Source: a virus (Duplodnaviria > Heunggongvirae > Uroviricota > Caudoviricetes). Taken from it: a DNA stretch of 64,000 bases. The notes under the pieces were generated by a model. That model was not told the origin of the DNA. It saw only the letters and a program-made list of their open reading frames with translations, and made no database searches. The translations under genes were made by a program, and so were the position numbers. Shown one piece after another: positions 1 to 64,000 of the stretch. The DNA is taken from the IMG/VR virus record IMGVR_UViG_3300026382_000007. The stretch is one strand, 5' to 3'. Numbering within the stretch: position 1 is the first letter of the stretch; each line of letters starts with the position of its first letter.

Positions 1-1
1 C

Positions 2-706
2 ATCAATGAAATTCCAGAGGACCAAAATTTCTATATCCCTCTCAAGGCTCAGATCGATAGCCAACTTTCAATAAAAGCACACCTTGACTCTCTCATCAAA
101 GATAGAAACGAAAAAAATGAGCAATTACTTTACACGAAATCTGAGTTACTGAAAATCATGGACCAGATTGAAAAGGCGAAGCAATTAATCAAAGACTCCG
201 AGGTTATAGAGGCTGGGCTCATTGCAGAACAAAAAGAACTGGATACTGAATTTCAGGTACAGAAAAAACTTTTTGACGATTTACAAGAGCTTAAAAGATT
301 AGACGAGATCAGAAGTGACCACAAGTGGGAATTAAATAGAACCAAAAATTCGTTCTTTTTTAACTTCGACATTGAAAGCGATCAAAGATTTGTTATGGAA
401 AAATTCATTGAAGAAGATTTTAACTTTTTCGATGTATATAATAGTAAATTTTTATTTTTAATTAAAGAGTTAAAACAATTTGGAGAGTATAAGATTACTA
501 TGGATTCAGCTAGAATAGATTTGATTTCATATAACATATACGGTACGACTCAATTTTGGTGGATGTTACTAGAGTTCAATGACATAGCAGATCAATTCAG
601 TATTAAAAGGGGTCAGATCATTAAGTTCTTTGATTTAAGTGACCTCGAGTCTAAGTACCACTTCATCCAGAAAGAACAACACAAAAAGGGTGACAAGGAG
701 CAATAA
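2..706 (+). CDS. structural (baseplate/tail) protein with C-terminal LysM-like motif; 5' end lies outside window
   Basis: frame 2 open from window start; LysM-like stretch ISYNIYGTTQFWW..IADQFSIKRGQII; directly upstream of baseplate genes. Confidence 0.5.
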   Translation: MNEIPEDQNFYIPLKAQIDSQLSIKAHLDSLIKDRNEKNEQLLYTKSELLKIMDQIEKAKQLIKDSEVIEAGLIAEQKELDTEFQVQKKLFDDLQELKRLDEIRSDHKWELNRTKNSFFFNFDIESDQRFVMEKFIEEDFNFFDVYNSKFLFLIKELKQFGEYKITMDSARIDLISYNIYGTTQFWWMLLEFNDIADQFSIKRGQIIKFFDLSDLESKYHFIQKEQHKKGDKEQ

Positions 707-1857
707 TGGCCACAGTAGAATTGAAAGGTAACTTCTATTTCTTTTTTGAGATAGGTGGGAATAGTACATTTGCAGACGGAGGGGGTGGTATCATCTCTTT
801 CATTATGGAAGAATGGACAGGCGGGTCTTTACCACAATTTGAGTTTATATTTACTACATCGGACTTTGATATTCTGAAGCATGTAAATGAGGGAAGTTCT
901 ATAAGTTGTACTTATGGGAAATCACCTGATGACACTGACACGATACAGCTAATGGTACAGAAATTCGCATACAACCTTGTTGACAGTCAATACCTTAAGA
1001 TAGTCTTAAAGGGATTCATCGGAACAACCACTCACTTACAGAAATGTGAAATTAAGGGTTGGCAAGGTAAGACATCATTGGATGTTATCAAAGATGTTGC
1101 TGGGATTGACTATAAAGTTAAATCTAAGGCAACGACACCGTCCGACTCTCAGAATTGGATCCGTTACAATATTTCATCTAATCGTTTTATCCAAGAAGTT
1201 TGGGAGCACAGTTTTATTAGTGACACGAACTTCTTGGTGTATGCAATTAACAGAAATAGTGAATTCTTAATTGATGATTACGAAAATGTTACCGCTGGGA
1301 CAGAAAAGTGGGTGTTTTGTAGTGATGAATCTAAGGGAAATAAGATCGCGATGGATCCAAACTATACGATAAGTTCTAATCATGGTCTTATCAATAACAT
1401 AGCTGTGTACGAAAGGGAAAGAAGAGTCTTCGACATAGAAAAGGGCGGGAAAGACGAAAAGGTCACTACACCATCAAAGAAGCCTATTCTAGCCAGTGGT
1501 TCAAAATTGAATGTTCACACTAAAGATCCTAAGAATTACGGAAAAGTTCGTTCTAAGCACGAAGCGATACATAGCAATTATCATAAGGCTTATTATAACA
1601 ATATTTCTAAGATTGCATTACATGGTATCACGGAAATTGAAATTCTAACTGACTCCGAGTACAAGGAATACGAATTATTCGACTTAGCAAAGTTTGAAAA
1701 CTTTGAACTTGATTCACAATCTTCAAAGGATACGGAATTATTGGCTGGGCTATTCATTATAACACGAATTAGTCGTTTTTATTCTGGCGGACGGTTTAGA
1801 ACTTCGATCACATTATCTAAAGATGCGATGAATAACATTAAAGGAAGCTTAAAATGA
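706..1857 (+). CDS. baseplate/tail hub-associated hypothetical protein
   Basis: 383-aa ORF; ATG overlaps upstream stop (TAATG); translationally coupled to gp5-like gene. Confidence 0.4.
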   Translation: MATVELKGNFYFFFEIGGNSTFADGGGGIISFIMEEWTGGSLPQFEFIFTTSDFDILKHVNEGSSISCTYGKSPDDTDTIQLMVQKFAYNLVDSQYLKIVLKGFIGTTTHLQKCEIKGWQGKTSLDVIKDVAGIDYKVKSKATTPSDSQNWIRYNISSNRFIQEVWEHSFISDTNFLVYAINRNSEFLIDDYENVTAGTEKWVFCSDESKGNKIAMDPNYTISSNHGLINNIAVYERERRVFDIEKGGKDEKVTTPSKKPILASGSKLNVHTKDPKNYGKVRSKHEAIHSNYHKAYYNNISKIALHGITEIEILTDSEYKEYELFDLAKFENFELDSQSSKDTELLAGLFIITRISRFYSGGRFRTSITLSKDAMNNIKGSLK

Positions 1858-2660
1858 GTTTAAAAAACACACTTGACCTATTTACCAAAGAGGACATGTT
1901 TCAAAGTATGATCGTTGGTAAGGTTATCGACAATGTAGATCCAATGAAGCAAGGTCGTGTTAAAATTGAAATCCCTTCTATGACTGAGGGTATTGCTAAA
2001 GATATAATCCCTTGGTCGCATCAACTTTTTCCAGTCGGTACTGGAACACTTGGTGGTATTCCTTCTTTTAAGGTTCCAGCGATTGGTACTCAAGTTTGTG
2101 TAATTTTCCCAGAAAAGGACATCTATACATCTTTTTATATTGGTGAATTAATTTACAAAGACCATAAGCTTGAAGAGTTGACGGAAGATTATCCAGAAAC
2201 TTATGGATTTATTGATAAGATCTTCAATAAATACTGGATCAATATGAAAAAGAAAACTATGGACTTTCACCACCACACTGGAACGCATCTTCATATTGAC
2301 GATGAGGGAACTATGACATTGGATGGTGTTAAGGACTTAAATATAAATATAGAAAATGACACTAATATAGTGATCAAGGGAAACAGAGACGAAAAAATCA
2401 CTGGTGACTCTACATTAAAGATCGACGGAAACTGGAATATAACGGTTGGCGGAGATTGCAGCTTAGATGTATCAGGGAAAACAGATTTGACATCTGGTGG
2501 TAAGACTACTATCAATGCATCGAAACTGGTCGTAAACTGTGATATTGAAGTTACTGGGAAGATTGAATCAACTGGTGACCAAATAGCTGGTATCATTTCT
2601 ACACAAAAACATAAACATACTGGTAACTTGGGAGCTCCGACGAGTCCATCAAAACCGTAA
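1854..2660 (+). CDS. gp5-like baseplate hub / tail needle protein (OB-fold N-domain, beta-helical C-term, no lysozyme domain)
   Basis: N-term GKVIDNVDPMKQGRVKIEIPS..VPAIGTQVCVIF matches gp5/VgrG OB-domain pattern; C-term G-rich beta-helix repeats. Confidence 0.6.
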   Translation: MSLKNTLDLFTKEDMFQSMIVGKVIDNVDPMKQGRVKIEIPSMTEGIAKDIIPWSHQLFPVGTGTLGGIPSFKVPAIGTQVCVIFPEKDIYTSFYIGELIYKDHKLEELTEDYPETYGFIDKIFNKYWINMKKKTMDFHHHTGTHLHIDDEGTMTLDGVKDLNINIENDTNIVIKGNRDEKITGDSTLKIDGNWNITVGGDCSLDVSGKTDLTSGGKTTINASKLVVNCDIEVTGKIESTGDQIAGIISTQKHKHTGNLGAPTSPSKP

Positions 2661-2673
2661 AAAAGGATAGGAA

Positions 2674-3069
2674 ATGGCATTTTACTCTGATATCAACCAA
2701 CAGGATCCTCGTAATGATGGTTTCCTGTTCGACATCGAAACTATTTACCAGTCTTTGGACAATGTCTTAGGCACGGAAAAGGGCGAGAGGATGTTTTTAC
2801 CTGAATTTGGTACAAGTCTAATGCAATTTTTATTTGCTCCTCTGACACCTACGAACGAGGCGAGAATCATGTATGAAGTTGCTAGTGCGATTTCAACTTG
2901 GGAACCTCGTGTACAAATTATAAGAAGAGAATCATATGTTAAAAGCATACCAGATTCACATGAAGTGGAACTGTTTTTAGTCATTAAAATAAAAGGTCTT
3001 GGCGAGACAAAATATGTGTTCCAAACTAACTTATCAAGAAATCAACAAGGACAATACTATGCAATTTAA
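2674..3069 (+). CDS. gp25-like baseplate wedge protein (GPW/gp25 family)
   Basis: 131 aa; RMFLPEFGTSL and WEPRV motifs align with T4 gp25 RPFDPEFG / EPRI. Confidence 0.8.
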   Translation: MAFYSDINQQDPRNDGFLFDIETIYQSLDNVLGTEKGERMFLPEFGTSLMQFLFAPLTPTNEARIMYEVASAISTWEPRVQIIRRESYVKSIPDSHEVELFLVIKIKGLGETKYVFQTNLSRNQQGQYYAI

Positions 3070-4405
3070 TAAATCTCTTTTAACCCCATCACTTATCGCA
3101 AAGGATATGCACAAATCTATTGCGGAACTTGATGATTTTGCTGGTTGGCAAGATTATTTTGAGGGCGGTGCTGGTCAGACTATTGTTGAATTGGTAGCTG
3201 GGTCTCAAGCAATAAAAAATCACTACAATATGATGCGAGTTAGAGAAAGTTCTCTAATCCATGCAAAAATGGATTCATCTATTACACAACTTGCCATTGA
3301 CAAAGGGGTTTATAGACCAACTGCAAAAGCATTTATCGTAAGACTTAAATTTAAGTCACTTTTAAGCGGTGAAATTGGCATTGGAGAATTAATTGGATCT
3401 TATAAGGACTATAATGCATATTCTCTAGAACACAAAAGTATCGTTGTCGGTGATAATGAGCTGGACATAACATTTGGTCACATAGTTGAGCATACAACAG
3501 AAATCGTAACGGACGAAACTTTCCACTTTATACCTTATTCTTATGACAACCTTTTTGTAGCAGATCACTTTCAACTACTTACACATAACGGGCAACAAGT
3601 AATTTTAAGTTCCATACAACTGAATCTTTACAACAACGATTTAGCGAACTCTGCATTGACTCTCGTATCAAGCTTCGAAAATAAAATCGTTTTCGGTGAT
3701 GGTGTAATTGGAAAGAAGACGAATATTGGTGATGTTATCAAACTTCGTGACCTTACTTATGGTAAAGATATGATTAAGAAATATGATCATTCTAAATTGA
3801 ACATGAACGATGCAGACATGTTCCATATCGACTCGTTTGAAGTTATTCGTAGAGCAACTGGGTATCTTGATAAGGAAATCTTAAGAAGGGTTGCTATCCG
3901 CTCAACAGTAGACGGAAGATGGGTTCAAACTATTGACTTCGAAAATGGTCTTATGAGGGAATTCGGAGAATTTCTTTCAGATGTTATCGTTGAAGACAGT
4001 TATCCTATTGAATTTATCACATTTTTACCAAAAAGTGGGTTTTTGACTCCTGGTTTACTTGAAGAGATCAATACTATGATAGAAGACAAGCGAGGGAATG
4101 CGGTTCAAGTTAAACAAACTGTAATTGACCCAGATTCACCAGAAAATTATATTGACCTTACTTTCAATATGACATATTTTGGCATCGATTCTGAAGAGGT
4201 TATAAGACAAATCATAGAAGATTACACGACGAAGAATGAGCGACGACTTGCAAACGGAGACATATTTGTAGTTGGTGCGGATATCGCGGTGGAACTTACA
4301 CGAGAACTTCCACAAGGAAAATTCTACTGTGACCTCGACCAAAAATTCGTTCTCCCGAACTTAAAATTTATTCGCGAACTTAAAATTAACTTTGTGAGGG
4401 AATAA
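3059..4405 (+). CDS. gp6-like baseplate wedge protein (Baseplate_J-like)
   Basis: follows gp25-like gene as in T4-like baseplate modules; size ~450 aa; start ambiguous (ATG 2999/3059). Confidence 0.4.
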   Translation: MQFNKSLLTPSLIAKDMHKSIAELDDFAGWQDYFEGGAGQTIVELVAGSQAIKNHYNMMRVRESSLIHAKMDSSITQLAIDKGVYRPTAKAFIVRLKFKSLLSGEIGIGELIGSYKDYNAYSLEHKSIVVGDNELDITFGHIVEHTTEIVTDETFHFIPYSYDNLFVADHFQLLTHNGQQVILSSIQLNLYNNDLANSALTLVSSFENKIVFGDGVIGKKTNIGDVIKLRDLTYGKDMIKKYDHSKLNMNDADMFHIDSFEVIRRATGYLDKEILRRVAIRSTVDGRWVQTIDFENGLMREFGEFLSDVIVEDSYPIEFITFLPKSGFLTPGLLEEINTMIEDKRGNAVQVKQTVIDPDSPENYIDLTFNMTYFGIDSEEVIRQIIEDYTTKNERRLANGDIFVVGADIAVELTRELPQGKFYCDLDQKFVLPNLKFIRELKINFVRE

Positions 4406-4406
4406 T

Positions 4407-5855
4407 ATGATAATCAAATATGATACTTCCGGTGAGATAGAATCTGGTGGGATTATGACATATGTCAAGATCGACCAGGAAGTCATCAAGCCGAATTGTT
4501 TCGAAAACTTTTTACCTCATAGATTGAAGTCAAACGAACTTTTCCAACTTGTCAACAAATTGATTTGTATGGGAGACGATGTTTCAACTGATGAAGAAAT
4601 ACGACTTTATCTTGAGGAGTCTTCTGGACTTACAAGAGCTGGCCTACACTCGGAATACCACGATTTAGACTGGTTTAGTCAACTATCTTGGGAAGAAGCT
4701 GTTCGGTACACATGGACTGATGCATATGAGTCAGGTGGTTCACTGAACTTCAAACCTCGACAAACAGTTGCTAATGTTGGTAATGATGTATTATGGGGTG
4801 AATTCTCAAAAGTAAACAACGAAGAATTCTCAAAAGAGGGGTTCAACTTCTGGAATCATATTATTGATCCTTATGTTGGGACAAACCTGATACAGAGAAC
4901 TCTTTTGGAATCTTTAAGATTACATGGAACAGTTGTAGACTGGTATGATGATGGGACTCCTGTCAATACATATAGTTTTGTTTTTGATGAATTTCCAGGT
5001 TGGGAACGGACTAAGACTCTTATTTTAGCTTCAAAAGCACTTAAAAATGCAGAAAGTTACCTTACATCAGTCAAAGATGAAAACTGTCCACATGGGCTTG
5101 TACTTTCACACGGTTTTTTAGATGCCGATTTCGTTTCGGATATTTACGGTGATAAGTTCTATGGTGCTTATATTTGTTTCCAACGATTTGACCAAGAGCT
5201 GGTTGAAATGTACAATATGATTGATGTGAAGTACCTTAGAACAAAATACAGAAATCAGCAGTTGAACTATTGGAATGAAATTCATCTAAGTGATAATTTA
5301 TTTTTAGATGTGAGAAACTTCAACAGAATTTTCCGTACACATACGAAATTATTACCAGGATCTTTCGTTCAGATGCTTCCGGCTTACATGAAACAGAAAT
5401 CCAATACTTGGGACCATGGTGTTACATGGGAAGACCATAATACATGGGATGGAATTAGTGTAACGAATCTCGTTTATACTAGATTGCAACTTACAGAGAT
5501 GGATTGGAACTATATCAATCCTGTGACGAATGCACCTCAGACATGGGAACGAAATGCCACATGGCTTGGTGATTATGATGAAACATCGTACAGTTACAAC
5601 AAACCTTGTAATGGTGATTCTTGTATAGAAAATAGAAACTTTATCCCTGGATTTGGTCCAAGTGATGGGAATTCTCTTTACAAACCACTTATTCGCTATA
5701 AGAATATATCGACATTTGACCCTGATGCGGACATATTAATTGCGAGAGGCGGGATTGTGAACTATTGGGATCCAGACTTTGTTCTTGGGTATATGAGCCT
5801 TGACGGAACAAATGATAAATATGTGTTTAAGACACATATCAGAGAAGATGTGTAA
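4407..5855 (+). CDS. baseplate/tail structural protein (hypothetical)
   Basis: 482-aa ORF, start 2 nt after upstream stop; within structural module. Confidence 0.35.
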   Translation: MIIKYDTSGEIESGGIMTYVKIDQEVIKPNCFENFLPHRLKSNELFQLVNKLICMGDDVSTDEEIRLYLEESSGLTRAGLHSEYHDLDWFSQLSWEEAVRYTWTDAYESGGSLNFKPRQTVANVGNDVLWGEFSKVNNEEFSKEGFNFWNHIIDPYVGTNLIQRTLLESLRLHGTVVDWYDDGTPVNTYSFVFDEFPGWERTKTLILASKALKNAESYLTSVKDENCPHGLVLSHGFLDADFVSDIYGDKFYGAYICFQRFDQELVEMYNMIDVKYLRTKYRNQQLNYWNEIHLSDNLFLDVRNFNRIFRTHTKLLPGSFVQMLPAYMKQKSNTWDHGVTWEDHNTWDGISVTNLVYTRLQLTEMDWNYINPVTNAPQTWERNATWLGDYDETSYSYNKPCNGDSCIENRNFIPGFGPSDGNSLYKPLIRYKNISTFDPDADILIARGGIVNYWDPDFVLGYMSLDGTNDKYVFKTHIREDV

Positions 5856-5912
5856 AAACATCTCTCTGTACATTAAATAAACTCAATAAGATGAAAAGCC
5901 AAAGGAGAAAAC

Positions 5913-6395
5913 ATGGTATTAACAGAAGTTGGACACACGACTTTAGCTGAAGCAATGTTTCCGAAAGACTATTTTCTAGCATGGGGTGATTTACCACTTG
6001 GTTCTGAATGGAATCGTGTGCCACCCACAGAAGATATTCTTGCGGACAAGCTGATAGAAGAAGTTGGTCGTATAAAATTCCAAGCAAAGGAATATGTTGT
6101 TCCAGATGATGCTGGGGTTATCAATGTAGACGGGATTAAATGGGCTGTTTCAGCTACTCCTTCAAAATATGTATATTTAAAATTTCAATTTGAACAAACT
6201 ATGAATCCAGAGTCGGCTATTTATCAGCTGGGACTTTTTAGTGATGTGGTTCCAGTTGCAGGAAAGGAAGAGGAAACTTATCTTCTTCCAGGTGACATGG
6301 ACGATGAAGGGAAAGTTGTACTTATAGAAAATCAAGCAGTTGTTTACAGAAACTCCGCAACACGAGAAGTGTTCGAGTTTGTAATCACTTACTAA
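5913..6395 (+). CDS. hypothetical structural protein
   Basis: 160-aa ORF with RBS aaaggagaaaacATG. Confidence 0.4.
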   Translation: MVLTEVGHTTLAEAMFPKDYFLAWGDLPLGSEWNRVPPTEDILADKLIEEVGRIKFQAKEYVVPDDAGVINVDGIKWAVSATPSKYVYLKFQFEQTMNPESAIYQLGLFSDVVPVAGKEEETYLLPGDMDDEGKVVLIENQAVVYRNSATREVFEFVITY

Positions 6396-6405
6396 GAGGT
6401 AAAAA

Positions 6406-9400
6406 ATGGCATACGATATAAATTTAAACAGATATTACAACAGATTCAAAGACCAGCCACAATTTTCGGACTATAAAGTTCTATTATTCCGTGCTGGTGA
6501 TGCTCTGCAATCTGCAGAACTAAATGAACTTCAACAAACTCTTCACAACGAAAACTCTCACCTCGCAAGAAACTTTCTTGTTAATGGTGCAATTGTTTCA
6601 GGTGGTAAAGTTGAGATTGAAAGAACTTCTGCTGGGACAAATCCAGCTGGCGATGAGTTGTATAATCTAGATGTAAATGTTGAAGATTCTGTAATGTTCC
6701 TAAACACATACTATGTAAGTGTTAAAGAATCAGATCTTCAACTTGCTGGTAAATATTTACCAACACAGGACGACAATATCGGTGTTAAAATCACCTATAC
6801 TGAAGTTACAGAGGGACTAGATCCTTCTTTAAAAGATCCTGCAGTTGAAACTAGAAACTATGCACAACCTGGAGCTGGCCGTCTAAAAATTACTGGTGAG
6901 TGGATATTTGAAGCTGACTTCGTAGAAGTTGTTGGTGAAGAATTTATCCCATTATACCGAGTTATCAACGGTGAACTTGTGTCTCTTACTGGATATAGTG
7001 GTTTTGAAAGATCTGTTATCAACTTAATTGCTAAGTATGATAGAAATGCAAACGGAAACTATGTTATTGATGGATACGAGGTTTCATATCTTGAAAAACT
7101 TACAGACCTTGGGCCATTTGACCTTTCAATCGCGGAAGGAAATGCCAATGTTTACGGTTTCAACTATGAAACGGAAATCTCTCAAGAGTTAGAAATTGCT
7201 CCGCTGATAGATTTTGAATTAAAGCAATCAGAGCCAAATGAGTACGGTGCTGCGGGAATTCTTGCTAATGAGTATCCTGTAAGACACTTTCCAGTTCGTA
7301 AAGTGTTCCGTATATCCGGACAAAAACAAATTGGTACTACTTTCTCTGATAATTCTACTAATGATTATGAAGAAGTAACTCATGGTGGTTTCGCTGGTGC
7401 ATCTGATGAATTAGCATTACAACCCGTTATCTCACTTATTGATGTTCGTCAAGACGGAAAAACTTTCGTTGAAGGAACTGATTATCAACTAAGTGGTGAT
7501 TCAATTGCATGGTTGGGCGGTGTTGAGCCGGATCCATCTAGTACATACTATGTTTCATATAGATACAACTACACTGAAACTGCTGATGTTGATGACGGAA
7601 CATTCCCAACTGTTGGTGGTTCTATTTCTGCTGACAAAAAGAAGATTGAACTTCTAGGTTTCGCTCCAGGGACTTCAGTCTCTGTAGATTATGACTTTAC
7701 ACTTCAAAGATACGATGCTATCTTCCTTGATGCTAATGGTCAACTAAGTTCTACAAAGGGTGTTCCAGATGAGAACGATCCTCGTGTTCCAAGTCTTGAC
7801 AAAGATTACACACTGAAAGTAGCGGAAGTGTTACTTGGTGCAGATTTTGATCCTCAGGTTCAACAAGCTTCACTTCGTGTGTTTAAGATGTCTGATATTC
7901 AACTATTACTTGATAATATTAAGCAAAATGAGTACAATATTACTAGATTGGCACTTGCTTCTAATATGAGAGAAAGTCAACCAACTTCATTGTTCTTAGG
8001 ACAATTTGTTGATGATTTCGCTGACGATGACATGAGAGATGATGGTTATAGTGGTCTGAATCAAAATGCATTAACAATCGGTGGAAACTTGATTCTTGAC
8101 ATTGATTGGGAAACAATCGAAGCTTCAGCTGAATTACCAGCAGAGCAGATGACTATTGAAATGCCATCGACTCAAGCGGGAATTGTTTTAAATCAACCAC
8201 ATTGGACTAAGACTCGTCAAATTAATGAGTATCTGTTTAAATCTCCGCCATCGGCAAAGATTAACATTTATCCAAAAGTCTATCGTTGGGTTTCTAGAAC
8301 TTCGTATAGTACATTTGTTCGTTCAGTTCAAACTGCAACTCGTGGTATTAATAGTTGGACAACTCGTTACCATGTTTTTGGTACACATAGATGGCATTCA
8401 CATATATCGACAACTGTTTCTACATCTGTATCTCGTCAAATTCTAGGTCGTTCAGTTGGTCGTTCTTCAAGTATTTCAACTTCAAGAACTCCAGCAATCA
8501 TCCCGAGAATTAACATTCGTGTTTATTCTGATGACAATGACTTCAATAACAATGAAACTGTAGATATCTTTTTTGCAGACAAGCTTGTTAAGACAGTTAC
8601 AGCTAATGGGTCTGGTCGTATTATAAACGAAGTATTCCAAATTCCAGCTAATCAATATTCTGGGACAAAAGAAGTTCGTTGTACTGGTCGTGATTCTAAG
8701 ACTGAAGGAAAAACAATTTTCCAAGCAACACCTTTAAGTCGTCGAGTACAAACAACTGTTACGAACTGGTGGAGATGGGTTGTTCGTCGTCAAGGTATAA
8801 TTTGGAGAGAGGCTGATCCAGTTGCCCAATCATTTATCCTTGACGACACGGTTGCTATTGATGGTATCAATGTATATTTCGATGTACTTCCAACAACTGC
8901 GACTTCTTGTGTAATTTGTGAAACTACTGCGGGACTTCCAGATAAGACAAAGGCACTTGTTTCTGCGACTCTTGAACCTCAGTTCTTAAACAACACTGGA
9001 GCTACTTTCTTTTCAATGCCGAATAAAATCGCATTAACGAAAGGTAAAGAATATGCATTCATTGTTATCTGTAAAGATGCGGTTGGAACTGTTAAAGTTG
9101 CTCGTTTAGGTGAGAGAGATGACGAAGCTGGAAAGTGGATCACCTCTCAAGCTTATTCAATTGGTGTTTTATTCAATTCATCAAATGGTTCAGCATGGAC
9201 TCCTCTACAAGAGGAAGATATGAAGTTCCAAATCGTTTCTTGTAACTTCGTGCCACAGTACGAATTCCAGTTCCCTGAAGCTTCTGTTGTAGACGCAACT
9301 GACCTTATGGTTCTTGCGAATGCGAAGGTTGAAGAAGGAACGACAATTCAGTACAAAGTTCAATTACTTGACCGTGCTGATGACAACGAATACTTTGTAA

Positions 9401-9864
9401 ATAGTTACTCACAGTTTCCATTAGACACTAAGTATAGTGGTCGTGTACAAGTCACAGCACTATTTGAGTCAATTAATGGTATCGTTTCTCCAGTTCTTGA
9501 CCCAGAAATGCAAATTTCTGTTGGTACGACTACACAACTTTCTGACTATGTGTCTAGATCGTTTGATTTTGATGGTGATGCGACAATCGTTGATGTGTAC
9601 CTTGATAATTATAAGCCAGCAAATACAAATATTACTGCCTATTATCAACATCAAGCGACGACTGGCGGACCTCTTACTTGGGTAGAGATTCCAATTTCTA
9701 GTTCTAAGCCTCTTGGTTATGACTGGATTGAGTCTCACTTCAGACTAGAGGGCTTAACAGCTCCGGAAAACAGAAAGACAAGAGTTCGTCTTGTACTTCA
9801 AACTTCTAACGACAAAGATCGTCCAGTAGTTTCAAATCTAAGATTCAATGTTCAGAAGATATAA
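6406..9864 (+). CDS. large structural protein (baseplate/fibre, 1152 aa)
   Basis: long uninterrupted ORF with RBS aagaggtaaaaaATG; contains S/T/R-rich low-complexity segment ~8270-8520. Confidence 0.5.
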   Translation: MAYDINLNRYYNRFKDQPQFSDYKVLLFRAGDALQSAELNELQQTLHNENSHLARNFLVNGAIVSGGKVEIERTSAGTNPAGDELYNLDVNVEDSVMFLNTYYVSVKESDLQLAGKYLPTQDDNIGVKITYTEVTEGLDPSLKDPAVETRNYAQPGAGRLKITGEWIFEADFVEVVGEEFIPLYRVINGELVSLTGYSGFERSVINLIAKYDRNANGNYVIDGYEVSYLEKLTDLGPFDLSIAEGNANVYGFNYETEISQELEIAPLIDFELKQSEPNEYGAAGILANEYPVRHFPVRKVFRISGQKQIGTTFSDNSTNDYEEVTHGGFAGASDELALQPVISLIDVRQDGKTFVEGTDYQLSGDSIAWLGGVEPDPSSTYYVSYRYNYTETADVDDGTFPTVGGSISADKKKIELLGFAPGTSVSVDYDFTLQRYDAIFLDANGQLSSTKGVPDENDPRVPSLDKDYTLKVAEVLLGADFDPQVQQASLRVFKMSDIQLLLDNIKQNEYNITRLALASNMRESQPTSLFLGQFVDDFADDDMRDDGYSGLNQNALTIGGNLILDIDWETIEASAELPAEQMTIEMPSTQAGIVLNQPHWTKTRQINEYLFKSPPSAKINIYPKVYRWVSRTSYSTFVRSVQTATRGINSWTTRYHVFGTHRWHSHISTTVSTSVSRQILGRSVGRSSSISTSRTPAIIPRINIRVYSDDNDFNNNETVDIFFADKLVKTVTANGSGRIINEVFQIPANQYSGTKEVRCTGRDSKTEGKTIFQATPLSRRVQTTVTNWWRWVVRRQGIIWREADPVAQSFILDDTVAIDGINVYFDVLPTTATSCVICETTAGLPDKTKALVSATLEPQFLNNTGATFFSMPNKIALTKGKEYAFIVICKDAVGTVKVARLGERDDEAGKWITSQAYSIGVLFNSSNGSAWTPLQEEDMKFQIVSCNFVPQYEFQFPEASVVDATDLMVLANAKVEEGTTIQYKVQLLDRADDNEYFVNSYSQFPLDTKYSGRVQVTALFESINGIVSPVLDPEMQISVGTTTQLSDYVSRSFDFDGDATIVDVYLDNYKPANTNITAYYQHQATTGGPLTWVEIPISSSKPLGYDWIESHFRLEGLTAPENRKTRVRLVLQTSNDKDRPVVSNLRFNVQKI

Positions 9865-9892
9865 TTCTTCTGGGCTGACAAAAGGATAAAAT

Positions 9893-10879
9893 ATGTCAAC
9901 TTCAATTACACCAAATAGAAATTATACTCATCCGGAAAAAGATGAGGATTTACAAGCTTCTAATGTCTTCTTTAAAAATAATCTATTTGCAATAGATTTA
10001 GATATCCAAAACCTCTTTAATGATAAAGCAAATGCTATTGATGTTTATACTCGACTAGAGACTGATGATAATATAAGCGATGCAATTACTCTTTATGACC
10101 AAAATTTGGACATTTATGGGTCGTATACGACTGGTGATGTGAGAGGAACTACTGAATTAATTCTTAATGATGTATTATTAAATCCAGGTGTTGCTACTAA
10201 GGTGACTGTAAATGCTAAGGGTCTTGTCGTAGGAATTGGAACTTTTGTGGAAGCTGATATAACTGACTTCGGTTCATATATGTTGAACTCTATGTTGGAT
10301 GACACTGCAACTGATGTTTCTCATGTTCTTTCAGCGAGTAAAATTTTAAGTCTCGTTGACGGGGTTTCTAGTGACTTATCTTCATATGTTCCTTTAACTG
10401 ACTACACAGATAATGCAGTTCTCGCGAAGCTAAAAAATGTTGATGGTGATGGATCTGGTTTAGATGCTGAGTTACTACTTGGGCAAATAGCTTCATATTA
10501 CTTGGATTATAGTAACTTTACTAACACACCAACTACTCTTACTGGTTATGGGATCACTGATGTTGTGAGTATCAACTCGAATAATGTAATTACATCTGCT
10601 GCATCTGTCGATATTGATTTTTCAATAGCTGAAGTTCAGACTATTATTATGGATGCTGATATTACATTCACTGCTTCTAATTTAGTTGAGGCTCAAAGAG
10701 GAACTTTAGTGTTCGCACAAGATAACACTGGGTCTAGAATTCCGACTCTTCCAACAGAATTCAAATTCGAGGGCGGTACTGCTCCAGTTTTCACTACTGA
10801 TGCAAATGCGATTGATACAATTAATTATGTAGTATCTGGAACAAATGTACTTTGTACTTTCTCAGCTGACTTTGCATAG
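9893..10879 (+). CDS. tail fibre-like protein
   Basis: 328 aa, S/T/N-rich beta-rich composition; in fibre module. Confidence 0.35.
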   Translation: MSTSITPNRNYTHPEKDEDLQASNVFFKNNLFAIDLDIQNLFNDKANAIDVYTRLETDDNISDAITLYDQNLDIYGSYTTGDVRGTTELILNDVLLNPGVATKVTVNAKGLVVGIGTFVEADITDFGSYMLNSMLDDTATDVSHVLSASKILSLVDGVSSDLSSYVPLTDYTDNAVLAKLKNVDGDGSGLDAELLLGQIASYYLDYSNFTNTPTTLTGYGITDVVSINSNNVITSAASVDIDFSIAEVQTIIMDADITFTASNLVEAQRGTLVFAQDNTGSRIPTLPTEFKFEGGTAPVFTTDANAIDTINYVVSGTNVLCTFSADFA

Positions 10880-10888
10880 GAGTAAATA

Positions 10889-11962
10889 ATGCCTTTACAC
10901 ACAAAAGGGAGAAAATACCCTTATCCAGCCAAGTCAGAAACTTTTGACTCAAGCTGGGACACATTTCAATTATTTTTTAACCAATTAGACAGAGAATTCA
11001 CAAGTGCTTTCAACTTTATGGTTGGAACCGGAATAGAATTTATATGGATTACCGAAAACGAGCTCACTGCTCAAAAAGGCATGAAATATGGTGATTTTGG
11101 TGTTCGTTTAGACACTGGAGGAATTTATGAGTATAGAAGATTTGTAGATGAATCTGGAAAGCCAGGATGGCGATTCAAGTATGATATCAACTCACTTCCT
11201 CTTAATATTGATAGAGATCCGACTGGTGATGACTGGGGTATGCCAAAAGGGTATAACTGGATCAATAATACATCAGGCGAAAGCTTCTACTGTATCAAAA
11301 ATGATATCGGTAGAACGATTTGGGTTTCTGAAAATAAGGCTATTGGACACGAAGTGAAATTTGGCTACTTTGTTCCAAGATGGAACTTTGAGTTTGCTGG
11401 AGAGTACCTTAACGGAACTTTAGAGCAAACTGGTAGATTCTATTACACAAACGGAGAAGAGTCCGTGACACTCAAGATAGGTGGTAAGAAAGTGGGTTCT
11501 ATTAAGTTAGAAGCCGGAAGAACTTATTATAGTGTCGGTGATCTTGACATAATGTCATATCCTCCAACTGATTTAGAAAATGCTGGAAAGTGTAACAGTG
11601 ATTTGTTCCTAAGATTTTTAACATTCATGGGGACAATTTCTACTCAATCTAGCCCATCATATAGTGAATTTCATGGTGTAGTTCTAAGTAAAGAGATGAT
11701 TGAAATTATCAGTACAGAATCTTCAATGGTGACTGAGTTGAGTAGAATGAATCTTCCAGCACCTACGGTATCATTCGCTAAAGAGATGAAGTATGATTTT
11801 TATCACACTATCACTTATCTCGAAGCAGTAAATAATACTATAAAGAAAATCCTCTTGAGATGTATGGCATGTATCGGATTAAGTTCGTATGATGGTAACA
11901 TAGTACTCGTAGATGGAAACGAAATATTAGCAGACGGTAATGAAAATCCACCGTGTGCATAG
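10889..11962 (+). CDS. hypothetical structural protein
   Basis: 357-aa ORF with RBS taggagtaaataATG. Confidence 0.35.
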   Translation: MPLHTKGRKYPYPAKSETFDSSWDTFQLFFNQLDREFTSAFNFMVGTGIEFIWITENELTAQKGMKYGDFGVRLDTGGIYEYRRFVDESGKPGWRFKYDINSLPLNIDRDPTGDDWGMPKGYNWINNTSGESFYCIKNDIGRTIWVSENKAIGHEVKFGYFVPRWNFEFAGEYLNGTLEQTGRFYYTNGEESVTLKIGGKKVGSIKLEAGRTYYSVGDLDIMSYPPTDLENAGKCNSDLFLRFLTFMGTISTQSSPSYSEFHGVVLSKEMIEIISTESSMVTELSRMNLPAPTVSFAKEMKYDFYHTITYLEAVNNTIKKILLRCMACIGLSSYDGNIVLVDGNEILADGNENPPCA

Positions 11963-11971
11963 GAGAACTTA

Positions 11972-13648
11972 ATGTCTGGAGTTTTACAAAGAAGAGACAC
12001 ATTTTTAAATTTAACTGATTTACTTCCATCTGACAGAGAGCTTGTTCAGATCGAAGATCTCCAGCGATATGGTTTGAAGCTTAAGGGTGATTTTAGAATT
12101 GTCAGCCAAATGCTTCATCGCGATGCTGGACACGAAATGCGAGAATATGATGAATTTCTCAAAAAAGGAAAAATTGGTTACAAAGCACTTGACTTTTCAT
12201 TTGCTAATGATGGCGACCCTCTTGGTGTAGGTGCTCTAGGGCATACTGCTGTAACTTTCGGCCAAGCTACTACTGCATCTGGAATTCATTCATTCGCAAT
12301 TGGAAATTTAACAAAAGCTACTGGTGAAAACTCAATAGCAAAGGGATTGAGTACATTATCTTCTGGGAAAAACTCCCAAGCTTCAGGCGAAAACTCAATT
12401 GCTAGTGGTGAAAACTCAATTGCGAGTGGTGTAAATACATTATCTTCTGGAAAAAACTCACAAGCATATGGAGATGGAACGATTGCAAGTGGTGAAAACT
12501 CTTTTGCTAATGGAAATAAAAGTTATTTACCAGGAATTGTATATACAGCAGAGACTCCATTAACTGATTTTTGTACTGGAACTAGAGCTGTATATACATC
12601 TGATTTTGGTATCAGAAATGGTAGCAATGTAGTATTTTTTAATTTCGGTACTGGTATTCTTGTAAGACTTGACTTAGATGATCCAACGACTTTTCAAATA
12701 GTATCACCAAATGGTAGATTTGCACCAACAATAGTTGAATATCCTTTACCAATCACTATCTCATCTACGATGTCAAATTGGACCTATAACTCAGCGACTG
12801 CTTCTACGAAAGATGGGATTGGGTATCTAACTGTACTTGATGACAATACAAAGGTTTATAAATTTACATTAGAAACACTGACTTGGGAATATCTTGGCGA
12901 GGTTCCAGGTGCATCATTTAATAACTTAGGAACTAATATTGGCGGAATACTATATTATATAAAGAGAAATGACCTTGACAATATTAGAATAGTTGATTTG
13001 GAAAATTTGACCGAGGAAATTGTTCCGTATCCTAGAGGTGTTAGTACATATAAAAATGCATCTATTATGTCACACAACTTTGAAGATAAATATGTAATGT
13101 ATAATTCTGGTGCTGTTGGTGATAATGGAGTTCGAATTTTAGACCCAGCAAATGGGTTTGCAACTGTTGGAACCGTTGAAAATATAGATCCAGATGGGTA
13201 TACAATTGTTGGGGACGGTTTCGAGAATAGAAATAATATTCTATACGATGGTGTTTCATTTATTGGAAAATACTCTAAATGGTATTCAAGCGGAGGTTAT
13301 GGTGTAATTACAGGAGCATATGTAAGATCAGATTTTTCGCTAGGTTTTTTACCTGACGATTGGTTAGGATTAATTCCTCAAGACCACTTGGATGTTGAGG
13401 AACCAAATTCATATGAGTCTGCTTGGGTTCAGGATGGATGGTTACTTGATGGCGACAACTTACTTCTTAGCATTTATGGTGGATGGGGTGGATACACTTG
13501 GGAAGTAGAAGAAGGAGTTGAAATTTCAACTACTGCTTCAGGAAAAAATTCAATTTCAATTGGAAGTGGAGTTACTGCTTCCGGTGAAAATGCCGTTGCT
13601 CGTGGTTCAAGAACAAAAACTCTAGAAACAATAAGTTTCTTAGTATAA
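11972..13648 (+). CDS. tail fibre protein with YadA-head (Hep_Hag)-like NSIA.G repeats
   Basis: ENSIAKG..KNSQASGENSIASGENSIASG..KNSQAYG repeats, ~12300-12520. Confidence 0.5.
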   Translation: MSGVLQRRDTFLNLTDLLPSDRELVQIEDLQRYGLKLKGDFRIVSQMLHRDAGHEMREYDEFLKKGKIGYKALDFSFANDGDPLGVGALGHTAVTFGQATTASGIHSFAIGNLTKATGENSIAKGLSTLSSGKNSQASGENSIASGENSIASGVNTLSSGKNSQAYGDGTIASGENSFANGNKSYLPGIVYTAETPLTDFCTGTRAVYTSDFGIRNGSNVVFFNFGTGILVRLDLDDPTTFQIVSPNGRFAPTIVEYPLPITISSTMSNWTYNSATASTKDGIGYLTVLDDNTKVYKFTLETLTWEYLGEVPGASFNNLGTNIGGILYYIKRNDLDNIRIVDLENLTEEIVPYPRGVSTYKNASIMSHNFEDKYVMYNSGAVGDNGVRILDPANGFATVGTVENIDPDGYTIVGDGFENRNNILYDGVSFIGKYSKWYSSGGYGVITGAYVRSDFSLGFLPDDWLGLIPQDHLDVEEPNSYESAWVQDGWLLDGDNLLLSIYGGWGGYTWEVEEGVEISTTASGKNSISIGSGVTASGENAVARGSRTKTLETISFLV

Positions 13649-13661
13649 TTGGAGATAATTT

Positions 13662-15233
13662 ATGATTACTACAGAATATGTTGAATTGCCTCAGGCAACA
13701 TCAATCACTCCTAATGTCGGAGCACATGGCGAAAACTCCGAGGCGACGGGAAAGAACACATCAGCACTGGCTAGTAACTCTTCTGCTTCCGGCGAAGAAA
13801 CACTAGCCAGTGGAAAAGATTCGACTGCTAAGGGGTTTAAAACTGTAGCCCATGGAGATGCTTCGAGTGCTGAAGGAGCTGGATCTATATCTTATGGACA
13901 CTTAAGTCATACAGAGGGTGAAAACTCTATGGCTTTCGGTACTGCTTCGCATGCTGAGGGTGGGAATATAAGTATGTCTCCTATGCTTCCTTTAAGACAT
14001 ACAGAGGCTGAAACCCCTATGGCTTTCAGTACTGCTTCGATTGCTTTTCCAACAAAGGCTGGTGGTCGTGCTTCGCATGCTGAGGGTGCTGGTACAAGAA
14101 CCGGAGGGTTTGACTCTGAAGAAACTCCAGTATTTGATGATATTTGGGAAGGAGACGAAAATGAGGGTGCTTATGCCCATGCTGAAGGATTCAAGACTGT
14201 AGCTTACGGTCAATCATCTCATGTTGAGGGTGTTGAAACATATGCCGAAGGAAAGGCATCTCATGCAGAGGGTGTTGAAACATATGCCTCAGGAGAGGCA
14301 TCTCATACAGAGGGGTATGTTTCATATGCCTCAGGATTTGCATCTCATGCAGAGGGATATGGGACATATGTCGAAGGAGATGGATCTCATGCCGAGGGTT
14401 ATGGGACTATAACGACTGGTAATTATTCTCATGCTGAAGGAAATGCATCTCATGCAGAAGGATATGCATCTCATGCAGAAGGGCTCAGAACTAGAACTTA
14501 TGGATCTTATTCTCATGCTGAAGGGATCAGTACATATGCCGAAGGAAAGGCATCTCATGCAGAAGGGCTCAGAACTATTGCTAGAGGGGCAAAAGTTTCA
14601 CATGCTGAAGGAGCCGACACTATTGCTTCTGGTTGTGGTTCACATGCAGAAGGTCATCTTTCCATAGCAGAAGGAGATAATTCTCATGCCGAAGGACATG
14701 GAACTAATGCTTCTGCTAAGAATGCCCATGCTGAGGGTGAAACTACAATTGCTTCCGGTGAAGGATCTCATGCTGAGGGTCGCAAAAATGTAGCTGAAGG
14801 AAACTATTCTCATGCTGAAGGTGGGGGATCTAACGGTTCCGAAAGTTCTCCATACTATTATCTTAACCATGCTGGTGGAGAAGGATCTCATGCTGAGGGT
14901 GGCGACACATCGACTGGGGTTTATAATTCAAATGGGTATTATTATTACGGTGGTAGATTTGCGCATGCCGAAGGATATGGTTCTAATGCTGGTGCTGACT
15001 ATTCACATGCAGAAGGAGAGTATTCAACTGCTTCCGGTGATGGATCTCATGCCGAGGGTTATGGGACTATAACGACTGGGTCACATTCCCATGCTGAAGG
15101 ATATAGCTCAAGAGCATATGGAACTAACTCACATGCTGAGGGTAGATACACACTTGCGGACGGTTTAAATAGTCATGCAGAGGGCGAATCAATCACTGGT
15201 ACATTCACATTTGAAGCTTTAGGAGGCGAGTAA
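13662..15233 (+). CDS. tail fibre protein with phage fibre SHAEG-type repeats
   Basis: dozens of G..SHAEG..T.A.G repeats (phage tail fibre repeat pattern). Confidence 0.55.
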   Translation: MITTEYVELPQATSITPNVGAHGENSEATGKNTSALASNSSASGEETLASGKDSTAKGFKTVAHGDASSAEGAGSISYGHLSHTEGENSMAFGTASHAEGGNISMSPMLPLRHTEAETPMAFSTASIAFPTKAGGRASHAEGAGTRTGGFDSEETPVFDDIWEGDENEGAYAHAEGFKTVAYGQSSHVEGVETYAEGKASHAEGVETYASGEASHTEGYVSYASGFASHAEGYGTYVEGDGSHAEGYGTITTGNYSHAEGNASHAEGYASHAEGLRTRTYGSYSHAEGISTYAEGKASHAEGLRTIARGAKVSHAEGADTIASGCGSHAEGHLSIAEGDNSHAEGHGTNASAKNAHAEGETTIASGEGSHAEGRKNVAEGNYSHAEGGGSNGSESSPYYYLNHAGGEGSHAEGGDTSTGVYNSNGYYYYGGRFAHAEGYGSNAGADYSHAEGEYSTASGDGSHAEGYGTITTGSHSHAEGYSSRAYGTNSHAEGRYTLADGLNSHAEGESITGTFTFEALGGE

Positions 15234-16498
15234 TGGCTACTATTAATAAGACTGGTGCATATGGTACTAACTCACATGCAGAGGGCTATGGAACCATAGC
15301 ATACGGATCTAACTCTCATGCTGAGGGTTATAAGACCATCGCATCAGGACCTAACTCTCATGCAGAAGGCGACCAAACACAAGCATTGAATTTTGCTTCT
15401 CATGCAGAAGGATCTAGATCAATCGCCAGAGGTTCGTTTTCTCATGCTGAGGGTGTTAGAACACTTTCTGATGAGTTTTCTACACATGCTGAGGGATATG
15501 ATACTACTGCTAGTGGGTATATTTCACATGCGGAGGGATATAAAACTACTGCTAGTGGATCAAGGTCTCATGCTGAGGGATATAAAACTACTGCTAGTGG
15601 TGCTGCGTCACACTCACAAGGTCGCTATACGACTGCTAATGGAGATGATTCACATTCAGCTGGGTATAACAGTTCTAGTAATGCTCACGGTTCTTATGCA
15701 TATGGTGCGAACTATGATTCTGATGGAACTACTAATTCTAGAAGTTATGCTGAAGCATCGGGAATTGGGTCTTGGACACATGGGTACGGTACTTCAGCAG
15801 ACACATATTTGGGTTTCGCACATGGTTTTAATTCACATGCAAAGGCTGATTATTCATTCGTGAGTGGTCGAAATGTTGATGCTTATGTGAAAGACCAAAA
15901 AGTCATGGGTGTATATAATCTCAGAAACGATGATGCTGCATTTATATATGGGCTGGGTGATGTTCCATCAGATTCACTTATTGAGGCTCGAAATGGTTTT
16001 GAGATTTTCTTTGACGGGAGAATTAAGTCGCCTATGCAAACATTTGCGCAAATAAAAGACTTATCTAATGACAAGTCACTAACTACTCGCGAATATGTAC
16101 ATAATAAAGAACTTTCCAACACTAAGGTCGGAAATGTATATATGGATCTTCTTCTTGAGCAAAATTATGATACTATGATGACTGCTGACATGGAAGTTTC
16201 ACTTCCTATAAATGTTGATGCTGGTCGTAATGGATTTATAACTTTTAGACAAGATGACCAAAACTTTGGAAATGTGATTACTAAATGGGCTTCGCCATTT
16301 CACTTTCAAGATGGATTGATATTACAACCAAATTTGGGTCGTAACATGGTAACGACATTTGAGTATAAAGTGATGAACGAAGACAATATTTTAGTGTCTA
16401 AAGTCTCCGAATACAGAGAACATTTACCACTTCAAGCTGATGAGTTTGGTCTTGATGATCTAGCTATCAATACGACTGGTGATTTACTTCTGGTTTAG
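15233..16498 (+). CDS. tail fibre protein 2 with SHAEG repeats and distinct C-terminal domain
   Basis: ATG overlaps upstream stop; N-half SHAEG repeats, C-half non-repetitive. Confidence 0.55.
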   Translation: MATINKTGAYGTNSHAEGYGTIAYGSNSHAEGYKTIASGPNSHAEGDQTQALNFASHAEGSRSIARGSFSHAEGVRTLSDEFSTHAEGYDTTASGYISHAEGYKTTASGSRSHAEGYKTTASGAASHSQGRYTTANGDDSHSAGYNSSSNAHGSYAYGANYDSDGTTNSRSYAEASGIGSWTHGYGTSADTYLGFAHGFNSHAKADYSFVSGRNVDAYVKDQKVMGVYNLRNDDAAFIYGLGDVPSDSLIEARNGFEIFFDGRIKSPMQTFAQIKDLSNDKSLTTREYVHNKELSNTKVGNVYMDLLLEQNYDTMMTADMEVSLPINVDAGRNGFITFRQDDQNFGNVITKWASPFHFQDGLILQPNLGRNMVTTFEYKVMNEDNILVSKVSEYREHLPLQADEFGLDDLAINTTGDLLLV

Positions 16499-16545
16499 AA
16501 CCAGAAGTCACCTTAAATATAAATAATAAAACATAAGGATAAAAT

Positions 16546-17532
16546 ATGGCAAACTTACTTCCAGCTGATCTCAATAACAGTACAGGAAATGTAATAGCTG
16601 AGACAGACATATTTCTGGTACAACAAGCTGGTAATCAGTTTGTTTCTCAACTTGATTACACGACACTACTTTCAGGAGCAGTGAGACGATATGAAATGGG
16701 TGTTGCAAACGGTGTCTGTACACTTGATGCGAATACTTTAATTCCAACTCAATTCCTCCCAGCTTTGGCTATTTCCGATGTGTATGTGGTGGCTGATATC
16801 GCCGAAAGGGATGCATTAACGGTTCAATCCGGAGATGTTGCTAAAGTGGTTGATTCTGATGGTTCTGGTAGCCCACAAACATATATCTGGTCTGATATTC
16901 AAAGTGCGTGGATTGATTTCCAAGAAACTTCTGATGTTATTTCAGTTAATGGTTATACTGGAGTAGTTTCTCTTACGACTACTGATGTTTCTGACTCTAC
17001 TGACAAAAGATACTTAAATGATACTGAACTGATTAATGTACAATTGATCGGGACTACTGACCACAATTATCTATTAGATACAGAACTTGACAAACTTACA
17101 GCTTTAGAGGGTGTTGATAAAAGAGTTCTATTAGATACAGAACTTGACAAACTTACAGCTTTAGAGGGTGTTGATAAAAGAGTTCTTTCTGATGCTGAAC
17201 TCGCTAAATTAACTCGTCTTGATAACCAAAGCACTGTTACCTCTGCCGCAAATATAGCTATTGATTTATCTTTAGCACAAACATTTGAGTTCGTTGCTGA
17301 CCAAGACTTCACTCTTGAGTTTGCTAGTAATGTAGTTGCCGGACAAACGGGATTCATAACTATAACTCAAGATGCATCTGGGTCAAGATTAATGACTCTT
17401 GGTACTGGGTATGTTACACAAGGTGGTAATGCAATCACACTTACTACAACTGCTGATGCTGTTGATGTGATTGAATATAAGGCTATTTCATCATCAGTAA
17501 TTGTTCTATCTTTGGTAGCTGATGTAAAATAA
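16546..17532 (+). CDS. tail fibre/receptor-binding protein with exact 57-bp in-frame tandem duplication
   Basis: 328 aa; LLDTELDKLTALEGVDKRV repeated twice. Confidence 0.45.
   Translation: MANLLPADLNNSTGNVIAETDIFLVQQAGNQFVSQLDYTTLLSGAVRRYEMGVANGVCTLDANTLIPTQFLPALAISDVYVVADIAERDALTVQSGDVAKVVDSDGSGSPQTYIWSDIQSAWIDFQETSDVISVNGYTGVVSLTTTDVSDSTDKRYLNDTELINVQLIGTTDHNYLLDTELDKLTALEGVDKRVLLDTELDKLTALEGVDKRVLSDAELAKLTRLDNQSTVTSAANIAIDLSLAQTFEFVADQDFTLEFASNVVAGQTGFITITQDASGSRLMTLGTGYVTQGGNAITLTTTADAVDVIEYKAISSSVIVLSLVADVK
17071..17184 (+). repeat. exact 57-bp tandem duplication (2 copies) inside fibre gene
   Basis: ctattagatacagaacttgacaaacttacagctttagagggtgttgataaaagagtt x2, followed by a degenerate third copy. 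Confidence 0.9.
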
Positions 17533-17548
17533 GGGACTTTGGTCCCTT
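17531..17548 (+). terminator. hairpin (possible terminator, no U-run)
   Basis: aagggac-tttg-gtccctt immediately after stop of 16546-17532. Confidence 0.3.
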
Positions 17549-17616
17549 AAATATATAAAATGGAACTTTATACTTATACAGTTCAATGAAAATAGTCAAA
17601 TACATAGGAGATATCT

Positions 17617-19032
17617 ATGGCAAAAATTATTGACCCGGATCTTTTAGAAAGATCCTCTTCAAGTGACAAATTGGGTGAAGATGGTAATATATGGATCGAA
17701 ACGGCTACTGGAACTATTTCTATGGCTTCATATGGTTCACTTACTACTGATGGTGCGACTATACAAGCAGTATATTCGTACTTAAAAGAAGAATGGAAAA
17801 CAGATGCTGCATTAATCAAATACCCTTTCCCGATGGTTGCTATTACACCAGAGCAATTTGAGTTCGTTGATGCATGGCAACCAGCTGACATCAATACGGT
17901 AAATCTTTTTAGAGATGGTGGTTTCGCAATTAAGAATGCTGATGGTTCATCAGCGGAAGAGTTCGTTGGAGCAATCACACTAGGAACTATTGGTACTGAC
18001 GATCAAGTTTACTTCCAACAAGTTTTAGACGGTGCTTCAGCTGATGTTGTTTTAACAGGTGCTGTTAATCAGTGTGTAAAAGTTTACGGTGATGGTGGAG
18101 GGCATGGTATTGATAATGCGTCAGCATTAGATTATCGTTCATACTTTAAGATTTTCGTTCGTGAGCAAGCAAAATTATATGCTCAATCACAATTAAGTGA
18201 TATCGGTGTTACGACTTTCACATACCAAGCTTATCGTTTTCCACTAGCAAATGCTGATGATCTTAAAGTCACTGTTGCTGATTCTGGAATTGATAGTGAC
18301 GGTGATGGTGTAGCTGATGTTGCTCCATATTCTGATATGAATATCACATACTTCGCTACTCCGGTACAAAGAACAATTGGTGCTAGTGATTATGACTTTG
18401 ATGTTATTATCGATGCTGATGTTGCTGGTGACGGTGAATTACCAACTGCTGAACAAATCTATGAATTCGTAGAATGGTCGTTGAGACAAAATTCGGATAT
18501 TGATGCTGGTGATGGAACTGTTATAGGTAAAACTGCAAGCTCATTACTGAAATTTGTTGGTGAAACACTTGTTACTGAAACTGGTGTATTTATTGATGAC
18601 TTTAGTTCAACTGACATCAATAGAATTGAATTCTATGATGTCACTGGTGTAAAAAGAACTTTTCCATTCGTTGCGGCAGGATCTATTAACTTTAATGATA
18701 ACCTTGTATCTGATTCTGGTGCTGTTTATCGTATGTTCTTCACAGATGCAAATGGTTCTAACTTTGGAGATGATGATGCTCTTATCGTTCAAGATAACAA
18801 CTTAGTTGATATTGCTGGTGATGTTACTGGATCTCAAGTTCAATTTACTTTTGATTACGATGGTAACACACAAGGTGGTAGAACTGCTGCTACTGATGCT
18901 GCTATCACAGTTGTTGCAATTGGGCTTGATAAAGCACAATATGTTAAGGCTACTTCGACTATCGGTCGTTCTAGTTCAAACTCTGTGTCTTTAGTTGCAT
19001 CACTAGAAAGAAATTACTCGAATCCCATTTAG
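17617..19032 (+). CDS. structural protein (hypothetical, 471 aa)
   Basis: long ORF with RBS ataggagatatctATG; followed by hairpin + T-run. Confidence 0.4.
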   Translation: MAKIIDPDLLERSSSSDKLGEDGNIWIETATGTISMASYGSLTTDGATIQAVYSYLKEEWKTDAALIKYPFPMVAITPEQFEFVDAWQPADINTVNLFRDGGFAIKNADGSSAEEFVGAITLGTIGTDDQVYFQQVLDGASADVVLTGAVNQCVKVYGDGGGHGIDNASALDYRSYFKIFVREQAKLYAQSQLSDIGVTTFTYQAYRFPLANADDLKVTVADSGIDSDGDGVADVAPYSDMNITYFATPVQRTIGASDYDFDVIIDADVAGDGELPTAEQIYEFVEWSLRQNSDIDAGDGTVIGKTASSLLKFVGETLVTETGVFIDDFSSTDINRIEFYDVTGVKRTFPFVAAGSINFNDNLVSDSGAVYRMFFTDANGSNFGDDDALIVQDNNLVDIAGDVTGSQVQFTFDYDGNTQGGRTAATDAAITVVAIGLDKAQYVKATSTIGRSSSNSVSLVASLERNYSNPI

Positions 19033-19125
19033 TGACGGTGTAAAATCAGTAGATGGTAAATTATTCGTATCAAGTGATGGCTTGATATGGACTGCCAAAG
19101 AGGATTAGCACTGCGATTCACTCAT

Positions 19126-19160
19126 AAGAGCCTTTAGAGGCTCTTAAATATTTTTAATAA
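19126..19160 (+). terminator. rho-independent terminator after structural gene
   Basis: hairpin aagagcc-tttag-aggctctt followed by aaatattttta. Confidence 0.5.
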
Positions 19161-19169
19161 GGAAAGAAA

Positions 19170-20258
19170 ATGAGCAATTTATTTCAAAGTAAATTCACAG
19201 CAGCACAAATGGAGTTATCTATATCTAAAAATATAGAAGGACCAACATATGTGTATTGCAATACTTCAACTGATTTAGATACATATTTTAACGAAAGTCT
19301 AAAAAATGGAGATAATATTAAATTTATTCTATCGTCTGATGTAGTACATACTTTAAATTTATCAATAAAAGATATTACCCTTTCTAATCTAATATTAGAG
19401 TTTAGGTCTAATTCAGCAGATAAAGCAACTATAGAATTCTTATCAGATAAAGATCGGGGATCTACTATTTATAGTTGGAACTGTAATTTAAAATTTAATA
19501 GAATTAAATTTACTAGACTTAATACTGACGGAAGTGCTAATACGAAAAATATTTCATTAATATCCTTTAACAACTCCTCTACTAGGATCATAAACTCTAC
19601 TCAAGATGATACTACGGACGATAATGTTAATAGTTTATTTGGAATTATAGCATCAGAAAATAGTTTTTTAAAGATAGAGTATTCAAATTTTGATAGAACT
19701 TCTGTAGCAGTTTATAATGGAAGTTATTTATTACTATATGGTACAAATTCATTACTATCTAATGGAGATAGTGTAGATGATGGAGTTATATCTTTATGGA
19801 ACGGAAGTTATATTAATGTTTTAGGTGATATTACTATTGGAGGAAGTTCTACAGATAGTAATATACCTAATTGTGTACTACTTGCAGAAAATTCACATAT
19901 GGATTATACAGCTGGTGGAAAATTTATTTTCCAAAATATAGGATCAGGAAACTGTTTTAAAGCTACTGGTGGTGCAGTAATTGATGCAACAAGTATAGAA
20001 GGAGATATTAGTAATATTACTGGTTCATATAATATATTAAATGAAGTAGATACTAAAGGATCTTTAGTTTTTGATACTAATATTAAAGGTGTTAGTACCC
20101 CTATAACATCTGGAGATATTAAAGTAGGAAGTGGTAAATTAACTATAAATAAAGAGTATTTGTTTAGTTCGGACTTTGGAAGTAGTTTACCTACAGAAGA
20201 TCCTGGAGTATCTGGTACATTATGGAATAATGCTGGAGTGTTATCTATATCAGTTTAG
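19170..20258 (+). CDS. AT-rich beta-helix-like protein, candidate swapped receptor-binding/tail-spike cassette
   Basis: coding GC clearly lower than neighbours (N/I/S-rich); own RBS and downstream hairpin cctcacttaggtgagg. Confidence 0.4.
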   Translation: MSNLFQSKFTAAQMELSISKNIEGPTYVYCNTSTDLDTYFNESLKNGDNIKFILSSDVVHTLNLSIKDITLSNLILEFRSNSADKATIEFLSDKDRGSTIYSWNCNLKFNRIKFTRLNTDGSANTKNISLISFNNSSTRIINSTQDDTTDDNVNSLFGIIASENSFLKIEYSNFDRTSVAVYNGSYLLLYGTNSLLSNGDSVDDGVISLWNGSYINVLGDITIGGSSTDSNIPNCVLLAENSHMDYTAGGKFIFQNIGSGNCFKATGGAVIDATSIEGDISNITGSYNILNEVDTKGSLVFDTNIKGVSTPITSGDIKVGSGKLTINKEYLFSSDFGSSLPTEDPGVSGTLWNNAGVLSISV

Positions 20259-20271
20259 ATTAATTTTTAGT

Positions 20272-20287
20272 CCTCACTTAGGTGAGG
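20272..20287 (+). terminator. hairpin after AT-rich cassette gene
   Basis: cctcac-tta-ggtgagg. Confidence 0.3.
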
Positions 20288-20403
20288 TCTATAAAGTCAA
20301 TAAAAATAAAGGATTGTTATTTACATATTATAGTGATGTTGGAATAGGAATTACATTCCAAATAGGTGATAATGTTGAAGTAGATAATATAGGAGAATAT
20401 GAA

Positions 20404-22587
20404 ATGGCATATATTTACGACAAGGCTTATGCGTCTGATGACGATGATGTTTCATCACACACCGGAGTTTTACCCAAATATGATGTTGGAGATATGCTAG
20501 TTTGGATTGTGCATAAAGATAGTGCGACAGGTACGCATTTAACGGTGCCAGATGGTTGGACACAAGGATATGCTGACTCTATGCAAAATGAGATATTAAT
20601 ATGCTACAAAGTTGCTGAAGACGACGAAACTGCTCCCAGTACTTCGAGCTCAGATACGGATGCATTCCAGTCCACATTAATTTCTGCGAAAGCTTGTAGT
20701 GGTGTAGGAACTATTTTTAGTGTCAAGGATTCTGATGGAATCCCGGAAACTGTTCATAGTTTCAACCAGGACTCGGATTCTTCGATTGGTGGGGTTTCGA
20801 TCGTTTTTGCGTCGTGGAGTTCAACTGGGGGTGGGACTATTTCGCCTTTTGGATTCAACCTCATAAACGAAGAAAGTACGAGTGCCGCAATGACCATTAA
20901 TGCATTTCCAATAAACGATTTATCAGATACACCTGATATACACTTTCAACACTCGGCTAGTAGATCATATGGATTTTTCCAATTCGAGTTATTGGACGAT
21001 GGTGATGGGTTCCAAGGCGGAAGTGTGACAAATTCAATTAATATGATTGAAAATTGTATAGATGGTCCACTAAACTCAACTACTGGCGATATTTCAATTA
21101 ATACTATAAATGGTATAACTGTTGATAACACAGATACTGTTATTCAGGATGGATATACAGATAAGGGTGTCAGCTACATTCAAAAGGCTGTGTATGTTAA
21201 AGTTACAAAGGGAAATTTCTTTTCTGGTGTAGAGCTGACTTTTAATGAAGTCCAAGATTTTCAAACAGATAACCCACTTTTCTTATTCAATGTTTATACT
21301 GATAGACCGAAATATAAGCCTCCTATTGGTAACGGTGATATGGGTGTTTTCGTGTATCTAATGGATACATCTGGTAATTATAAAGTATGGAATATAGATG
21401 CTGCGGATGCTGCGGTCAAAATTATATCTCAAGATAGAAGTTTTGTACTAGATCTTCAGAGCACTACATACATGGACTCTTCCGGAACTCTCGATCTTTT
21501 AAATATAGAGAAAGTCGGGTTCGGTCAAAACACTAGAAGTATCAATGCTTCATACTTTGATGTTTCTAGAATGTACCTTATTACATCTTCTGTTTTTTAT
21601 GGTGGGTCTGTTAATATCCCGTCTAAGATAGATGATCTTTTAAAATTTCAAACTGGGGCTATAATGAATGTTTTCCTAAAACAAGGTAAAAACATTCTTT
21701 CTCATATTCCGCTTGATTTTGGTGGCGGTAAATATATACATTTTGACGATAAAGATATTTCCATTTCATTCCCGAAACCATATGATTTGGATACAAGAAA
21801 CTTGAACTTTCACTGTAGAGATAATGTAATGGGAATTAGATTTGATATGACTGATACATCAGTTGTTAATATTCACAACTTTGTAATCTCTGGCGAACTT
21901 AAGTTTTTCTTTATTGGGGAAACTCTTTCGGGCGATATACAAATTACGAGTTCAACTCTAGCTAACATTGGAGATAATAATTTGTCTTCTAATATGAGTT
22001 TTAATGGATGTAAATTTGTTGGGTGTGACCCGATAAATTCTGACGGTTCAACAATTTCGTCAACAGAATTTATTAATACAACTTTAAATCCTTCTGACTT
22101 TTCAAAATGTTCTTCTTTAACATTCAGTTCATATGATGGAAAAGAAGCTGTTTTTATAGATGCAAGTATAACTGGATCTGTAGACTTTCTAGATCTAGTC
22201 TTTGATGGTTCCGGTGATGATGTTTATTGGGGTGGAACTTCAGGCACTTTAACTGTGAACTTGTTCGGAACTTCGAATGCATCGTCATTCAGTAGTGCCG
22301 GAGGAGATGTGGTTTTTGTGAAGACTCATACTCTTTCTATTCCTGGTCTAGAAGACGGTTCTGAAGTTAGGGTTTATAAAAAGTCAGATATGACTGAAAT
22401 TATGGGGGAAGAGAGTACGACAAATGGATTTTCACAAACTTTTAACTACACATCAGATGTGGATGTAGTTATTACGATCGTTTCCCTCGGCTTCATTAAT
22501 CAGAGATTTGAGTACACATTGACTGATAGTGACTCTTCAATCCCTATAAAACAGATTGTGGACAGAACTTATCTCAATCCAGAATAA
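20404..22587 (+). CDS. large tail-spike/fibre-like structural protein
   Basis: ATG 20404 has RBS aggag; track ORF starts 20176 but that overlaps the upstream gene. Confidence 0.4.
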   Translation: MAYIYDKAYASDDDDVSSHTGVLPKYDVGDMLVWIVHKDSATGTHLTVPDGWTQGYADSMQNEILICYKVAEDDETAPSTSSSDTDAFQSTLISAKACSGVGTIFSVKDSDGIPETVHSFNQDSDSSIGGVSIVFASWSSTGGGTISPFGFNLINEESTSAAMTINAFPINDLSDTPDIHFQHSASRSYGFFQFELLDDGDGFQGGSVTNSINMIENCIDGPLNSTTGDISINTINGITVDNTDTVIQDGYTDKGVSYIQKAVYVKVTKGNFFSGVELTFNEVQDFQTDNPLFLFNVYTDRPKYKPPIGNGDMGVFVYLMDTSGNYKVWNIDAADAAVKIISQDRSFVLDLQSTTYMDSSGTLDLLNIEKVGFGQNTRSINASYFDVSRMYLITSSVFYGGSVNIPSKIDDLLKFQTGAIMNVFLKQGKNILSHIPLDFGGGKYIHFDDKDISISFPKPYDLDTRNLNFHCRDNVMGIRFDMTDTSVVNIHNFVISGELKFFFIGETLSGDIQITSSTLANIGDNNLSSNMSFNGCKFVGCDPINSDGSTISSTEFINTTLNPSDFSKCSSLTFSSYDGKEAVFIDASITGSVDFLDLVFDGSGDDVYWGGTSGTLTVNLFGTSNASSFSSAGGDVVFVKTHTLSIPGLEDGSEVRVYKKSDMTEIMGEESTTNGFSQTFNYTSDVDVVITIVSLGFINQRFEYTLTDSDSSIPIKQIVDRTYLNPE

Positions 22588-22622
22588 ATTAATTAAATAA
22601 TGTTAAACAATAGGAGAATTGG

Positions 22623-23102
22623 ATGAAATACAAAGTAATGAGTGACACGAGTAATCAGTTTGAAGGAATTGAGATTGATTATGTGATCGATGACACTACG
22701 ATTGACAGAGAGTTGAAGTTTCTAGGCGAAGACTACACACTTCAACAAAATGGAAAAATACTTGTTCTTGGAAACAAAGACAGAGTTATAACAATTATGG
22801 ATGTGACACCACCCAAGGTAGATGAAAAACCTACTTTGAAAGTGAACGAAACATTTGAGATCTTTTTTGGTACAAAAGAAATTGCTGTAAGTGTTGACTG
22901 TACATATGAGGAGTTATACAGAGCAGTTGAGGCTGAGTGGAAAGTTGGTGGTTCTCTTATGCGAGAACCACTACCACTTGATTACACTGAAAGATTTTCT
23001 CAACTGACATTCCTCAATGATTGGAATTTCGCAGAGGGATCACTTAAACACATGAAAAAAGGCTCTTATGCAAGAAAAAATGCACAAGGTCGTAACCAAT
23101 AG
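22623..23102 (+). CDS. hypothetical protein
   Basis: 159-aa ORF, RBS ataggagaattggATG. Confidence 0.4.
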   Translation: MKYKVMSDTSNQFEGIEIDYVIDDTTIDRELKFLGEDYTLQQNGKILVLGNKDRVITIMDVTPPKVDEKPTLKVNETFEIFFGTKEIAVSVDCTYEELYRAVEAEWKVGGSLMREPLPLDYTERFSQLTFLNDWNFAEGSLKHMKKGSYARKNAQGRNQ

Positions 23103-23110
23103 GAGAATAT

Positions 23111-23770
23111 ATGTCTAAAGTAACTTTTGATGGTGCAAGTCGCACAATTATCGTTAATCAAGGTGAAAGTGTCATCAATGTTCAAATAGACATATATTCT
23201 GAGTGGAAAAGATGGATCCGCGAGGGTTCAAATTCTATGTACCCTCAAGCCTTGAGAACATTCGGTGGTGATGCAACGGTTGGCGGTCAAACTGCTCCGA
23301 GGTATTTCTTCCTTGTGAATAATTGGCATGTAGTGGTTGATGGGCAATATGTTCAATTTGCAACTAACTTGTATTCAGATGATGGCGAAAGCCCTTTCAT
23401 CTTACAAAATGGTGCGGAAACACTGAACAAGGTATCTGATGCTCCTTCAATCTTAGTTGATGGGACTGGATCACTCACACCAGAGGAGCATGATGCTCTT
23501 ATGGAAATTAGTTCTGATATAATTTTAGCATCCGATGTCATCCTTGATGAAATAGCTTCTGGAAAGACAGATACTTTACAAGCTATTCTTTCAGGTAAAA
23601 ATGATGTTCTAAGTGCGATCAACTCTTCTAAAGATGAGGTTATAGCTAAAATCACTTCAGAGAAAGACAGTCTTAATGATAGATTAATTATCATGCAAAC
23701 TGAACTATCCGACAAGTTGAATATAATAGCAGATTTATCCGTGAATTATAAATATAAGGCATTCTTGTAA
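23111..23770 (+). CDS. hypothetical protein (beta-rich N-domain, coiled-coil C-term)
   Basis: 219-aa ORF, RBS aataggagaatatATG. Confidence 0.4.
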   Translation: MSKVTFDGASRTIIVNQGESVINVQIDIYSEWKRWIREGSNSMYPQALRTFGGDATVGGQTAPRYFFLVNNWHVVVDGQYVQFATNLYSDDGESPFILQNGAETLNKVSDAPSILVDGTGSLTPEEHDALMEISSDIILASDVILDEIASGKTDTLQAILSGKNDVLSAINSSKDEVIAKITSEKDSLNDRLIIMQTELSDKLNIIADLSVNYKYKAFL

Positions 23771-24435
23771 TGCAACACAGTCAACTTAGGAGACTGGGTG
23801 AATCTGTAAAGTTATTCGCTCATAAGAATCCAGCAACCGTAGAGAAGACTCTCTCCGTGTTAAAACTTCGTGGTGGTGTTATCACTAACATAACTCCAGT
23901 TTATGCCGTGAGTGATCTGAACACGGGCTATTTTAGCACTGAATTAACATGTCCGTCGGAGGACTGTTACTTGCTGGTTCTGTTCTGTGGGAGTCCAGTT
24001 GTTTTAAGAGTCGGAGACCCTGATATTGAATTTATATTCTGGGCTGACGAGGGTATGGAAATTCCATACACGAGATATGATGAATTTGGTACACTAATGA
24101 ATAGCGGTGAACTTGATGAACTCCAGGATGGTTGGTATCACAGAGGCCCACTTGACACAGTTCTTGGGTACATCGAAGTCTTTGGTTCTCCTTACATTAT
24201 CAGTGTTCCTTATTGTGATGGTTCTATACGAGTCACGATTCAGGTCGTTTGGTCGACAAGGGTACATAAGAGAAAGTTTGGAGTCGGAACTAAGAAGTTG
24301 ATCTTTAAGAGTAATTTAAGAAGTCAACTATCGTTTAAATCTCTAAGTGTTTATAAAAAATTTAATTATCTATTATATACATCGACTTTTAAAGAAAAAA
24401 CTCTTACACAGAGATTTACAAAACAATGTTCTTAG
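23770..24435 (+). CDS. hypothetical protein
   Basis: 221-aa ORF, start overlaps upstream stop. Confidence 0.35.
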   Translation: MQHSQLRRLGESVKLFAHKNPATVEKTLSVLKLRGGVITNITPVYAVSDLNTGYFSTELTCPSEDCYLLVLFCGSPVVLRVGDPDIEFIFWADEGMEIPYTRYDEFGTLMNSGELDELQDGWYHRGPLDTVLGYIEVFGSPYIISVPYCDGSIRVTIQVVWSTRVHKRKFGVGTKKLIFKSNLRSQLSFKSLSVYKKFNYLLYTSTFKEKTLTQRFTKQCS

Positions 24436-24444
24436 GAGGAACTT

Positions 24445-24807
24445 ATGGGATACACATATAAATCATTGATATCAGATGGTGAATTGGTTCAAGGGAGTTC
24501 TTCTGACATAACTTTGTTTAATACAGACATGGCTGAAGATTTAAGTGTTGGATGGGAAGCGAGATACACAATCCGTGAGAAATTTGACACACCAGTAATT
24601 ATTGAGAGGGTTCTTCCGCTTAATGAAGAGATGGATGGGGTTCCAGCAAATAGTGCATTCGTGCACCAGATTATCCCAAACGAATCACAGCTTCTTACAA
24701 GCGGTAAGAAATACATCGTAACGATCCAGATCAAAAACGATACTATGCCGTACAGTGAAGAGGTTGCTCAATTTAAGCTGAAGATTCTTCCGCAAGGGGT
24801 GAACTAA
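24445..24807 (+). CDS. hypothetical protein
   Basis: 120 aa; RBS taggaggaacttATG. Confidence 0.4.
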   Translation: MGYTYKSLISDGELVQGSSSDITLFNTDMAEDLSVGWEARYTIREKFDTPVIIERVLPLNEEMDGVPANSAFVHQIIPNESQLLTSGKKYIVTIQIKNDTMPYSEEVAQFKLKILPQGVN

Positions 24808-25169
24808 TGCCAAAAGTCGAACCGAAAAAAAGCTTCTTTACGAAGTCACTGGAAAGCGGGAAGCTACTTGCAAGCACTATTATGGTGTTTTCTGCATTGT
24901 TAGTGGGCACTTGGGGAATTGTATCATCTGTGTTTATAACTAGAGCACAGGCATACGAGAAGATAGAAAAGTTGGATGTTGAGAGTTCTTATAATAAGGC
25001 ATTCCGCATTGACTCTATGATCACTCGTTATGAGCAGATACAAAAGAGACGGGAACTTACACAAGAAGAAAAGAGAGCACTGGCTCGTCTTAAAAGGGAC
25101 TTAAAGCGGACTGATCTACACATCGACTTTCTTGAAAAGAGAGTTTATGGGCAAGATACCGTTAAATAA
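24807..25169 (+). CDS. membrane-anchored coiled-coil protein
   Basis: N-terminal TM helix then charged coiled-coil. Confidence 0.4.
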   Translation: MPKVEPKKSFFTKSLESGKLLASTIMVFSALLVGTWGIVSSVFITRAQAYEKIEKLDVESSYNKAFRIDSMITRYEQIQKRRELTQEEKRALARLKRDLKRTDLHIDFLEKRVYGQDTVK

Positions 25170-25171
25170 GT

Positions 25172-25205
25172 CAATATACTATATTATACCGTAATGTAGC
25201 TTAAA
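25172..25205 (-). promoter_or_regulatory. copy of conserved promoter core in reverse orientation (minus strand)
   Basis: plus-strand atactatattataccgtaatgtagctt = reverse complement of aagctacattacggTATAATatagtat; no minus-strand gene downstream. Confidence 0.4.
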
Positions 25206-25216
25206 AGGAGCTTAAT

Positions 25217-25582
25217 TTGAGTAGGTTTACAAAACCTCTTATTGTTGAATATATTGATGGGAAAGATTGGAAGCTTCATGAAGCATTTAATTTTTACCTT
25301 GAGGGAAATCCTCATGAAATCATAACTGTTCCGAGAGGATATGTAACTGACTTTGCTTCAGTTCCAAATGTCCTAAGAATGTTCGCCAAAGATATTGAGT
25401 TATTCAATAAGGCGGCAATTCTACATGATTTCCTTTATGATGGTGAGACAAGATTCACCAGGAAAGAAAGTGACCAAATTTATCGTGATGGGATGAGAGT
25501 ATTTGGGGTCTCTGACTTTAGATCTACTATTTTTTATAAAATGTGCCGTTTATTCGGCAAATCAAGATGGGGAGGTCAATAA
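25217..25582 (+). CDS. DUF1353-family protein
   Basis: VPRGYVTDFASVP..HDFLY motif typical of DUF1353; TTG start after RBS aaaaggag. Confidence 0.5.
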   Translation: MSRFTKPLIVEYIDGKDWKLHEAFNFYLEGNPHEIITVPRGYVTDFASVPNVLRMFAKDIELFNKAAILHDFLYDGETRFTRKESDQIYRDGMRVFGVSDFRSTIFYKMCRLFGKSRWGGQ

Positions 25583-25800
25583 TGGCTACTAAGAAACAAA
25601 AAGAAGAAACTCGTAGAAAAATGATGTGGGTTGCATTATTCGCAATCGTTGCTGTAATGTTTGGAATTTTAGGACTTGTGTTCGTTGGGAAGCCAGTGGC
25701 TGATCTAGGTTTAATCGCTGGAGCATTCTTCACCTCATTAGCTGGTGTAAACGGGGCTTCATTATTTAGCAAGCCATCTACTGGTGCTGACGATGTTTAG
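25582..25800 (+). CDS. holin-like small membrane protein
   Basis: 72 aa, two predicted TM helices, charged N-term; RBS gggaggtcaataATG; precedes spanins. Confidence 0.45.
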   Translation: MATKKQKEETRRKMMWVALFAIVAVMFGILGLVFVGKPVADLGLIAGAFFTSLAGVNGASLFSKPSTGADDV

Positions 25801-26104
25801 TGTTATCACTGGAAACTTCAAACTTTATGGACTTATCGCACTTGGTGTGATTATCGCTGGGTTCTTAGTTGTATTCAAAATGCGAGGTATGAAAATCGCT
25901 GGTCTTCAAGAAAAACTTAAAGATGCAGAAGCACATATCAAAGTAGCGGTTGAAACTCAACGAAGGGCAAAAGTGGCAAGAGTCGCTGAAAAAGAGATTG
26001 AAAATGTTATTCTGGGAGCTGAGTCTAAAAAAGGTAAAGCAGAAATGGATGTTTCAAAGATTATGGAACAGTCAACAATAGAAAAGGTGTCGACGGGACT
26101 ATGA
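25793..26104 (+). CDS. i-spanin-like protein (N-terminal TM + coiled-coil)
   Basis: TM helix GLIALGVIIAGFLVVF then coiled-coil; 3' end overlaps o-spanin start (ATGA). Confidence 0.5.
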   Translation: MFSVITGNFKLYGLIALGVIIAGFLVVFKMRGMKIAGLQEKLKDAEAHIKVAVETQRRAKVARVAEKEIENVILGAESKKGKAEMDVSKIMEQSTIEKVSTGL

Positions 26105-26442
26105 AAAAGTTAATAATGTTTGTAATTTCAATTGTTATGGTGGTTGTTTTCGGTGGTTGTACTCGTACAGTTTATGTGTATCCAGAGCAAAACTTCCCGG
26201 AACTCCATGCACCGAAAAAGGTAGTGAGTGGATATGATTCTTATATCTGGCAAAAGTGCCTTTTTATCAACGATCACAACACTTCGCTGTGTAATGACGA
26301 CTTAAATAAAGTTATGACGACTGTAAAAAAGTTAAGAATTAATGAAGAGACATGCTCTAATGTGGTTGATGTTTATAATGATTATGTAAAAATTGAAAAA
26401 TCACAAACTAGAAAAGAGGATGATTATTCTTTCTGGTTTTAA
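26101..26442 (+). CDS. o-spanin-like outer-membrane lipoprotein
   Basis: lipobox VVFGGC after signal peptide; overlapping arrangement with i-spanin. Confidence 0.55.
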   Translation: MKKLIMFVISIVMVVVFGGCTRTVYVYPEQNFPELHAPKKVVSGYDSYIWQKCLFINDHNTSLCNDDLNKVMTTVKKLRINEETCSNVVDVYNDYVKIEKSQTRKEDDYSFWF

Positions 26443-26454
26443 AAGGAAGAAAAA

Positions 26455-26928
26455 GTGGAAGCATTCTTTGCCAAAATATCAAATTTATTAATCGCTTCCG
26501 GAACTGCTGGCTCATGGGCAGTCGCTGTAGTCTTACTTATCGTATATGGGTGGTTTAAGTATATAAAACCATTTTTAGACGATTGGGACTTGATTCGCTC
26601 GGTTGTTATGAAGAATCAAGACAGATACGAAGTATTAACAACCGCTGCAGAGGGGGTTGAGAGGTCAATAGTTGATTTCAATACTCACTCCGAAGAACGA
26701 CATAAATCGTTAAGAGAAATGTTACAGGACCGAGAAAACGAAATTCTTGCTCAGTTACACCGTGACATGACAAGTTTATTTGAAAAAGTAAAAGATCTAA
26801 ATGCCGATGTTGAGAAACATAGCGATGTCGATACCCGACGAATGAATGAGTTAATGGTAGAACTCACAAAAATTAATCTAAGATTGGAAATGTCTAACTC
26901 TGTAGGGCAATTAAGGGGAATGAAATGA
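26455..26928 (+). CDS. membrane protein with coiled-coil
   Basis: N-terminal TM segment. Confidence 0.35.
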   Translation: MEAFFAKISNLLIASGTAGSWAVAVVLLIVYGWFKYIKPFLDDWDLIRSVVMKNQDRYEVLTTAAEGVERSIVDFNTHSEERHKSLREMLQDRENEILAQLHRDMTSLFEKVKDLNADVEKHSDVDTRRMNELMVELTKINLRLEMSNSVGQLRGMK

Positions 26929-27677
26929 GAAAAAATGACAGATGTAGTCTGTACTTCCATCCACGGAAGTTCATAGAAAACAACATCAAATATAGAATTT
27001 CATCAGGTGCTTCCATTGCGAAGTACAAGCACTCACAAGCATTTCTTTTGACTGAACTGTCATTCAATCCTTATCATGAATTCAGTCGTATTGCTAAAGA
27101 AATTCTGCTTCTGAAATATGATGTTTGGTTTGACTTCTTATGCGAGGTCGAACAGTTCTTATTAGTGAATTCCAATAAATATATTGATGAAGGGTGTGTC
27201 AGACAGATTATCGATATGTCTGACGAGAGAGTTGCCTATTATGAAGAAACGATGGGTGATAATCCCGATGTCTTCTCAGAAGATTATCTCGCAACTTGGA
27301 AACAAGTGCACGAAATGAGCTACAATCTCCTAAAGGAAAATATACGAGAATTAAAAGATTTAAATGCATCAGAGTTTTTTGATGGTATGACAGAAAAATT
27401 GATTAATACGATGAACCATACCTTATATGAACTTCATGAGTGTGATGTAGTTTTCTTTTCAGACGGTATTTTAGAATTCAATTTGGATTCTGTATGTTGT
27501 ACTTATCACGACAAGTTTGGTGAAAGTCTCATAGTAAATAAGTATGATATCTACACAAAGGTGAGAGCAACGGACTTAATCCTAATTAAGCAATATTCCG
27601 ATGTGAATATTCCGTTTAATCAAACCCCGTTAAAGAGAATATTAGAAGAAAAACAAATAAAATATAAAGTGGTGTAA
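26925..27677 (+). CDS. hypothetical protein
   Basis: 250-aa ORF overlapping upstream stop. Confidence 0.35.
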   Translation: MRKNDRCSLYFHPRKFIENNIKYRISSGASIAKYKHSQAFLLTELSFNPYHEFSRIAKEILLLKYDVWFDFLCEVEQFLLVNSNKYIDEGCVRQIIDMSDERVAYYEETMGDNPDVFSEDYLATWKQVHEMSYNLLKENIRELKDLNASEFFDGMTEKLINTMNHTLYELHECDVVFFSDGILEFNLDSVCCTYHDKFGESLIVNKYDIYTKVRATDLILIKQYSDVNIPFNQTPLKRILEEKQIKYKVV

Positions 27678-27679
27678 TA

Positions 27680-28216
27680 ATGGCGAATTTTGAAAAGATT
27701 TTCAAAGAACAAGCAATCCTCGATCTGGGGATTACAGAAAAAGAGAGATATGGATTCTCTGAAACCATGGCGAATGATCACGGTTACGATGGGGATTTTA
27801 GTGAGTTTTCTTTAGAAGATGCTAAAAAGCTCTATAAGGCTGTTTTTTGGGATCCTTATAATTTCAGTGACATACAAAATTCTAAAATGGCGATGGAACT
27901 TTTTGAGTTTACACGACATTCTAGGTCGGGTGAATTTTCAGTGAGAATTCTACAACGAAGTTTTAATGTATTGAACAAAAACATCCTTCTAGAAGAAGAT
28001 GGTGTACTTGGTGAAGAAACAAGAACTGCGGTGAATGCCTACAAATTCTACAAAAGTCTTTTTAAGACTATGAACATTCTACAAGGAATGTTCTACATCT
28101 ACGAAGCTGAGGGTGATATGGTTGGTGGGGACTCAATGAGAGTTCACTCAATCACAACTTCTTGTAATGTAGATAAGAACTTTGTTCGTAATTGGATTGA
28201 TAAAATCGTAAAATAG
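27680..28216 (+). CDS. hypothetical protein with PG_binding_3-like motif (DGVLGEETRTAVNAY)
   Basis: D-G-x-x-G-x-x-T-x-x-A motif resembling peptidoglycan-binding domains. Confidence 0.3.
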   Translation: MANFEKIFKEQAILDLGITEKERYGFSETMANDHGYDGDFSEFSLEDAKKLYKAVFWDPYNFSDIQNSKMAMELFEFTRHSRSGEFSVRILQRSFNVLNKNILLEEDGVLGEETRTAVNAYKFYKSLFKTMNILQGMFYIYEAEGDMVGGDSMRVHSITTSCNVDKNFVRNWIDKIVK

Positions 28217-28224
28217 GAGATCAA

Positions 28225-28335
28225 ATGTCTGTAATTGAAATAAAAGAAGCTATTCGTGTTGCTGAATCAACTGGTGACAAAGCTACTGTCGAAAGTTTGA
28301 AAGCTGAACTTTCAAGTATGTCTATAAACGGTTAA
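28225..28335 (+). CDS. small protein (36 aa), below the ORF-track cutoff
   Basis: RBS aataggagatcaaATG; MSVIEIKEAIRVAESTGDKATVESLKAELSSMSING. Confidence 0.3.
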   Translation: MSVIEIKEAIRVAESTGDKATVESLKAELSSMSING

Positions 28336-28344
28336 GGAATTAAT

Positions 28345-28650
28345 ATGTCTATCTATGAAAATAATGGGGGTCGTAAGACTCCGGGACAACAATTGAAAGC
28401 ACTGAAAGAATCTAAGAAAACTTCAGTCAAAACATCAAATAAAACAAAATCAGCTGATACTAAATATATCAGAAATGATAAAGACCTTACAGCTATTGTG
28501 AAGGAATTTGACAAATCTATTGGTGGTGTAAAAGAGATTTTATATGACCATAAAAAAGTTGAAATTGGTTTATTACTTCGGTCTGGTGAACCTTACTTCT
28601 TCACTGAAAAACAATCAAAGCTTTTTTCGAAGCATCTCAAAGGAGTCTAA
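28345..28650 (+). CDS. hypothetical basic protein
   Basis: 101-aa ORF. Confidence 0.35.
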   Translation: MSIYENNGGRKTPGQQLKALKESKKTSVKTSNKTKSADTKYIRNDKDLTAIVKEFDKSIGGVKEILYDHKKVEIGLLLRSGEPYFFTEKQSKLFSKHLKGV

Positions 28651-29268
28651 ATGGATTTATCTAAGGCTCTGACGGGACTCCCGACTTCCCACTTATCAGT
28701 TAATGAGATGATCGATTTGACATCTACACCTTTTTTTACGAAGTCTATTGGTGAAAGAACCAAAGATCTTGGTGATGTGAAATATGTAGGGTTCAAATAT
28801 GTATTCCATAGAGACACAGATAAGAAATTGGTAACTTATGTGAATTTATACTTCTATATGAAAGGTTCAAATACAGCTTCGAATAAGCAAGGTAAAAAGG
28901 TTAAGAAGTCAAGAGAGAATTATCTTCTTGTAGCGAAATTCCCATATACACTTCATATTAAGAATATGAAGCGGTTATATGATTTGCCGATGCAAATATT
29001 CAGTTCTGACCCATCATTTAAGTATTATTTTGCATATGCTTTAAACAAGCTTAATGCGGTCGTGACGGACGATAAAGCTCTGGTGTCCCATTTGGGTGTC
29101 TCTTTGACTTCTAAGCCGTCTAAGACTAATCCTGACATGCAGATACAGCTTACTAAGCACTTTTTCAAGTTTTTCAAGTTCATAGCGAATAAAAAGCCTA
29201 AAGATTATCTTGCGAAGAAATATATGATCCCTATGAATACACGAGTCAAGGTGTTAAATTCTAATTAA
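28651..29268 (+). CDS. hypothetical protein
   Basis: 205-aa ORF, ATG adjacent to upstream stop. Confidence 0.35.
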   Translation: MDLSKALTGLPTSHLSVNEMIDLTSTPFFTKSIGERTKDLGDVKYVGFKYVFHRDTDKKLVTYVNLYFYMKGSNTASNKQGKKVKKSRENYLLVAKFPYTLHIKNMKRLYDLPMQIFSSDPSFKYYFAYALNKLNAVVTDDKALVSHLGVSLTSKPSKTNPDMQIQLTKHFFKFFKFIANKKPKDYLAKKYMIPMNTRVKVLNSN

Positions 29269-29287
29269 ATACAACTAAGGGGTCTAA

Positions 29288-29785
29288 ATGAAAATAGAGC
29301 AAATGAATGCTAAACAACTCGTGGAATATCGTGAGTCAATGGCAATAGGTCGTGACATGATTTGCCCGATATGTAAAAATAAACGAGAGATGAAAGAGTT
29401 CACGGTCGATCACCAACACAAAACTCAATCTGAGACAAATGGTGTAAACGGAGCAGGAATGGTTCGTGGTGTGATTTGCTTTAAATGTAATTCAACAGAG
29501 GGTCGTTTCCTAAGTGCTTACAAGCGAAGTGGTCTGAGACATGAGGCTGATTATACAGACTTTTTGAGAACACTCGCTGATTACTTAGATCAGGAAAATA
29601 CTCACTGGATACACCCAAGTGAAAAGGTCAAAGAGCCTAAATTGAAAAAGCGACCTTTCAACAAGATTGCAAAACTCTATGCTATTGAATTCCCTAAAAA
29701 GAAAGCACTTGAGTTTCCAAAATCTGGGAAAGCGACAAAACAAATTAAGGAACTAAGTGAGAAATACGAAGTTTCTTTAGTTTAA
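29288..29785 (+). CDS. endonuclease VII (Holliday-junction resolvase, T4 gp49-like)
   Basis: CPICKN..VDHQHKT..GMVRGVICFKCNSTEG..RSGL matches T4 endo VII LDHDH..KVRGLLCNLCNAAEG..RSGL. Confidence 0.8.
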   Translation: MKIEQMNAKQLVEYRESMAIGRDMICPICKNKREMKEFTVDHQHKTQSETNGVNGAGMVRGVICFKCNSTEGRFLSAYKRSGLRHEADYTDFLRTLADYLDQENTHWIHPSEKVKEPKLKKRPFNKIAKLYAIEFPKKKALEFPKSGKATKQIKELSEKYEVSLV

Positions 29786-29825
29786 GCTTACTTTAAGGAA
29801 CATTACGGTATAATACCATAAATAA
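29782..29825 (+). promoter_or_regulatory. promoter variant upstream of gp55-like gene
   Basis: tttaagcttactttaaggaacattacggTATAATaccat; -10 29809-29814. Confidence 0.45.
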
Positions 29826-29841
29826 TGTAATAGAGGTAAAA

Positions 29842-30327
29842 ATGGCTAAGAAGAAAACACCCAAAAAGGGCGAGGAGAATTTCTACTGTGATGATTATGA
29901 TCTAACAGCACTGATTCTTAAAGAGCAAGCAGAGTTTAGAGCTGGAGATAGAAAATCAGCTTCCAATGATCTAGGGGAACAATTCCTGAAGATCCGTGAG
30001 CATGTATTAACACTTCGTAACTTCTCAGGCTACAGCCGGAATTACAAAGATGAATTCCGCTCAAAGGCAAACGAGCTTTTTGCGAAGCACTGGTATAAAT
30101 TTGACCCAGTTCGTGCTCGCTTGAACTTCACACAACGGAACGGTGAACTGTTCTATAAAGAAGATGTTCATGAACTTCGTGGTGGATTCGGGTGGTTTAG
30201 TCTATTTTGTAAGACTGCTGCTATTGATGAGATTAAGAGATTTAAAAACATCAGAGAAAAACAACAAAAGATCATCGATGAGAAAAACGGTGATCTCAGA
30301 AACATGGACTCATTTATGTACAAATAG
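29842..30327 (+). CDS. gp55-like late-transcription sigma factor (tentative)
   Basis: LRNFSGYSRNYKDE resembles T4 gp55 RFNFSGYTQSWKQE as recalled from memory; size 161 aa. Confidence 0.45.
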   Translation: MAKKKTPKKGEENFYCDDYDLTALILKEQAEFRAGDRKSASNDLGEQFLKIREHVLTLRNFSGYSRNYKDEFRSKANELFAKHWYKFDPVRARLNFTQRNGELFYKEDVHELRGGFGWFSLFCKTAAIDEIKRFKNIREKQQKIIDEKNGDLRNMDSFMYK

Positions 30328-30357
30328 TCCTTAAATATAAGTCTAAAAGGATTTTAC

Positions 30358-30639
30358 ATGGGAATATTTTACGAAGCATTTAATGAGGCTGCAGGGCTTG
30401 ATGTCGGTGATATCGTTCAGGTTCGTGATTATGGATTGGAAAACGCAAAAGAACGAATTTGGAATGGTGCTATCGGTGAAGTAATTGCTGTCAATGGCAT
30501 TAAGGTACAAGTGAGAATCACGAATGTGAAACAATCAAATGTTCCTTATTCAGTGAAGTGGAGAGATAAAATTGATAATGCTCTCAAACACAAATTGACC
30601 CTTGAAAAGGGCGAATTCATTATATTGAGGGACAACTAA
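30358..30639 (+). CDS. hypothetical protein
   Basis: 93-aa ORF. Confidence 0.35.
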   Translation: MGIFYEAFNEAAGLDVGDIVQVRDYGLENAKERIWNGAIGEVIAVNGIKVQVRITNVKQSNVPYSVKWRDKIDNALKHKLTLEKGEFIILRDN

Positions 30640-30767
30640 CCCAAATCATGTCAATATTTATGGTGATCGTGAATCCGTAGGTAGTATAGGATGATAAAAT
30701 AAATTATCGAAACTATCACGGAAGCCGATTCAGTTATTCTCAAGGAATTCAAACCTTTTGATGATTA

Positions 30768-30827
30768 AGCTGGTTTTAAGCTTACTTTAGGTATAATATA
30801 GTATATCAAAAGTTAAAAAGGCTTAAA
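30768..30827 (+). promoter_or_regulatory. conserved phage promoter/leader cassette (full form)
   Basis: ttttaagcttactttaggTATAATatagtatatcaaaagttaaaaaggcttaaaTTG; -10 at 30792-30797. Confidence 0.6.
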
Positions 30828-31058
30828 TTGTTCAACTTATCAAATACTCTAATCACAAACACTGCTACATCGACTGGTATTGTAGCAGCACTTCTTCTAG
30901 CATTAAACATCAATATGTTCTTAGTAGCATACTGTCTGTTTCTTGCGTCTTCTATCCTATGGGCAATTTTCGCTCATAGAACTCAAAATAGACAACTTCT
31001 TATAATGAATGTAGTTTTTTCAGTAATTAACACTATCGGTGTTTATAACTTCTCTTAA
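30828..31058 (+). CDS. small membrane protein (TTG start)
   Basis: preceded by full conserved promoter/leader cassette ending aaaaaggcttaaaTTG; two TM helices. Confidence 0.4.
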   Translation: MFNLSNTLITNTATSTGIVAALLLALNINMFLVAYCLFLASSILWAIFAHRTQNRQLLIMNVVFSVINTIGVYNFS

Positions 31059-31095
31059 GCAAGATCTAAGGGGATGTACGGTATAATACGATGCC
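31050..31095 (+). promoter_or_regulatory. promoter variant
   Basis: agatctaaggggatgtacggTATAATacgatg; -10 31082-31087. Confidence 0.4.
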
Positions 31096-31143
31096 GATGT
31101 AATTGCACATTAAATAAAACCAACTAACAACAAAGGAATTACT

Positions 31144-31428
31144 ATGCTAAAAGACATTGTATCTAAAATTGACGAGGGTCGCACTCCTCCTGGTATGGAA
31201 CTTCAAAAGAATCAAATTCAGTTCAGGTCTGACACTATGTCAACTGTTCAAGGAGTTCTGAGTGCTTGTAAAGAACTTGAGAAAATCGCTAAAAAGGCTA
31301 AAAAAAATGACCATGGTTACCCTGAAGATGATTTCGAGATGGGGCACTGGCTTACTATTATCGCTAAATCTGCAAACACTGCTAATAGTCAAATCCAAAT
31401 GGTTTCAACTGTTCCAGGATCAAGATAA
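31144..31428 (+). CDS. hypothetical protein
   Basis: 94 aa, RBS aaaggaattactATG. Confidence 0.4.
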   Translation: MLKDIVSKIDEGRTPPGMELQKNQIQFRSDTMSTVQGVLSACKELEKIAKKAKKNDHGYPEDDFEMGHWLTIIAKSANTANSQIQMVSTVPGSR

Positions 31429-32672
31429 TGGGTGGTAATGTAACAGCGACAAATAAAAAGTCGGGCATCGAAACTCGTGCTGCAAAGATTCCTATTCGTA
31501 AAATCGGTCGTAAAGAGTTTACTACAAAGTTCATTCAGGTTTTCAAGAAACTGAATAAGATCTTCAAAAAAGCAAACGGTTTCCCTCTTTGGTCTAATGA
31601 AAAGAATCTTGAAAATGGGCTTCAATTTAACGGTTCAACATCATATATCTTTGACCAGACTTTATCTGACAAAGAAATCACAGATGTGAAAGAATCAGCT
31701 GGTGACCTTGATATCATCGTTCCGGAGGGCTTCAAAGCGGAAGTTTGGGAAATGCTTGATAAACTAGAGGGTGTTGAAATAATTCCTGGTTGTGTTTACA
31801 TGGGTTCTAACAAACATTCTGTAGAATCCATCGGTGAACAAATCAACTGTGTGTTCTTAACTGATTTTGATGGTCTTTCTGTACCAGCACAAGTTGACTT
31901 TGAGTTTTTACCTATGGAAAAAGACGGCTCAACTCCTACAGAGTGGGCAAAGTTCTCTCATAGTTCGAGCTTCGAAGATGCGAAAGCTGGTGTGAAAGCA
32001 GTTCACCACAAATATCTAATTCAAGCTTTGGTTGGTGGTGCTAGTATCCGTGATGATGTTGTTATCGTAACGGCAGCAGCAAATAATGACAATTATGCTT
32101 CTAAGGTTCAAGACCAAAAAGGTCAGCTCCCAAGAATGCTTAAATTCTCAGTTGGTCGTGGTATTGGTCGTGCTTATGAATTAATGCATGGTGAAGACGG
32201 ACTTCCTCTTAAATTAGATGGGAAAGATGTTTATCGTGTTGTTAAGCCTGCAGATAGAAGCTATGAAACAACTGTAAAAGAGATTTATAAGCTTGCATTT
32301 GGTCGCCTTGAAGACAATCCTGATGATATTAAAAAGTTCAACTCATTTGTTGGTATTCTTGATTTAATGCAAAGACACCTTAACAAAAAGCAGATTGATG
32401 CTACTCACAAGAGATATGTTGAAAAACTATGGGCAACAGCTACTAATAAATCTAAAAAGGTTTATTCAGTCGGTCAATCACTTGAAAGAGGCGATGCCGA
32501 GGGTGACTACAATGTAAAAATTAGTGGTTACAACAAATTCGTAAAAGAATTTGGTTTAAAGCCTGACAAGAAAACTATTGAAAACTATTACAAGCACTTC
32601 GAAGTTAAAAATGTCAAAGAATCTATGATTCGTGAAGCAATCGACAAGGTTGCTTCACGAGAAGAGATTTAA
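31428..32672 (+). CDS. hypothetical protein; weak HAD-like DxDG motif (VFLTDFDGLS) suggests possible phosphatase
   Basis: 414-aa ORF; motif resemblance to T4 Pnk phosphatase motif I VIFDVDGTL is weak. Confidence 0.25.
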   Translation: MGGNVTATNKKSGIETRAAKIPIRKIGRKEFTTKFIQVFKKLNKIFKKANGFPLWSNEKNLENGLQFNGSTSYIFDQTLSDKEITDVKESAGDLDIIVPEGFKAEVWEMLDKLEGVEIIPGCVYMGSNKHSVESIGEQINCVFLTDFDGLSVPAQVDFEFLPMEKDGSTPTEWAKFSHSSSFEDAKAGVKAVHHKYLIQALVGGASIRDDVVIVTAAANNDNYASKVQDQKGQLPRMLKFSVGRGIGRAYELMHGEDGLPLKLDGKDVYRVVKPADRSYETTVKEIYKLAFGRLEDNPDDIKKFNSFVGILDLMQRHLNKKQIDATHKRYVEKLWATATNKSKKVYSVGQSLERGDAEGDYNVKISGYNKFVKEFGLKPDKKTIENYYKHFEVKNVKESMIREAIDKVASREEI

Positions 32673-32719
32673 CTCGTGTGTGAACAAGATGGGAATATAT
32701 TTGAAGAAAGGGGTAATAT

Positions 32720-33610
32720 ATGATTAGAGAAGCACTTACAATCGTACTAAACGAAAATGTAAATCCGCAAATTCTTAAACTTGCGGAAGTTCAGGGGGCT
32801 GATTCTACGGATAAGCTTCGGGCACTTGTTGCTCAAGAGTACGGAATTCATAATCCTCCTCCGAAGATGAGCTCAAATGTTAAGACTGTTCCTCAGTTGA
32901 TCAAGGCTTATGAAAAACTTCTTAAGACCCATAATGCTGAAATGAAGATACTTTTTGACATTGTACCGAAAGGTGTTGGTCGTGCTGAAGTTATGCTTGC
33001 ATTTGTTCATGATGAAATCTCTATTGGAGGTGGGTCACAGAATTATGATGTGGATTACGGTTCAATTCAACTTGAAGTGAAAGAAGTGAAGATTTCTGGT
33101 GATTACGGTGGAAACTTTAGACTTGGTGTCGACAGTACACACTATTTGAAACGAGCTTATGATGATATTGCAGCACTTTATGGTGTGGCGAGATATTACA
33201 TACCTGAGATCGACAATGATGATTTTGCTAACAATGTTTACAAAAAGGGCGGTATCGCACTTGCTCAACTCAGAAAATGGGTTATGCCTAAGAAAATTGA
33301 AGTTAAAGATGTTGAGCTCAAAGTTCTTTCAGACGGTTACATGTTTCATGATGGGGCAGTCATTGGTAATATATCTGACAAATCACTTCTTGGTAAGATC
33401 GCTGATCTTTTCAAAGTGCCGAAAAAGGTGAAATCATTTAGTGAAATTGAGGATGAACTTGAAAGTGGTCTTAGTGGCCATGAAATGAAGTATTTATTCT
33501 TCGGAGACCTTAAAAAAGGTATCCCGATGTACTACAAAGATCGCATAAAAGATATTCGTATCGAATCAGCGACTGGGCACAAAGTCAAGTTCCAGATTAA
33601 ATTAAAATAG
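32720..33610 (+). CDS. hypothetical protein
   Basis: 296-aa ORF, RBS gaaaggggtaatatATG. Confidence 0.35.
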   Translation: MIREALTIVLNENVNPQILKLAEVQGADSTDKLRALVAQEYGIHNPPPKMSSNVKTVPQLIKAYEKLLKTHNAEMKILFDIVPKGVGRAEVMLAFVHDEISIGGGSQNYDVDYGSIQLEVKEVKISGDYGGNFRLGVDSTHYLKRAYDDIAALYGVARYYIPEIDNDDFANNVYKKGGIALAQLRKWVMPKKIEVKDVELKVLSDGYMFHDGAVIGNISDKSLLGKIADLFKVPKKVKSFSEIEDELESGLSGHEMKYLFFGDLKKGIPMYYKDRIKDIRIESATGHKVKFQIKLK

Positions 33611-33618
33611 GAGCTTAG

Positions 33619-35202
33619 ATGATTAATGAAGCAGTAAGAACAGTTGTATCAGAAGCTGAGTATCTTAACATCAGTATCAAAAATGTCGATAAAGCAGTTA
33701 AGGAGAAGGATCTAGCATCACTTCTTGACCAAAATACGATTGTTTATGGTAAATACGATGGGACAAAACTGTCTATCTTAAGAACTGATAAGCCTTGGAA
33801 CGAAGCTAAATGGTGGGAAATGTTCATTGTTGGATATAAAGGAAATATACTTTATGGTACAGAGTATGCTGACTCAACTGATGATCAGGCTGAACTGGAC
33901 AAAACTATTGGTGTGTCTCAGTATAAAGCTATTTTCAAACACATTAGTGAATATTACAAAGGCTGGAAAAGTCTTCCAATGAAAACTGAGTTTTTCTTTG
34001 AATTCTTGATGAACAAGCCGACTTTGACTCGCTCATACACTAAACTTCGTGATCTTGTCCTTATAGGATATGCACCAGTTTCTAGTTACAAAGAGAATCA
34101 TGGTAAGATTTCAACAAGTCCTCAAGGGTTCATCATGGATGGTCGCGAGGAGTTTGCAAAAACATTCAAAGTGAATTTACCAGAAGAGTTATTCAATGGT
34201 AAACTTAGAAATCTCCCAAATGGGCTTAATAAACGAGCGAATGATTTTTTCGGTGATTATAAAGACCTACTTTCAAAATCTACATCGGATGCTGAATACT
34301 GGAACTTCTGTAAGTTATTTTTCCTTGATATTCCGTCTTTATACGGTTCACCAAAAGAAGAGGGTGTTGTTATTCATCTTGAAAAAGATATCGGTGGTGC
34401 AAATATCCTAAAGATAATGCAAGCTGATCAATATGACAAAGCACTTCGTGGTGAGAAAAAGGCTCAATTCAAGATGGAATGGGAAGACGAAGACAACTAC
34501 TGGGTACAAATTCGTGCGAAAGCCGAAGAGGTTATCGGGATGGTTGATTACACTCAACCTCTATATAGAACTCTTAAATTAGTTTCAAAGATTGTTTTCA
34601 AAGACTGGAAAGTCGATGTCGTTCATACAAAGAAAACTGACCTGAATATCAAGGATGATTTACAACTTACTGTGAAAAGTATGCTTGTTCGATTAATGCC
34701 TGGAAACAATGGTGCTATGGTAGTTGGTAAATTCCGTGTGTTCACAAACGGGCACAAAAAGATGTTTGACAAGGCTCTTAAAACTAACGATGTCCTTGTG
34801 GTTGCACTCGTTTCCAATAAAGAGACAAAAGCTACTTTAAAGCTTCGTCGCTCAATGATTGAAATGAACTATCCACAAGTAGAGATCATTGAAACTACTT
34901 CAGGGAATTTACTGACTATGTTGAATAAGACTTCGACAAACATCAATACAATCTTTGCTGGTACAGATCGTGTCAAAGCTTACAAAGAACAGATGAAAAG
35001 AAATCTTGATGTTGGTATTGAAGAAATTGAAAGAACTGACGAAGACGAAAGTGCTTCTAAGGTTATCTCAAAACTTAAAGACATTAAATACTTTAAGAAG
35101 AATGTACCAAAGGGGACTCAGAAGTTTTACAATGAACTTCTAAGTGTCTATATTCAAAATGAAAGTGTTAGGGAGAATCTCATGACTGAGTGGGAAAAAT
35201 GA
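33619..35202 (+). CDS. RNA ligase (KxDG nucleotidyltransferase) fused to C-terminal HxGH-type adenylyl/cytidylyltransferase domain
   Basis: motif I YGKYDGTK, motif IV EGVVIH, motif V LKIMQ in N-half; C-half G-K-F-R-V-F-T-N-G-H resembles NadD/NMNAT GxFxxxHxGH. Confidence 0.55.
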   Translation: MINEAVRTVVSEAEYLNISIKNVDKAVKEKDLASLLDQNTIVYGKYDGTKLSILRTDKPWNEAKWWEMFIVGYKGNILYGTEYADSTDDQAELDKTIGVSQYKAIFKHISEYYKGWKSLPMKTEFFFEFLMNKPTLTRSYTKLRDLVLIGYAPVSSYKENHGKISTSPQGFIMDGREEFAKTFKVNLPEELFNGKLRNLPNGLNKRANDFFGDYKDLLSKSTSDAEYWNFCKLFFLDIPSLYGSPKEEGVVIHLEKDIGGANILKIMQADQYDKALRGEKKAQFKMEWEDEDNYWVQIRAKAEEVIGMVDYTQPLYRTLKLVSKIVFKDWKVDVVHTKKTDLNIKDDLQLTVKSMLVRLMPGNNGAMVVGKFRVFTNGHKKMFDKALKTNDVLVVALVSNKETKATLKLRRSMIEMNYPQVEIIETTSGNLLTMLNKTSTNINTIFAGTDRVKAYKEQMKRNLDVGIEEIERTDEDESASKVISKLKDIKYFKKNVPKGTQKFYNELLSVYIQNESVRENLMTEWEK

Positions 35203-35417
35203 TGTTTAAGGAATTAATTAAGGTTATCGAGTCAAAAAAGCCTCGTTCAGTGCCTATGATTTTTGAACTTATTGTAGACGGCTCAAAAGTAGCGACGAAT
35301 TCTAATGCTGATGTTATTGGACGAAAGGCGAAAGCCAAGAAGTACATCGGGAAAGAAGTGAAAATCATGAGATCATCAGATTCTGGGTACGAAGATATCA
35401 CAGACATGTTCTTATAG
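35199..35417 (+). CDS. hypothetical small protein
   Basis: 72 aa; start GTG35190/ATG35199. Confidence 0.3.
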   Translation: MMFKELIKVIESKKPRSVPMIFELIVDGSKVATNSNADVIGRKAKAKKYIGKEVKIMRSSDSGYEDITDMFL

Positions 35418-35456
35418 GAGAAATCGTGAAAGTTAATCAATCAGGAAAGGAGCTCG

Positions 35457-35663
35457 GTGATGAGTAAATTTGTTCTAGCAGAGGCGAACTCGCCAGAAGT
35501 AGATGTATCAGAGGGACTTTCAGATGTGTCATTAGCACTAATGGCAGTTCAAAAGACGGCAAAGAGACTTCCGGACGGGAAGAGACTTGAAAAGATAATC
35601 AGTAACATGATTTCTAACATTGATGAAGAGTCAATGTATGTAGCAAAAGGGGAATATAGCTAA
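35457..35663 (+). CDS. hypothetical small acidic protein
   Basis: 68 aa; RBS aaaggagctcggtgATG. Confidence 0.35.
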   Translation: MMSKFVLAEANSPEVDVSEGLSDVSLALMAVQKTAKRLPDGKRLEKIISNMISNIDEESMYVAKGEYS

Positions 35664-36022
35664 TGGTAAGACAAATAATTAAGAAAATCACTGAAGTAGA
35701 TACACCTCAAAGCTTCTCAGCGAATGAAGCTAAAATGACAAAACCTCAACTACTTAAAGACATGGAAACATGGTTAAAAGCTTCTGGGTTTGATTTTGAA
35801 GTGAAAGACAACAAAACATTCAGAGCGATCAAGGGCGGGAAGCCAGAGGGTCAAACTGAATTGGTTTTCAAATCTGTAGATATCGCAAAATCCGCTATGT
35901 CAAAACTTGCTACTGCAAAGAAATTTGACGGTGTTGAGACTGCTTGGGGTGGTTTTGTTCTAAGTTTCGTATGGAACCGTGTTAAGAATGAATCCCTTTT
36001 CCGTAAAATCGCGGAACTGTAG
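35663..36022 (+). CDS. hypothetical protein
   Basis: 119 aa, start overlaps upstream stop. Confidence 0.35.
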   Translation: MVRQIIKKITEVDTPQSFSANEAKMTKPQLLKDMETWLKASGFDFEVKDNKTFRAIKGGKPEGQTELVFKSVDIAKSAMSKLATAKKFDGVETAWGGFVLSFVWNRVKNESLFRKIAEL

Positions 36023-36556
36023 ATGAAATTCATATTATCTGAATCTAATATAAAAGATTTGGGTGATTTGGTTGCAGATGATGCATACTTTGTATTTGTC
36101 ATGGGTGCCACGGGGTCAGGTAAAAACTTCATTGTAAGAAAATACTTACCCAAGACTCCTTTGGTGGATATAGACAAATTCATGGCTGAACTCGCGGCAA
36201 ATGACCCTGATGGGAGAAATGAACGAAAATTCATTTCTAAGTCGGTCCATATGGCAAAAAAGGCACTTGATAAATATTTCAACAAAATGCAATCTGTAAT
36301 TCAGACTGGAACTGGTGGGAATTTAAAGGGGCTTGAAAATAAGCTTAAGCTTGCAAAATCAAAGGGTTTGAAAACTGCTCTCATCTTAGTTGATACTGAC
36401 ATTGAAAGGGCTAAAAAGCGAAATCAATCCCGTGCTGACTCTGGCGAGCAAAGGCTTGTACCTCAGTGGAAAGTGGATGTTTCGTATGAAAAATCTGCTG
36501 AAAATTACAAAATTCTTAAGGACACTGTGGACTTCGCGGTTAAGGTTAAAAACTAA
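36023..36556 (+). CDS. P-loop kinase (polynucleotide 5'-kinase-like or dNMP kinase)
   Basis: Walker A VMGATGSGKN near N-terminus, D-rich segment VDIDKF downstream, 177 aa. Confidence 0.45.
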   Translation: MKFILSESNIKDLGDLVADDAYFVFVMGATGSGKNFIVRKYLPKTPLVDIDKFMAELAANDPDGRNERKFISKSVHMAKKALDKYFNKMQSVIQTGTGGNLKGLENKLKLAKSKGLKTALILVDTDIERAKKRNQSRADSGEQRLVPQWKVDVSYEKSAENYKILKDTVDFAVKVKN

Positions 36557-36660
36557 TATTATAATAAATCCAGGAATCTGGTCCAATTACTGGAAGTGAA
36601 CGACTACATCACCGATGTAGCTGGAACATATTCAACCTTTCGCTTAATTCTTTTCTAATT

Positions 36661-36721
36661 TAAGTAAGCTTTAAGTCTTTTTATGATATAATATAGTATA
36701 TCATAAGTAAAAGGCTTAAAA
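36661..36721 (+). promoter_or_regulatory. conserved promoter/leader cassette
   Basis: -10 tataat 36687-36692, downstream atagtatatcataagtaaaaggcttaaaaATG. Confidence 0.55.
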
Positions 36722-37057
36722 ATGAAAACTTCTAATCTTACTGCCACTATCGGCAAAACAACAATCACCCTAAACTTATCAAATACACAGAACATCAATG
36801 ACTGGAACTCTATGGCTCCGTTTACATCTGCTGTGTTAAATTTTATCGAAATGCATGCACTTCCATCGTATTCTTATCCTGAGGTTTATGAATTCATGGT
36901 TACTCAAAGAGATTGTCCTATTGAGGAAAACTTCCACGGTAACTTGGTATTTCAAAATGGTTTCGTTTCTGATACTGAAGAACGAGCTCTTTGTAAAATT
37001 ATCAAACAACTTTCAAAGGATGAGGAGACTTTCTTTCAAGTTAAAAATAAATCATAA
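36722..37057 (+). CDS. hypothetical protein
   Basis: 111 aa; preceded by conserved promoter/leader cassette. Confidence 0.4.
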   Translation: MKTSNLTATIGKTTITLNLSNTQNINDWNSMAPFTSAVLNFIEMHALPSYSYPEVYEFMVTQRDCPIEENFHGNLVFQNGFVSDTEERALCKIIKQLSKDEETFFQVKNKS

Positions 37058-37059
37058 TT

Positions 37060-37121
37060 AAGTTGCTTCTAAGTTAATGTATAGTATAATATAATATATC
37101 AAAAAATAACAAAGGAAAACT
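37060..37121 (+). promoter_or_regulatory. promoter variant upstream of DNA ligase
   Basis: ctaagttaatgtatagTATAATataatatatc; -10 37085-37090. Confidence 0.45.
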
Positions 37122-38525
37122 ATGACACCATATGAAATCATCGAGCTTCTAAGAAGCACTTCAGGAATCAATGACAAGAGGACTATACTTAGTTCACATA
37201 AAGATAATAAAGACTTTCAGCGAGTGCTCACATATGCTCTAGACCCTCGTATTACATTCGGGATTAAAAAGCTTCCTAAATATGATTACACGGCACTAGA
37301 TTTGACACTGAATGAGGCAATTACTGAATTAATTGCACTTGAAACTCGCGAAGTTACTGGGAATGCAGCTTCTGATCTTCTTCAGGGTATTCTTGAAACT
37401 ACTTCTGAAGAAGATGCTCAGGTTATTAAGTGGATCATCGCCAAAGATTTCAAAGCTGGATTTGGCATTTCGTTGATTAATGATGAAATGGCTCCATTTA
37501 GTGTATATGAAGTTCCTTACATGGGAGCTACGAGCTACTCGCCAAAAAGAGTTGCAACTATCATGAAACAAGGGCAAGCATTTTCTGAGGTGAAAATGGA
37601 TGGTCGTTATCTAAATTGTATCGTAAACAACGGTGATGTTTTCATGGAGTCAAGAGGTGGTAAGCCAAATCCATTAATGGGTTGTCTTGAGAAAGAAGCA
37701 AGTGCACTTGCATTTGAGCTTGGATATTCGCAAGTTGCTATCAACGGTGAGCTAATGTTCAAAGGCGAAAAAGACCGTTACATTGCAAATGGTATTATCA
37801 GCTCATTTGTGTCAATGGCTCAAAAAGACTTTGACGGTGTTGATATTAGTAAGGAAATTACTAAGTTCGAAAAAAGATGGGAAATGACTCTTGATGAAGC
37901 GAAATCAAGAATCGCATTAGTGGTTTGGGATTATATCCCTCTTGAAAACTACAAGGAGCAAGTCTGGTCTAAGCCTCGTTTTGAGAGACTTGCTCGCCTT
38001 AAAAATGCTTGTGAATCAACTAACTCATTTGAACTTGTTGAATACAAAGTTGTTCATACTGAGGCTGAAGCAATTAGTCACTTCCAAGAGATGCTTGCTC
38101 GTGGCGAAGAGGGGACTATCCTGAAAGCTTGGGACGGTATTTGGAAAGACGGAAAACCTACATTTCAATGTAAAATGAAAGTTGAAATGAATGTTGACTT
38201 GAGAATTGTTGGGTTCAATTACGGAACTCCAGGAACAAAAAATGAAAAAGTGATTTCAAGCTTAGATGTTGAGTCAATGTGTGGCGGTTTAGCTACTTCA
38301 CCTGGAGGAATTAATGAAGCTGATATGCAATTTATTACTGATAATATGGACTCATTAATGGGTACAATTGTTGAAGTAAAATCTTGCGGTATTTCTCAAG
38401 ATTCAACTGGAGCTTATGCTTTACTTCATCCTGTTTTCATAAAACTTCGTGATGATAAAAACACTGGTGATGATTTGAAAACAATCATCGAAATTGATAA
38501 TATGAAAAAGGGGCTTACGAAGTAA
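37122..38525 (+). CDS. ATP-dependent DNA ligase
   Basis: KxDG motif EVKMDGRYL; 467 aa comparable to T4 DNA ligase. Confidence 0.75.
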   Translation: MTPYEIIELLRSTSGINDKRTILSSHKDNKDFQRVLTYALDPRITFGIKKLPKYDYTALDLTLNEAITELIALETREVTGNAASDLLQGILETTSEEDAQVIKWIIAKDFKAGFGISLINDEMAPFSVYEVPYMGATSYSPKRVATIMKQGQAFSEVKMDGRYLNCIVNNGDVFMESRGGKPNPLMGCLEKEASALAFELGYSQVAINGELMFKGEKDRYIANGIISSFVSMAQKDFDGVDISKEITKFEKRWEMTLDEAKSRIALVVWDYIPLENYKEQVWSKPRFERLARLKNACESTNSFELVEYKVVHTEAEAISHFQEMLARGEEGTILKAWDGIWKDGKPTFQCKMKVEMNVDLRIVGFNYGTPGTKNEKVISSLDVESMCGGLATSPGGINEADMQFITDNMDSLMGTIVEVKSCGISQDSTGAYALLHPVFIKLRDDKNTGDDLKTIIEIDNMKKGLTK

Positions 38526-38629
38526 TGTATTTCAGAAATGTTAGTAAGGAGATGAGGTTTATTCACTTTGTCTTTGGGTAAGGTGAAGTTTATTGGTAAA
38601 GATAGACGATTACGAAAAGATATTAAACT

Positions 38630-38686
38630 TAAGCAAGCTCTAAGCTTACTTTAGGTATAATATAGTATAACTAAAAAGGAGTATCA
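38630..38686 (+). promoter_or_regulatory. conserved promoter/leader cassette
   Basis: aagcaagctctaagcttactttaggTATAATatagtataactaaaaaggag; -10 38656-38661. Confidence 0.6.
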
Positions 38687-39025
38687 ATGGGAATTGAACT
38701 AATCTGGATGCCACTGGCGAAAGCCGGAATCATCTTTTTGTTGCTGGGTCTTATGACTTGGCTGTTAAGACGAAAGAACTATAAACTTGGAGGTGCTGTT
38801 GCAGTAATTCTAGCTATTATGGTGATTTTCGCTCCAATAAAGCTTACTAATAAAACGGTTCATGTGAAACAGCAAACTCAGCAAATTGCTAAGGTGATGA
38901 CGGCTGAAATACCTGAGAGGGTAGAAAGAACAAAAAGATCACTTGACGGTGCCATGGCAAAGTTCAAAGTGATCCGTGAAGAATCACAAAAAGTAATCAA
39001 TGATGAACTCAACAAAAGTAAATAA
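38687..39025 (+). CDS. small membrane protein (2 TM)
   Basis: preceded by conserved promoter; hydrophobic helices. Confidence 0.4.
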   Translation: MGIELIWMPLAKAGIIFLLLGLMTWLLRRKNYKLGGAVAVILAIMVIFAPIKLTNKTVHVKQQTQQIAKVMTAEIPERVERTKRSLDGAMAKFKVIREESQKVINDELNKSK

Positions 39026-39203
39026 GGGATTTACTCTCATGGAGCTCGTATTCATAATTATTATTTTTGGAATTTTGTCTGCTGTGGCACTTCCTAAAAT
39101 GAAACAAGCTGAACTCGATAAACAAAAAAAGGTACAGACTGAGAAATTGAAACAGTCTGGAACAACTTTCGGGAGTGGTGGAAGCACCTCTTTCTCAAAC
39201 TAA
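39003..39203 (+). CDS. type IV prepilin/pseudopilin-like protein (66 aa)
   Basis: class III signal: short basic leader ..KVNKG then FTLMELVFIIIIFGILSAVALP with Glu at +5. Confidence 0.55.
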   Translation: MNSTKVNKGFTLMELVFIIIIFGILSAVALPKMKQAELDKQKKVQTEKLKQSGTTFGSGGSTSFSN

Positions 39204-39217
39204 AATAAGGCTACACA

Positions 39218-40090
39218 ATGAAAAAAATGATTAAATCGGCGATCTTCGCTACACTTATGGGATTTATGGCACTAACAACAACTGGTTGTTCTGAAAAGGT
39301 TGAACCTGCACACAAGGGTATCAAATTAACATCAAGTGGATATGAAGCTGAAATCTACCCTCCTTCAAGAGTTTATGTGGGTTGGAGAGAAACTCTGATT
39401 CAGATTGAAACACATACATCTGCGGCAAGTGAGCAAATCACAATTCGTACTAAGGATAAAATGAACCTTAATGCTGAAATTAAATTCCGCTTAAGAGTTG
39501 ATGGTGATGATGCCACAATTCGTTCAATGTTCAATGATATCACTCCTGCTGATAATATGGTGACACTGAAATCTGTGTACTTGACATACGGTAAGATGAT
39601 CGTAAACAATGTGACTCGTGGTGTAATTGGTAAGTATGATATTGAAGATGTACAACCAAACTTCAACCGCATTAACAAAGAAATTTATGGTGAAATTCAA
39701 GCGAAGTTCAAAAACATTCCACTAGAAATTAGTGATGTTGCACTTGGAAAACTGGATTATCCTGAAGTAATTGACAAAGCAATTCTTGCTGCGGCACAAA
39801 AAACACTTGAGATTTCAAAGGCTGAGGCTGAAGTTCAAGTTGAGCTTACTAGAATTGAAGGAAAAAAACAAGTTGCGTCTGCGAAGTATGACATCAAGAT
39901 GTTAGAAGCGAAAAGAATTCGTGACTATAACATTATGATTGGGAAGGGTATTACACCAGCATTGCTTAAGCTTCGTGAGTTAGAAGTTCAAGAAACTATG
40001 GCTGAAAATATCTCAAAAGGTGACCAGATTTATATCCCATGGGGAGCAATGGGTTCAACCGGAGTTAGCAACAGAGTGTTCGGAAAGTAA
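39218..40090 (+). CDS. SPFH/band-7 (HflC/prohibitin-like) domain lipoprotein
   Basis: lipobox LTTTGC; central segment resembles SPFH domain followed by coiled-coil. Confidence 0.5.
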   Translation: MKKMIKSAIFATLMGFMALTTTGCSEKVEPAHKGIKLTSSGYEAEIYPPSRVYVGWRETLIQIETHTSAASEQITIRTKDKMNLNAEIKFRLRVDGDDATIRSMFNDITPADNMVTLKSVYLTYGKMIVNNVTRGVIGKYDIEDVQPNFNRINKEIYGEIQAKFKNIPLEISDVALGKLDYPEVIDKAILAAAQKTLEISKAEAEVQVELTRIEGKKQVASAKYDIKMLEAKRIRDYNIMIGKGITPALLKLRELEVQETMAENISKGDQIYIPWGAMGSTGVSNRVFGK

Positions 40091-40210
40091 CACACTGCTT
40101 GTGCTTTTAGAGCCACTACTCTTTAGTGGCTCAATTGAGTACAACTTGAAAAATTGTATGACCAATTTTGACTTAAATATCAGTCAACACGCAAAATAAA
40201 AGGAAAATAA

Positions 40211-49737: not shown

Positions 49738-49942
49738 GTAGTCCTTTCAGTCAAGGGCTTCTTTAAGTCCTTGATTCTACGAAAAGACTCAAGAGTTTGC
49801 ACACAGTAACCGAATTAATCGGGCTGTCAGTGTATCAACTCGTCATTTTCCTCAAATCATATTCTTATAAGAAGCCTTGCCTACAATAGAACTATCTAGT
49901 TTTCCACGGTTTAGGGAATTCCGCTCAAAAATTCCAGGTAAT

Positions 49943-50026
49943 GGGTTTTCAAAGTCGTTCGGATACGGCAGCAAGACTGTAAATCTTGTCTCTAGGGGAG
50001 TGGTTCGAGTCCACGGGAACCCACCA
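49943..50026 (+). tRNA. tRNA-Tyr(GTA), type II, CCA encoded
   Basis: acceptor gggtttt/ggaaccc, anticodon arm caaga-ctGTAaa-tcttg, T-loop ttcgagt. Confidence 0.7.
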
Positions 50027-50032
50027 TTACAT

Positions 50033-50109
50033 CTGGATATAGCTCAGTTTGGGAGAGCACTTGCTTTGGGAGCAAGGGGTCGTAGGTTCAATCCCTACTA
50101 TTCAGACCA
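50033..50109 (+). tRNA. tRNA-Pro(TGG), CCA encoded
   Basis: acceptor ctggata/tattcag, D gctc-agtttggga-gagc, anticodon loop ttTGGga. Confidence 0.7.
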
Positions 50110-50116
50110 TTTTTAT

Positions 50117-50190
50117 TGAGGTATAGTTCAACGGCAGAACATGCGACTTTGACTCGCATAATATAGGTTCGATCCCTATTACCTCATCCA
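50117..50190 (+). tRNA. tRNA-Gln(TTG), CCA encoded
   Basis: U1-A72 acceptor tgaggta/tacctca, anticodon loop ctTTGac. Confidence 0.7.
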
Positions 50191-50191
50191 T

Positions 50192-50266
50192 CCTTGGGTA
50201 GCTCAATGGTAGAGCAGTCGGTTGATAACCGGAAGAATTGTGGTTCAATTCCACTCCTGAGGACCA
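50192..50266 (+). tRNA. tRNA-Ile(GAT), CCA encoded
   Basis: acceptor ccttggg/cctgagg, anticodon loop ttGATaa. Confidence 0.65.
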
Positions 50267-50276
50267 ATACTAATAT

Positions 50277-50351
50277 ACCACGGTCGTCTAATGGTTAGGA
50301 CACCATACTTTCAATTTGGTAACCGGAGTTCAATTCTCCGTCGTGGTACCA
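50277..50351 (+). tRNA. tRNA-Glu(TTC), CCA encoded
   Basis: acceptor accacgg/tcgtggt; anticodon loop ctTTCaa (one stem mismatch). Confidence 0.6.
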
Positions 50352-50361
50352 GAATTACAAT

Positions 50362-50437
50362 GGGGTGTTAGCTCATCTGGGAGAGCACTAGGTTTGCAAC
50401 TTAGAGGTGCAGGGTTCGAGTCCCTGACACTCCACCA
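50362..50437 (+). tRNA. tRNA-Ala(TGC), CCA encoded
   Basis: acceptor ggggtgt with G3:U70, anticodon loop ttTGCaa. Confidence 0.8.
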
Positions 50438-50479
50438 ATTTATTATTCAGCATTCAGCCCATTAATAGTGGGTTAAATG

Positions 50480-50554
50480 GTGAGTATAGTACAATGGTTA
50501 GTACGGAGGGTTGTGAACCTTCTAATTCCAGTTCAATTCTGGATACTCACACCA
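50480..50554 (+). tRNA. tRNA-His(GTG), CCA encoded (G at -1 present)
   Basis: acceptor gtgagta/tactcac perfect, anticodon loop ttGTGaa, g at 50479. Confidence 0.75.
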
Positions 50555-50555
50555 T

Positions 50556-50630
50556 GGCTCGGTCGTCTAATGGTTAGGACAACTGGTTTTCGACCAGTTA
50601 ATCAGAGTTCAATTCTCTGTCGAGTCACCA
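50556..50630 (+). tRNA. tRNA-Glu(TTC) second copy (divergent), CCA encoded
   Basis: acceptor ggctcgg/tcgagtc, perfect anticodon stem actgg/ccagt, loop ttTTCga (G37 unusual). Confidence 0.55.
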
Positions 50631-50651
50631 ATTTATTTATAAGGCTATGAC

Positions 50652-51125
50652 ATGAAAGATATGTATATGGAAGATGTTGGCAGTTTGTCAAGTGAAACAT
50701 GTGATTTTATATCTGAAAAGCTGAAACAATTTAACACACGGCTGACTGATGAACAAGTTAAGGATCTCGTTGAGAACCAAATTTGGGACGCAGTTTTTGA
50801 AAAACTAGAAAACTTTTGTGACAATGATTACAGAAGTCAAATGGGATAAGGGGGTAATGCTGAAAAGCAACATCGTGGAGGAAGAAGTAACGGTCAATAT
50901 GTTAATGACAGTTTCGGCGAAAAAGTATTTCTTCAATCTTCTTACGAACTATTATGTTCCGAGATACTGAACGAAATGGGCATATTATGGGTTAGACCAA
51001 AATCACTTCCATATGAGATAGATGGTAAAAAGAGAAAATACTTCCCTGATTTTCTCCTAGTGGATTATGGTATCTATTTAGATCCCAAAAATGATTTTTT
51101 GATTAAAAAGATATTCCTAAAATAA
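50652..51125 (+). pseudogene. Vsr/DUF559-like PD-(D/E)XK endonuclease (homing-endonuclease-like), interrupted by in-frame TAA at 50847
   Basis: ORF 50652-50849 continues in same frame after stop; downstream segment ..YEIDGKKRKYFPDFLLVDYGIYLDPK resembles Vsr motif PGRPDFVFP. Confidence 0.4.
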
Positions 51126-51194
51126 GAGCAGTAGAAGAACAAAATGATGTTTCCGTATTCATTTTATCGAAACAAAACATAACAACAGATTTCA

Positions 51195-51270
51195 TGGCGA
51201 GTATCATAATGGCTAATGACACCACCTCATAAGTGGTTCTATGCTGGTTCAAATCCAGTCTCGCCAACCA
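51195..51270 (+). tRNA. tRNA-Met/Ile2(CAT), canonical cloverleaf, CCA encoded
   Basis: acceptor tggcgag/ctcgcca, anticodon arm accac-ctCATaa-gtggt. Confidence 0.7.
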
Positions 51271-51286
51271 AACCAAAAACAAACAT

Positions 51287-51357
51287 GCCAACCGATCAGG
51301 GATCAGTCAGTGCTCATAACACAGACCAGCTTAGATCGTTACTAAGGGTTGGCACCA
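51287..51357 (+). tRNA. atypical tRNA-like (CAT) with reduced D-arm and A54..T58 T-loop (atcgtta)
   Basis: acceptor gccaacc/ggttggc + CCA; anticodon loop ctCATaa; only ~14 nt between acceptor and anticodon stem. Confidence 0.4.
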
Positions 51358-51360
51358 AAT

Positions 51361-51434
51361 GCGGACATAGTATAAAGGGATTATGGCGGTCTTCCAAACC
51401 GTGGATGCGAGTTCGAGCCTCGCTGTCCGCTCCA
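51361..51434 (+). tRNA. tRNA-Gly(TCC), CCA encoded
   Basis: acceptor gcggaca/tgtccgc, anticodon arm gcggt-ctTCCaa-accgt. Confidence 0.65.
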
Positions 51435-51439
51435 AACAT

Positions 51440-51514
51440 ACTCGGTTATTTCAGTGGTAGAATGTCTCCCTTACAAGGAGGAGGTCGTTGGTTCGAGTCC
51501 AACACCGAGTACCA
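51440..51514 (+). tRNA. tRNA-Val(TAC), CCA encoded
   Basis: acceptor actcggt/accgagt, anticodon loop ctTACaa. Confidence 0.65.
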
Positions 51515-51528
51515 AACACAACAAACAT

Positions 51529-51604
51529 GCTCTTCTAGCTTATGTGGTACAAGCATCGGTTTGAAGAACCGAGGATTGAAGTTCAACTCTTCAGGGGAGC
51601 ACCA
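51529..51604 (+). tRNA. tRNA-Phe(GAA), CCA encoded
   Basis: acceptor gctcttc/ggggagc, D gctt..aagc, anticodon arm tcggt-ttGAAga-accga. Confidence 0.75.
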
Positions 51605-51736
51605 TATTTTAATTATAAAGGAATTATCATGAGAGATAAGGATAATAGAAAAATCACACAATCAAAAAAGTCGTACGATCGCAAGAAAGTACAAAAACAT
51701 CGTTGGCAGGATTAACATTCAATTAATCCAAAATAT

Positions 51737-51811
51737 ATGCATGTAGCTCAGAGGCAGAGCAATGGTCTCCAAAACCATAGGTCGAGATTTCGAAATTCTC
51801 CATGTATGCCA
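51737..51811 (+). tRNA. tRNA-Trp(CCA), CCA encoded
   Basis: A1-U72 acceptor atgcatg/catgtat, discriminator G, anticodon arm atggt-ctCCAaa-accat. Confidence 0.7.
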
Positions 51812-51813
51812 AT

Positions 51814-51885
51814 GCCCAAACTGACGGATTCAGACTCGAGGTTTCGACCCTTGATGTCAAGGTTCAACTCCTTGTTTGGGCTCCA
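51814..51885 (+). tRNA. tRNA-Arg(TCG)-like with short non-canonical D-arm, CCA encoded
   Basis: acceptor gcccaaa/tttgggc perfect; anticodon arm cgagg-ttTCGac-ccttg; D region only 16 nt. Confidence 0.5.
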
Positions 51886-51979
51886 CTTCAATTTACACAA
51901 TCAAAAACAAACTCAATTATCATCATTAAATATCGTCATAATATACAAAGTTCCCTGAGAAAACTCATAACTAAAATTT

Positions 51980-52005
51980 AAGAAAACTCCTGTATAATAG
52001 TAATG
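51980..52005 (+). promoter_or_regulatory. extended -10 promoter (TGnTATAAT)
   Basis: ctcctgTATAATag at 51991-51998 upstream of 52037 gene. Confidence 0.4.
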
Positions 52006-52036
52006 TTTATAACAGGATTTCCGAACAGAGGCGAAT

Positions 52037-52219
52037 ATGACAATTAAGTTCATACACAATAGAAAAACAGTTTTAGAATACACGGTTGCTAACTTAAGCG
52101 ATCCAATTGTTCCAAAAAAACACGACCAACTAGATATTGATGGTCAAAACATGGTTATTGTTGATTTTTCAGCATTCCAAGATTTAGTAGTATTCAAGGT
52201 GGAAACATGCGAAAAATAA
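52037..52219 (+). CDS. hypothetical small protein
   Basis: 60 aa; upstream TGnTATAAT promoter at 51991-51998. Confidence 0.35.
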   Translation: MTIKFIHNRKTVLEYTVANLSDPIVPKKHDQLDIDGQNMVIVDFSAFQDLVVFKVETCEK

Positions 52220-52683
52220 CACACATAATAGTTCATGAAAGTGACTCAGGATGGGGTGATGCCTCGGCTATAAATAGTTGGCATTTAGATAGAGGCTGGA
52301 ATGGTATTGGATATCACAAGGTTATCTTGAACGGAAAAAGAACCTCAAAATCAAAATATAAAGAGTCTGAAGATGGTATCATTGAGTGTGGTAGGATGCT
52401 ACATTTGAGTGGTGCTCATGCAAGAGGTTATAACAAACAATCAATTGGATTGTGTCTGATCGGAAAACATGGTAAATTCACGAGCTTACAAATGAGTACT
52501 TTAATGGATGAAATAGTCAGGCTAATGGGTGCTTATGATATCCCTACATCGAATGTATTGGGCCACTATGAAATTCCTCTTAGTGGTGGAAAAACTTGTC
52601 CGGAAATTGATATGATGATTTTCAGAAATGAATTGCAAATGAGACTTGATGCTCTTGATGCAATGAACAAATTTGGAGCATAA
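52207..52683 (+). CDS. N-acetylmuramoyl-L-alanine amidase (T7 lysozyme / PGRP family) - candidate endolysin
   Basis: IIVHESD..GYHKVI..GAHARGYNKQSIGLCLIG..HYEI..KTCPE aligns with T7 lysozyme zinc ligands and catalytic residues. Confidence 0.8.
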   Translation: MRKITHIIVHESDSGWGDASAINSWHLDRGWNGIGYHKVILNGKRTSKSKYKESEDGIIECGRMLHLSGAHARGYNKQSIGLCLIGKHGKFTSLQMSTLMDEIVRLMGAYDIPTSNVLGHYEIPLSGGKTCPEIDMMIFRNELQMRLDALDAMNKFGA

Positions 52684-52684
52684 C

Positions 52685-53239
52685 ATGTTAAAAAACACAA
52701 CAATAATTATTCAAGCACATAAGGTGATTGAACCTACATTATCTCAGGCACTAGCTATTTGCCCAAATGTCATAATTTTTAATGACAAGGCGAAATTTAA
52801 ACATGATTCGGCAACAGTTGTGAGAGGAAGAGGGTTTTCTGGAAAATATGAAGATGCATATGAAATGTGTTTACCATTAGTGCAAACAGAATTTGTTTGT
52901 AGAATAAATGGTGGAGATGAGATTTTGGATCTTCAGGAGCCAACTGGTGACATTTGGCTCGCTAGATATAATAAAGATCACCCAGACCATAAAATGGACA
53001 AAGATTATTTTAAACATGCTGGTGCTTCTATTATAAGTGGTTCAGTAATAAAAACTGAAATTATGAAAGATCTTCTTGATGGGTACACTGTTGAAAATAA
53101 GGCGAAGTGGGGAAAATTTGGAAAATATTGTGGTGATATAATTTTGAATTCAGAATTCAAAATTTCACAAGCTGAGACTCAAAGCCTAGATTTCACATTC
53201 AAAATGTGGGGTTCAAGAGAAAATTCATATAAAGTATAA
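52685..53239 (+). CDS. hypothetical protein
   Basis: RBS ggagcataacATG. Confidence 0.35.
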   Translation: MLKNTTIIIQAHKVIEPTLSQALAICPNVIIFNDKAKFKHDSATVVRGRGFSGKYEDAYEMCLPLVQTEFVCRINGGDEILDLQEPTGDIWLARYNKDHPDHKMDKDYFKHAGASIISGSVIKTEIMKDLLDGYTVENKAKWGKFGKYCGDIILNSEFKISQAETQSLDFTFKMWGSRENSYKV

Positions 53240-53466
53240 GAATTTTGTAATTCTTTTTGTGAAAAGGGGGTTTTGCTCCCTTCAACCATTAAATAGAAGT
53301 ATAAATAACAACAAGGAACTAAGATGAAGTCTGATAAAAGACCCACTTTAAGCTGTAATTTGAATTCGCTGAATTCGGATATGATTAAACTTTAGTTCAC
53401 CCTCTATCTCAGGGTGAACATTCACTCTGGGAGCAATTTTTAAATTCCCCCAAATTTCTTATCAAT

Positions 53467-53512
53467 CTTAAGTAAGCTCTAAGCTAACTTTAGGTATAAT
53501 ATACTATATGAA
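53467..53512 (+). promoter_or_regulatory. conserved promoter cassette (no obvious CDS downstream)
   Basis: aagtaagctctaagctaactttaggTATAATatactatatg; -10 53495-53500. Confidence 0.5.
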
Positions 53513-53563
53513 AAGTAAATGGTTATTCCGCTTCTTTTTATCGTTCTTTAAAGTTTATATGAT

Positions 53564-53608
53564 CTTTAAGCTGACTCTAAGTTAGTTTACGGTATAATAT
53601 AGGTAACG
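53564..53608 (+). promoter_or_regulatory. conserved promoter cassette copy (ctgactctaagttagtttacgg form) 1 of 3
   Basis: tttaagctgactctaagttagtttacggTATAATataggt; -10 53593-53598. Confidence 0.5.
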
Positions 53609-53679
53609 AAAGTTAAGTAACACGAATGAAGATTACAAAGGTTTATTTACCTTTGACTTAACTTTTAAATCTATCAAAG

Positions 53680-53724
53680 CTTTAAGCTGACTCTAAGTTA
53701 GTTTACGGTATAATATAGGTATCT
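53680..53724 (+). promoter_or_regulatory. conserved promoter cassette copy 2 of 3 (identical 38-mer)
   Basis: -10 53709-53714. Confidence 0.5.
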
Positions 53725-53863
53725 TAATAAGATGATAAGGTTTGTAAGGTGACTAAAGAGGTTCGAATCCTCCCTTGATTTTCAAGAGATTTTAAATGTT
53801 GGAAAAGTTGCCTCAACTCAGGTTCGAATCCTGACATTTTATTAAGTTTCAAATCTTTCAAAA

Positions 53864-53908
53864 CTTTAAGCTGACTCTAAGTTAGTTTACGGTATAATAT
53901 AGGATAAA
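53864..53908 (+). promoter_or_regulatory. conserved promoter cassette copy 3 of 3 driving GC-rich noncoding region
   Basis: -10 53893-53898. Confidence 0.5.
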
Positions 53909-54280
53909 CTCTTTAATCAGGGCATCGATAAGCGGTCTAAGTCTTTTGACTGTGACCGCAACACGGTGTCTTTATTAAAGAGTTTAGTGTTTAGCTGACA
54001 CGACACTCTGAGTTTTGAAGTCAGAACCTTGGGAATGTAGCATAGAGGTAAATGTAACTGCCGTGGAGGCAGAGAAGAGGGATCGTTACCCTCCTTTCTC
54101 TACAAGGGTTTTGAGTGAAAAATGTTGATCTTTTCGAGCACACTAGTCACTGCTCGAAAACTCAACATGAACGAATAGAAAGTCACTGTGCTGGGATCAC
54201 CTGGATTTCAGTGAAACTTCTAACCGAGTTTGCAAGGTAGCACCTTGCGACTCAATGAATTACGAAATTTATTATATGAT

Positions 54281-54325
54281 TAAGCTTCTTTTAAGGAAGT
54301 TTACAGTATAATAACGGTAACTTAA
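54281..54325 (+). promoter_or_regulatory. promoter variant inside noncoding region
   Basis: aagcttcttttaaggaagtttacagTATAATaacggtaactt; -10 54307-54312. Confidence 0.4.
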
Positions 54326-55805
54326 AAGGAAACTATAAGAACTTCATTAAGTTCATATCGGCATCCAGGGATAGTGTCTACTGCAAAGTATCGGCATCCG
54401 TGGCTAGTGTTTATGAATTTAATGAAGTGCTTAGTACATAATGTCTGGCTTGGTTGTAGGTTTGCCCTATGTCAACGAAGACAAAGTGGAACGGGATTTC
54501 CGGACGCATATATTCGTAAAGATACTCTCAGTAATGGGACGAAAGGGGGATTGATAATCCTTCGCGGAAGTAATTCCGAACAAGTATGCAAAACAGAAAA
54601 CTCATTAAGACATCATCACGGTGGTGTTCGAATTGAACGATGAAGTACGAACTAAACAGTCTGGCCAACGGTGACACTGTTTGATCCCGCAAGGATCTAG
54701 TACATGCAAAATTCATAAGAAATGACAAGTTTAATCTGTAGTTCATTGGTCCGAGTCGTAACTGGCAAGGGCTTATGTTCAGTCTACATGAAAAAAGTCG
54801 CAAGGCTGAGTATCGTGATGGACGGTGAAAGTAGTGTGTTGCATGAAATCACAAAAGGTGGGAAGCATTCTGAGGCTCAAAAGGCTTTGGAACTTCTGAG
54901 GGAGCCCATCTTTATCAATCCGTAATAGCTTAAAGATAAGCATTTGTATTTGGCACAAAAGATTCAGGGTCATACCTGATTACTAATAAAAAACGCAAAG
55001 TCTCCCTCACCGTCACTTGAAAGTGGCTTAAGTCTACACCCATAATGTGGGAATGAAGACATGTTGATGCTCGCAAGGCGGATATATGTTTAGTGGAAAG
55101 CAAAGTTATCCGGCTCGCACTGGAGAATGGCTCGCAAGGTCAGACTGAGTAGAACATTAGAGTAGAGTGACGGGATGCAAGAAAAGCTACTTGTTGGCGA
55201 AAGCCTAAACAAAAGCAGTCATTGGAAATACTCGACCGAAAGGATGAGTGGATAACACTGGGAAACAATAATCCAGTCAAAGGTTCCAGCTGAAAGCTAT
55301 AATCTCAGGCTTCAAAATAAACTTTAAGAGTTTATTGAAATAAATTTGTGTAGCAGTGTTCGACTCCCGACCCACACAGAGTGGGTATTAAACGGGCAAC
55401 TGTTATTGGCACTGGTGTGGGATCACGAGGATTATGAAAAGAATAATCGCAAATTTATTTCAATAAGTTCTTAATTTACTCAAAATGAAGAATGGAATGT
55501 AGGCTTATCAAGTTGAAAGTGTGAGAACTGGATGTGGAATTGGCTTATGAAACTAGAAGAAATTGTTTCTAACGAAAGTACGGATGAATGAATGAATATG
55601 AGATGCAAATTGGGTTTACCAGATAATTCTCTCCGGAACTCTTAGTAGAAAAGAACATCACTGAGGTTGTATATTCAGTGATTGACTTTCAAACTTTTAT
55701 TATATGCTTTGAATGGGTCAGAAGATAATGATGGAGGGTGCGCACCTGAAGTCAGTGATGATATGACAAATCACTTTGAAAATGATAATATTTAAGTTTT
55801 CAGAA

Positions 55806-55837
55806 GTGGTGAGGTTCGATCCCTCACCTTTGCACCA
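55806..55837 (+). ncRNA. tRNA 3'-half-like element (T-arm + acceptor 3' strand + CCA) with no matching 5' half nearby
   Basis: tgagg-ttcgatc-cctca then cctttgc-a-cca; no gcaaagg-type 5' partner found within 100 nt. Confidence 0.3.
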
Positions 55838-55851
55838 ACAAATTTTAAATG

Positions 55852-55924
55852 TGCGGGGAACAGCGGATGTAATTTGGGCTCATAACCCAGACCCTGTGGG
55901 TTCAACTCCCACCCACCGCAACCA
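55852..55924 (+). tRNA. atypical initiator-like tRNA(CAT) with reduced D-arm
   Basis: anticodon stem with three consecutive G-C pairs (ttggg/cccag), loop ctCATaa, T-arm gtggg-ttcaact-cccac, CCA; acceptor tgcgggg/caccgca with one mismatch. Confidence 0.4.
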
Positions 55925-55929
55925 AATAT

Positions 55930-56006
55930 TGTATACGATTTCTCCAGGCGAGAAAGCTTGACTGTTAATCAAGAAGTGACTGGTTCGAGTCCAGTGTATA
56001 CAGCCA
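55930..56006 (+). tRNA. tRNA-Asn(GTT), CCA encoded
   Basis: acceptor tgtatac/gtataca perfect, D tttc..gaaa, anticodon arm cttga-ctGTTaa-tcaag. Confidence 0.75.
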
Positions 56007-56021
56007 AACAACTTAAATTTA

Positions 56022-56101
56022 AGAACTCTGTCCTTGATCGGGATTAATATGGTACGAGCGGAAATGATCATCCGTGGACTGTTCGACTCAGTCGAGTTCT
56101 T
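56022..56101 (+). ncRNA. tRNA-like element, 80 nt, no CCA, fold unresolved
   Basis: perfect 7-bp acceptor agaactc/gagttct and T-arm gactg-ttcgact-cagtc; internal arms not assignable by eye. Confidence 0.3.
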
Positions 56102-56350
56102 AAATTTGGGTTGATTACCTGAAGAGTCGCTATTGTTTTCGACTCAAAAAATACACAAACACGATAGTAAGTGATCGATACACACCACTGTTGGCATATC
56201 GCACAGACGATGCAGCGAGTTCCGGCTACACAGGGCAGAGGGAAACATCTAGAAGGTTTCATCGCAATTGTACATTGTGCGATTAACAAACTAAAATGAG
56301 CAAAAACTCGACCCACTTAAAGATTTAATCAATCTCGGGTCGTTTCAAGT

Positions 56351-56427
56351 GGCCTACTAACTCAATTGGCTAGAGTGTCTCGTTGTCTGCGAGAAGGTTA
56401 TCGGTTCGAGTCCGATGTGGGTCGCCA
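56351..56427 (+). tRNA. tRNA-Asp(GTC), CCA encoded (U37 unusual)
   Basis: acceptor ggcctac/gtgggtc, D actc..gagt, anticodon arm tctcg-ttGTCtg-cgaga. Confidence 0.55.
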
Positions 56428-56935
56428 TTTTCAAAATTGAATAAAGTAACTAACTAGAGTGGGAATGCTTGGATTGAGTTCTAGCACATACCTTAATAAT
56501 GTTCTCGCATCCTTGATTTAGCGATCACGGGACAAGTACACATGCTCCTCTATGATACAATATGCATCACTTGTATCATAAATGTTTGTTATTTTATTCA
56601 GTCTTGCAAGAATAAACTGAAGTGTCGGAATATCAAGAACTGCACTATAAAGTACGATTATCTGGTGAGATGCATACTGCTGAACCTACTCTAAAAGGGT
56701 TATGGCACCAATGGAAGATCATTCTGGACGGCTCCAGACACAGACTTGAAATCTGTAGGCATTTTAAAAGCAGTGTGGGGATCGACACCTCGTTCTTCCT
56801 CCATTTTAAATATAAACATAAGGAAATACAATGAAAACGACAAAATTAACGAAAACGACAAAACTTACAGACACATCTGAAAGAGATAGTTAGGTAAAAC
56901 TAGCTATGGGGTGTGTCTTTAATAAAAATAAAGAT

Positions 56936-57010
56936 GCATCCGAAGCTTAGTTGGCGAAGCACACGACTTTTAATCGTGGGAACAGAGTTCGATTCTCTGC
57001 GGTTGCACCA
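56936..57010 (+). tRNA. tRNA-Lys(TTT), CCA encoded
   Basis: acceptor gcatccg/cggttgc (one mismatch), anticodon arm cacga-ctTTTaa-tcgtg. Confidence 0.65.
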
Positions 57011-57018
57011 TTCAATGT

Positions 57019-57094
57019 GGATGTGTAACTCAATTGGCAGAGTACTCGGCTTTTAACCGAGAGGTTGTGGGATCATTGCCCACCGCATCCACCA
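57019..57094 (+). tRNA. tRNA-Lys(TTT) second divergent copy with A54..T58 T-loop (atcattg)
   Basis: acceptor ggatgtg/cgcatcc, anticodon arm ctcgg-ctTTTaa-ccgag. Confidence 0.55.
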
Positions 57095-57095
57095 T

Positions 57096-57170
57096 GCTTA
57101 ATTAGTATAGTGGCGATTATCCTCGTTTTGTAATCGAGGGACAGGTGTTCGATTCACCTATTAAGCTCCA
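57096..57170 (+). tRNA. tRNA-Thr(TGT), CCA encoded
   Basis: acceptor gcttaat/attaagc perfect; anticodon loop ttTGTaa; weak D-stem. Confidence 0.55.
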
Positions 57171-57182
57171 AATTTTTAAAAT

Positions 57183-57259
57183 GCCGGATTAGCTCCAACT
57201 GGAAGAGCATTTCACTTGTAATGAAAGGGCTATCTGTTCGAATCAGATATCCGGCACCA
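57183..57259 (+). tRNA. tRNA-Thr(TGT) second copy, CCA encoded
   Basis: acceptor gccggat/atccggc perfect, D gctc..gagc, anticodon arm tttca-ctTGTaa-tgaaa. Confidence 0.7.
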
Positions 57260-57744
57260 TTTATAGTATAAAGAACATTTTGGTGATTTTTGTACTGTTA
57301 AATGTTCACACTAAATCAAAAACAATGGTAGGGTAAATGAGTATGCATGCTTCCGCTCATCAGTCCAGAAAATTGAGAAGTGTAAAAAGGTCTATTGTAG
57401 CCTCAGAACCTTGAAAGGGAGAGGGAATATGCCTTGGAGATATCCAAAAGCTTTTTGGCGAAAATTTGTGCAAAACAAAATCCGCTCCAATCAACTCAAT
57501 TATATACAAGGGATTTTATAACAGTCACCTGATCTTGTATATAATTGAGCGGATTTCGACCTAAATGATTGCCTCCGACTTCAACAAGACAAAGGCTCAA
57601 GAAAATCATTTGTTAGGGTTGTGCCCATCTTACACGGTTCTTGTTCCGGTGTAGGCTCTGGGGAACTCTCTGAGTCGTCCGCTCCAACAAACGACTGCCC
57701 TCTATTTGAACTTATTGTAAGGTCATTCAACGGTGGTTTTTTAT

Positions 57745-57831
57745 GCTTCTCTGGTGGAATTGGTATACACGGTGGTCTTAGAAACCACTGCTCGAAAGGG
57801 CTTCCGAGTTCGAGTCTCGGGGGAAGCACCA
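57745..57831 (+). tRNA. tRNA-Leu(TAG), type II, CCA encoded
   Basis: acceptor gcttctc/gggaagc, anticodon arm gtggt-ctTAGaa-accac, variable hairpin gctc-gaaa-gggc. Confidence 0.7.
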
Positions 57832-57865
57832 TAATTTTTATTATAAACTAAAACAAGGAAGGCAA

Positions 57866-57979
57866 ATGTCGCACATAAATGCAAAAATTGCTGAACTTGA
57901 GAAAGACGGTAAACGAGAAAACATAGATTTTCGTATAGTATATTTTTCAGAATCAGCAGAATTAAAAATGTTGAAATAA
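57866..57979 (+). CDS. small protein (37 aa), below the ORF-track cutoff
   Basis: RBS aaggaaggcaaATG; MSHINAKIAELEKDGKRENIDFRIVYFSESAELKMLK. Confidence 0.25.
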   Translation: MSHINAKIAELEKDGKRENIDFRIVYFSESAELKMLK

Positions 57980-58103
57980 CAAAATTCAAAAAAGGAGTCA
58001 CGAATGTTGACAAGGTTAAGATCATTATCAAGATGTTTATGTTTAAGATTATTGTCAATTCGTGATGGATTGAGTTGTAGCTAAACTGCTATAATTTCAA
58101 TTC

Positions 58104-58189
58104 GGATAGTGCAAGCAAGGTGCTTAAGGTGGTTGCTAACCACTGGGGTGTAAACAGCCTGATGGGTTCAATTCCCATACTATCCTCCA
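58104..58189 (+). tRNA. tRNA-Ser(GCT), type II, CCA encoded
   Basis: acceptor ggatagt/actatcc perfect, anticodon arm ggtgg-ttGCTaa-ccact, long variable arm. Confidence 0.65.
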
Positions 58190-58280
58190 TCTTCAATTAG
58201 TACATTCAGTACAACCTTCAAAAACACAAACACTTTATTATTCATTCACAAATTTACTTGGTTATTCAAGCAACACATAT

Positions 58281-58367
58281 GCTCTCATGGTGGAATTGGC
58301 ATACACAATGGACTTAAAATCCATGGCTCGGAAGGGCTTCTCGGTTCAAATCCGAGTGGGAGCACCA
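58281..58367 (+). tRNA. tRNA-Leu(TAA), type II, CCA encoded (no intron)
   Basis: acceptor gctctca/tgggagc, anticodon arm atgga-ctTAAaa-tccat, variable hairpin gctc-ggaa-gggc. Confidence 0.7.
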
Positions 58368-58381
58368 TACTAAACAAATGT

Positions 58382-58457
58382 GCCGATGTACTTCAACGGA
58401 TAGAAATTCCGACTTCTAATCGGAAAGTTGGGGGTTCAAGCCCCTCCATCGGTACCA
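58382..58457 (+). tRNA. tRNA-Arg(TCT), CCA encoded
   Basis: acceptor gccgatg/catcggt, anticodon arm tccga-ctTCTaa-tcgga. Confidence 0.65.
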
Positions 58458-58458
58458 T

Positions 58459-58533
58459 GTATGATTGGCCAAATGGTAAGGCACGGGATTGCAAATCCTG
58501 AGATTGTCAGTTCGAGTCTGACATCATGCTCCA
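58459..58533 (+). tRNA. tRNA-Cys(GCA), CCA encoded
   Basis: acceptor gtatgat/atcatgc, anticodon arm cggga-ttGCAaa-tcctg. Confidence 0.65.
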
Positions 58534-58567
58534 ATTTTGATGTATTAAATATCAACAAGGTTGTAAA

Positions 58568-59095
58568 ATGAACAAATTAGAATTCAATGAAGAAAACTTC
58601 GACATGTTAGTCGAGAGGATGCACTTCCTCAGGGAAGAAGTTAAAAAATACAAATATGACCATTTAACTGGTTTAAAACTCAGAAAAGATTTTGATGAGA
58701 AGCTTGATAGGATGTATGAAGCTTATGAATTTGAAGATCAACCATTTGTTTTCATTATGGCAGATGCTGATGGTCTACACAATACTAATAGGACTCTAGG
58801 TTATGATGCTGGTGATGAGCTTCTTATAACTATATCGAGTGAGCTCCGTGCGGAGTTCGGTGATTGTAGAAATGTTGATATATTTCGAATATCCGGCGAC
58901 GAATTTGCGGTTTTGATGACTGGTGATTTGTGTGGCGATGCAATTGACGAAAAAATGAAAAATGTCACAAGTTGCTCATATGCATCAGTCTTCATGGATG
59001 AGACTGAATGTCATCCAAGCCCATCATCTGTTTTTAAGTGTGCTGATAAAAAACTCACTGAAGTAAAGAAAACTAAAAAGCCTGAAAGAATTTAA
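58568..59095 (+). CDS. GGDEF-domain protein (diguanylate-cyclase-like, SGDEF variant)
   Basis: DHLTGL, FVFIMADADGLHNTNRTLGYDAGDELL and RISGDEFAVLM align with PleD-type GGDEF core (DQLTGL / LIDIDFFKKIND..GDEVL / RYGGEEFVVIM). Confidence 0.65.
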   Translation: MNKLEFNEENFDMLVERMHFLREEVKKYKYDHLTGLKLRKDFDEKLDRMYEAYEFEDQPFVFIMADADGLHNTNRTLGYDAGDELLITISSELRAEFGDCRNVDIFRISGDEFAVLMTGDLCGDAIDEKMKNVTSCSYASVFMDETECHPSPSSVFKCADKKLTEVKKTKKPERI

Positions 59096-59154
59096 GCAAG
59101 CTCTAAGCTAACTTTAGGTATAATATAGTATATTAAAAGTTAAAAGGGCTTAAA
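59091..59154 (+). promoter_or_regulatory. conserved promoter/leader cassette (full form)
   Basis: aagcaagctctaagctaactttaggTATAATatagtatattaaaagttaaaagggcttaaaATG; -10 59119-59124. Confidence 0.6.
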
Positions 59155-59424
59155 ATGAAAACTTTCATACTCACCTCACTTATTGCATCAATCCTACTTA
59201 CTGGATGTGGTGCTAAGACCCCCGAAACCAAGTGTTATACAAATACTTATCACAATGCTGATGTAATCCTTGCAGACCAAGAAAAAGGCTCTTCAAACGC
59301 AGTATCTAGTACAACAACTTCTCAAACAACAGAAACAACTCATTGCTATGAAAAACCTCAAGACGATGCGAGTTACTTTTGGATTATTCCCGTGGCGATT
59401 GCTACTGTAACGATGGTGATATAG
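59155..59424 (+). CDS. small lipoprotein with C-terminal TM segment
   Basis: lipobox LLTGC; preceded by complete conserved promoter/leader cassette. Confidence 0.45.
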   Translation: MKTFILTSLIASILLTGCGAKTPETKCYTNTYHNADVILADQEKGSSNAVSSTTTSQTTETTHCYEKPQDDASYFWIIPVAIATVTMVI

Positions 59425-59634
59425 ATGGTTGATAAATTAGATCAGGAAATTACGATCTGTTGTATAGTTGCTGGTGGTCAGGGTGCTCTTCAGAGAATGA
59501 AAGTTGAAAAGATCGGCAGAATGAATAAAACAGTATGTCACCAGACAATGCCTGATTCATGTGCTCAAAAAATGAAGCTTATGTGGAAATCAGCAAGGGA
59601 GTCAGTTGTAATTGATTCGTTGGTTAAAGGATGA
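59425..59634 (+). CDS. hypothetical small protein
   Basis: 69 aa. Confidence 0.3.
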   Translation: MVDKLDQEITICCIVAGGQGALQRMKVEKIGRMNKTVCHQTMPDSCAQKMKLMWKSARESVVIDSLVKG

Positions 59635-59858
59635 TGGAAAAATTCATTGAAGAACATAAGTATAGGGATATTTATAGAATAGACCTTACTTTCATGAATG
59701 GACTATTCCATGTTCTAGTGGATTTATCATATGGACTAACCTTTGAGGCGGTTCATAAAGAATTGTCGGAATGCTACGAAATACTGACTGAAAAACTAAC
59801 TTCGCACGACAGTAAATATCAAAACAAGTGTATGAATATTCATACAAAAGGAGAATAG
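59631..59858 (+). CDS. hypothetical small protein
   Basis: 75 aa. Confidence 0.3.
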   Translation: MMEKFIEEHKYRDIYRIDLTFMNGLFHVLVDLSYGLTFEAVHKELSECYEILTEKLTSHDSKYQNKCMNIHTKGE

Positions 59859-60137
59859 ATGAGACCACTCGGATTTAAAGTAATTATAGAAAAGAAAACG
59901 GTGCAAGCGGAACAAACTTCCGGAACACTTATTATTGAACTTGAAAAGTCAACTTCAGATGCTGACGATGTTAGTGAGGGAACTGTAATTTCAGTAGGAA
60001 ATGAAGTAAACTCTGTGATACATATGATAGATGTTGGTGATACCGTGAAATATGAAAATCATGGTGGGTATGAAGTGAATATTGACGGTAAAGACCTGAT
60101 TATAGCTGATATCAAAAACATTCTGGTGGTATTATAA
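59859..60137 (+). CDS. groES: co-chaperonin GroES/gp31-like
   Basis: 92 aa; MRPLGFKVIIEK..GTVISVG..VGDTVKY pattern parallels GroES; immediately upstream of GroEL with ATGA overlap. Confidence 0.6.
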   Translation: MRPLGFKVIIEKKTVQAEQTSGTLIIELEKSTSDADDVSEGTVISVGNEVNSVIHMIDVGDTVKYENHGGYEVNIDGKDLIIADIKNILVVL

Positions 60138-61717
60138 TGAAAGATATTTTATATGGTTCAGAAGCGAGAGAACTTCTACAAGTTGGTGTTAATAAATTAG
60201 CAAAGGCGGTTGCGGTGACTATGGGACCTCTTGGTCGTAATGTTCTAATTCAGAGGGATAATGAAAATCCATTTCTCACCAAGGACGGTGTTACGGTAGC
60301 TGGTGAAGTTCAATTGAAGAATCCAGTTGAAAATATGGCAGCAAGTCTAGTGAAAGAAGTTTCATCAAATACGGCATTCGAAGCTGGTGATGGTACGACT
60401 ACATCTACTGTTTTAACTGATGCAATTTTCACACACGGTGTTGATGGCATCAAAAGTTCAACGAATATCGTTGAAATGAAAAAGGGTATGGATTCAGCGG
60501 TTCGTGAGGTTGTAAGCTACATTGAAATGAATAGTCGTAAGATTACATCTCATGAAGAAATTAAGCAAATTGCTACTATTTCAGCGAATTCAGATGTTCC
60601 TATGGGTCAGATGATTGCGGATGCTATGGAAGCTGTTGGTGAAGACGGGATTATCAATATCGAAGAAAATAACGGTGTGACGGATGAACTTGCCTCAACT
60701 AAGGGCTTCAAATTCAATCGTGGTTACATGAGTCCAAACTTCGTGACAAATCCTGGTAAAGAAATTGCTGAACATGAAAATCCTTTCATTTTAGTAACTG
60801 ATCAGCGAATTGGCCATTTAGCACACATATTACCTATTCTACAAAAGGTTCAGGAAACTGCAAGACCACTTATAATTTTAGCGGATGACTTTGACCCTGA
60901 AGCACTTAACACAGTTGTAGTGAATAAGGTTCGTGGTATCATGAATATGACGGTTGTAAAGTTACCAGGGTTTGGTGACGGAAAACGAGATCAGATGATT
61001 GACATTGCTATGACTTCAGGTGCTACTATTGTTGGTGCTGAAACTGGTCGTACATTTGAGTCACTGACTTTAGAAGATCTCGGTGAAGCGAAGCGAGTTG
61101 TAGTTGAGAAACAGAATACTATTATCATCAACGGAAAGGGATCAAGTACTGAAGAAATTACTCAGCATAAAAATGCCTTAAAAGTACAAATTGAAGCACT
61201 CCCAGATGGTGATGCTAAAGTGTCTCTTAAATCTAGATTATCCCGCCTTTCAGGTGCAGCAGCAGTTATCAGAGTTGGTGCTCAGACTGAACTTGAAATG
61301 AGAGAAAAGAAAGATAGATTTGATGATGCGGTTGCGGCAACAAAAGCAGCAGTGGCTGAGGGTATTGTTATTGGTGGTGGTTCTGCTTTGGCTAGGGCTT
61401 CACATTTCATCAAAGTGAATAGACAATCAACCAGTTCTGATTTTGACAAAGGGTTCGATGTGATTCTTGAAGCATGTTTTGCTCCTATAGAACAAATTGC
61501 AAATAATGCTGGTCGTAACGGCATTGAGATCGTTGGTGATCTTTCTGAACATGAGAATGAAAACTTCGGTTGGAATGCTCTTACTGATACTTATGAAGAT
61601 TTATTTGAATCAGGTGTCATCGATCCGCTCAAAGTGACTAGAATTGCAATAATCAATGCTTGTAGTTGTGCTTCTACTCTTTTAACTACTGAAACGGTAA
61701 TTTATACAGAAGATTAA
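60137..61717 (+). CDS. groEL: chaperonin GroEL (Cpn60)
   Basis: AVAVTMGPLGRNVLI..FEAGDGTTTSTVLT..equatorial domain motifs, 526 aa. Confidence 0.85.
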   Translation: MKDILYGSEARELLQVGVNKLAKAVAVTMGPLGRNVLIQRDNENPFLTKDGVTVAGEVQLKNPVENMAASLVKEVSSNTAFEAGDGTTTSTVLTDAIFTHGVDGIKSSTNIVEMKKGMDSAVREVVSYIEMNSRKITSHEEIKQIATISANSDVPMGQMIADAMEAVGEDGIINIEENNGVTDELASTKGFKFNRGYMSPNFVTNPGKEIAEHENPFILVTDQRIGHLAHILPILQKVQETARPLIILADDFDPEALNTVVVNKVRGIMNMTVVKLPGFGDGKRDQMIDIAMTSGATIVGAETGRTFESLTLEDLGEAKRVVVEKQNTIIINGKGSSTEEITQHKNALKVQIEALPDGDAKVSLKSRLSRLSGAAAVIRVGAQTELEMREKKDRFDDAVAATKAAVAEGIVIGGGSALARASHFIKVNRQSTSSDFDKGFDVILEACFAPIEQIANNAGRNGIEIVGDLSEHENENFGWNALTDTYEDLFESGVIDPLKVTRIAIINACSCASTLLTTETVIYTED

Positions 61718-61771
61718 GCAAGCTCTAAGCTTGTTTTAGGTATAATATAGTATAACTAAAAAGGATTCATT
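61714..61771 (+). promoter_or_regulatory. conserved promoter/leader cassette
   Basis: aagcaagctctaagcttgttttaggTATAATatagtataactaaaaaggattcattATG; -10 61741-61746. Confidence 0.55.
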
Positions 61772-61885
61772 ATGATGGTAAAATGTAGAAAAACTGGTCG
61801 CATGTATGATCCAGAATTAGGGTTTGAAAAATTACTCAAAGAATCTTGGGTTATCGCGATTATGAAAAGACTTCGTTTCAGGTAA
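61772..61885 (+). CDS. small protein (37 aa) behind conserved promoter cassette
   Basis: promoter/leader 61714-61760 then aaaaaggattcattATG. Confidence 0.3.
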   Translation: MMVKCRKTGRMYDPELGFEKLLKESWVIAIMKRLRFR

Positions 61886-62625
61886 ACGAATATGGGAGTG
61901 GTGCTAATGGAGAGAGGCTGAAATGCTCGGGTTGCACCAGATGGCAAACTTAGATTACTCACGATTGAGCAAGGATAAGACCTGACTATTGGTATGTTAG
62001 GGGATAATCATGTTAGTGTTGGAAATAAGTGTACATGAGTTGGACAACTAACCATCAACTGCGAAGACAGTATAAACTCGGGTGGCACGAGATGTGAGAG
62101 TAACACTGTGCCGTACAATTAATAAACTACTGAGGGCAACGGGACTCAGCATGACTCGGTGAGCGAGCAGTTCTTTATGGGTGTACTTGATATCAGTGCA
62201 CAGCGGAAGCTTATGAAGTGGGCTTCCCCACAGAAATGTGTTTTACAATCGTTGCTTCGGGTTACACACCACTGCGTCCAGTCGACCCTAGATGGTCAAA
62301 AGTGACTGTGTCTGAAGCACATTTATCCTCGATTGGTATAATTGGTTATTACTACTTATATGGCAGAGAAGCCAACATCCAAGATTTTAGCGGATCATGG
62401 TAGCAGTTGAAGAGGCGAAGTAGATTTGTTGGTGAATGTGAAATAACACCAACTTTTTGAAAAGCACAAAGGCTTGAAGTTCTAGCATAAGGTGCTAAAT
62501 TGCTGAGTTCTATCTCAATTCACAGCGGATAGAATAGGTTTAAAAATGACAAGCGGAAGACAGCAAATAAGGTGATTGTGGTTCGAGTCCACGGTTGGGG
62601 GCCAAATTTAATATAAAGAAGAATA

Positions 62626-62955
62626 ATGAAAACAAAAATTCGTGAAAGAAACTACATTATCAGGGCTGAAATGGGTGGTACTATGCCGTACTATTTTGGT
62701 AGATACAAGAGCTATTTAGGTAGACGAGTTTTATACCTTGATAAGCTTCGTACTTACATACTTGATGATAAAAAGAACGGCAGTTATGGCAATTTCAAAA
62801 GGTTCACTCTGGAAGAAGCCGAAGAAATGTTGAAACTCATCAAGGCTTGGTGGATGAATAATCCAAGGAAAAACCATTACAAGCCTAAAAAGTTTTATAT
62901 TCAAAAAATCAGTAAAATGGAAAAACAATTCAAGAAGGATTTTGCATGCAAGTAA
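62626..62955 (+). CDS. hypothetical basic protein
   Basis: 109 aa. Confidence 0.35.
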   Translation: MKTKIRERNYIIRAEMGGTMPYYFGRYKSYLGRRVLYLDKLRTYILDDKKNGSYGNFKRFTLEEAEEMLKLIKAWWMNNPRKNHYKPKKFYIQKISKMEKQFKKDFACK

Positions 62956-63239
62956 AATTAGTGCGAGACAAATATATCAATATCATTCCAAAAGATCAAA
63001 TTGAAATTCTAACTGATGAACAATCACATCAATGGCTTGTTGCGAAAATAGCTGAGGAAACTCAGGAGATTATTGACAGCAACTTCAATGATATCAGTGA
63101 ATATGCTGATGTTTTTGAAATATTAATTGCACTTGCGAAGAAAAATGGCTTTACAAAGGCTGATATTCTTAGAGCAAGGAATACGAAATTGAAAGACAAG
63201 GGTTCTTTTGATTTGAATCTACTATGGACGGAGGTCTAA
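62946..63239 (+). CDS. hypothetical protein
   Basis: 97 aa, overlaps upstream gene. Confidence 0.35.
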   Translation: MQVKLVRDKYINIIPKDQIEILTDEQSHQWLVAKIAEETQEIIDSNFNDISEYADVFEILIALAKKNGFTKADILRARNTKLKDKGSFDLNLLWTEV

Positions 63240-63240
63240 T

Positions 63241-63483
63241 ATGACAATTTATGCTTGGATGATAGCTTATCCTTATTTGGCGATACTTGCATTTGCATTT
63301 ATTATTTACACATTGACGGTGAACTTACTTGATGAAACTGATGGCATGTTTCCACGGTACTTCTCTGCTGTAACATTACCGTGGGTCTATGCTTACTACA
63401 TTCATGTAAGTTCATATTTGATGTATGGTGAAAGTTCTTTAGTAAACCTTTTCCAATATCTTCCTAAATTAAGCTTGTTCTAA
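63241..63483 (+). CDS. small membrane protein
   Basis: 80 aa with two hydrophobic helices. Confidence 0.35.
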   Translation: MTIYAWMIAYPYLAILAFAFIIYTLTVNLLDETDGMFPRYFSAVTLPWVYAYYIHVSSYLMYGESSLVNLFQYLPKLSLF

Positions 63484-63525
63484 GTAAAGTTTAGGCATAA
63501 TATAGAATAACTAAAAAGGATACAT
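63470..63525 (+). promoter_or_regulatory. conserved promoter/leader cassette (CATAAT variant)
   Basis: aagcttgttctaagtaaagtttaggCATAATatagaataactaaaaaggatacatATG. Confidence 0.45.
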
Positions 63526-63705
63526 ATGTCACAAGAAGTAGCTGAACTGAACATCGATGATTTCAGAAGTATTTTCATCCAAACTGAAATTGGTGAAATT
63601 GGAATAACGGAAACTGAAGAGGGTGTTAGATTTTCCCTTGATGGCGAAACAACTGTGATTAAGTTCGCGGGAAACAACTCATTTACCATGAAAAAGGACA
63701 AATAA
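63526..63705 (+). CDS. small protein (59 aa) behind conserved promoter cassette
   Basis: promoter 63470-63515, RBS aaaaaggatacatATG. Confidence 0.35.
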   Translation: MSQEVAELNIDDFRSIFIQTEIGEIGITETEEGVRFSLDGETTVIKFAGNNSFTMKKDK

Positions 63706-64000
63706 TGGCAAGTATGGAATATTGTATGTTTGAAAACACACAAGCGGAAATGGAGCAAGTTGTAAATGCTCTTCAAGAGGGTATAAAGCTCGGTGACAGA
63801 GAGATGTCAGCTTATCGTTCATTAGTTGAACTATGTGAACAATTCGGGGAATGTCCTGATCCGATTGAAGATTATGAAGATGATATCTATGTCGAATGCA
63901 GCGATCCTGATTGTGAAGATGATATCTATGTCGAATGCAGCGATCCTGATTGTGAAGATGATATCTATGTCGAATGCAGCGATCCTGATTGTGAGGGATG
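63705..64000 (+). CDS. acidic Cys-containing repeat protein (3' end outside window)
   Basis: TAATG overlap; contains 3 tandem copies of EDDIYVECSDPDC encoded by a 39-bp repeat. Confidence 0.4.
   Translation, partial: MASMEYCMFENTQAEMEQVVNALQEGIKLGDREMSAYRSLVELCEQFGECPDPIEDYEDDIYVECSDPDCEDDIYVECSDPDCEDDIYVECSDPDCEG
63887..63996 (+). repeat. 39-bp tandem repeat (about 3 copies, continues to window edge)
   Basis: gaagatgatatctatgtcgaatgcagcgatcctgattgt repeated. Confidence 0.9.

What the first reader, a model, noticed from the sequence alone, without database searches (positions are those of the whole stretch)
51287..55924. Three CAT-anticodon tRNAs: one canonical and two with drastically reduced D-arms, one of them initiator-like
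The 51195-51270 gene is a normal cloverleaf. The 51287-51357 and 55852-55924 loci share the identical anticodon loop ctCATaa, have intact T-arms, acceptor stems and CCA, but leave only ~14-15 nt where 8,9 + D-arm + 26 should be. The 55852 species has three consecutive G-C pairs closing the anticodon stem (ttggg/cccag), the hallmark of initiator tRNA. Bacteria need three CAU tRNAs (fMet, Met, Ile2-lysidine), so the phage may supply all three, two of them in a D-arm-minimised format. Alternatively these are decaying pseudogenes.
Basis: partly seen in the sequence, partly recalled or inferred. Interest (0 to 1): 0.6.

Follow-up and report, generated by a model that had tools for sequence, protein, structure and literature searches.

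The report
Phage Met tRNAs with shrunken D-arms
An uncultured phage carries a full set of tRNA genes in which the two methionine tRNAs and one arginine tRNA have an unusually compact core, kept intact by compensating mutations in a related phage, so these are real genes of a shape so far described mainly in mitochondria and for pyrrolysine tRNA.

Summary
There are three CAT-anticodon tRNA genes on the + strand. CAT1 (51195-51270) is canonical. CAT2 (51287-51357) and CAT3 (55852-55924) have only 14 and 15 nt between the acceptor and anticodon stems, against 18-22 nt in the other tRNAs of the array.

They are not pseudogenes. A related phage contig (L041, amidase 72% identical) carries both orthologs. 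They are 76% and 81% identical, like the canonical tRNAs. Every stem substitution keeps pairing: 5 and 4 pairs changed on both sides.

Shared architecture:
- 0-1 nt connector between acceptor and D stem
- 3-bp D stem
- 5-nt D loop that keeps GG
- 6-7 bp anticodon stem
- 3-4 nt variable loop

This is the compact core known from tRNAPyl and mitochondrial tRNASer(UCN).

CAT3 belongs to a phage-specific initiator-like family (G2-C71, C3-G70, A73) with a bulged A in the acceptor stem. Relatives carry tRNA-Ile(UAU) where the window has CAT1. The 28 genes form a minimal 25-species decoding set. The likely roles are therefore CAT1 = tRNAIle2, CAT2 = elongator Met, CAT3 = initiator. These roles are inferred, not shown. 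A GOLLD RNA lies inside the span.

The parts
51195..51270 (+). CAT1: canonical 76-nt tRNA with anticodon CAU. Acceptor is U1-A72, G2-C71, G3-C70, C4-G69; discriminator A73, CCA encoded. Probable tRNAIle2, which would need host TilS to make lysidine.
   Evidence: ARAGORN and Rfam tRNA at 55.1 bits. The positional counterparts in L041 and L061 are tRNA-Ile(UAU). C4-G69 and C29-G41 are shared with the Ile tRNAs (PMC9976931).
51287..51357 (+). CAT2: 71-nt compact-core tRNA(CAU). Layout: acceptor GCCAACC/GGTTGGC, no 8-9 connector, D stem GAU/AUC with loop CAGGG, 1-nt linker, 7-position anticodon stem with one A.A mismatch, 3-nt variable loop, T arm CTTAG-ATCGTTA-CTAAG, A73, CCA. Probable elongator tRNAMet.
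   Evidence: ARAGORN mitochondrial mode only; no Rfam tRNA hit. The MFE fold is the cloverleaf. The ortholog L041 9092-9162 shows 5 pairs changed on both sides, with 97.7% of cells paired. Related genes L061 390-463 and L060 106-178 score 43 and 39.5 bits with model R2.
51814..51885 (+). tRNA-Arg(UCG), 72 nt, with the same compact core. There is no 8-9 connector. D stem CTGA/TCAG, 5-nt loop CGGAT, linker AC, 6-bp anticodon stem, 3-nt variable loop.
   Evidence: ARAGORN places the anticodon at position 31. Rfam scores only 30.3 bits. Sequence. The ortholog L041 9601-9673 (anticodon ACG) has compensatory acceptor changes and the same D arm with a 6-nt loop. The L036 homolog is canonical.
55852..55924 (+). 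CAT3: 73-nt compact-core, initiator-like tRNA(CAU). Acceptor is U1-A72, G2-C71, C3-G70, G4-C69, G5-C68, a bulged A, then G6-C and G7-C. It continues with connector A8, D stem ACA/UGU, loop GCGGA, linker AA, a 6-bp anticodon stem with GGG/CCC, 4-nt variable loop, canonical T arm, A73 and CCA.
   Evidence: The ortholog L041 13259-13331 shows 4 pairs changed on both sides, two of them in the D stem. In a 9-member bulged-A family 96% of cells pair and 8 pairs change on both sides.
56713..56803 (+). tRNA-Ser(UGA), missed by standard ARAGORN. It completes the 25-species set.
   Evidence: ARAGORN at a lowered threshold. The Rfam tRNA-Sec model scores 43.9 bits at 56713-56799. L041 has tRNA-Ser(tga) at the same position in the array.
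49943..58533 (+). The tRNA array that holds these genes. It has 28 tRNA genes, all on the + strand and all with encoded CCA, and 23 different anticodons. With CAT used three ways this gives 25 species, a minimal complete decoding set. The array is interrupted by two ORFs (one an amidase) and a block of non-coding RNA.
   Evidence: No UAU-anticodon tRNA was found in the region.

Best explanation
CAT2 and CAT3, and also tRNA-Arg(UCG), are functional phage tRNA genes. Their D-arm region has been compacted into the architecture known from tRNAPyl and mitochondrial tRNASer(UCN):
- 0-1 nt between the acceptor and D stems
- a 3-4 bp D stem
- a 5-nt D loop that keeps the GG needed to dock on the T loop
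- an anticodon stem lengthened to 6-7 bp
- a 3-4 nt variable loop

They sit in a 28-gene array that gives the phage a minimal, complete decoding set.

Likely mechanism (inferred):
1. The array is transcribed as polycistronic precursors.
2. Host RNase P and 3' trimming release each tRNA with its encoded CCA.
3. Host MetRS charges CAT2 and CAT3 through the CAU anticodon and A73.
4. CAT3 serves as initiator. It descends from a phage-specific initiator-like family with G2-C71, C3-G70, A73, a weak or absent 1-72 pair and a bulged A in the acceptor stem, and it carries GGG/CCC in the anticodon stem. It is probably formylated by the host.
5. CAT2 reads internal AUG.
6. The canonical CAT1 is converted by host TilS to a lysidine tRNAIle2 that reads AUA.

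Shown here: the genes exist, and their cloverleaf, anticodon and 3' end are under purifying selection.
Inferred: expression, charging identity, formylation, lysidine, and the reason for compaction. One possible reason is escape from host factors that read the D-arm or elbow. Another is relaxed constraint, as in mitochondria.
For: Structure and conservation:
- Against L041, CAT2 has 5 pairs changed on both sides and 97.7% of cells paired.
- CAT3 has 4 such pairs, two in the mini D stem, and 95.2% of cells paired.
- Partners slid by 1-3 columns drop to 29-52% paired.
- MFE folds give the same cloverleaf in both phages.
- Identity to the orthologs is 76% and 81%, against 66-90% for the canonical tRNAs.
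- Arg(UCG) has the same core and is conserved with compensatory acceptor changes.

Initiator ancestry of CAT3:
- In a 9-sequence family, G2-C71 and C3-G70 are invariant. Position 1-72 is U-A in 4 members and a mismatch in 5. The bulged A is conserved. A G7-C to C7-G swap in L001 supports the bulge reading.
- Members with normal D arms include L077 and Rhizobium phage RHph_Y65, which have C1.A72. L077 also carries GGG/CCC in the anticodon stem; RHph_Y65 has CTGGA/TCCAG.

Role assignment:
- L041 and L061 have tRNA-Ile(UAU) where the window has CAT1.
- L041 has only two CAT stem-loops in its array.
- The window has no UAU tRNA.
- AUA is 15.3 per 1000 codons.
- Determinants listed in PMC9976931 fit: CAT1 has C4-G69 and C29-G41, CAT2 has A5-U68, and CAT3 has G2-C71 and C3-G70.

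Architecture:
- It matches the tRNAPyl and mt-tRNASer(UCN) description in PMC7609411.
Against: - There is no RNA-level evidence of any kind.
- Only one diverged ortholog exists for each compact gene. L042 and L043 appear identical to L041 in the regions aligned here. The covariation therefore rests on two sequences per gene, and 12-38 of 500 shuffles reach the observed values.
- CAT3 has a Watson-Crick U1-A72 pair rather than the bacterial initiator mismatch.
- The middle G-C of the anticodon stem is G.U in L041, and the run is absent in L001.
- CAT1 has A12-U23 rather than U12-A23.
- CAT2 has A4-U69 where E. coli tRNAMet has U4-A69.
- The identity rules used are those of E. coli, and the host is unknown.
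- The window copy of CAT2 has an unusual T loop (AUCGUUA) and an A.A mismatch in the anticodon stem.
- Whether bacterial EF-Tu, MetRS, Fmt and the ribosome accept this core is untested for these sequences.
Confidence: 0.62

Rival explanations
1. Decaying tRNA pseudogenes or gene fragments left in the array.
For: Standard ARAGORN misses CAT2. The Rfam tRNA model misses CAT2 and hits CAT3 only at threshold and in a wrong register. Window CAT2 has an A.A mismatch and a non-canonical T loop. Mis-called tRNA fragments are a known problem in prokaryote annotation (PMC9897764, listed).
Against: All stem differences from L041 keep or improve pairing; the A.A mismatch becomes G.U. There are 9 pairs changed on both sides across the two genes. 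The anticodon, A73 and CCA are invariant. Conservation equals that of the canonical tRNAs, while the flanking spacers are hardly alignable.
Confidence: 0.03
2. Structured tRNA-like RNAs that are not used in decoding. They could be decoys or sponges for host tRNA-targeting nucleases or toxins, processing punctuation for the array, or cargo or partners of the neighbouring GOLLD RNA cage.
For: A GOLLD RNA (224 bits) and several tRNA-like pieces without CCA lie between the two loci. The GOLLD literature links it to tRNA islands and to tRNAs in its linker (PMC12286853). Phage tRNAs have been proposed to counter tRNA-cleaving defences (PMC10264068). The core is unusual for a bacterial translation system.
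Against: The anticodon loop, discriminator and CCA are conserved exactly as needed for charging. Without CAT2 and CAT3 the otherwise complete set would lack both Met functions. tRNAPyl, with the same core, is reported to use the normal translation machinery (PMC7609411).
Confidence: 0.13
3. They are functional tRNAs but with other roles. For example, CAT1 could be the elongator tRNAMet and CAT2 the lysidine tRNAIle2. Alternatively CAT3 could act as an elongator, with the host supplying the initiator.
For: The identity rules come from E. coli and the host is unknown. CAT1 lacks U12-A23 and CAT2 lacks U4-A69. CAT3 has a paired 1-72, and the G-C run is not conserved in L041 or L001. CAT1-like genes (acceptor UGG...CCA-ACCA) also occur in L036 and L001, where no UAU tRNA was seen in the part fetched.
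Against: If CAT2 were Ile2, then L041 would have two AUA decoders and no elongator Met in its array. CAT3 shares its acceptor end with family members that have the full initiator signature: L077 has C1.A72 and GGG/CCC, and RHph_Y65 has C1.A72.
Confidence: 0.17

Closest known systems
Compact-core tRNAs: archaeal and bacterial tRNAPyl, and mammalian mitochondrial tRNASer(UCN) (type I mt-tRNA)
   Same: One nucleotide between the acceptor and D stems, or none as in M. alvus tRNAPyl. A D loop of 4-5 nt. An anticodon stem of 6 bp. A variable loop of about 3 nt. Normal 7/5 acceptor and T helices. As in mt-tRNASer(UCN), G18, G19 and the T loop are kept (PMC7609411; sequences).
   Different: The anticodons and identities differ (Met initiator, Met elongator, Arg). 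The genes are phage-encoded in a bacterial-type tRNA array with encoded CCA. The D stem is 3 bp in the Met pair. CAT3 has a 4-nt variable loop and a bulged A in the acceptor stem. There is no sequence homology, so the likeness is convergent: relatives of the same genes have normal D arms.
Bacterial initiator tRNAfMet, and phage-encoded initiator-like tRNA-Met genes such as those of Rhizobium phage RHph_Y65 and Enterococcus phage EFDG1
   Same: CAT3 has G2-C71, C3-G70, G4-C69, A73 and GGG/CCC closing the anticodon stem. It shares the ...CC-A-CCGCA-ACCA acceptor end with the phage genes.
   Different: CAT3 has U1-A72 instead of a C1.A72 mismatch. Its D arm is cut from 4 bp with a loop of 8-10 nt to 3 bp with a 5-nt loop. 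The 8-9 connector is reduced to one A. The bulged A is absent from E. coli-type initiators. Its 3'-end pattern has only 2 hits in 185,579 bacterial species genomes.
tRNAIle2 (lysidine, CAU) and tRNAIle(UAU) as alternative AUA decoders
   Same: CAT1 occupies the array position where relatives carry tRNA-Ile(UAU). It has A73, C4-G69, C29-G41, A37 and A38. The UAU solution is known from Mycoplasma mobile (PMC3575796, listed).
   Different: CAT1 is not sequence-similar to the UAU tRNAs (61% identity). It has A12-U23. No TilS is encoded in the window, so it would depend on the host enzyme.
D-armless mitochondrial tRNAs, such as mt-tRNASer(GCU) and nematode mt-tRNAs
   Same: The region between the acceptor and anticodon stems is shortened. 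Standard bacterial tRNA finders fail and the mitochondrial mode of ARAGORN succeeds.
   Different: The connector here is 14-16 nt and a real D hairpin is supported by covariation. D-armless tRNAs have 5-12 nt and no D stem (PMC4394434).

Membership tests
Canonical tRNA (Rfam RF00005 cloverleaf) | 7-bp acceptor stem, discriminator base and 3' CCA | tested here: met
   CAT2 has 7 Watson-Crick pairs, A73 and CCA. CAT3 has 7 pairs plus one bulged A, A73 and CCA.
Canonical tRNA (Rfam RF00005 cloverleaf) | Anticodon arm with a 5-bp stem and a 7-nt loop carrying U33 and a purine at 37 | tested here: met
   The loop is CUCAUAA in both genes. The stems are supported by changes on both sides and are extended to 6-7 bp.
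Canonical tRNA (Rfam RF00005 cloverleaf) | Two-nucleotide connector (U8, N9), a 4-bp D stem (3 bp in type II tRNAs) and a D loop of about 7-11 nt | tested here: not met
   CAT2 has no connector, a 3-bp stem and a 5-nt loop. CAT3 has the connector A8, a 3-bp stem and a 5-nt loop. The total is 14 and 15 nt against 18-22 nt in the other array tRNAs.
Canonical tRNA (Rfam RF00005 cloverleaf) | Score at or above the Rfam gathering threshold of 29 bits | tested here: not met
   CAT2 has no hit at E<=10. CAT3 reaches 29.8 bits only in a register (55863-55920) that deletes the D arm and is not conserved in L041.
Bacterial initiator tRNA | No Watson-Crick pair at 1-72 | tested here: not met
   CAT3 and its L041 ortholog have U1-A72. 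Five of nine family members have C.A or A.A.
Bacterial initiator tRNA | Three consecutive G-C pairs at 29-41, 30-40 and 31-39 | tested here: inconclusive
   Present in the window. L041 has G-C, G.U, G-C. L001 lacks the run. L077 has it.
Bacterial initiator tRNA | G2-C71, C3-G70 and A73, the E. coli MetRS/initiator determinants | tested here: met
   Invariant in all 9 family members. The determinant list is from PMC9976931.
Bacterial initiator tRNA | Formylation by Fmt and use in the P site at initiation | not testable with these tools
   This needs biochemistry. No Fmt gene was found among the window ORFs.
tRNAIle2 (lysidine) | CAU anticodon with the Ile determinants A73, C4-G69, C29-G41, A37 and A38 | tested here: met
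   CAT1 has all of these. CAT2 and CAT3 lack C4-G69 and C29-G41 (list).
tRNAIle2 (lysidine) | U12-A23 pair in the D stem | tested here: not met
   CAT1 has A12-U23.
tRNAIle2 (lysidine) | C34 converted to lysidine by TilS | not testable with these tools
   No TilS domain was found in any window ORF of 150 aa or more. The rest of the 155-kb contig was not seen.
Compact-core tRNA (tRNAPyl / mt-tRNASer(UCN) type), as an architecture and not a homologous family | 0-1 nt between the acceptor and D stems, and a D loop of 5 nt or less | tested here: met
   Met by CAT2, CAT3 and Arg(UCG). Two pairs of the CAT3 D stem change on both sides.
Compact-core tRNA (tRNAPyl / mt-tRNASer(UCN) type), as an architecture and not a homologous family | Anticodon stem of 6 bp and a variable loop of about 3 nt | tested here: met
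   In CAT2 the 7th pair, G-C to A-U, changes on both sides and the variable loop is 3 nt. In Arg the 6th pair is U-A or U.G and the variable loop is 3 nt. In CAT3 the 6th pair U-A does not vary and the variable loop is 4 nt.
tRNA pseudogene or fragment | Substitutions accumulate without regard to pairing; anticodon and 3' end drift | tested here: not met
   95-98% of cells are paired and 9 pairs change on both sides. CAT, A73 and CCA are invariant.

The most novel reading that the evidence does not exclude
A lineage of uncultured T4-like phages has independently evolved the tRNAPyl / mitochondrial-tRNASer(UCN) compact core in three of its own tRNAs: initiator Met, elongator Met and Arg. These tRNAs work with an ordinary bacterial translation apparatus. 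The remodelled D-arm and elbow, together with the phage-specific bulged A in the initiator acceptor stem and the A54..U58 T loops, would be adaptive. They would make these tRNAs invisible to host factors that recognise the canonical tRNA core, such as tRNA-targeting defence nucleases, toxins or modification enzymes, while aminoacylation continues through the anticodon and acceptor end.
Probability: 0.3. Interest if true: 0.8.

Novelty: new variant of a known kind. Interest (0 to 1): 0.6.

Why it matters
Phage and bacterial tRNAs are generally treated as canonical cloverleaves. The review of non-canonical natural tRNAs read here (PMC7609411) never mentions phages.

- The compact core appears here in phage Met and Arg tRNAs and is conserved by compensatory change. 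That suggests the shape is reachable, and probably usable, outside mitochondria and the pyrrolysine system.
- Standard annotation misses such genes. Rfam missed CAT2 and mis-registered CAT3; ARAGORN missed CAT2 and called CAT3 with a forced 8-bp acceptor stem starting 2 nt too far upstream. Phage tRNA repertoires are therefore under-counted.
- The genes offer natural test cases for what MetRS, Fmt, EF-Tu, IF2/IF3 and the ribosome need from the D-arm.
- They may be useful scaffolds for orthogonal tRNAs.
- The system bears on the idea that phage tRNAs are shaped by host tRNA-targeting defences, now at the level of tRNA architecture rather than anticodon-loop point changes.

Tried and rejected
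Registers and folds rejected:
- ARAGORN's CAT3 register (55850-55924, 8-bp acceptor with two mismatches) and Rfam's register (55863-55920, no D arm). Neither pairs in L041.
- ARAGORN-mt's CAT2 D stem (UCA/UCA with a C.C mismatch). The A-to-U change in L041 would break it. The GAU/AUC stem is invariant and the variable positions fall in loops.
- Reading CAT3's acceptor as a G6.A67 mismatch plus an extra C. The bulged-A reading is favoured by the MFE fold and by the G7-C to C7-G swap in L001.

Searches for relatives that gave nothing useful:
- Megablast and blastn against GenBank phages found no relatives of the region. CAT1 had no hit at all. CAT3 hit only the 3' two-thirds of other phage tRNA-Met genes.
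- The 188-aa ORF has no relatives in IMG/VR.
- IMG/VR pattern scans for CAT2, its 3' end and the Arg D arm found only chance matches.
- The JGI metagenome pattern scan found nothing, not even the window's own sequence.
- GroEL relatives in IMG/VR are 53% identical at most, and only L001 and L036 carry comparable tRNAs.
- L062-L064 do not cover the loci.

Other checks:
- No phage-encoded TilS, Fmt or MetRS was found in the window ORFs.
- No missed UAU-anticodon tRNA was found in the window.
- Literature searches for phage tRNAs with reduced D arms found no prior description.

Full report
**What is there**

ARAGORN finds 26 tRNA genes between 49943 and 58533, all on the + strand. Two of them have a CAT anticodon: 51195-51270 and 55850-55924. 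A permissive Rfam scan of the region also misses it, as does an 88-nt scan at E<=10.

At the third locus the Rfam tRNA model reaches 29.8 bits against a gathering score of 29. It does so only by starting at 55863 and deleting the whole D arm. ARAGORN forces an 8-bp acceptor stem with two mismatches.

Read directly, both odd loci have:
- anticodon loop CTCATAA on a 5-bp stem
- a 5-bp T stem with a 7-nt loop
- a 7-bp acceptor stem
- discriminator A and an encoded CCA
- only 14 nt (CAT2) or 15 nt (CAT3) between the acceptor and anticodon stems

For the other tRNAs of the array, ARAGORN's anticodon positions give 18-22 nt.

**Source and relatives**

- The window is part of a 154.9-kb ENA metagenome contig. 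Copies from two samples are identical.
- It has T4-like baseplate genes, ribonucleotide reductase, GroES/GroEL, a flagellin and a GGDEF protein.
- No cultured phage is close. Megablast found nothing, and the large baseplate protein is under 30% identical to anything in GenBank phages.
- The closest cellular GroEL sequences are from Campylobacterota, at about 52% identity. This is only a lead to the host.
- The amidase gene inside the array (52207-52683) has a 72% identical homolog (P0002). It lies on a syntenic 21-kb contig, L041, with partial copies L042 and L043 from other samples.
- More distant relatives are L060 and L061 (amidase 62-64% identical) and L001 and L036 (GroEL 51-53% identical).

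**Real genes or remnants?**

L041 carries orthologs of both odd genes at the same array positions.

CAT2, 71 aligned columns without gaps:
- The acceptor pair 7-66 changes C-G to U-A.
- The anticodon stem changes CAGUG/CACAG to CGUAA/UUAUG.
- A further pair outside the stem changes G-C to A-U.
- The A.A mismatch of the window becomes G.U.
- In all, 5 pairs change on both sides and 97.7% of cells pair. With partners slid by 1-3 columns only 29-43% pair.

CAT3, 73 columns:
- Acceptor pair 4-69 changes G-C to A-U.
- Two of the three D-stem pairs change A-U to G-C.
- T-stem pair 51-63 changes G-C to U-A.
- One anticodon-stem pair becomes G.U.
- In all, 4 pairs change on both sides and 95.2% of cells pair.

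Other points:
- Anticodon, A73 and CCA do not change.
- Identity to the ortholog is 76% and 81%. For the canonical tRNAs of the two arrays it is 66-90%.
- The spacers around them barely align.
- Minimum-free-energy folding of each single sequence returns the same mini-D cloverleaf.

With two sequences per gene the shuffle controls are weak: 12-38 of 500 shuffles reach the observed values. The pattern is nevertheless what purifying selection on a cloverleaf produces, and the opposite of decay. The pseudogene reading is rejected.

**Architecture**

| Feature | CAT3 | CAT2 |
|---|---|---|
| Acceptor stem | U1-A72, G2-C71, C3-G70, G4-C69, G5-C68, bulged A, G6-C, G7-C | GCCAACC/GGUUGGC |
| Connector to D stem | one A | none |
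| D stem | ACA/UGU | GAU/AUC |
| D loop | GCGGA | CAGGG |
| Linker to anticodon stem | AA | one A |
| Anticodon stem | 6 bp, closing GGG/CCC | 7 positions |
| Variable loop | 4 nt | 3 nt |
| T arm | canonical | loop AUCGUUA in the window, canonical UUCAAUU in L041 |

tRNA-Arg(UCG) at 51814-51885 is built the same way. It has no connector, D stem CUGA/UCAG, loop CGGAU, linker AC, a 6-bp anticodon stem and a 3-nt variable loop. It is conserved in L041, where the anticodon is ACG and the acceptor stem shows compensatory changes.

This combination is the compact core described for tRNAPyl and mammalian mitochondrial tRNASer(UCN): zero or one connector nucleotide, a 5-nt D loop, a lengthened anticodon stem and a short variable loop. 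As in the mitochondrial case, G18, G19 and the T loop are kept (PMC7609411). In the scheme of PMC4394434, connectors of 14-16 nt lie at or below those of the atypical mitochondrial classes (16-20 nt). They lie above those of D-armless tRNAs (5-12 nt).

Homologs of the same genes in more distant phages have ordinary D arms: the L036 Arg tRNA, and L071-L077 for the CAT3 family. L060 and L061 are intermediate. The compaction therefore arose within this lineage and is convergent with the known examples.

**What the three CAT tRNAs do (inference)**

1. *Completeness of the set.* Adding CAT2 and a tRNA-Ser(UGA) at 56713-56803 gives 28 genes with 23 different anticodons. There is one U34 tRNA per four-codon box, one G34 and one U34 tRNA per split box, then Trp and CAT. 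By standard wobble rules every sense codon is covered except AUA, unless one CAT tRNA is tRNAIle2. Both Met functions need a CAT tRNA. AUA makes up 15.3 per 1000 codons in the window's ORFs. No UAU-anticodon tRNA is hidden in the region.
2. *Relatives carry tRNA-Ile(UAU).* It sits in L041 at the position of CAT1 and is also present in L061. L041 then has only two CAT genes, the orthologs of CAT2 and CAT3. The simplest reading is that CAT1 is the AUA decoder.
3. *Identity determinants.* Against the E. coli determinants listed in PMC9976931, CAT1 shares A73, C4-G69 and C29-G41 with the phage Ile tRNAs. CAT2 has A5-U68 of elongator tRNAMet. CAT3 has G2-C71, C3-G70 and A73 of the initiator.
4. *CAT3 belongs to a wider family.* The 3' end ...CC-A-CCGCA-ACCA recurs in five IMG/VR contigs, one MAG contig and cultured phages: Rhizobium phage RHph_Y65, and with a variant Enterococcus phage EFDG1. 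In nine aligned members G2-C71 and C3-G70 are invariant. Position 1-72 is a mismatch in five and U-A in four. 96% of cells pair, and 8 pairs change on both sides. L077 combines C1.A72, GGG/CCC and a normal D arm. The same 3'-end pattern occurs only twice in 185,579 bacterial species genomes, so this is a phage trait.

CAT3 is thus a compacted descendant of a phage initiator-like tRNA.

Points that weaken the role assignment:
- U1-A72 is paired in CAT3.
- The middle G-C is G.U in L041.
- CAT1 has A12-U23.
- The identity rules are borrowed from E. coli.

No TilS, Fmt or MetRS is encoded in the window. The tRNAs would therefore rely on host enzymes, unless such genes lie in the part of the contig not seen here.

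**Rivals**

- *Non-decoding, tRNA-like role* (decoy, processing signal, partner of the GOLLD RNA). This cannot be excluded without RNA data. It is made less likely by the exact conservation of the features needed for charging and by the gap the set would have without these genes.
- *A swap of roles among the three.* This remains possible.

**Novelty**

The genes are tRNAs, and the compact core is known elsewhere. I found no description of this core in phage or bacterial Met or Arg tRNAs (searches; PMC7609411 does not mention phages). The standard tools miss or mis-register them. I rate it a new variant of a known kind, of moderate to high interest to tRNA and phage biologists. The main gap is the lack of any expression or charging evidence.

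Noticed in passing
window 54853-55311 (+); probable 5' part from about 54320: A GOLLD RNA (Rfam RF02032, 224 bits, E 6e-63, full model) lies inside the finding's span, between the two tRNA blocks. A tRNA-like fold sits inside it at 54918-54988 (Rfam tRNA 33 bits, no CCA). GOLLD is known to sit near phage tRNA islands and to form a 14-mer cage (PMC12286853).
   Followed up: partly
window 53542-53603, 53658-53719, 53842-53903, 54256-54317 (+): Four copies of a 62-nt repeat carry a good sigma-70-like promoter (CTGACT, 16 nt, TATAAT). Each precedes a short non-coding stretch. Two of these stretches hold T-arm-like hairpins (GGTTCGAATCC at about 53760 and 53818-53834). The last copy precedes the GOLLD region. 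This looks like a battery of small phage RNAs.
   Followed up: no
window 54031-54101 (+): A tRNA-like cloverleaf (Rfam tRNA 31.6 bits; ARAGORN at a low threshold calls 'Pro(tgg)'). It has no CCA, an odd anticodon loop CGUGGAG, and the same unusual T loop AUCGUUA as CAT2.
   Followed up: no
window 51335-51341, 56775-56781 (approximate), 57069-57075 (approximate), 54082-54088: T loops with A at position 54 and U at 58, the reverse of the usual T54-A58 pair, occur in four places. They are CAT2 (AUCGUUA), tRNA-Ser(UGA) (AUCGACA), the second tRNA-Lys (AUCAUUG) and the tRNA-like element at 54031. L061 has a similar GGAGGATCGTTACCTC hairpin. The L041 CAT2 ortholog has a normal UUCAAUU loop.
   Followed up: no
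window about 55736-55838 (+): A predicted four-way junction has a canonical T arm (GUGAGG-UUCGAUC-CCUCAC). It ends in ...UUUGCACCA only 13 nt upstream of CAT3. Its 'anticodon' arm is long and AU-rich. It is not conserved in L041.
   Followed up: partly
L071, L072, L074, L075, L076 (IMG/VR); L077 (MAG contig); L087 (Rhizobium phage RHph_Y65); L089 (Enterococcus phage EFDG1); window 55913-55920: [quoted passage not shown] The pattern is almost absent from bacterial genomes, with 2 hits in 185,579 species. I found no description of it.
   Followed up: partly
L041 9000-9073 and L061 80-154: Relatives carry tRNA-Ile(UAU). The L041 copy has C33 (loop CCUAUAA), and ARAGORN miscalls it as Tyr(ata).
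   Followed up: partly
L001 6653-6741: An 89-nt tRNA with a long variable arm, a Ser-like D loop and a CAU anticodon. Its acceptor stem (UGGCAGG) resembles that of CAT1. It could place a different amino acid at AUG or AUA.
   Followed up: no
L061 390-463 and L060 106-178: A further CAT-anticodon tRNA sits directly after tRNA-Gly and is not called by ARAGORN. It has a 6-bp acceptor stem plus a G.A mismatch, no 8-9 connector and a 7-bp anticodon stem. Compensatory change is visible between the two contigs (A5-U68 to U5-A68).
   Followed up: partly
window 51814-51885 versus L041 9601-9673 and L061 1603-1676: The compact tRNA-Arg switches anticodon between UCG (window) and ACG (relatives).
   Followed up: no
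window 45013-45837 (-), 58568-59095, 59859-61717, 36023-36556 and 37122-38525: The phage encodes a flagellin (the only long minus-strand ORF), a GGDEF domain protein and GroES/GroEL. It also has a P-loop kinase (AAA_33/Zeta) about 0.6 kb upstream of an ATP-dependent ligase that shows a weak PNKP-ligase match. That pair could be an RNA or tRNA repair system.
   Followed up: no

What the first reader, a model, noticed from the sequence alone, without database searches (positions are those of the whole stretch)
53906..55800. About 1.9 kb of GC-rich, ORF-free, structured sequence inside the tRNA array - candidate large phage ncRNA(s) or intron-like element
In an AT-rich genome this stretch is visibly GC-richer. 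It has no protein-like ORF: the track ORFs 54374-54643, 54528-54803 and 54722-54925 have random Cys/Trp-rich composition. It is dense in stable hairpins, for example 12-bp arms aaactctttaat...attaaagagttt at 53907/53975, gcaaggt-agc-accttgc at 54230, cgagca...tgctcg at 54133, acccac-acaga-gtgggt at 55369. Copies of the conserved promoter sit at 53864-53908 and 54281-54325. The region is flanked by tRNA genes, and just downstream it ends in a tRNA 3'-half-like element with CCA (55806-55837). I looked for RNase P P4 motifs, a tmRNA tag frame and group II domain V; none is convincing by eye. The remaining candidates are a group I intron or split tRNA gene, or novel structured phage RNA(s).
Basis: partly seen in the sequence, partly recalled or inferred. 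Interest (0 to 1): 0.7.

Follow-up and report, generated by a model that had tools for sequence, protein, structure and literature searches.

The report
Phage GOLLD RNA inside tRNA array
The core of this ORF-free stretch is a GOLLD RNA, a known giant structured phage RNA that forms RNA-only cages and has no known function, here carrying a degenerate tRNA-like insert, so the find is real but belongs to a described family.

Summary
The core of the 1.9-kb stretch is a full-length GOLLD RNA (Rfam RF02032, 224 bits against a threshold of 150, E 4e-62). Its conserved 3' domain is 54853-55311. A roughly 360-nt 5' domain at about 54495-54852 is supported by covariation. A CCA-less tRNA-like insert (54919-54987) sits in the variable linker. 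Three related viral or metagenomic loci (L160, L166, L120) share this architecture. They also share a hairpin-closed domain of about 150 nt just after the GOLLD 3' end (55324-55474).

The rest of the stretch splits into four parts:
- a diverged copy of the phage's repeated promoter (54256-54317) followed by a 170-nt leader hairpin;
- upstream "unit A" (53905-54280), strongly structured (z -7.3), built around a pseudo-tRNA, with no homologue found;
- a 330-nt spacer (55476-55805) that is not significantly structured;
- a tRNA 3'-half remnant (55806-55838).

No intron, tmRNA, RNase P, 6S or ROOL match was found. GC enrichment is modest (39.7% against 37.3%). GOLLD RNAs in tRNA arrays with embedded (pseudo-)tRNAs are already published. 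This is a new member of a known kind. Its function is unknown, and cage formation is inferred by homology only.

The parts
53842..53903 (+). Third exact-core copy of the phage's 62-nt promoter-like repeat (CTGACT, 16-nt spacer, TATAAT ending at 53898). It would drive unit A.
53905..54280 (+). Unit A: a 376-nt ORF-free, strongly structured segment. It consists of an 82-nt 5' hairpin (53905-53986) and then a multibranch domain containing a pseudo-tRNA. No homologue was found in any fetched locus or in cultured phages.
   Evidence: MFE -134.5 kcal/mol, z -7.3; no homologue
54031..54101 (+). Degenerate tRNA-like element inside unit A. It has a 5-nt anticodon loop, an aberrant T-loop (ATCGTTA) and no encoded CCA.
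   Evidence: RF00005, 31.6 bits; ARAGORN calls it only at a relaxed threshold; no CCA; the sequence read directly
54256..54317 (+). Diverged fourth copy (68% identity) of the promoter repeat. The -10 hexamer TATAAT is intact at 54307-54312 but the -35 region has changed. It is the candidate promoter for GOLLD.
   Evidence: The sigma-70 scan did not call it, so promoter activity is inferred.
54326..54494 (+). Leader between the promoter copy and the conserved start of GOLLD. It contains a long hairpin (arms 54336-54357 and 54412-54433, 91% complementary) that encloses a 25-nt direct repeat. Relatives lack this extended leader.
   Evidence: z -4.1; I4, D6
54495..54852 (+). GOLLD 5' domain, variable across the family. 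It is conserved and covarying among the window, L160, L166 and L120. The 5' boundary was set by alignment to the env-38 GOLLD sequence used for cryo-EM.
   Evidence: 96 pairs, 95.8% of cells paired, 41 pairs with compensatory change against 3-8 in the slid controls
54853..55311 (+). GOLLD conserved 3' domain. It matches the full Rfam RF02032 model (positions 1-416).
   Evidence: 224 bits, GA 150, E 4e-62 and 2.1e-63; 102 pairs, 34 with compensatory change
54919..54987 (+). tRNA-like insert in the GOLLD variable linker. The anticodon loop reads AUUUGGC (UUG). It has two acceptor-stem mismatches, a degenerate T-loop and no CCA.
   Evidence: RF00005, 33 bits; not called by ARAGORN at default settings
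55186..55221 (+). Extended GNRA-capped hairpin (GCTACTTGTTGGCGAAAGCCTAAACAAAAGCAGTCA). It occupies a 17-nt insertion relative to the Rfam consensus and is nearly invariant in all four subfamily members.
55324..55474 (+). Hairpin-closed appended domain of about 150 nt that starts 12 nt after the GOLLD 3' end. Its closing stem is conserved, with compensatory changes, in L160, L166 and L120.
   Evidence: I2: 25-nt arms, 92% complementary; (z -6.6; the same architecture appears in independent folds of all four)
55476..55805 (+). AT-rich spacer. It is not significantly structured and is not conserved in relatives.
55806..55838 (+). tRNA 3'-half remnant (T-arm, 3' acceptor strand and CCA) 11 nt upstream of tRNA-Met. 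It is a 71% paralogue of 53758-53799.
   Evidence: (D3)

Best explanation
The centre of the finding (about 54495-55311, + strand) is a gene for a GOLLD RNA. GOLLD is a known, roughly 800-nt, two-domain structured non-coding RNA of phages and prophages.

In this window it lies in the tRNA array of an uncultured phage of about 155 kb. A diverged copy of the phage's repeated promoter and a 170-nt hairpin leader lie upstream. A conserved hairpin-closed domain of about 150 nt lies downstream. The variable linker of the GOLLD carries a tRNA-shaped but degenerate, CCA-less insert.

Shown here:
- family membership;
- covariation support for both domains;
- the insert, and the same synteny in three relatives.

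Inferred:
- The RNA is transcribed from the 54256-54317 promoter copy, and possibly also by read-through from the three exact promoter copies upstream.
- It is probably co-transcribed with the downstream tRNAs, because no terminator follows it. It would then be released by processing at the long flanking hairpins and at tRNA boundaries.
- By homology to the env-38 and S. agalactiae GOLLD cryo-EM structures, it self-assembles into a 12- to 14-subunit RNA-only cage. The linker with its tRNA-like insert would point into the cavity.
- My preferred guess at function is that the cage holds or displays a tRNA-shaped cargo during infection, as storage or as a decoy connected with tRNA or translation. 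That is speculation. The function of GOLLD is unknown.

The remaining parts are not GOLLD. Unit A is a separate promoter-driven structured segment built around a pseudo-tRNA. 55476-55805 is spacer. 55806-55838 is a tRNA remnant.
For: - Rfam RF02032 matches 54853-55311 at 224 bits (GA 150), E 4e-62, model positions 1-416, not truncated.
- Three related loci have the same architecture: GOLLD hits of 191, 218 and 220 bits, each with an embedded tRNA hit. They are 70-75% identical to the window over 620-741 nt, reaching into the 5' domain.
- 5' domain: 96 consensus pairs, 95.8% of cells paired, 41 pairs with compensatory change against 3-8 in the slid controls, and 0 of 500 shuffles as good.
- 3' domain: 102 pairs, 34 with compensatory change.
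- The 5' end aligns to the start of the env-38 GOLLD. The core is about 817 nt.
- Context is a 26-tRNA array on the same strand.
- Published work describes GOLLD in phage and prophage tRNA arrays with embedded tRNA or pseudo-tRNA in the linker, and 12- and 14-mer cages (PMC12286853; PMC6582537; PMC12990946).
- No terminator-like site lies between 55312 and 55850 on the + strand.
- The closing stem of the appended 3' domain is conserved with compensatory changes in all four members.
Against: - No expression data exist for this uncultured phage.
- The sigma-70 consensus scan does not call the 54256-54317 promoter copy, because its -35 region has diverged.
- Cage formation is extrapolated from two other GOLLDs whose 5' domains differ in sequence. 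Stoichiometry is known to vary with 5'-domain architecture.
- Covariation rests on only four sequences, two of them close to each other (L160 and L166).
- Unit A and the leader have no homologues, so their structure is supported by thermodynamics only.
Confidence: 0.9

Rival explanations
1. Unit A (53905-54280) is an independent, previously undescribed structured phage RNA of about 375 nt. It would be expressed from its own exact promoter copy, stabilised by a 5'-terminal hairpin, and built around a tRNA-like core.
For: - An exact promoter repeat ends 2 nt upstream of it.
- Its folding energy is very unusual (z -7.3, 0 of 100 shuffles as good).
- It has a tRNA-like core at 31.6 bits.
- It has no ORF.
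Against: - No homologue was found in any of the fetched loci, including the three closest GOLLD relatives, or in 50,697 cultured-phage records. No covariation test is therefore possible.
- The surrounding region is full of decayed tRNA pieces and duplicated promoter units. It may be an eroded tRNA transcription unit or simply a 5' leader of the GOLLD transcript.
Confidence: 0.25
2. The stretch is a group I or group II intron, or a split or intron-interrupted tRNA gene whose 3' half is 55806-55838.
For: - A tRNA 3' half with CCA lies at the downstream edge.
- tRNA-like pieces occur upstream.
Against: - No intron family matches, even at E<=10.
- ARAGORN with introns allowed up to 300 nt finds nothing.
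- The required 5' acceptor strand GCAAAGG is absent from the + strand anywhere between window 45072 and 60199.
- The interior is fully accounted for by GOLLD.
- The 3' half has a decayed paralogue at 53758-53799. It also sits in the position held by an intact tRNA-Met in L160. Both point to a gene remnant.
Confidence: 0.01
3. The long flanking hairpins (53905-53986, 54336-54433, 55324-55474) are not parts of functional RNAs. They would be processing or stability signals, such as RNase III-type sites or 5' stabilisers, that release GOLLD and the tRNAs from a polycistronic precursor.
For: - The stems are near-perfect and run to about 13-26 consecutive base pairs in the predicted folds.
- They lie immediately after the predicted transcription starts and immediately after the GOLLD 3' end.
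- No terminator lies downstream.
- The 55324-55474 closing stem is conserved while its interior is not.
- A similar long hairpin follows tRNA-Asn at 56001-56121 (I3).
Against: - There is no cleavage data.
- The interior of the 3' appended domain keeps a similar three-hairpin architecture in all four relatives. That suggests more than a bare cleavage stem.
- This explanation is compatible with the main one rather than exclusive of it.
Confidence: 0.4
4. The stretch encodes small proteins (ORFs 54374-54643, 54528-54803 on the minus strand, and 54722-54925).
For: ORFs of 67-91 aa exist.
Against: - There is no significant Pfam match. The best is PAP2_C at E 0.007 and 17 bits, against a cutoff of 27.
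- The ORFs overlap one another and the covarying GOLLD helices.
- No gene was called here on the source contig.
Confidence: 0.01

Closest known systems
GOLLD RNA, Rfam RF02032 (Weinberg et al. 2009). Structural references are env-38 (PDB 9MEE, a 14-mer cage) and S. agalactiae GOLLD (PDB 9L0R, a 12-mer).
   Same: - Full-length match to the conserved 3' domain.
- A structured 5' domain of about 360 nt whose start aligns with env-38.
- A variable linker between the domains.
- Total length of about 817 nt.
- Phage origin and position next to tRNA genes, including a downstream tRNA-Met.

   Different: - Sequence is divergent. Against 119 other IMG/VR GOLLD loci, blastn aligns only the last 75-145 nt, and none shares this 5' domain by nhmmer.
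- It has a 17-nt insertion forming an invariant GNRA hairpin (55186-55221).
- It has an extra conserved 3' domain of about 150 nt and, in this phage only, a 170-nt hairpin leader.
- Multimerisation is untested.
Mycobacterium / Mycolicibacterium tRNA-array GOLLD with an embedded tRNA-Phe or pseudo-tRNA (Behra et al. 2019, PMC6582537; Morgado et al. 2020, as cited in PMC12990946)
   Same: - GOLLD sits inside a large horizontally mobile tRNA array, with tRNAs on both sides.
- A (pseudo-)tRNA sits inside the GOLLD linker J13/15.
- Expression of the embedded pseudo-tRNA was not detected in M. aubagnense.

   Different: - A different host lineage and a different 5' domain.
- Here the insert lacks CCA although all 26 array tRNAs encode it.
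- The anticodon of the insert differs among the four relatives: UUG, UUU, UUU or UUA, and UAG.
ROOL RNA (RF03087)
   Same: It is a large ornate phage or prophage RNA, often near tRNA islands, that forms an RNA-only cage with a disordered inward-facing linker.
   Different: It has an unrelated sequence and secondary structure, and there is no Rfam match here even at E<=10.

Membership tests
GOLLD RNA (RF02032) | Covariance-model score at or above the curated gathering score, over the full model | tested here: met
   224 bits against GA 150; model positions 1-416 of 416; not truncated; E 4e-62
GOLLD RNA (RF02032) | Helices of the conserved 3' domain are maintained by compensatory substitutions | tested here: met
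   Across four subfamily members: 102 consensus pairs, 34 with changes on both sides
GOLLD RNA (RF02032) | A structured 5' domain of about 400 nt that is poorly conserved across the family | tested here: met
   96 pairs, 41 compensatory, 95.8% paired against 35-40% in the slid controls. Only L120, L160 (L161 and L165 are re-fetched pieces of the same two contigs) and L166 hit the nhmmer profile. The start aligns with env-38.
GOLLD RNA (RF02032) | A variable linker between P13 and P15 that sometimes holds a tRNA | tested here: met
   The insertion lies between model positions about 60 and 140 and holds an RF00005 hit of 33 bits at 54919-54987.
GOLLD RNA (RF02032) | Phage or prophage context close to tRNA genes | tested here: met
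   26 tRNAs lie at 49943-58533 on the same strand. Phage proteins surround it.
GOLLD RNA (RF02032) | Self-assembly into a dihedral homo-oligomeric cage (12- or 14-mer) | not testable with these tools
   Needs in-vitro transcription followed by mass photometry or cryo-EM
GOLLD RNA (RF02032) | Inter-subunit kissing loops (L20 with J13/15; palindromic L21a and L21b) | not tested
   The env-38 sequence recovered from the supplement is 816 nt rather than 833 nt (machine-read PDF). Residue-level mapping was therefore unreliable.
Canonical tRNA gene (the insert at 54919-54987) | Cloverleaf detected by standard tRNA finders | tested here: inconclusive
   RF00005 gives 33 bits (GA 29), with two acceptor-stem mismatches flagged. 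ARAGORN misses it at default settings and calls it only at ps80.
Canonical tRNA gene (the insert at 54919-54987) | Canonical T-loop, and the 3' CCA that this phage's tRNAs encode | tested here: not met
   The T-loop reads GTCATAC. The tail is ...TTACTAATAAA with no CCA, whereas 26 of 26 array tRNAs end in CCA.
Group I / group II intron | Match to the intron covariance models | tested here: not met
   No hit at E<=10 in 53200-56500
tmRNA / RNase P RNA / 6S RNA / ROOL | Match to the family covariance model | tested here: not met
   The only hit is a 14.4-bit tmRNA_permuted match (GA 47, E 5.7) over the tRNA remnant and tRNA-Met. ARAGORN in tmRNA mode finds nothing.
Split or intron-containing tRNA (3' half at 55806-55838) | A complementary 5' acceptor strand with D and anticodon arms upstream | tested here: not met
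   GCAAAGG is absent from the + strand anywhere between window 45072 and 60199. ARAGORN with introns up to 300 nt finds nothing.

The most novel reading that the evidence does not exclude
This GOLLD lineage (the window, L160, L166 and L120) could be an extended variant whose functional unit is larger than the Rfam or cryo-EM GOLLD. It would consist of the core, a conserved 3' domain of about 150 nt, an invariant extra GNRA hairpin, and a linker insert selected for tRNA shape rather than decoding. The insert lacks CCA, has decayed acceptor and T arms, and shows three or four different anticodons across the four relatives.

That would point to the tRNA-like insert acting as a caged decoy or cargo rather than a stored tRNA. 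Separately, the neighbouring unit A (53905-54280) could be an undescribed promoter-driven structured RNA.
Probability: 0.2. Interest if true: 0.55.

Novelty: new member of a known kind. Interest (0 to 1): 0.3.

Why it matters
GOLLD is among the largest and most elaborate bacterial or phage non-coding RNAs. It forms megadalton RNA-only cages, and its function is still unknown.

This instance adds a divergent lineage from large uncultured phages that also encode GroEL. Comparing its four members gives small clues about function:
- The linker insert keeps a tRNA-like shape while losing tRNA identity features.
- An extra conserved domain follows the published 3' end.

These features suggest constructs worth testing for their effect on cage stoichiometry or cargo. 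It does not open a new class. For annotation, the point is that the "ORF-free gap" in this tRNA array is explained.

Tried and rejected
- Megablast and blastn of the region and both flanks against 50,697 cultured-phage records. Only a 74-nt hit to a Mycobacterium prophage GOLLD start and tRNA-Asn hits were found.
- The search for related loci with the upstream 188-aa ORF and with the amidase gave no useful relative. GroEL did bring in L120.
None is close to the window.
- Subfamily-specific 18- to 20-mers found L160 and L166. The other loci they returned were chance or coding matches (L162-L164, L169-L182) or pieces of contigs already in hand (L161, L165).
- An exact-protein lookup recovered only the identical source contig, so it gave no sequence variation to use.
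- nhmmer of unit A, the leader, the 3' domain and the spacer against all loci gave no homologues.
- ARAGORN at relaxed thresholds, with introns allowed and in tmRNA mode found only weak pseudo-tRNAs.
- Residue-level mapping onto the env-38 cryo-EM numbering was abandoned. The sequence recovered from the PDF is 17 nt short.
- Weinberg 2009 and Morgado 2020 are not held in the library. They are cited only through papers that reference them.
- A consensus fold of the 55476-55805 spacer with its positional equivalents gave 0 pairs.
Full report
**Observation**

The window carries 26 tRNA genes on the + strand between 49943 and 58533. A 3,964-nt gap separates tRNA-Arg (ending 51885) from tRNA-Met (starting 55850). 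Two small protein genes occupy 52207-53239. Everything from 53240 to 55849 has no credible ORF.

- The longest ORFs are 89, 91 and 67 aa and have no significant Pfam match.
- The gene caller used on the identical source contig (ENA ERZ27262631 k141_170235, 154,878 bp) called nothing between window 53240 and 57866.
- GC enrichment is real but modest. It is 39.7% against 37.3% for the window, the 89th percentile of equal-sized windows. The GOLLD core is 42.5% and the last 330 nt are 33.9%.
- Folding energy is far below shuffled controls for 53905-54280 (z -7.3), 54326-54500 (z -4.1) and the first 190 nt after 55311 (z -6.6). It is not for 55476-55849 (z +1.3, -0.2, -1.1).

However, it lumps several distinct elements together and overstates the GC signal.

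**What it is**

Infernal against Rfam 15 gives a full-length, untruncated match to RF02032 (GOLLD) at 54853-55311 on the + strand. The score is 224 bits against a gathering score of 150, E 4e-62. The Rfam model covers only the conserved 3' domain of GOLLD. A large insertion in the variable linker region of the model holds an RF00005 tRNA hit at 54919-54987 (33 bits).

No group I or II intron, RNase P, 6S, ROOL or credible tmRNA match appears, even at E<=10.

**Relatives**

No cultured phage is similar at the DNA level. These align with the window only over the last 75-145 nt.

Three real relatives were found.

| Locus | Source | GOLLD bits | Embedded tRNA hit | Identity to window |
|---|---|---|---|---|
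| L120 | 140-kb viral contig, found via a 53%-identical GroEL | 191 | tRNA at 8054-8124 | 70% over 620 nt |
| L160 | 48.7-kb viral contig | 218 | tRNA-like at 8202-8270 | 75% over 690 nt |
| L166 | 5.4-kb metagenome contig | 220 | tRNA at 2511-2578 | 72.6% over 741 nt |

All three lie in tRNA arrays. L160 also shares the window's promoter-like repeat. Other loci returned by the motif scans were chance or coding matches, or pieces of contigs already fetched.

**5' domain and boundaries**

The four sequences align from about window 54495 onward.

- RNAalifold predicts 96 pairs in the 5' domain, 41 of them with compensatory changes.
- On the pair-count test, 95.8% of cells are paired against 35-40% when partners are slid. 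There are 41 compensatory pairs against 3-8 in the slid controls, and 0 of 500 shuffles reach the observed values.
- The 3' domain gives 102 pairs, 34 of them compensatory.
- An nhmmer profile of this 5' domain finds nothing in the other GOLLD loci. This agrees with the published statement that the 5' region is poorly conserved.
- The env-38 GOLLD sequence from the cryo-EM paper's supplement begins GGATGGCCGCTATGGTCGTCAAATA. This resembles the window sequence GGGATTTCCGGACGCATATATTCGTAAAGATA that starts near 54491. That places the core at about 54495-55311, roughly 817 nt.

**Subfamily-specific features**

1. *Linker insert.* All four members carry a homologous tRNA-shaped insert, with a conserved D-arm (TAGCTTAATGGTAGAGCA). 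The anticodon loop differs among them: UUG in the window, UUU in L160, UUU or UUA in L166, and UAG on a class-I body in L120.
   - The window copy has two acceptor mismatches and a degenerate T-loop, and ARAGORN does not call it at default settings.
   - It lacks CCA, whereas all 26 array tRNAs encode CCA.
   - ARAGORN at default settings finds an embedded tRNA in only 1 of 101 other IMG/VR GOLLD loci.
2. *Extra hairpin.* A 36-nt GNRA-capped hairpin (55186-55221) fills an insertion relative to the Rfam consensus. It is nearly invariant in all four.
3. *Appended 3' domain.* A domain closed by a 16- to 26-bp stem begins 12-17 nt after the GOLLD 3' end in all four. In the window the arms are 55324-55348 and 55450-55474.
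   - The closing stem shows compensatory changes, and independent folds give a similar three-hairpin interior.
   - About a quarter of other GOLLD loci also show a long-range stem just after the 3' end. A 3' appendage may therefore be more general than the Rfam model suggests.

**The rest of the 1.9 kb**

- *Promoter repeats.* Five promoter-like repeats lie in tandem between 53468 and 54317. Three have an identical core, and the copy at 54256-54317 is 68% identical with an intact TATAAT. The sigma-70 scan calls the three exact copies but not the diverged one. An own promoter for GOLLD is therefore inferred, and read-through from upstream is possible.
- *Leader.* In the relatives a TATAAA-containing promoter-like motif sits about 50-60 nt before the env-38-equivalent start. 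The window instead has a 170-nt leader with a 22-nt-arm hairpin.
- *Unit A (53905-54280).* It starts 2 nt after an exact promoter copy. It opens with an 82-nt hairpin and contains a CCA-less pseudo-tRNA (31.6 bits). It has no detectable homologue.
- *tRNA 3'-half remnant (55806-55838).* It has no 5' partner. It is 71% identical, together with the following spacer, to 53758-53799. It also sits in the position held by an intact tRNA-Met in L160. I read it as a decayed tRNA gene.
- *Spacer (55476-55805).* It has no conserved counterpart in the relatives.

**How it most likely works**

Shown here: a bona fide GOLLD gene with both domains under structural selection.

From the literature:
- GOLLD RNAs occur in phages and prophages near tRNA islands.
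- Their expression rises during phage lysis.
- env-38 forms a D7 14-mer cage whose disordered linker faces the cavity, and S. agalactiae GOLLD forms a 12-mer.
- Embedded tRNAs have been proposed to be stored or shielded inside the cage.
- Mycobacterial tRNA-array GOLLDs carry an unexpressed pseudo-tRNA.

Inferred here:
- GOLLD is co-transcribed with the downstream tRNAs, because no terminator is found.
- The long flanking hairpins act in processing or stability.
- The RNA assembles into a cage with the tRNA-like insert inside.

The variable anticodon and the missing CCA suggest that shape rather than decoding is under selection. That fits a cargo or decoy role better than storage of a usable tRNA. 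This is speculation.

**Comparison and novelty**

Every major feature has been published for GOLLD: the tRNA-array context, the embedded (pseudo-)tRNA, the variable 5' domain and the phage origin. This is a new, divergent member of a known kind. The only part that could be new is unit A, and the only evidence for it is thermodynamic.

**Verdict**

- The finding is real and biologically meaningful.
- A standard Rfam scan explains it.
- Interest is modest.

Noticed in passing
window 56713-56802 (+): An unannotated tRNA-Sec-like tRNA. RF01852 gives 43.9 bits (GA 47), E 6.9e-7. It has a 6-bp D-stem with a 4-nt loop, a long variable arm and an encoded CCA, but the anticodon is UGA (Ser) rather than UCA. 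It is conserved, with the same anticodon loop, in two otherwise unrelated GOLLD-bearing viral contigs (L104 2595-2694 minus strand, L025 5048-5141). ARAGORN and the Rfam gathering scan both miss it. It resembles the allo-tRNAs of Mukai et al. (PMC5389517). The array otherwise lacks tRNA-Ser(UGA).
   Followed up: partly
window 53758-53799 and 55811-55852: A 42-nt direct repeat, 71% identical, made of a tRNA 3' end plus the spacer ATTTTAAATGT. It brackets the roughly 2-kb block holding the promoters, unit A and GOLLD. It could be the trace of a duplication, or of an insertion into a tRNA gene. (D3)
   Followed up: no
window 53468-53903: Four tandem promoter-like repeat units lie 98-184 nt apart. 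Each is followed by only a short hairpin or by decayed tRNA pieces (two GGTTCGAATCC T-arm remnants at 53759 and 53820). A fifth, diverged copy lies further on at 54256-54317. The same promoter core recurs at 9 sites across the window and in L160.
   Followed up: partly
L166 about 3050-3330 and L120 about 8590-8900: A segment of about 300 nt downstream of GOLLD is highly conserved between these two relatives. It includes a T-arm-like TTGGGTTCRATTCCCA. It has no Rfam hit and is absent from the window and from L160. It may be another structured RNA.
   Followed up: no
L120 18350-18835 and L155 17098-17413: The related phages that encode GroEL carry tmRNA genes (57.8 and 50.1 bits) about 5.5-7 kb downstream of GroEL. 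The equivalent position lies beyond the end of this window.
   Followed up: no
window 45013-45837 (-), 58568-59095 (+), 59859-61717 (+): The phage encodes a flagellin-like protein (Pfam Flagellin_N and Flagellin_C), a GGDEF-domain protein directly after the tRNA array, and GroES/GroEL. These come from the precomputed Pfam annotation of the identical source contig.
   Followed up: no
window 56001-56121 (+): Another long hairpin (28-nt arms, 82% complementary) lies immediately after tRNA-Asn. It shares the AGTTCTTAA(A/T)TT motif with the 3' arm of the post-GOLLD domain. (I3, D15, I10)
   Followed up: no

Follow-up and report, generated by a model that had tools for sequence, protein, structure and literature searches.

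What might a phage gain from a free-standing GGDEF domain, and would such a protein make a cyclic dinucleotide at all? The gene that raises the question encodes only 175 residues and lies in a stretch of viral DNA of 64,000 nucleotides, analysed here as a whole (the window). An earlier note had described its product as a phage-encoded, stand-alone GGDEF protein of the SGDEF variant and a potential cyclic-dinucleotide synthase. The premise that the DNA is that of a phage holds: nearly all genes of the window lie on the plus strand, structural domains are present (the domains found include baseplate gp53, gp5, tail-fibre-network, endonuclease VII and an Amidase_2 endolysin), there are 26 tRNA genes, and the gene order recurs on contigs of 137–155 kb. 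Genes for metabolism and replication comprise both RNR subunits, DNA ligase, dCMP deaminase and GroES/GroEL.

The GGDEF ORF (Table 1) starts 34 nt past the end of a tRNA-Cys gene (58533), the final member of an array that covers 20 amino-acid specificities, with duplicates for Glu, Met, Lys, Thr, Leu and Arg. A promoter scan predicted no sigma-70-like site from the tRNA array to the GGDEF gene (the first plus-strand site is at 59429) and no terminator was predicted between the two, which makes co-transcription of the gene with the tRNA block plausible. Between two of the tRNA blocks, inside an ORF-free stretch (∼ 53240–55850), there is a strong match to the GOLLD RNA, within which Rfam also reports a weak tRNA-like element (54919–54987). 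The Rfam model represents only part of this giant RNA, and the ORF-free sequence upstream of the match may hold its 5′ half.

Table 1. Features of the window and, in the last four rows, of other viral loci (there in the coordinates of the locus named). Fractions are counts over the 82 sequences described in the text.
Feature	Position	Strand	Description
GGDEF-protein CDS	58568..59095	+	complete, stand-alone; ATG start, 175 aa, stop included (ORF list)
Shine-Dalgarno AAGG, weak	58557..58560	+	7 nt upstream of the ATG (direct sequence reading)
Amphipathic 'stalk' helix	58589..58648	+	residues 8–27; proposed coiled-coil dimerisation element
GGDEF catalytic domain	58652..59092	+	residues 29–175
Metal and nucleotide loop	58763..58816	+	D66-x-D-G-L-H71-x-x-N74-R75-x-x-G-Y79-x-x-G-D83 (alignments)
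D66			PleD D327; metal ligand; 81/82
N74			PleD N335; guanine ligand; 82/82
D83			PleD D344; guanine ligand; 76/82 (N in 5, Ser in none)
RxxD-like string	58868..58879	+	R101-N-V-D104 at the I-site position; spacer to the signature of 4, not 5, residues
Active-site hairpin	58886..58906	+	R107-I-S109-G-D-E-F113 (SGDEF; family alignment, model)
R107			PleD R366; precedes the signature; 80/82
G110, D111, E112			PleD G369, E370, E371; active-site hairpin; 82/82 each
F113			PleD F372; active-site hairpin; 81/82
C-terminal helix	59021..59089	+	residues 152–174, with D160 and K167 (profile alignment to DgcR)
D160			Asp of ADxxLYxAK, C-terminal helix; 74/82
K167			PleD K442; phosphate-binding Lys; 80/82
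Two adjacent tail-fibre-like ORFs	13662-15230, 15233-16495	+	apparent YadA_head repeats (Pfam, best E=1e-14)
Flagellin	45013-45837	-	274 aa, D0/D1 domains only; Flagellin_N E=5e-40, Flagellin_C E=7e-15
26 tRNA genes	49943-58533	+	several blocks, directly upstream of the GGDEF gene
GOLLD RNA (RF02032)	54853-55311	+	224 bits (gathering score 150), E=1e-62, full model 1-416
u-spanin-like lipoprotein	59155-59424	+	89 aa; N-terminal lipobox LLTGC, C-terminal transmembrane segment; no Pfam match
GroES and GroEL	59859-61717	+	92 aa (Cpn10) and 526 aa
97-aa ORF	62946-63239	+	sub-threshold dUTPase_2 / MazG-like NTP pyrophosphohydrolase match, E=0.003, 18.1 vs 22.9 bits
∼ 190-aa protein	L001 13999-14586
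∼ 190-aa protein	L002 15781-16359
∼ 190-aa protein	L004 3117-3689
∼ 190-aa protein	L005 10600-11160

Profile searches and structure comparisons bear out the assignment to the GGDEF family. The Pfam GGDEF profile (PF00990) matches at E=9.7e-17 with 61.6 bits (gathering threshold 23.8), and TIGR00254 with 58 bits (cutoff 37.4). The PF00990 match spans profile positions 2–90 of 161 only (the N-terminal 56%), and the C-terminal half is too divergent for Pfam. A profile built from the protein and 13 homologs aligns residues 31–172 with Leptospira DgcR (6zxb, E=7e-16), covering the C-terminal AD..K helix. The AlphaFold2 model, calculated with the family alignment (pLDDT 87, pTM 0.76), consists of an N-terminal helix (residues 8–27), an α/β core with a β-hairpin (E104-109/E112-118) and a long closing helix (residues 152–174). 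When the model was compared with the PDB by Foldseek, the best 50 matches were all GGDEF-domain proteins, mostly diguanylate cyclases (DGCs), and the top full-length superpositions (TMq 0.72–0.77) were with GCN4-WspR (3i5c), the coiled-coil plus GGDEF unit of DgcB (6ttr), SiaD, DgcR, WspR and IsPadC. Because of these matches and the DgcR alignment we regard the GGDEF assignment of the predicted fold as secure; identity with mCpol or the Cas10 palm polymerase is ruled out, the fold being clearly GGDEF. The protein is minimal in having no accessory domain and a slightly shorter α3–β4 region, the segment from GDEF to AD comprising 36–46 residues in place of the canonical 50–62 (5–15 shorter). Its C-terminal end is not truncated; canonical domains likewise stop ∼ 15 residues past the Asp of the AD motif.

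The motifs singled out in the earlier note are all present: DHLTGL (residues 31–36), KLRK (37–40), FVFIMADADGLHNTNRTLGYDAGDELL (60–86) and RISGDEFAVLM (107–117). We counted conservation over 82 short sequences, the query plus 81 relatives sharing ∼ 30–60% identity with it, and took residue roles from PleD (PMC7288161; PMC12943098). The metal-binding, guanine-binding and GDEF residues are 93–100% conserved across the family, and both metal-ligand positions (PleD D327 and E370; D66 and D111 here) are kept. At position 109 of the signature Gly is found in 61 of the 82 sequences and Ser in 21, making SGDEF a minority variant, though one that does not preclude cyclase activity, as ECA3270 and MbaA show (PMC3974145; PMC8079147). 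The suggestion of a potential cyclic-dinucleotide synthase is supported, the catalytic residues being intact.

Elsewhere the nucleotide loop departs from the canon. Relative to the canonical DxDxFKxxNDxxGH, it has His for Lys, Arg for Asp and Tyr for His. H71 takes the place of the transition-state Lys (PleD K332), a residue that the definition of PF00990 does not use, with His in 72 and Lys in 10 of the 82 sequences; the change is conservative but a real departure. R75 stands in place of the Asp of 'ND', and Y79 (Tyr or Phe in the clade) in place of the His of 'GH'. The 'GRN' Arg (PleD R446), which binds phosphate in PleD, corresponds to K171 and the position is variable (Lys 33, Tyr 15, Arg 5; n=82), and the Tyr of 'ALYxAK' is replaced by Thr or Ile. 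The viral stand-alone proteins carry this H/R/Y combination, whereas about 70 of 80 bacterial relatives have K/D/H, and the departures look like a coherent signature of a viral clade. Since the K332 position is His and the R446 position is not conserved, activity could be reduced or altered.

Two features of the sequence bear on the product. The loss of the Asn of 'NRR', where KLRK follows LTGL, had been taken as a hint of altered specificity; the argument is weak, since the first Arg of that motif has its counterpart in R39, which 71 of the 82 sequences retain. The further suggestion of a Hypr-type, cGAMP-making enzyme fails because the specificity residue D83 is retained: Hypr enzymes are set apart by a Ser in place of the Asp that binds guanine (PleD D344; PMC7288161), and no Ser is found at this position in the family, in which N74 is invariant. 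With the guanine-recognition pair N74/D83 retained, two GTP substrates are expected. As to regulation, the family alignment (n=82) contains no conserved RxxD product-inhibition site (I-site), which places the protein outside the product-inhibited DGC subclass. The RNVD string of the query does not amount to one, as its spacer is one residue short, it reads K-N-V-D in the homologs of 94% and 89% identity, and its columns are mostly gaps family-wide.

In the N-terminal helix the a/d positions (F11, L14, M18, L21, V25 and Y28) follow a 3-4 heptad pattern and are strongly hydrophobic in 75–99% of the family, with charged residues interspersed. The pattern extends over ∼ 2.5–3 heptads, and the helix leads directly into Y28-K-Y-D-x-L-T-G-L. 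It superposes on the coiled-coil stalks of dimeric cyclases, including the GCN4-WspR fusion. This overlay and the conserved heptads suggest that the mini-GGDEF is a constitutive, parallel coiled-coil homodimer in which two half-sites are held together. However, an amphipathic helix could pack elsewhere, and confidence in the model at the junction of helix and domain is only ∼ 61.

The gene is functional and under purifying selection, not a decaying host fragment: dN/dS between the query and its homologs of 94% and 89% identity is 0.05–0.08 (dS 0.44–2.0), and residues 3–76, the stalk and nucleotide loop, show no substitution among the three closest relatives. Homologs at 94, 89 and 64% identity are of equal length. 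When 1.84 billion representatives were searched exhaustively by HMM, the matches comprised the vast GGDEF superfamily. The top ranks are dominated by ∼ 80 proteins of 140–220 aa whose match to the query extends over its whole length; 23 representatives score below E=1e-30. Relatives with the H/R/Y signature in IMG/VR are stand-alone genes of 154–200 aa, carried by viral contigs that reach 235 kb (L001–L008). Among 185,579 species genomes the best of the matches listed have 29–41% local identity, and almost all bacterial relatives among them are 280–1440 aa long, with extra N- or C-terminal sequence. The H/R/Y clade was observed solely on viral or metagenomic contigs and, to judge from these searches, is likely to be absent from bacteria. 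One 163-aa GGDEF protein (P0016) falls outside the clade, being bacterial (it has ribosomal-protein neighbours) and of the canonical K/D/H type.

GenBank phages gave no near-identical match to the window in megablast. Their tblastn matches were weak, and the three that we inspected are all of the canonical K/D/H type, with no member of the H/R/Y stand-alone clade among them. Two are open frames of at least 333–471 aa with long N-terminal extensions; the third (OQ572403.1) is a WspR-type response-regulator cyclase, not a clade member. This last record, 'Pseudomonas phage Y1' (UNVERIFIED), reads as full-length WspR in the region of the match (67922–71227), and since the stretch aligns to WspR PDB entries, host DNA in the record is suggested.

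The identical protein occurs with the same gene order on metagenomic contigs of 137 kb and 155 kb from several samples; ERZ27262648 k141_255022 and JGI 3300026488 Ga0256838_1000018 are contigs of this kind. Relatives at 94, 89 and 64% identity retain the order GGDEF, small ORFs, GroES, GroEL, the linkage to GroES/GroEL persisting down to 64% GGDEF identity (L104). Beyond this lineage the neighbours vary: the gene follows the RNR subunits in L001 and L002, sits beside DNA ligase in L004 and lies upstream of GroES/GroEL here. No conserved partner gene accompanies the family; RNR, DNA ligase and a ∼ 190-aa protein each recur in 3–4 of 10 viral loci. This ∼ 190-aa protein has no Pfam match and is absent from the window; in four of the nine other viral loci its gene lies no more than 10 kb from that of the mini-GGDEF, and in L005 directly downstream of it. 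Just past the 3′ end of the window (L100, 16137–20528) three Metallophos genes are followed by an RtcB RNA ligase gene; the former, calcineurin-like phosphoesterases, could be nucleases or cyclic-nucleotide phosphodiesterases. The 97-aa ORF downstream of GroEL could be a further nucleotide-pool or alarmone-related gene.

With the metal-binding, guanine-binding and GDEF residues so highly conserved, the protein is best read as an active c-di-GMP synthase, and we favour, with moderate confidence, a sensor-less, feedback-insensitive diguanylate cyclase made up of a coiled-coil helix and a compact catalytic domain. Dimerisation, enzymatic activity, product identity and physiological consequence are what we infer from this architecture, as follows. 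The stalk helix would zip two protomers into a parallel dimer and so keep two GTP-loaded half-sites together permanently; once made in the infected cell, the enzyme would condense two GTP to c-di-GMP; and because it has neither an input domain nor an RxxD product-inhibition site, it would drive host c-di-GMP high. By analogy with general c-di-GMP biology, such a state would turn flagellar motility off and adhesion and matrix on. We speculate that the phage could benefit, e.g. if flagellar or pilus receptors were removed or immobilized (superinfection exclusion) or, alternatively, if the infected cell were kept among susceptible neighbours. Against the proposal of an unregulated diguanylate cyclase stand the failure of Pfam to recognize the C-terminal half, the lack of a conserved neighbouring partner and the finding that none of the ∼ 70 window ORFs encodes an EAL, HD-GYP or PilZ domain, i.e. 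a c-di-GMP effector or phosphodiesterase. The literature searched contains no experiments on a stand-alone GGDEF protein of a phage.

The window itself gives clues to a motile host. The theme of flagellin and pilin that had been noticed earlier stands for flagellin but not for pilin: among the ∼ 70 window ORFs there is neither a pilin Pfam family nor a class III signal-peptide motif. The flagellin gene is the sole sizeable gene on the minus strand. Its product is closest among PDB sequences to 9yh1, 9ygu and 6x80 (C. jejuni FlaA), with E=1e-57 to 6e-50, and its counterparts in GenBank phage records are distant (27–46% identity). Since the phage encodes a flagellin, its host is probably flagellated, and the same gene makes host motility a plausible common target; in none of the other viral loci does a flagellin lie within 10 kb of the GGDEF gene. 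A diderm host is suggested by the unimolecular spanin architecture of the lipoprotein encoded just downstream, and the Amidase_2 lysin and the YadA-head repeats of the tail-fibre-like ORFs would also fit. In a batch Pfam scan YadA_head was assigned to two ORFs, confirmed for 15233–16495 and inferred for 13662–15230; the latter ORF matches phrog_25468 in six stretches. With C. jejuni FlaA among the best matches to the flagellin, a flagellated diderm is the probable host, and it may resemble Campylobacterota. The phage GroEL shares 46% identity with its counterparts from Flavobacterium and Bacteroides phages.

Other explanations accept the fold and differ on what the protein does. A dead or very weak GGDEF domain could act by binding, either sequestering GTP or c-di-GMP or forming a heterodimer, through its stalk and GGDEF domain, with a host GGDEF/EAL protein or effector, so that host c-di-GMP signalling is lowered or rerouted. 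Replacement of the transition-state Lys and the variable R446 position are in its favour, degenerate receptor or regulator GGDEFs are known (LapD, FimX and PelD are among the structural matches), and the binding of a host DGC, YfiN, by phage peptides provides a precedent (PMC8085984). Nonetheless we judge it unlikely. The GDEF motif is near-complete, the metal Asp and guanine Asn are kept in 81 and 82 of the 82 sequences and dN/dS is ∼ 0.06, all of which is hard to explain without catalysis; moreover, known receptor-type GGDEFs (PelD, LapD, FimX) combine a degenerate signature with binding of c-di-GMP by an I-site or an EAL domain, whereas here the signature is intact and the I-site absent.

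An active diguanylate cyclase might, alternatively, serve another purpose: to reprogram metabolism, cell cycle or transcription for replication, or to trigger or block c-di-GMP-responsive defence or abortive infection. The gene does keep company with replication and nucleotide-metabolism genes in other loci (RNR, DNA ligase) and lies just upstream of GroES/GroEL in this lineage, a placement that suggests an early or middle 'takeover' module. Since this neighbourhood is not conserved across the family, and the placement is equally compatible with an effect on motility, we consider such a role improbable as well.

It is also conceivable, though we think it distinctly unlikely, that the rewiring of the clade (K→H, D→R, H→Y, loss of the NRR Asn and the variable R446 position) changes the chemistry, yielding linear pppGpG, a mixed or non-canonical cyclic dinucleotide or a decoy that jams or pre-empts nucleotide-based immunity. 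The consistency of H71, R75 and Y/F79 as a viral stand-alone signature, set against K/D/H in most bacterial relatives, and the confinement of the clade to viral or metagenomic contigs speak for this idea, as does the precedent of related palm enzymes (mCpol), which make decoy nucleotides in phage–host conflict (PMC12657218). However, N74 and D83 are retained, so that two GTP are expected, and there is no Hypr Ser; none of the substituted residues is a known determinant of base specificity, and they may co-vary for structural reasons; and PADLOC defence-system models gave no match. Least probable of all, and in our view very doubtful, is that the H/R/Y clade is a phage counter-defence enzyme that saturates, mimics or mis-triggers immune receptors with a non-canonical guanine nucleotide (pppGpG or an unusual linkage) or with massive amounts of c-di-GMP, which, if true, would make it the viral counterpart of the decoy-nucleotide systems that hosts use, Panoptes among them.

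If the protein is the unregulated diguanylate cyclase that we favour, it would be a naturally minimal, constitutively 'on' DGC of 175 aa by which large phages seize a lifestyle switch of the host, and a testable case of a virus that writes a bacterial second messenger instead of degrading or sponging it. It would also serve as a compact tool to raise c-di-GMP and as a natural test of which residues a GGDEF enzyme can do without (K332, D336, H340, R446).

The presence of a GGDEF gene in a phage is nothing new, since phage GGDEFs have already been annotated, some of them short. Examples are gp350 of Bacillus phage G, the 'diguanylate cyclase' of SP-15 (183 aa), a protein of Bordetella phage CN1 (152 aa) and PHROGs 5594, 14602, 11823 and 9661; the matching PHROG profiles are 274–693 positions long, indicating multi-domain families. 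These annotated proteins share 18–24% identity with the query in structural alignment, and none was found by tblastn at E≤1e-3. Mobile-element DGCs that raise host c-di-GMP and lower motility are exemplified by DgcK and DgcL of the SXT/R391 ICEs; these are larger, sensor-linked, canonical enzymes on conjugative elements, in contrast to the minimal phage protein. Compared with canonical DGCs (PleD, WspR, DgcR, DgcZ; PF00990), the mini-GGDEF lacks any sensor or receiver domain as well as a conserved RxxD I-site. The Hypr enzymes of the GacA type share the fold and the GGDEF signature but have Ser where D83 is found here, and mCpol/Panoptes OptS and the Cas10 palm, small stand-alone nucleotide cyclases in phage–host conflict, have a distantly related palm (RRM-like) fold. 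The closest likeness, by whole-length sequence and by fold, is to GCN4-WspR and to C. crescentus DgcB (the phmmer alignment starts at residue 8; Foldseek TMq 0.72–0.76), in which a helix, dimerising there and predicted to dimerise here, is fused directly to the GGDEF domain. Yet 3i5c was engineered as a fusion and the others were cut from larger, regulated proteins, whereas the mini-GGDEF is an entire natural protein, by its sequence an apparently virus-restricted new variant of a well-known enzyme family and not a new category.
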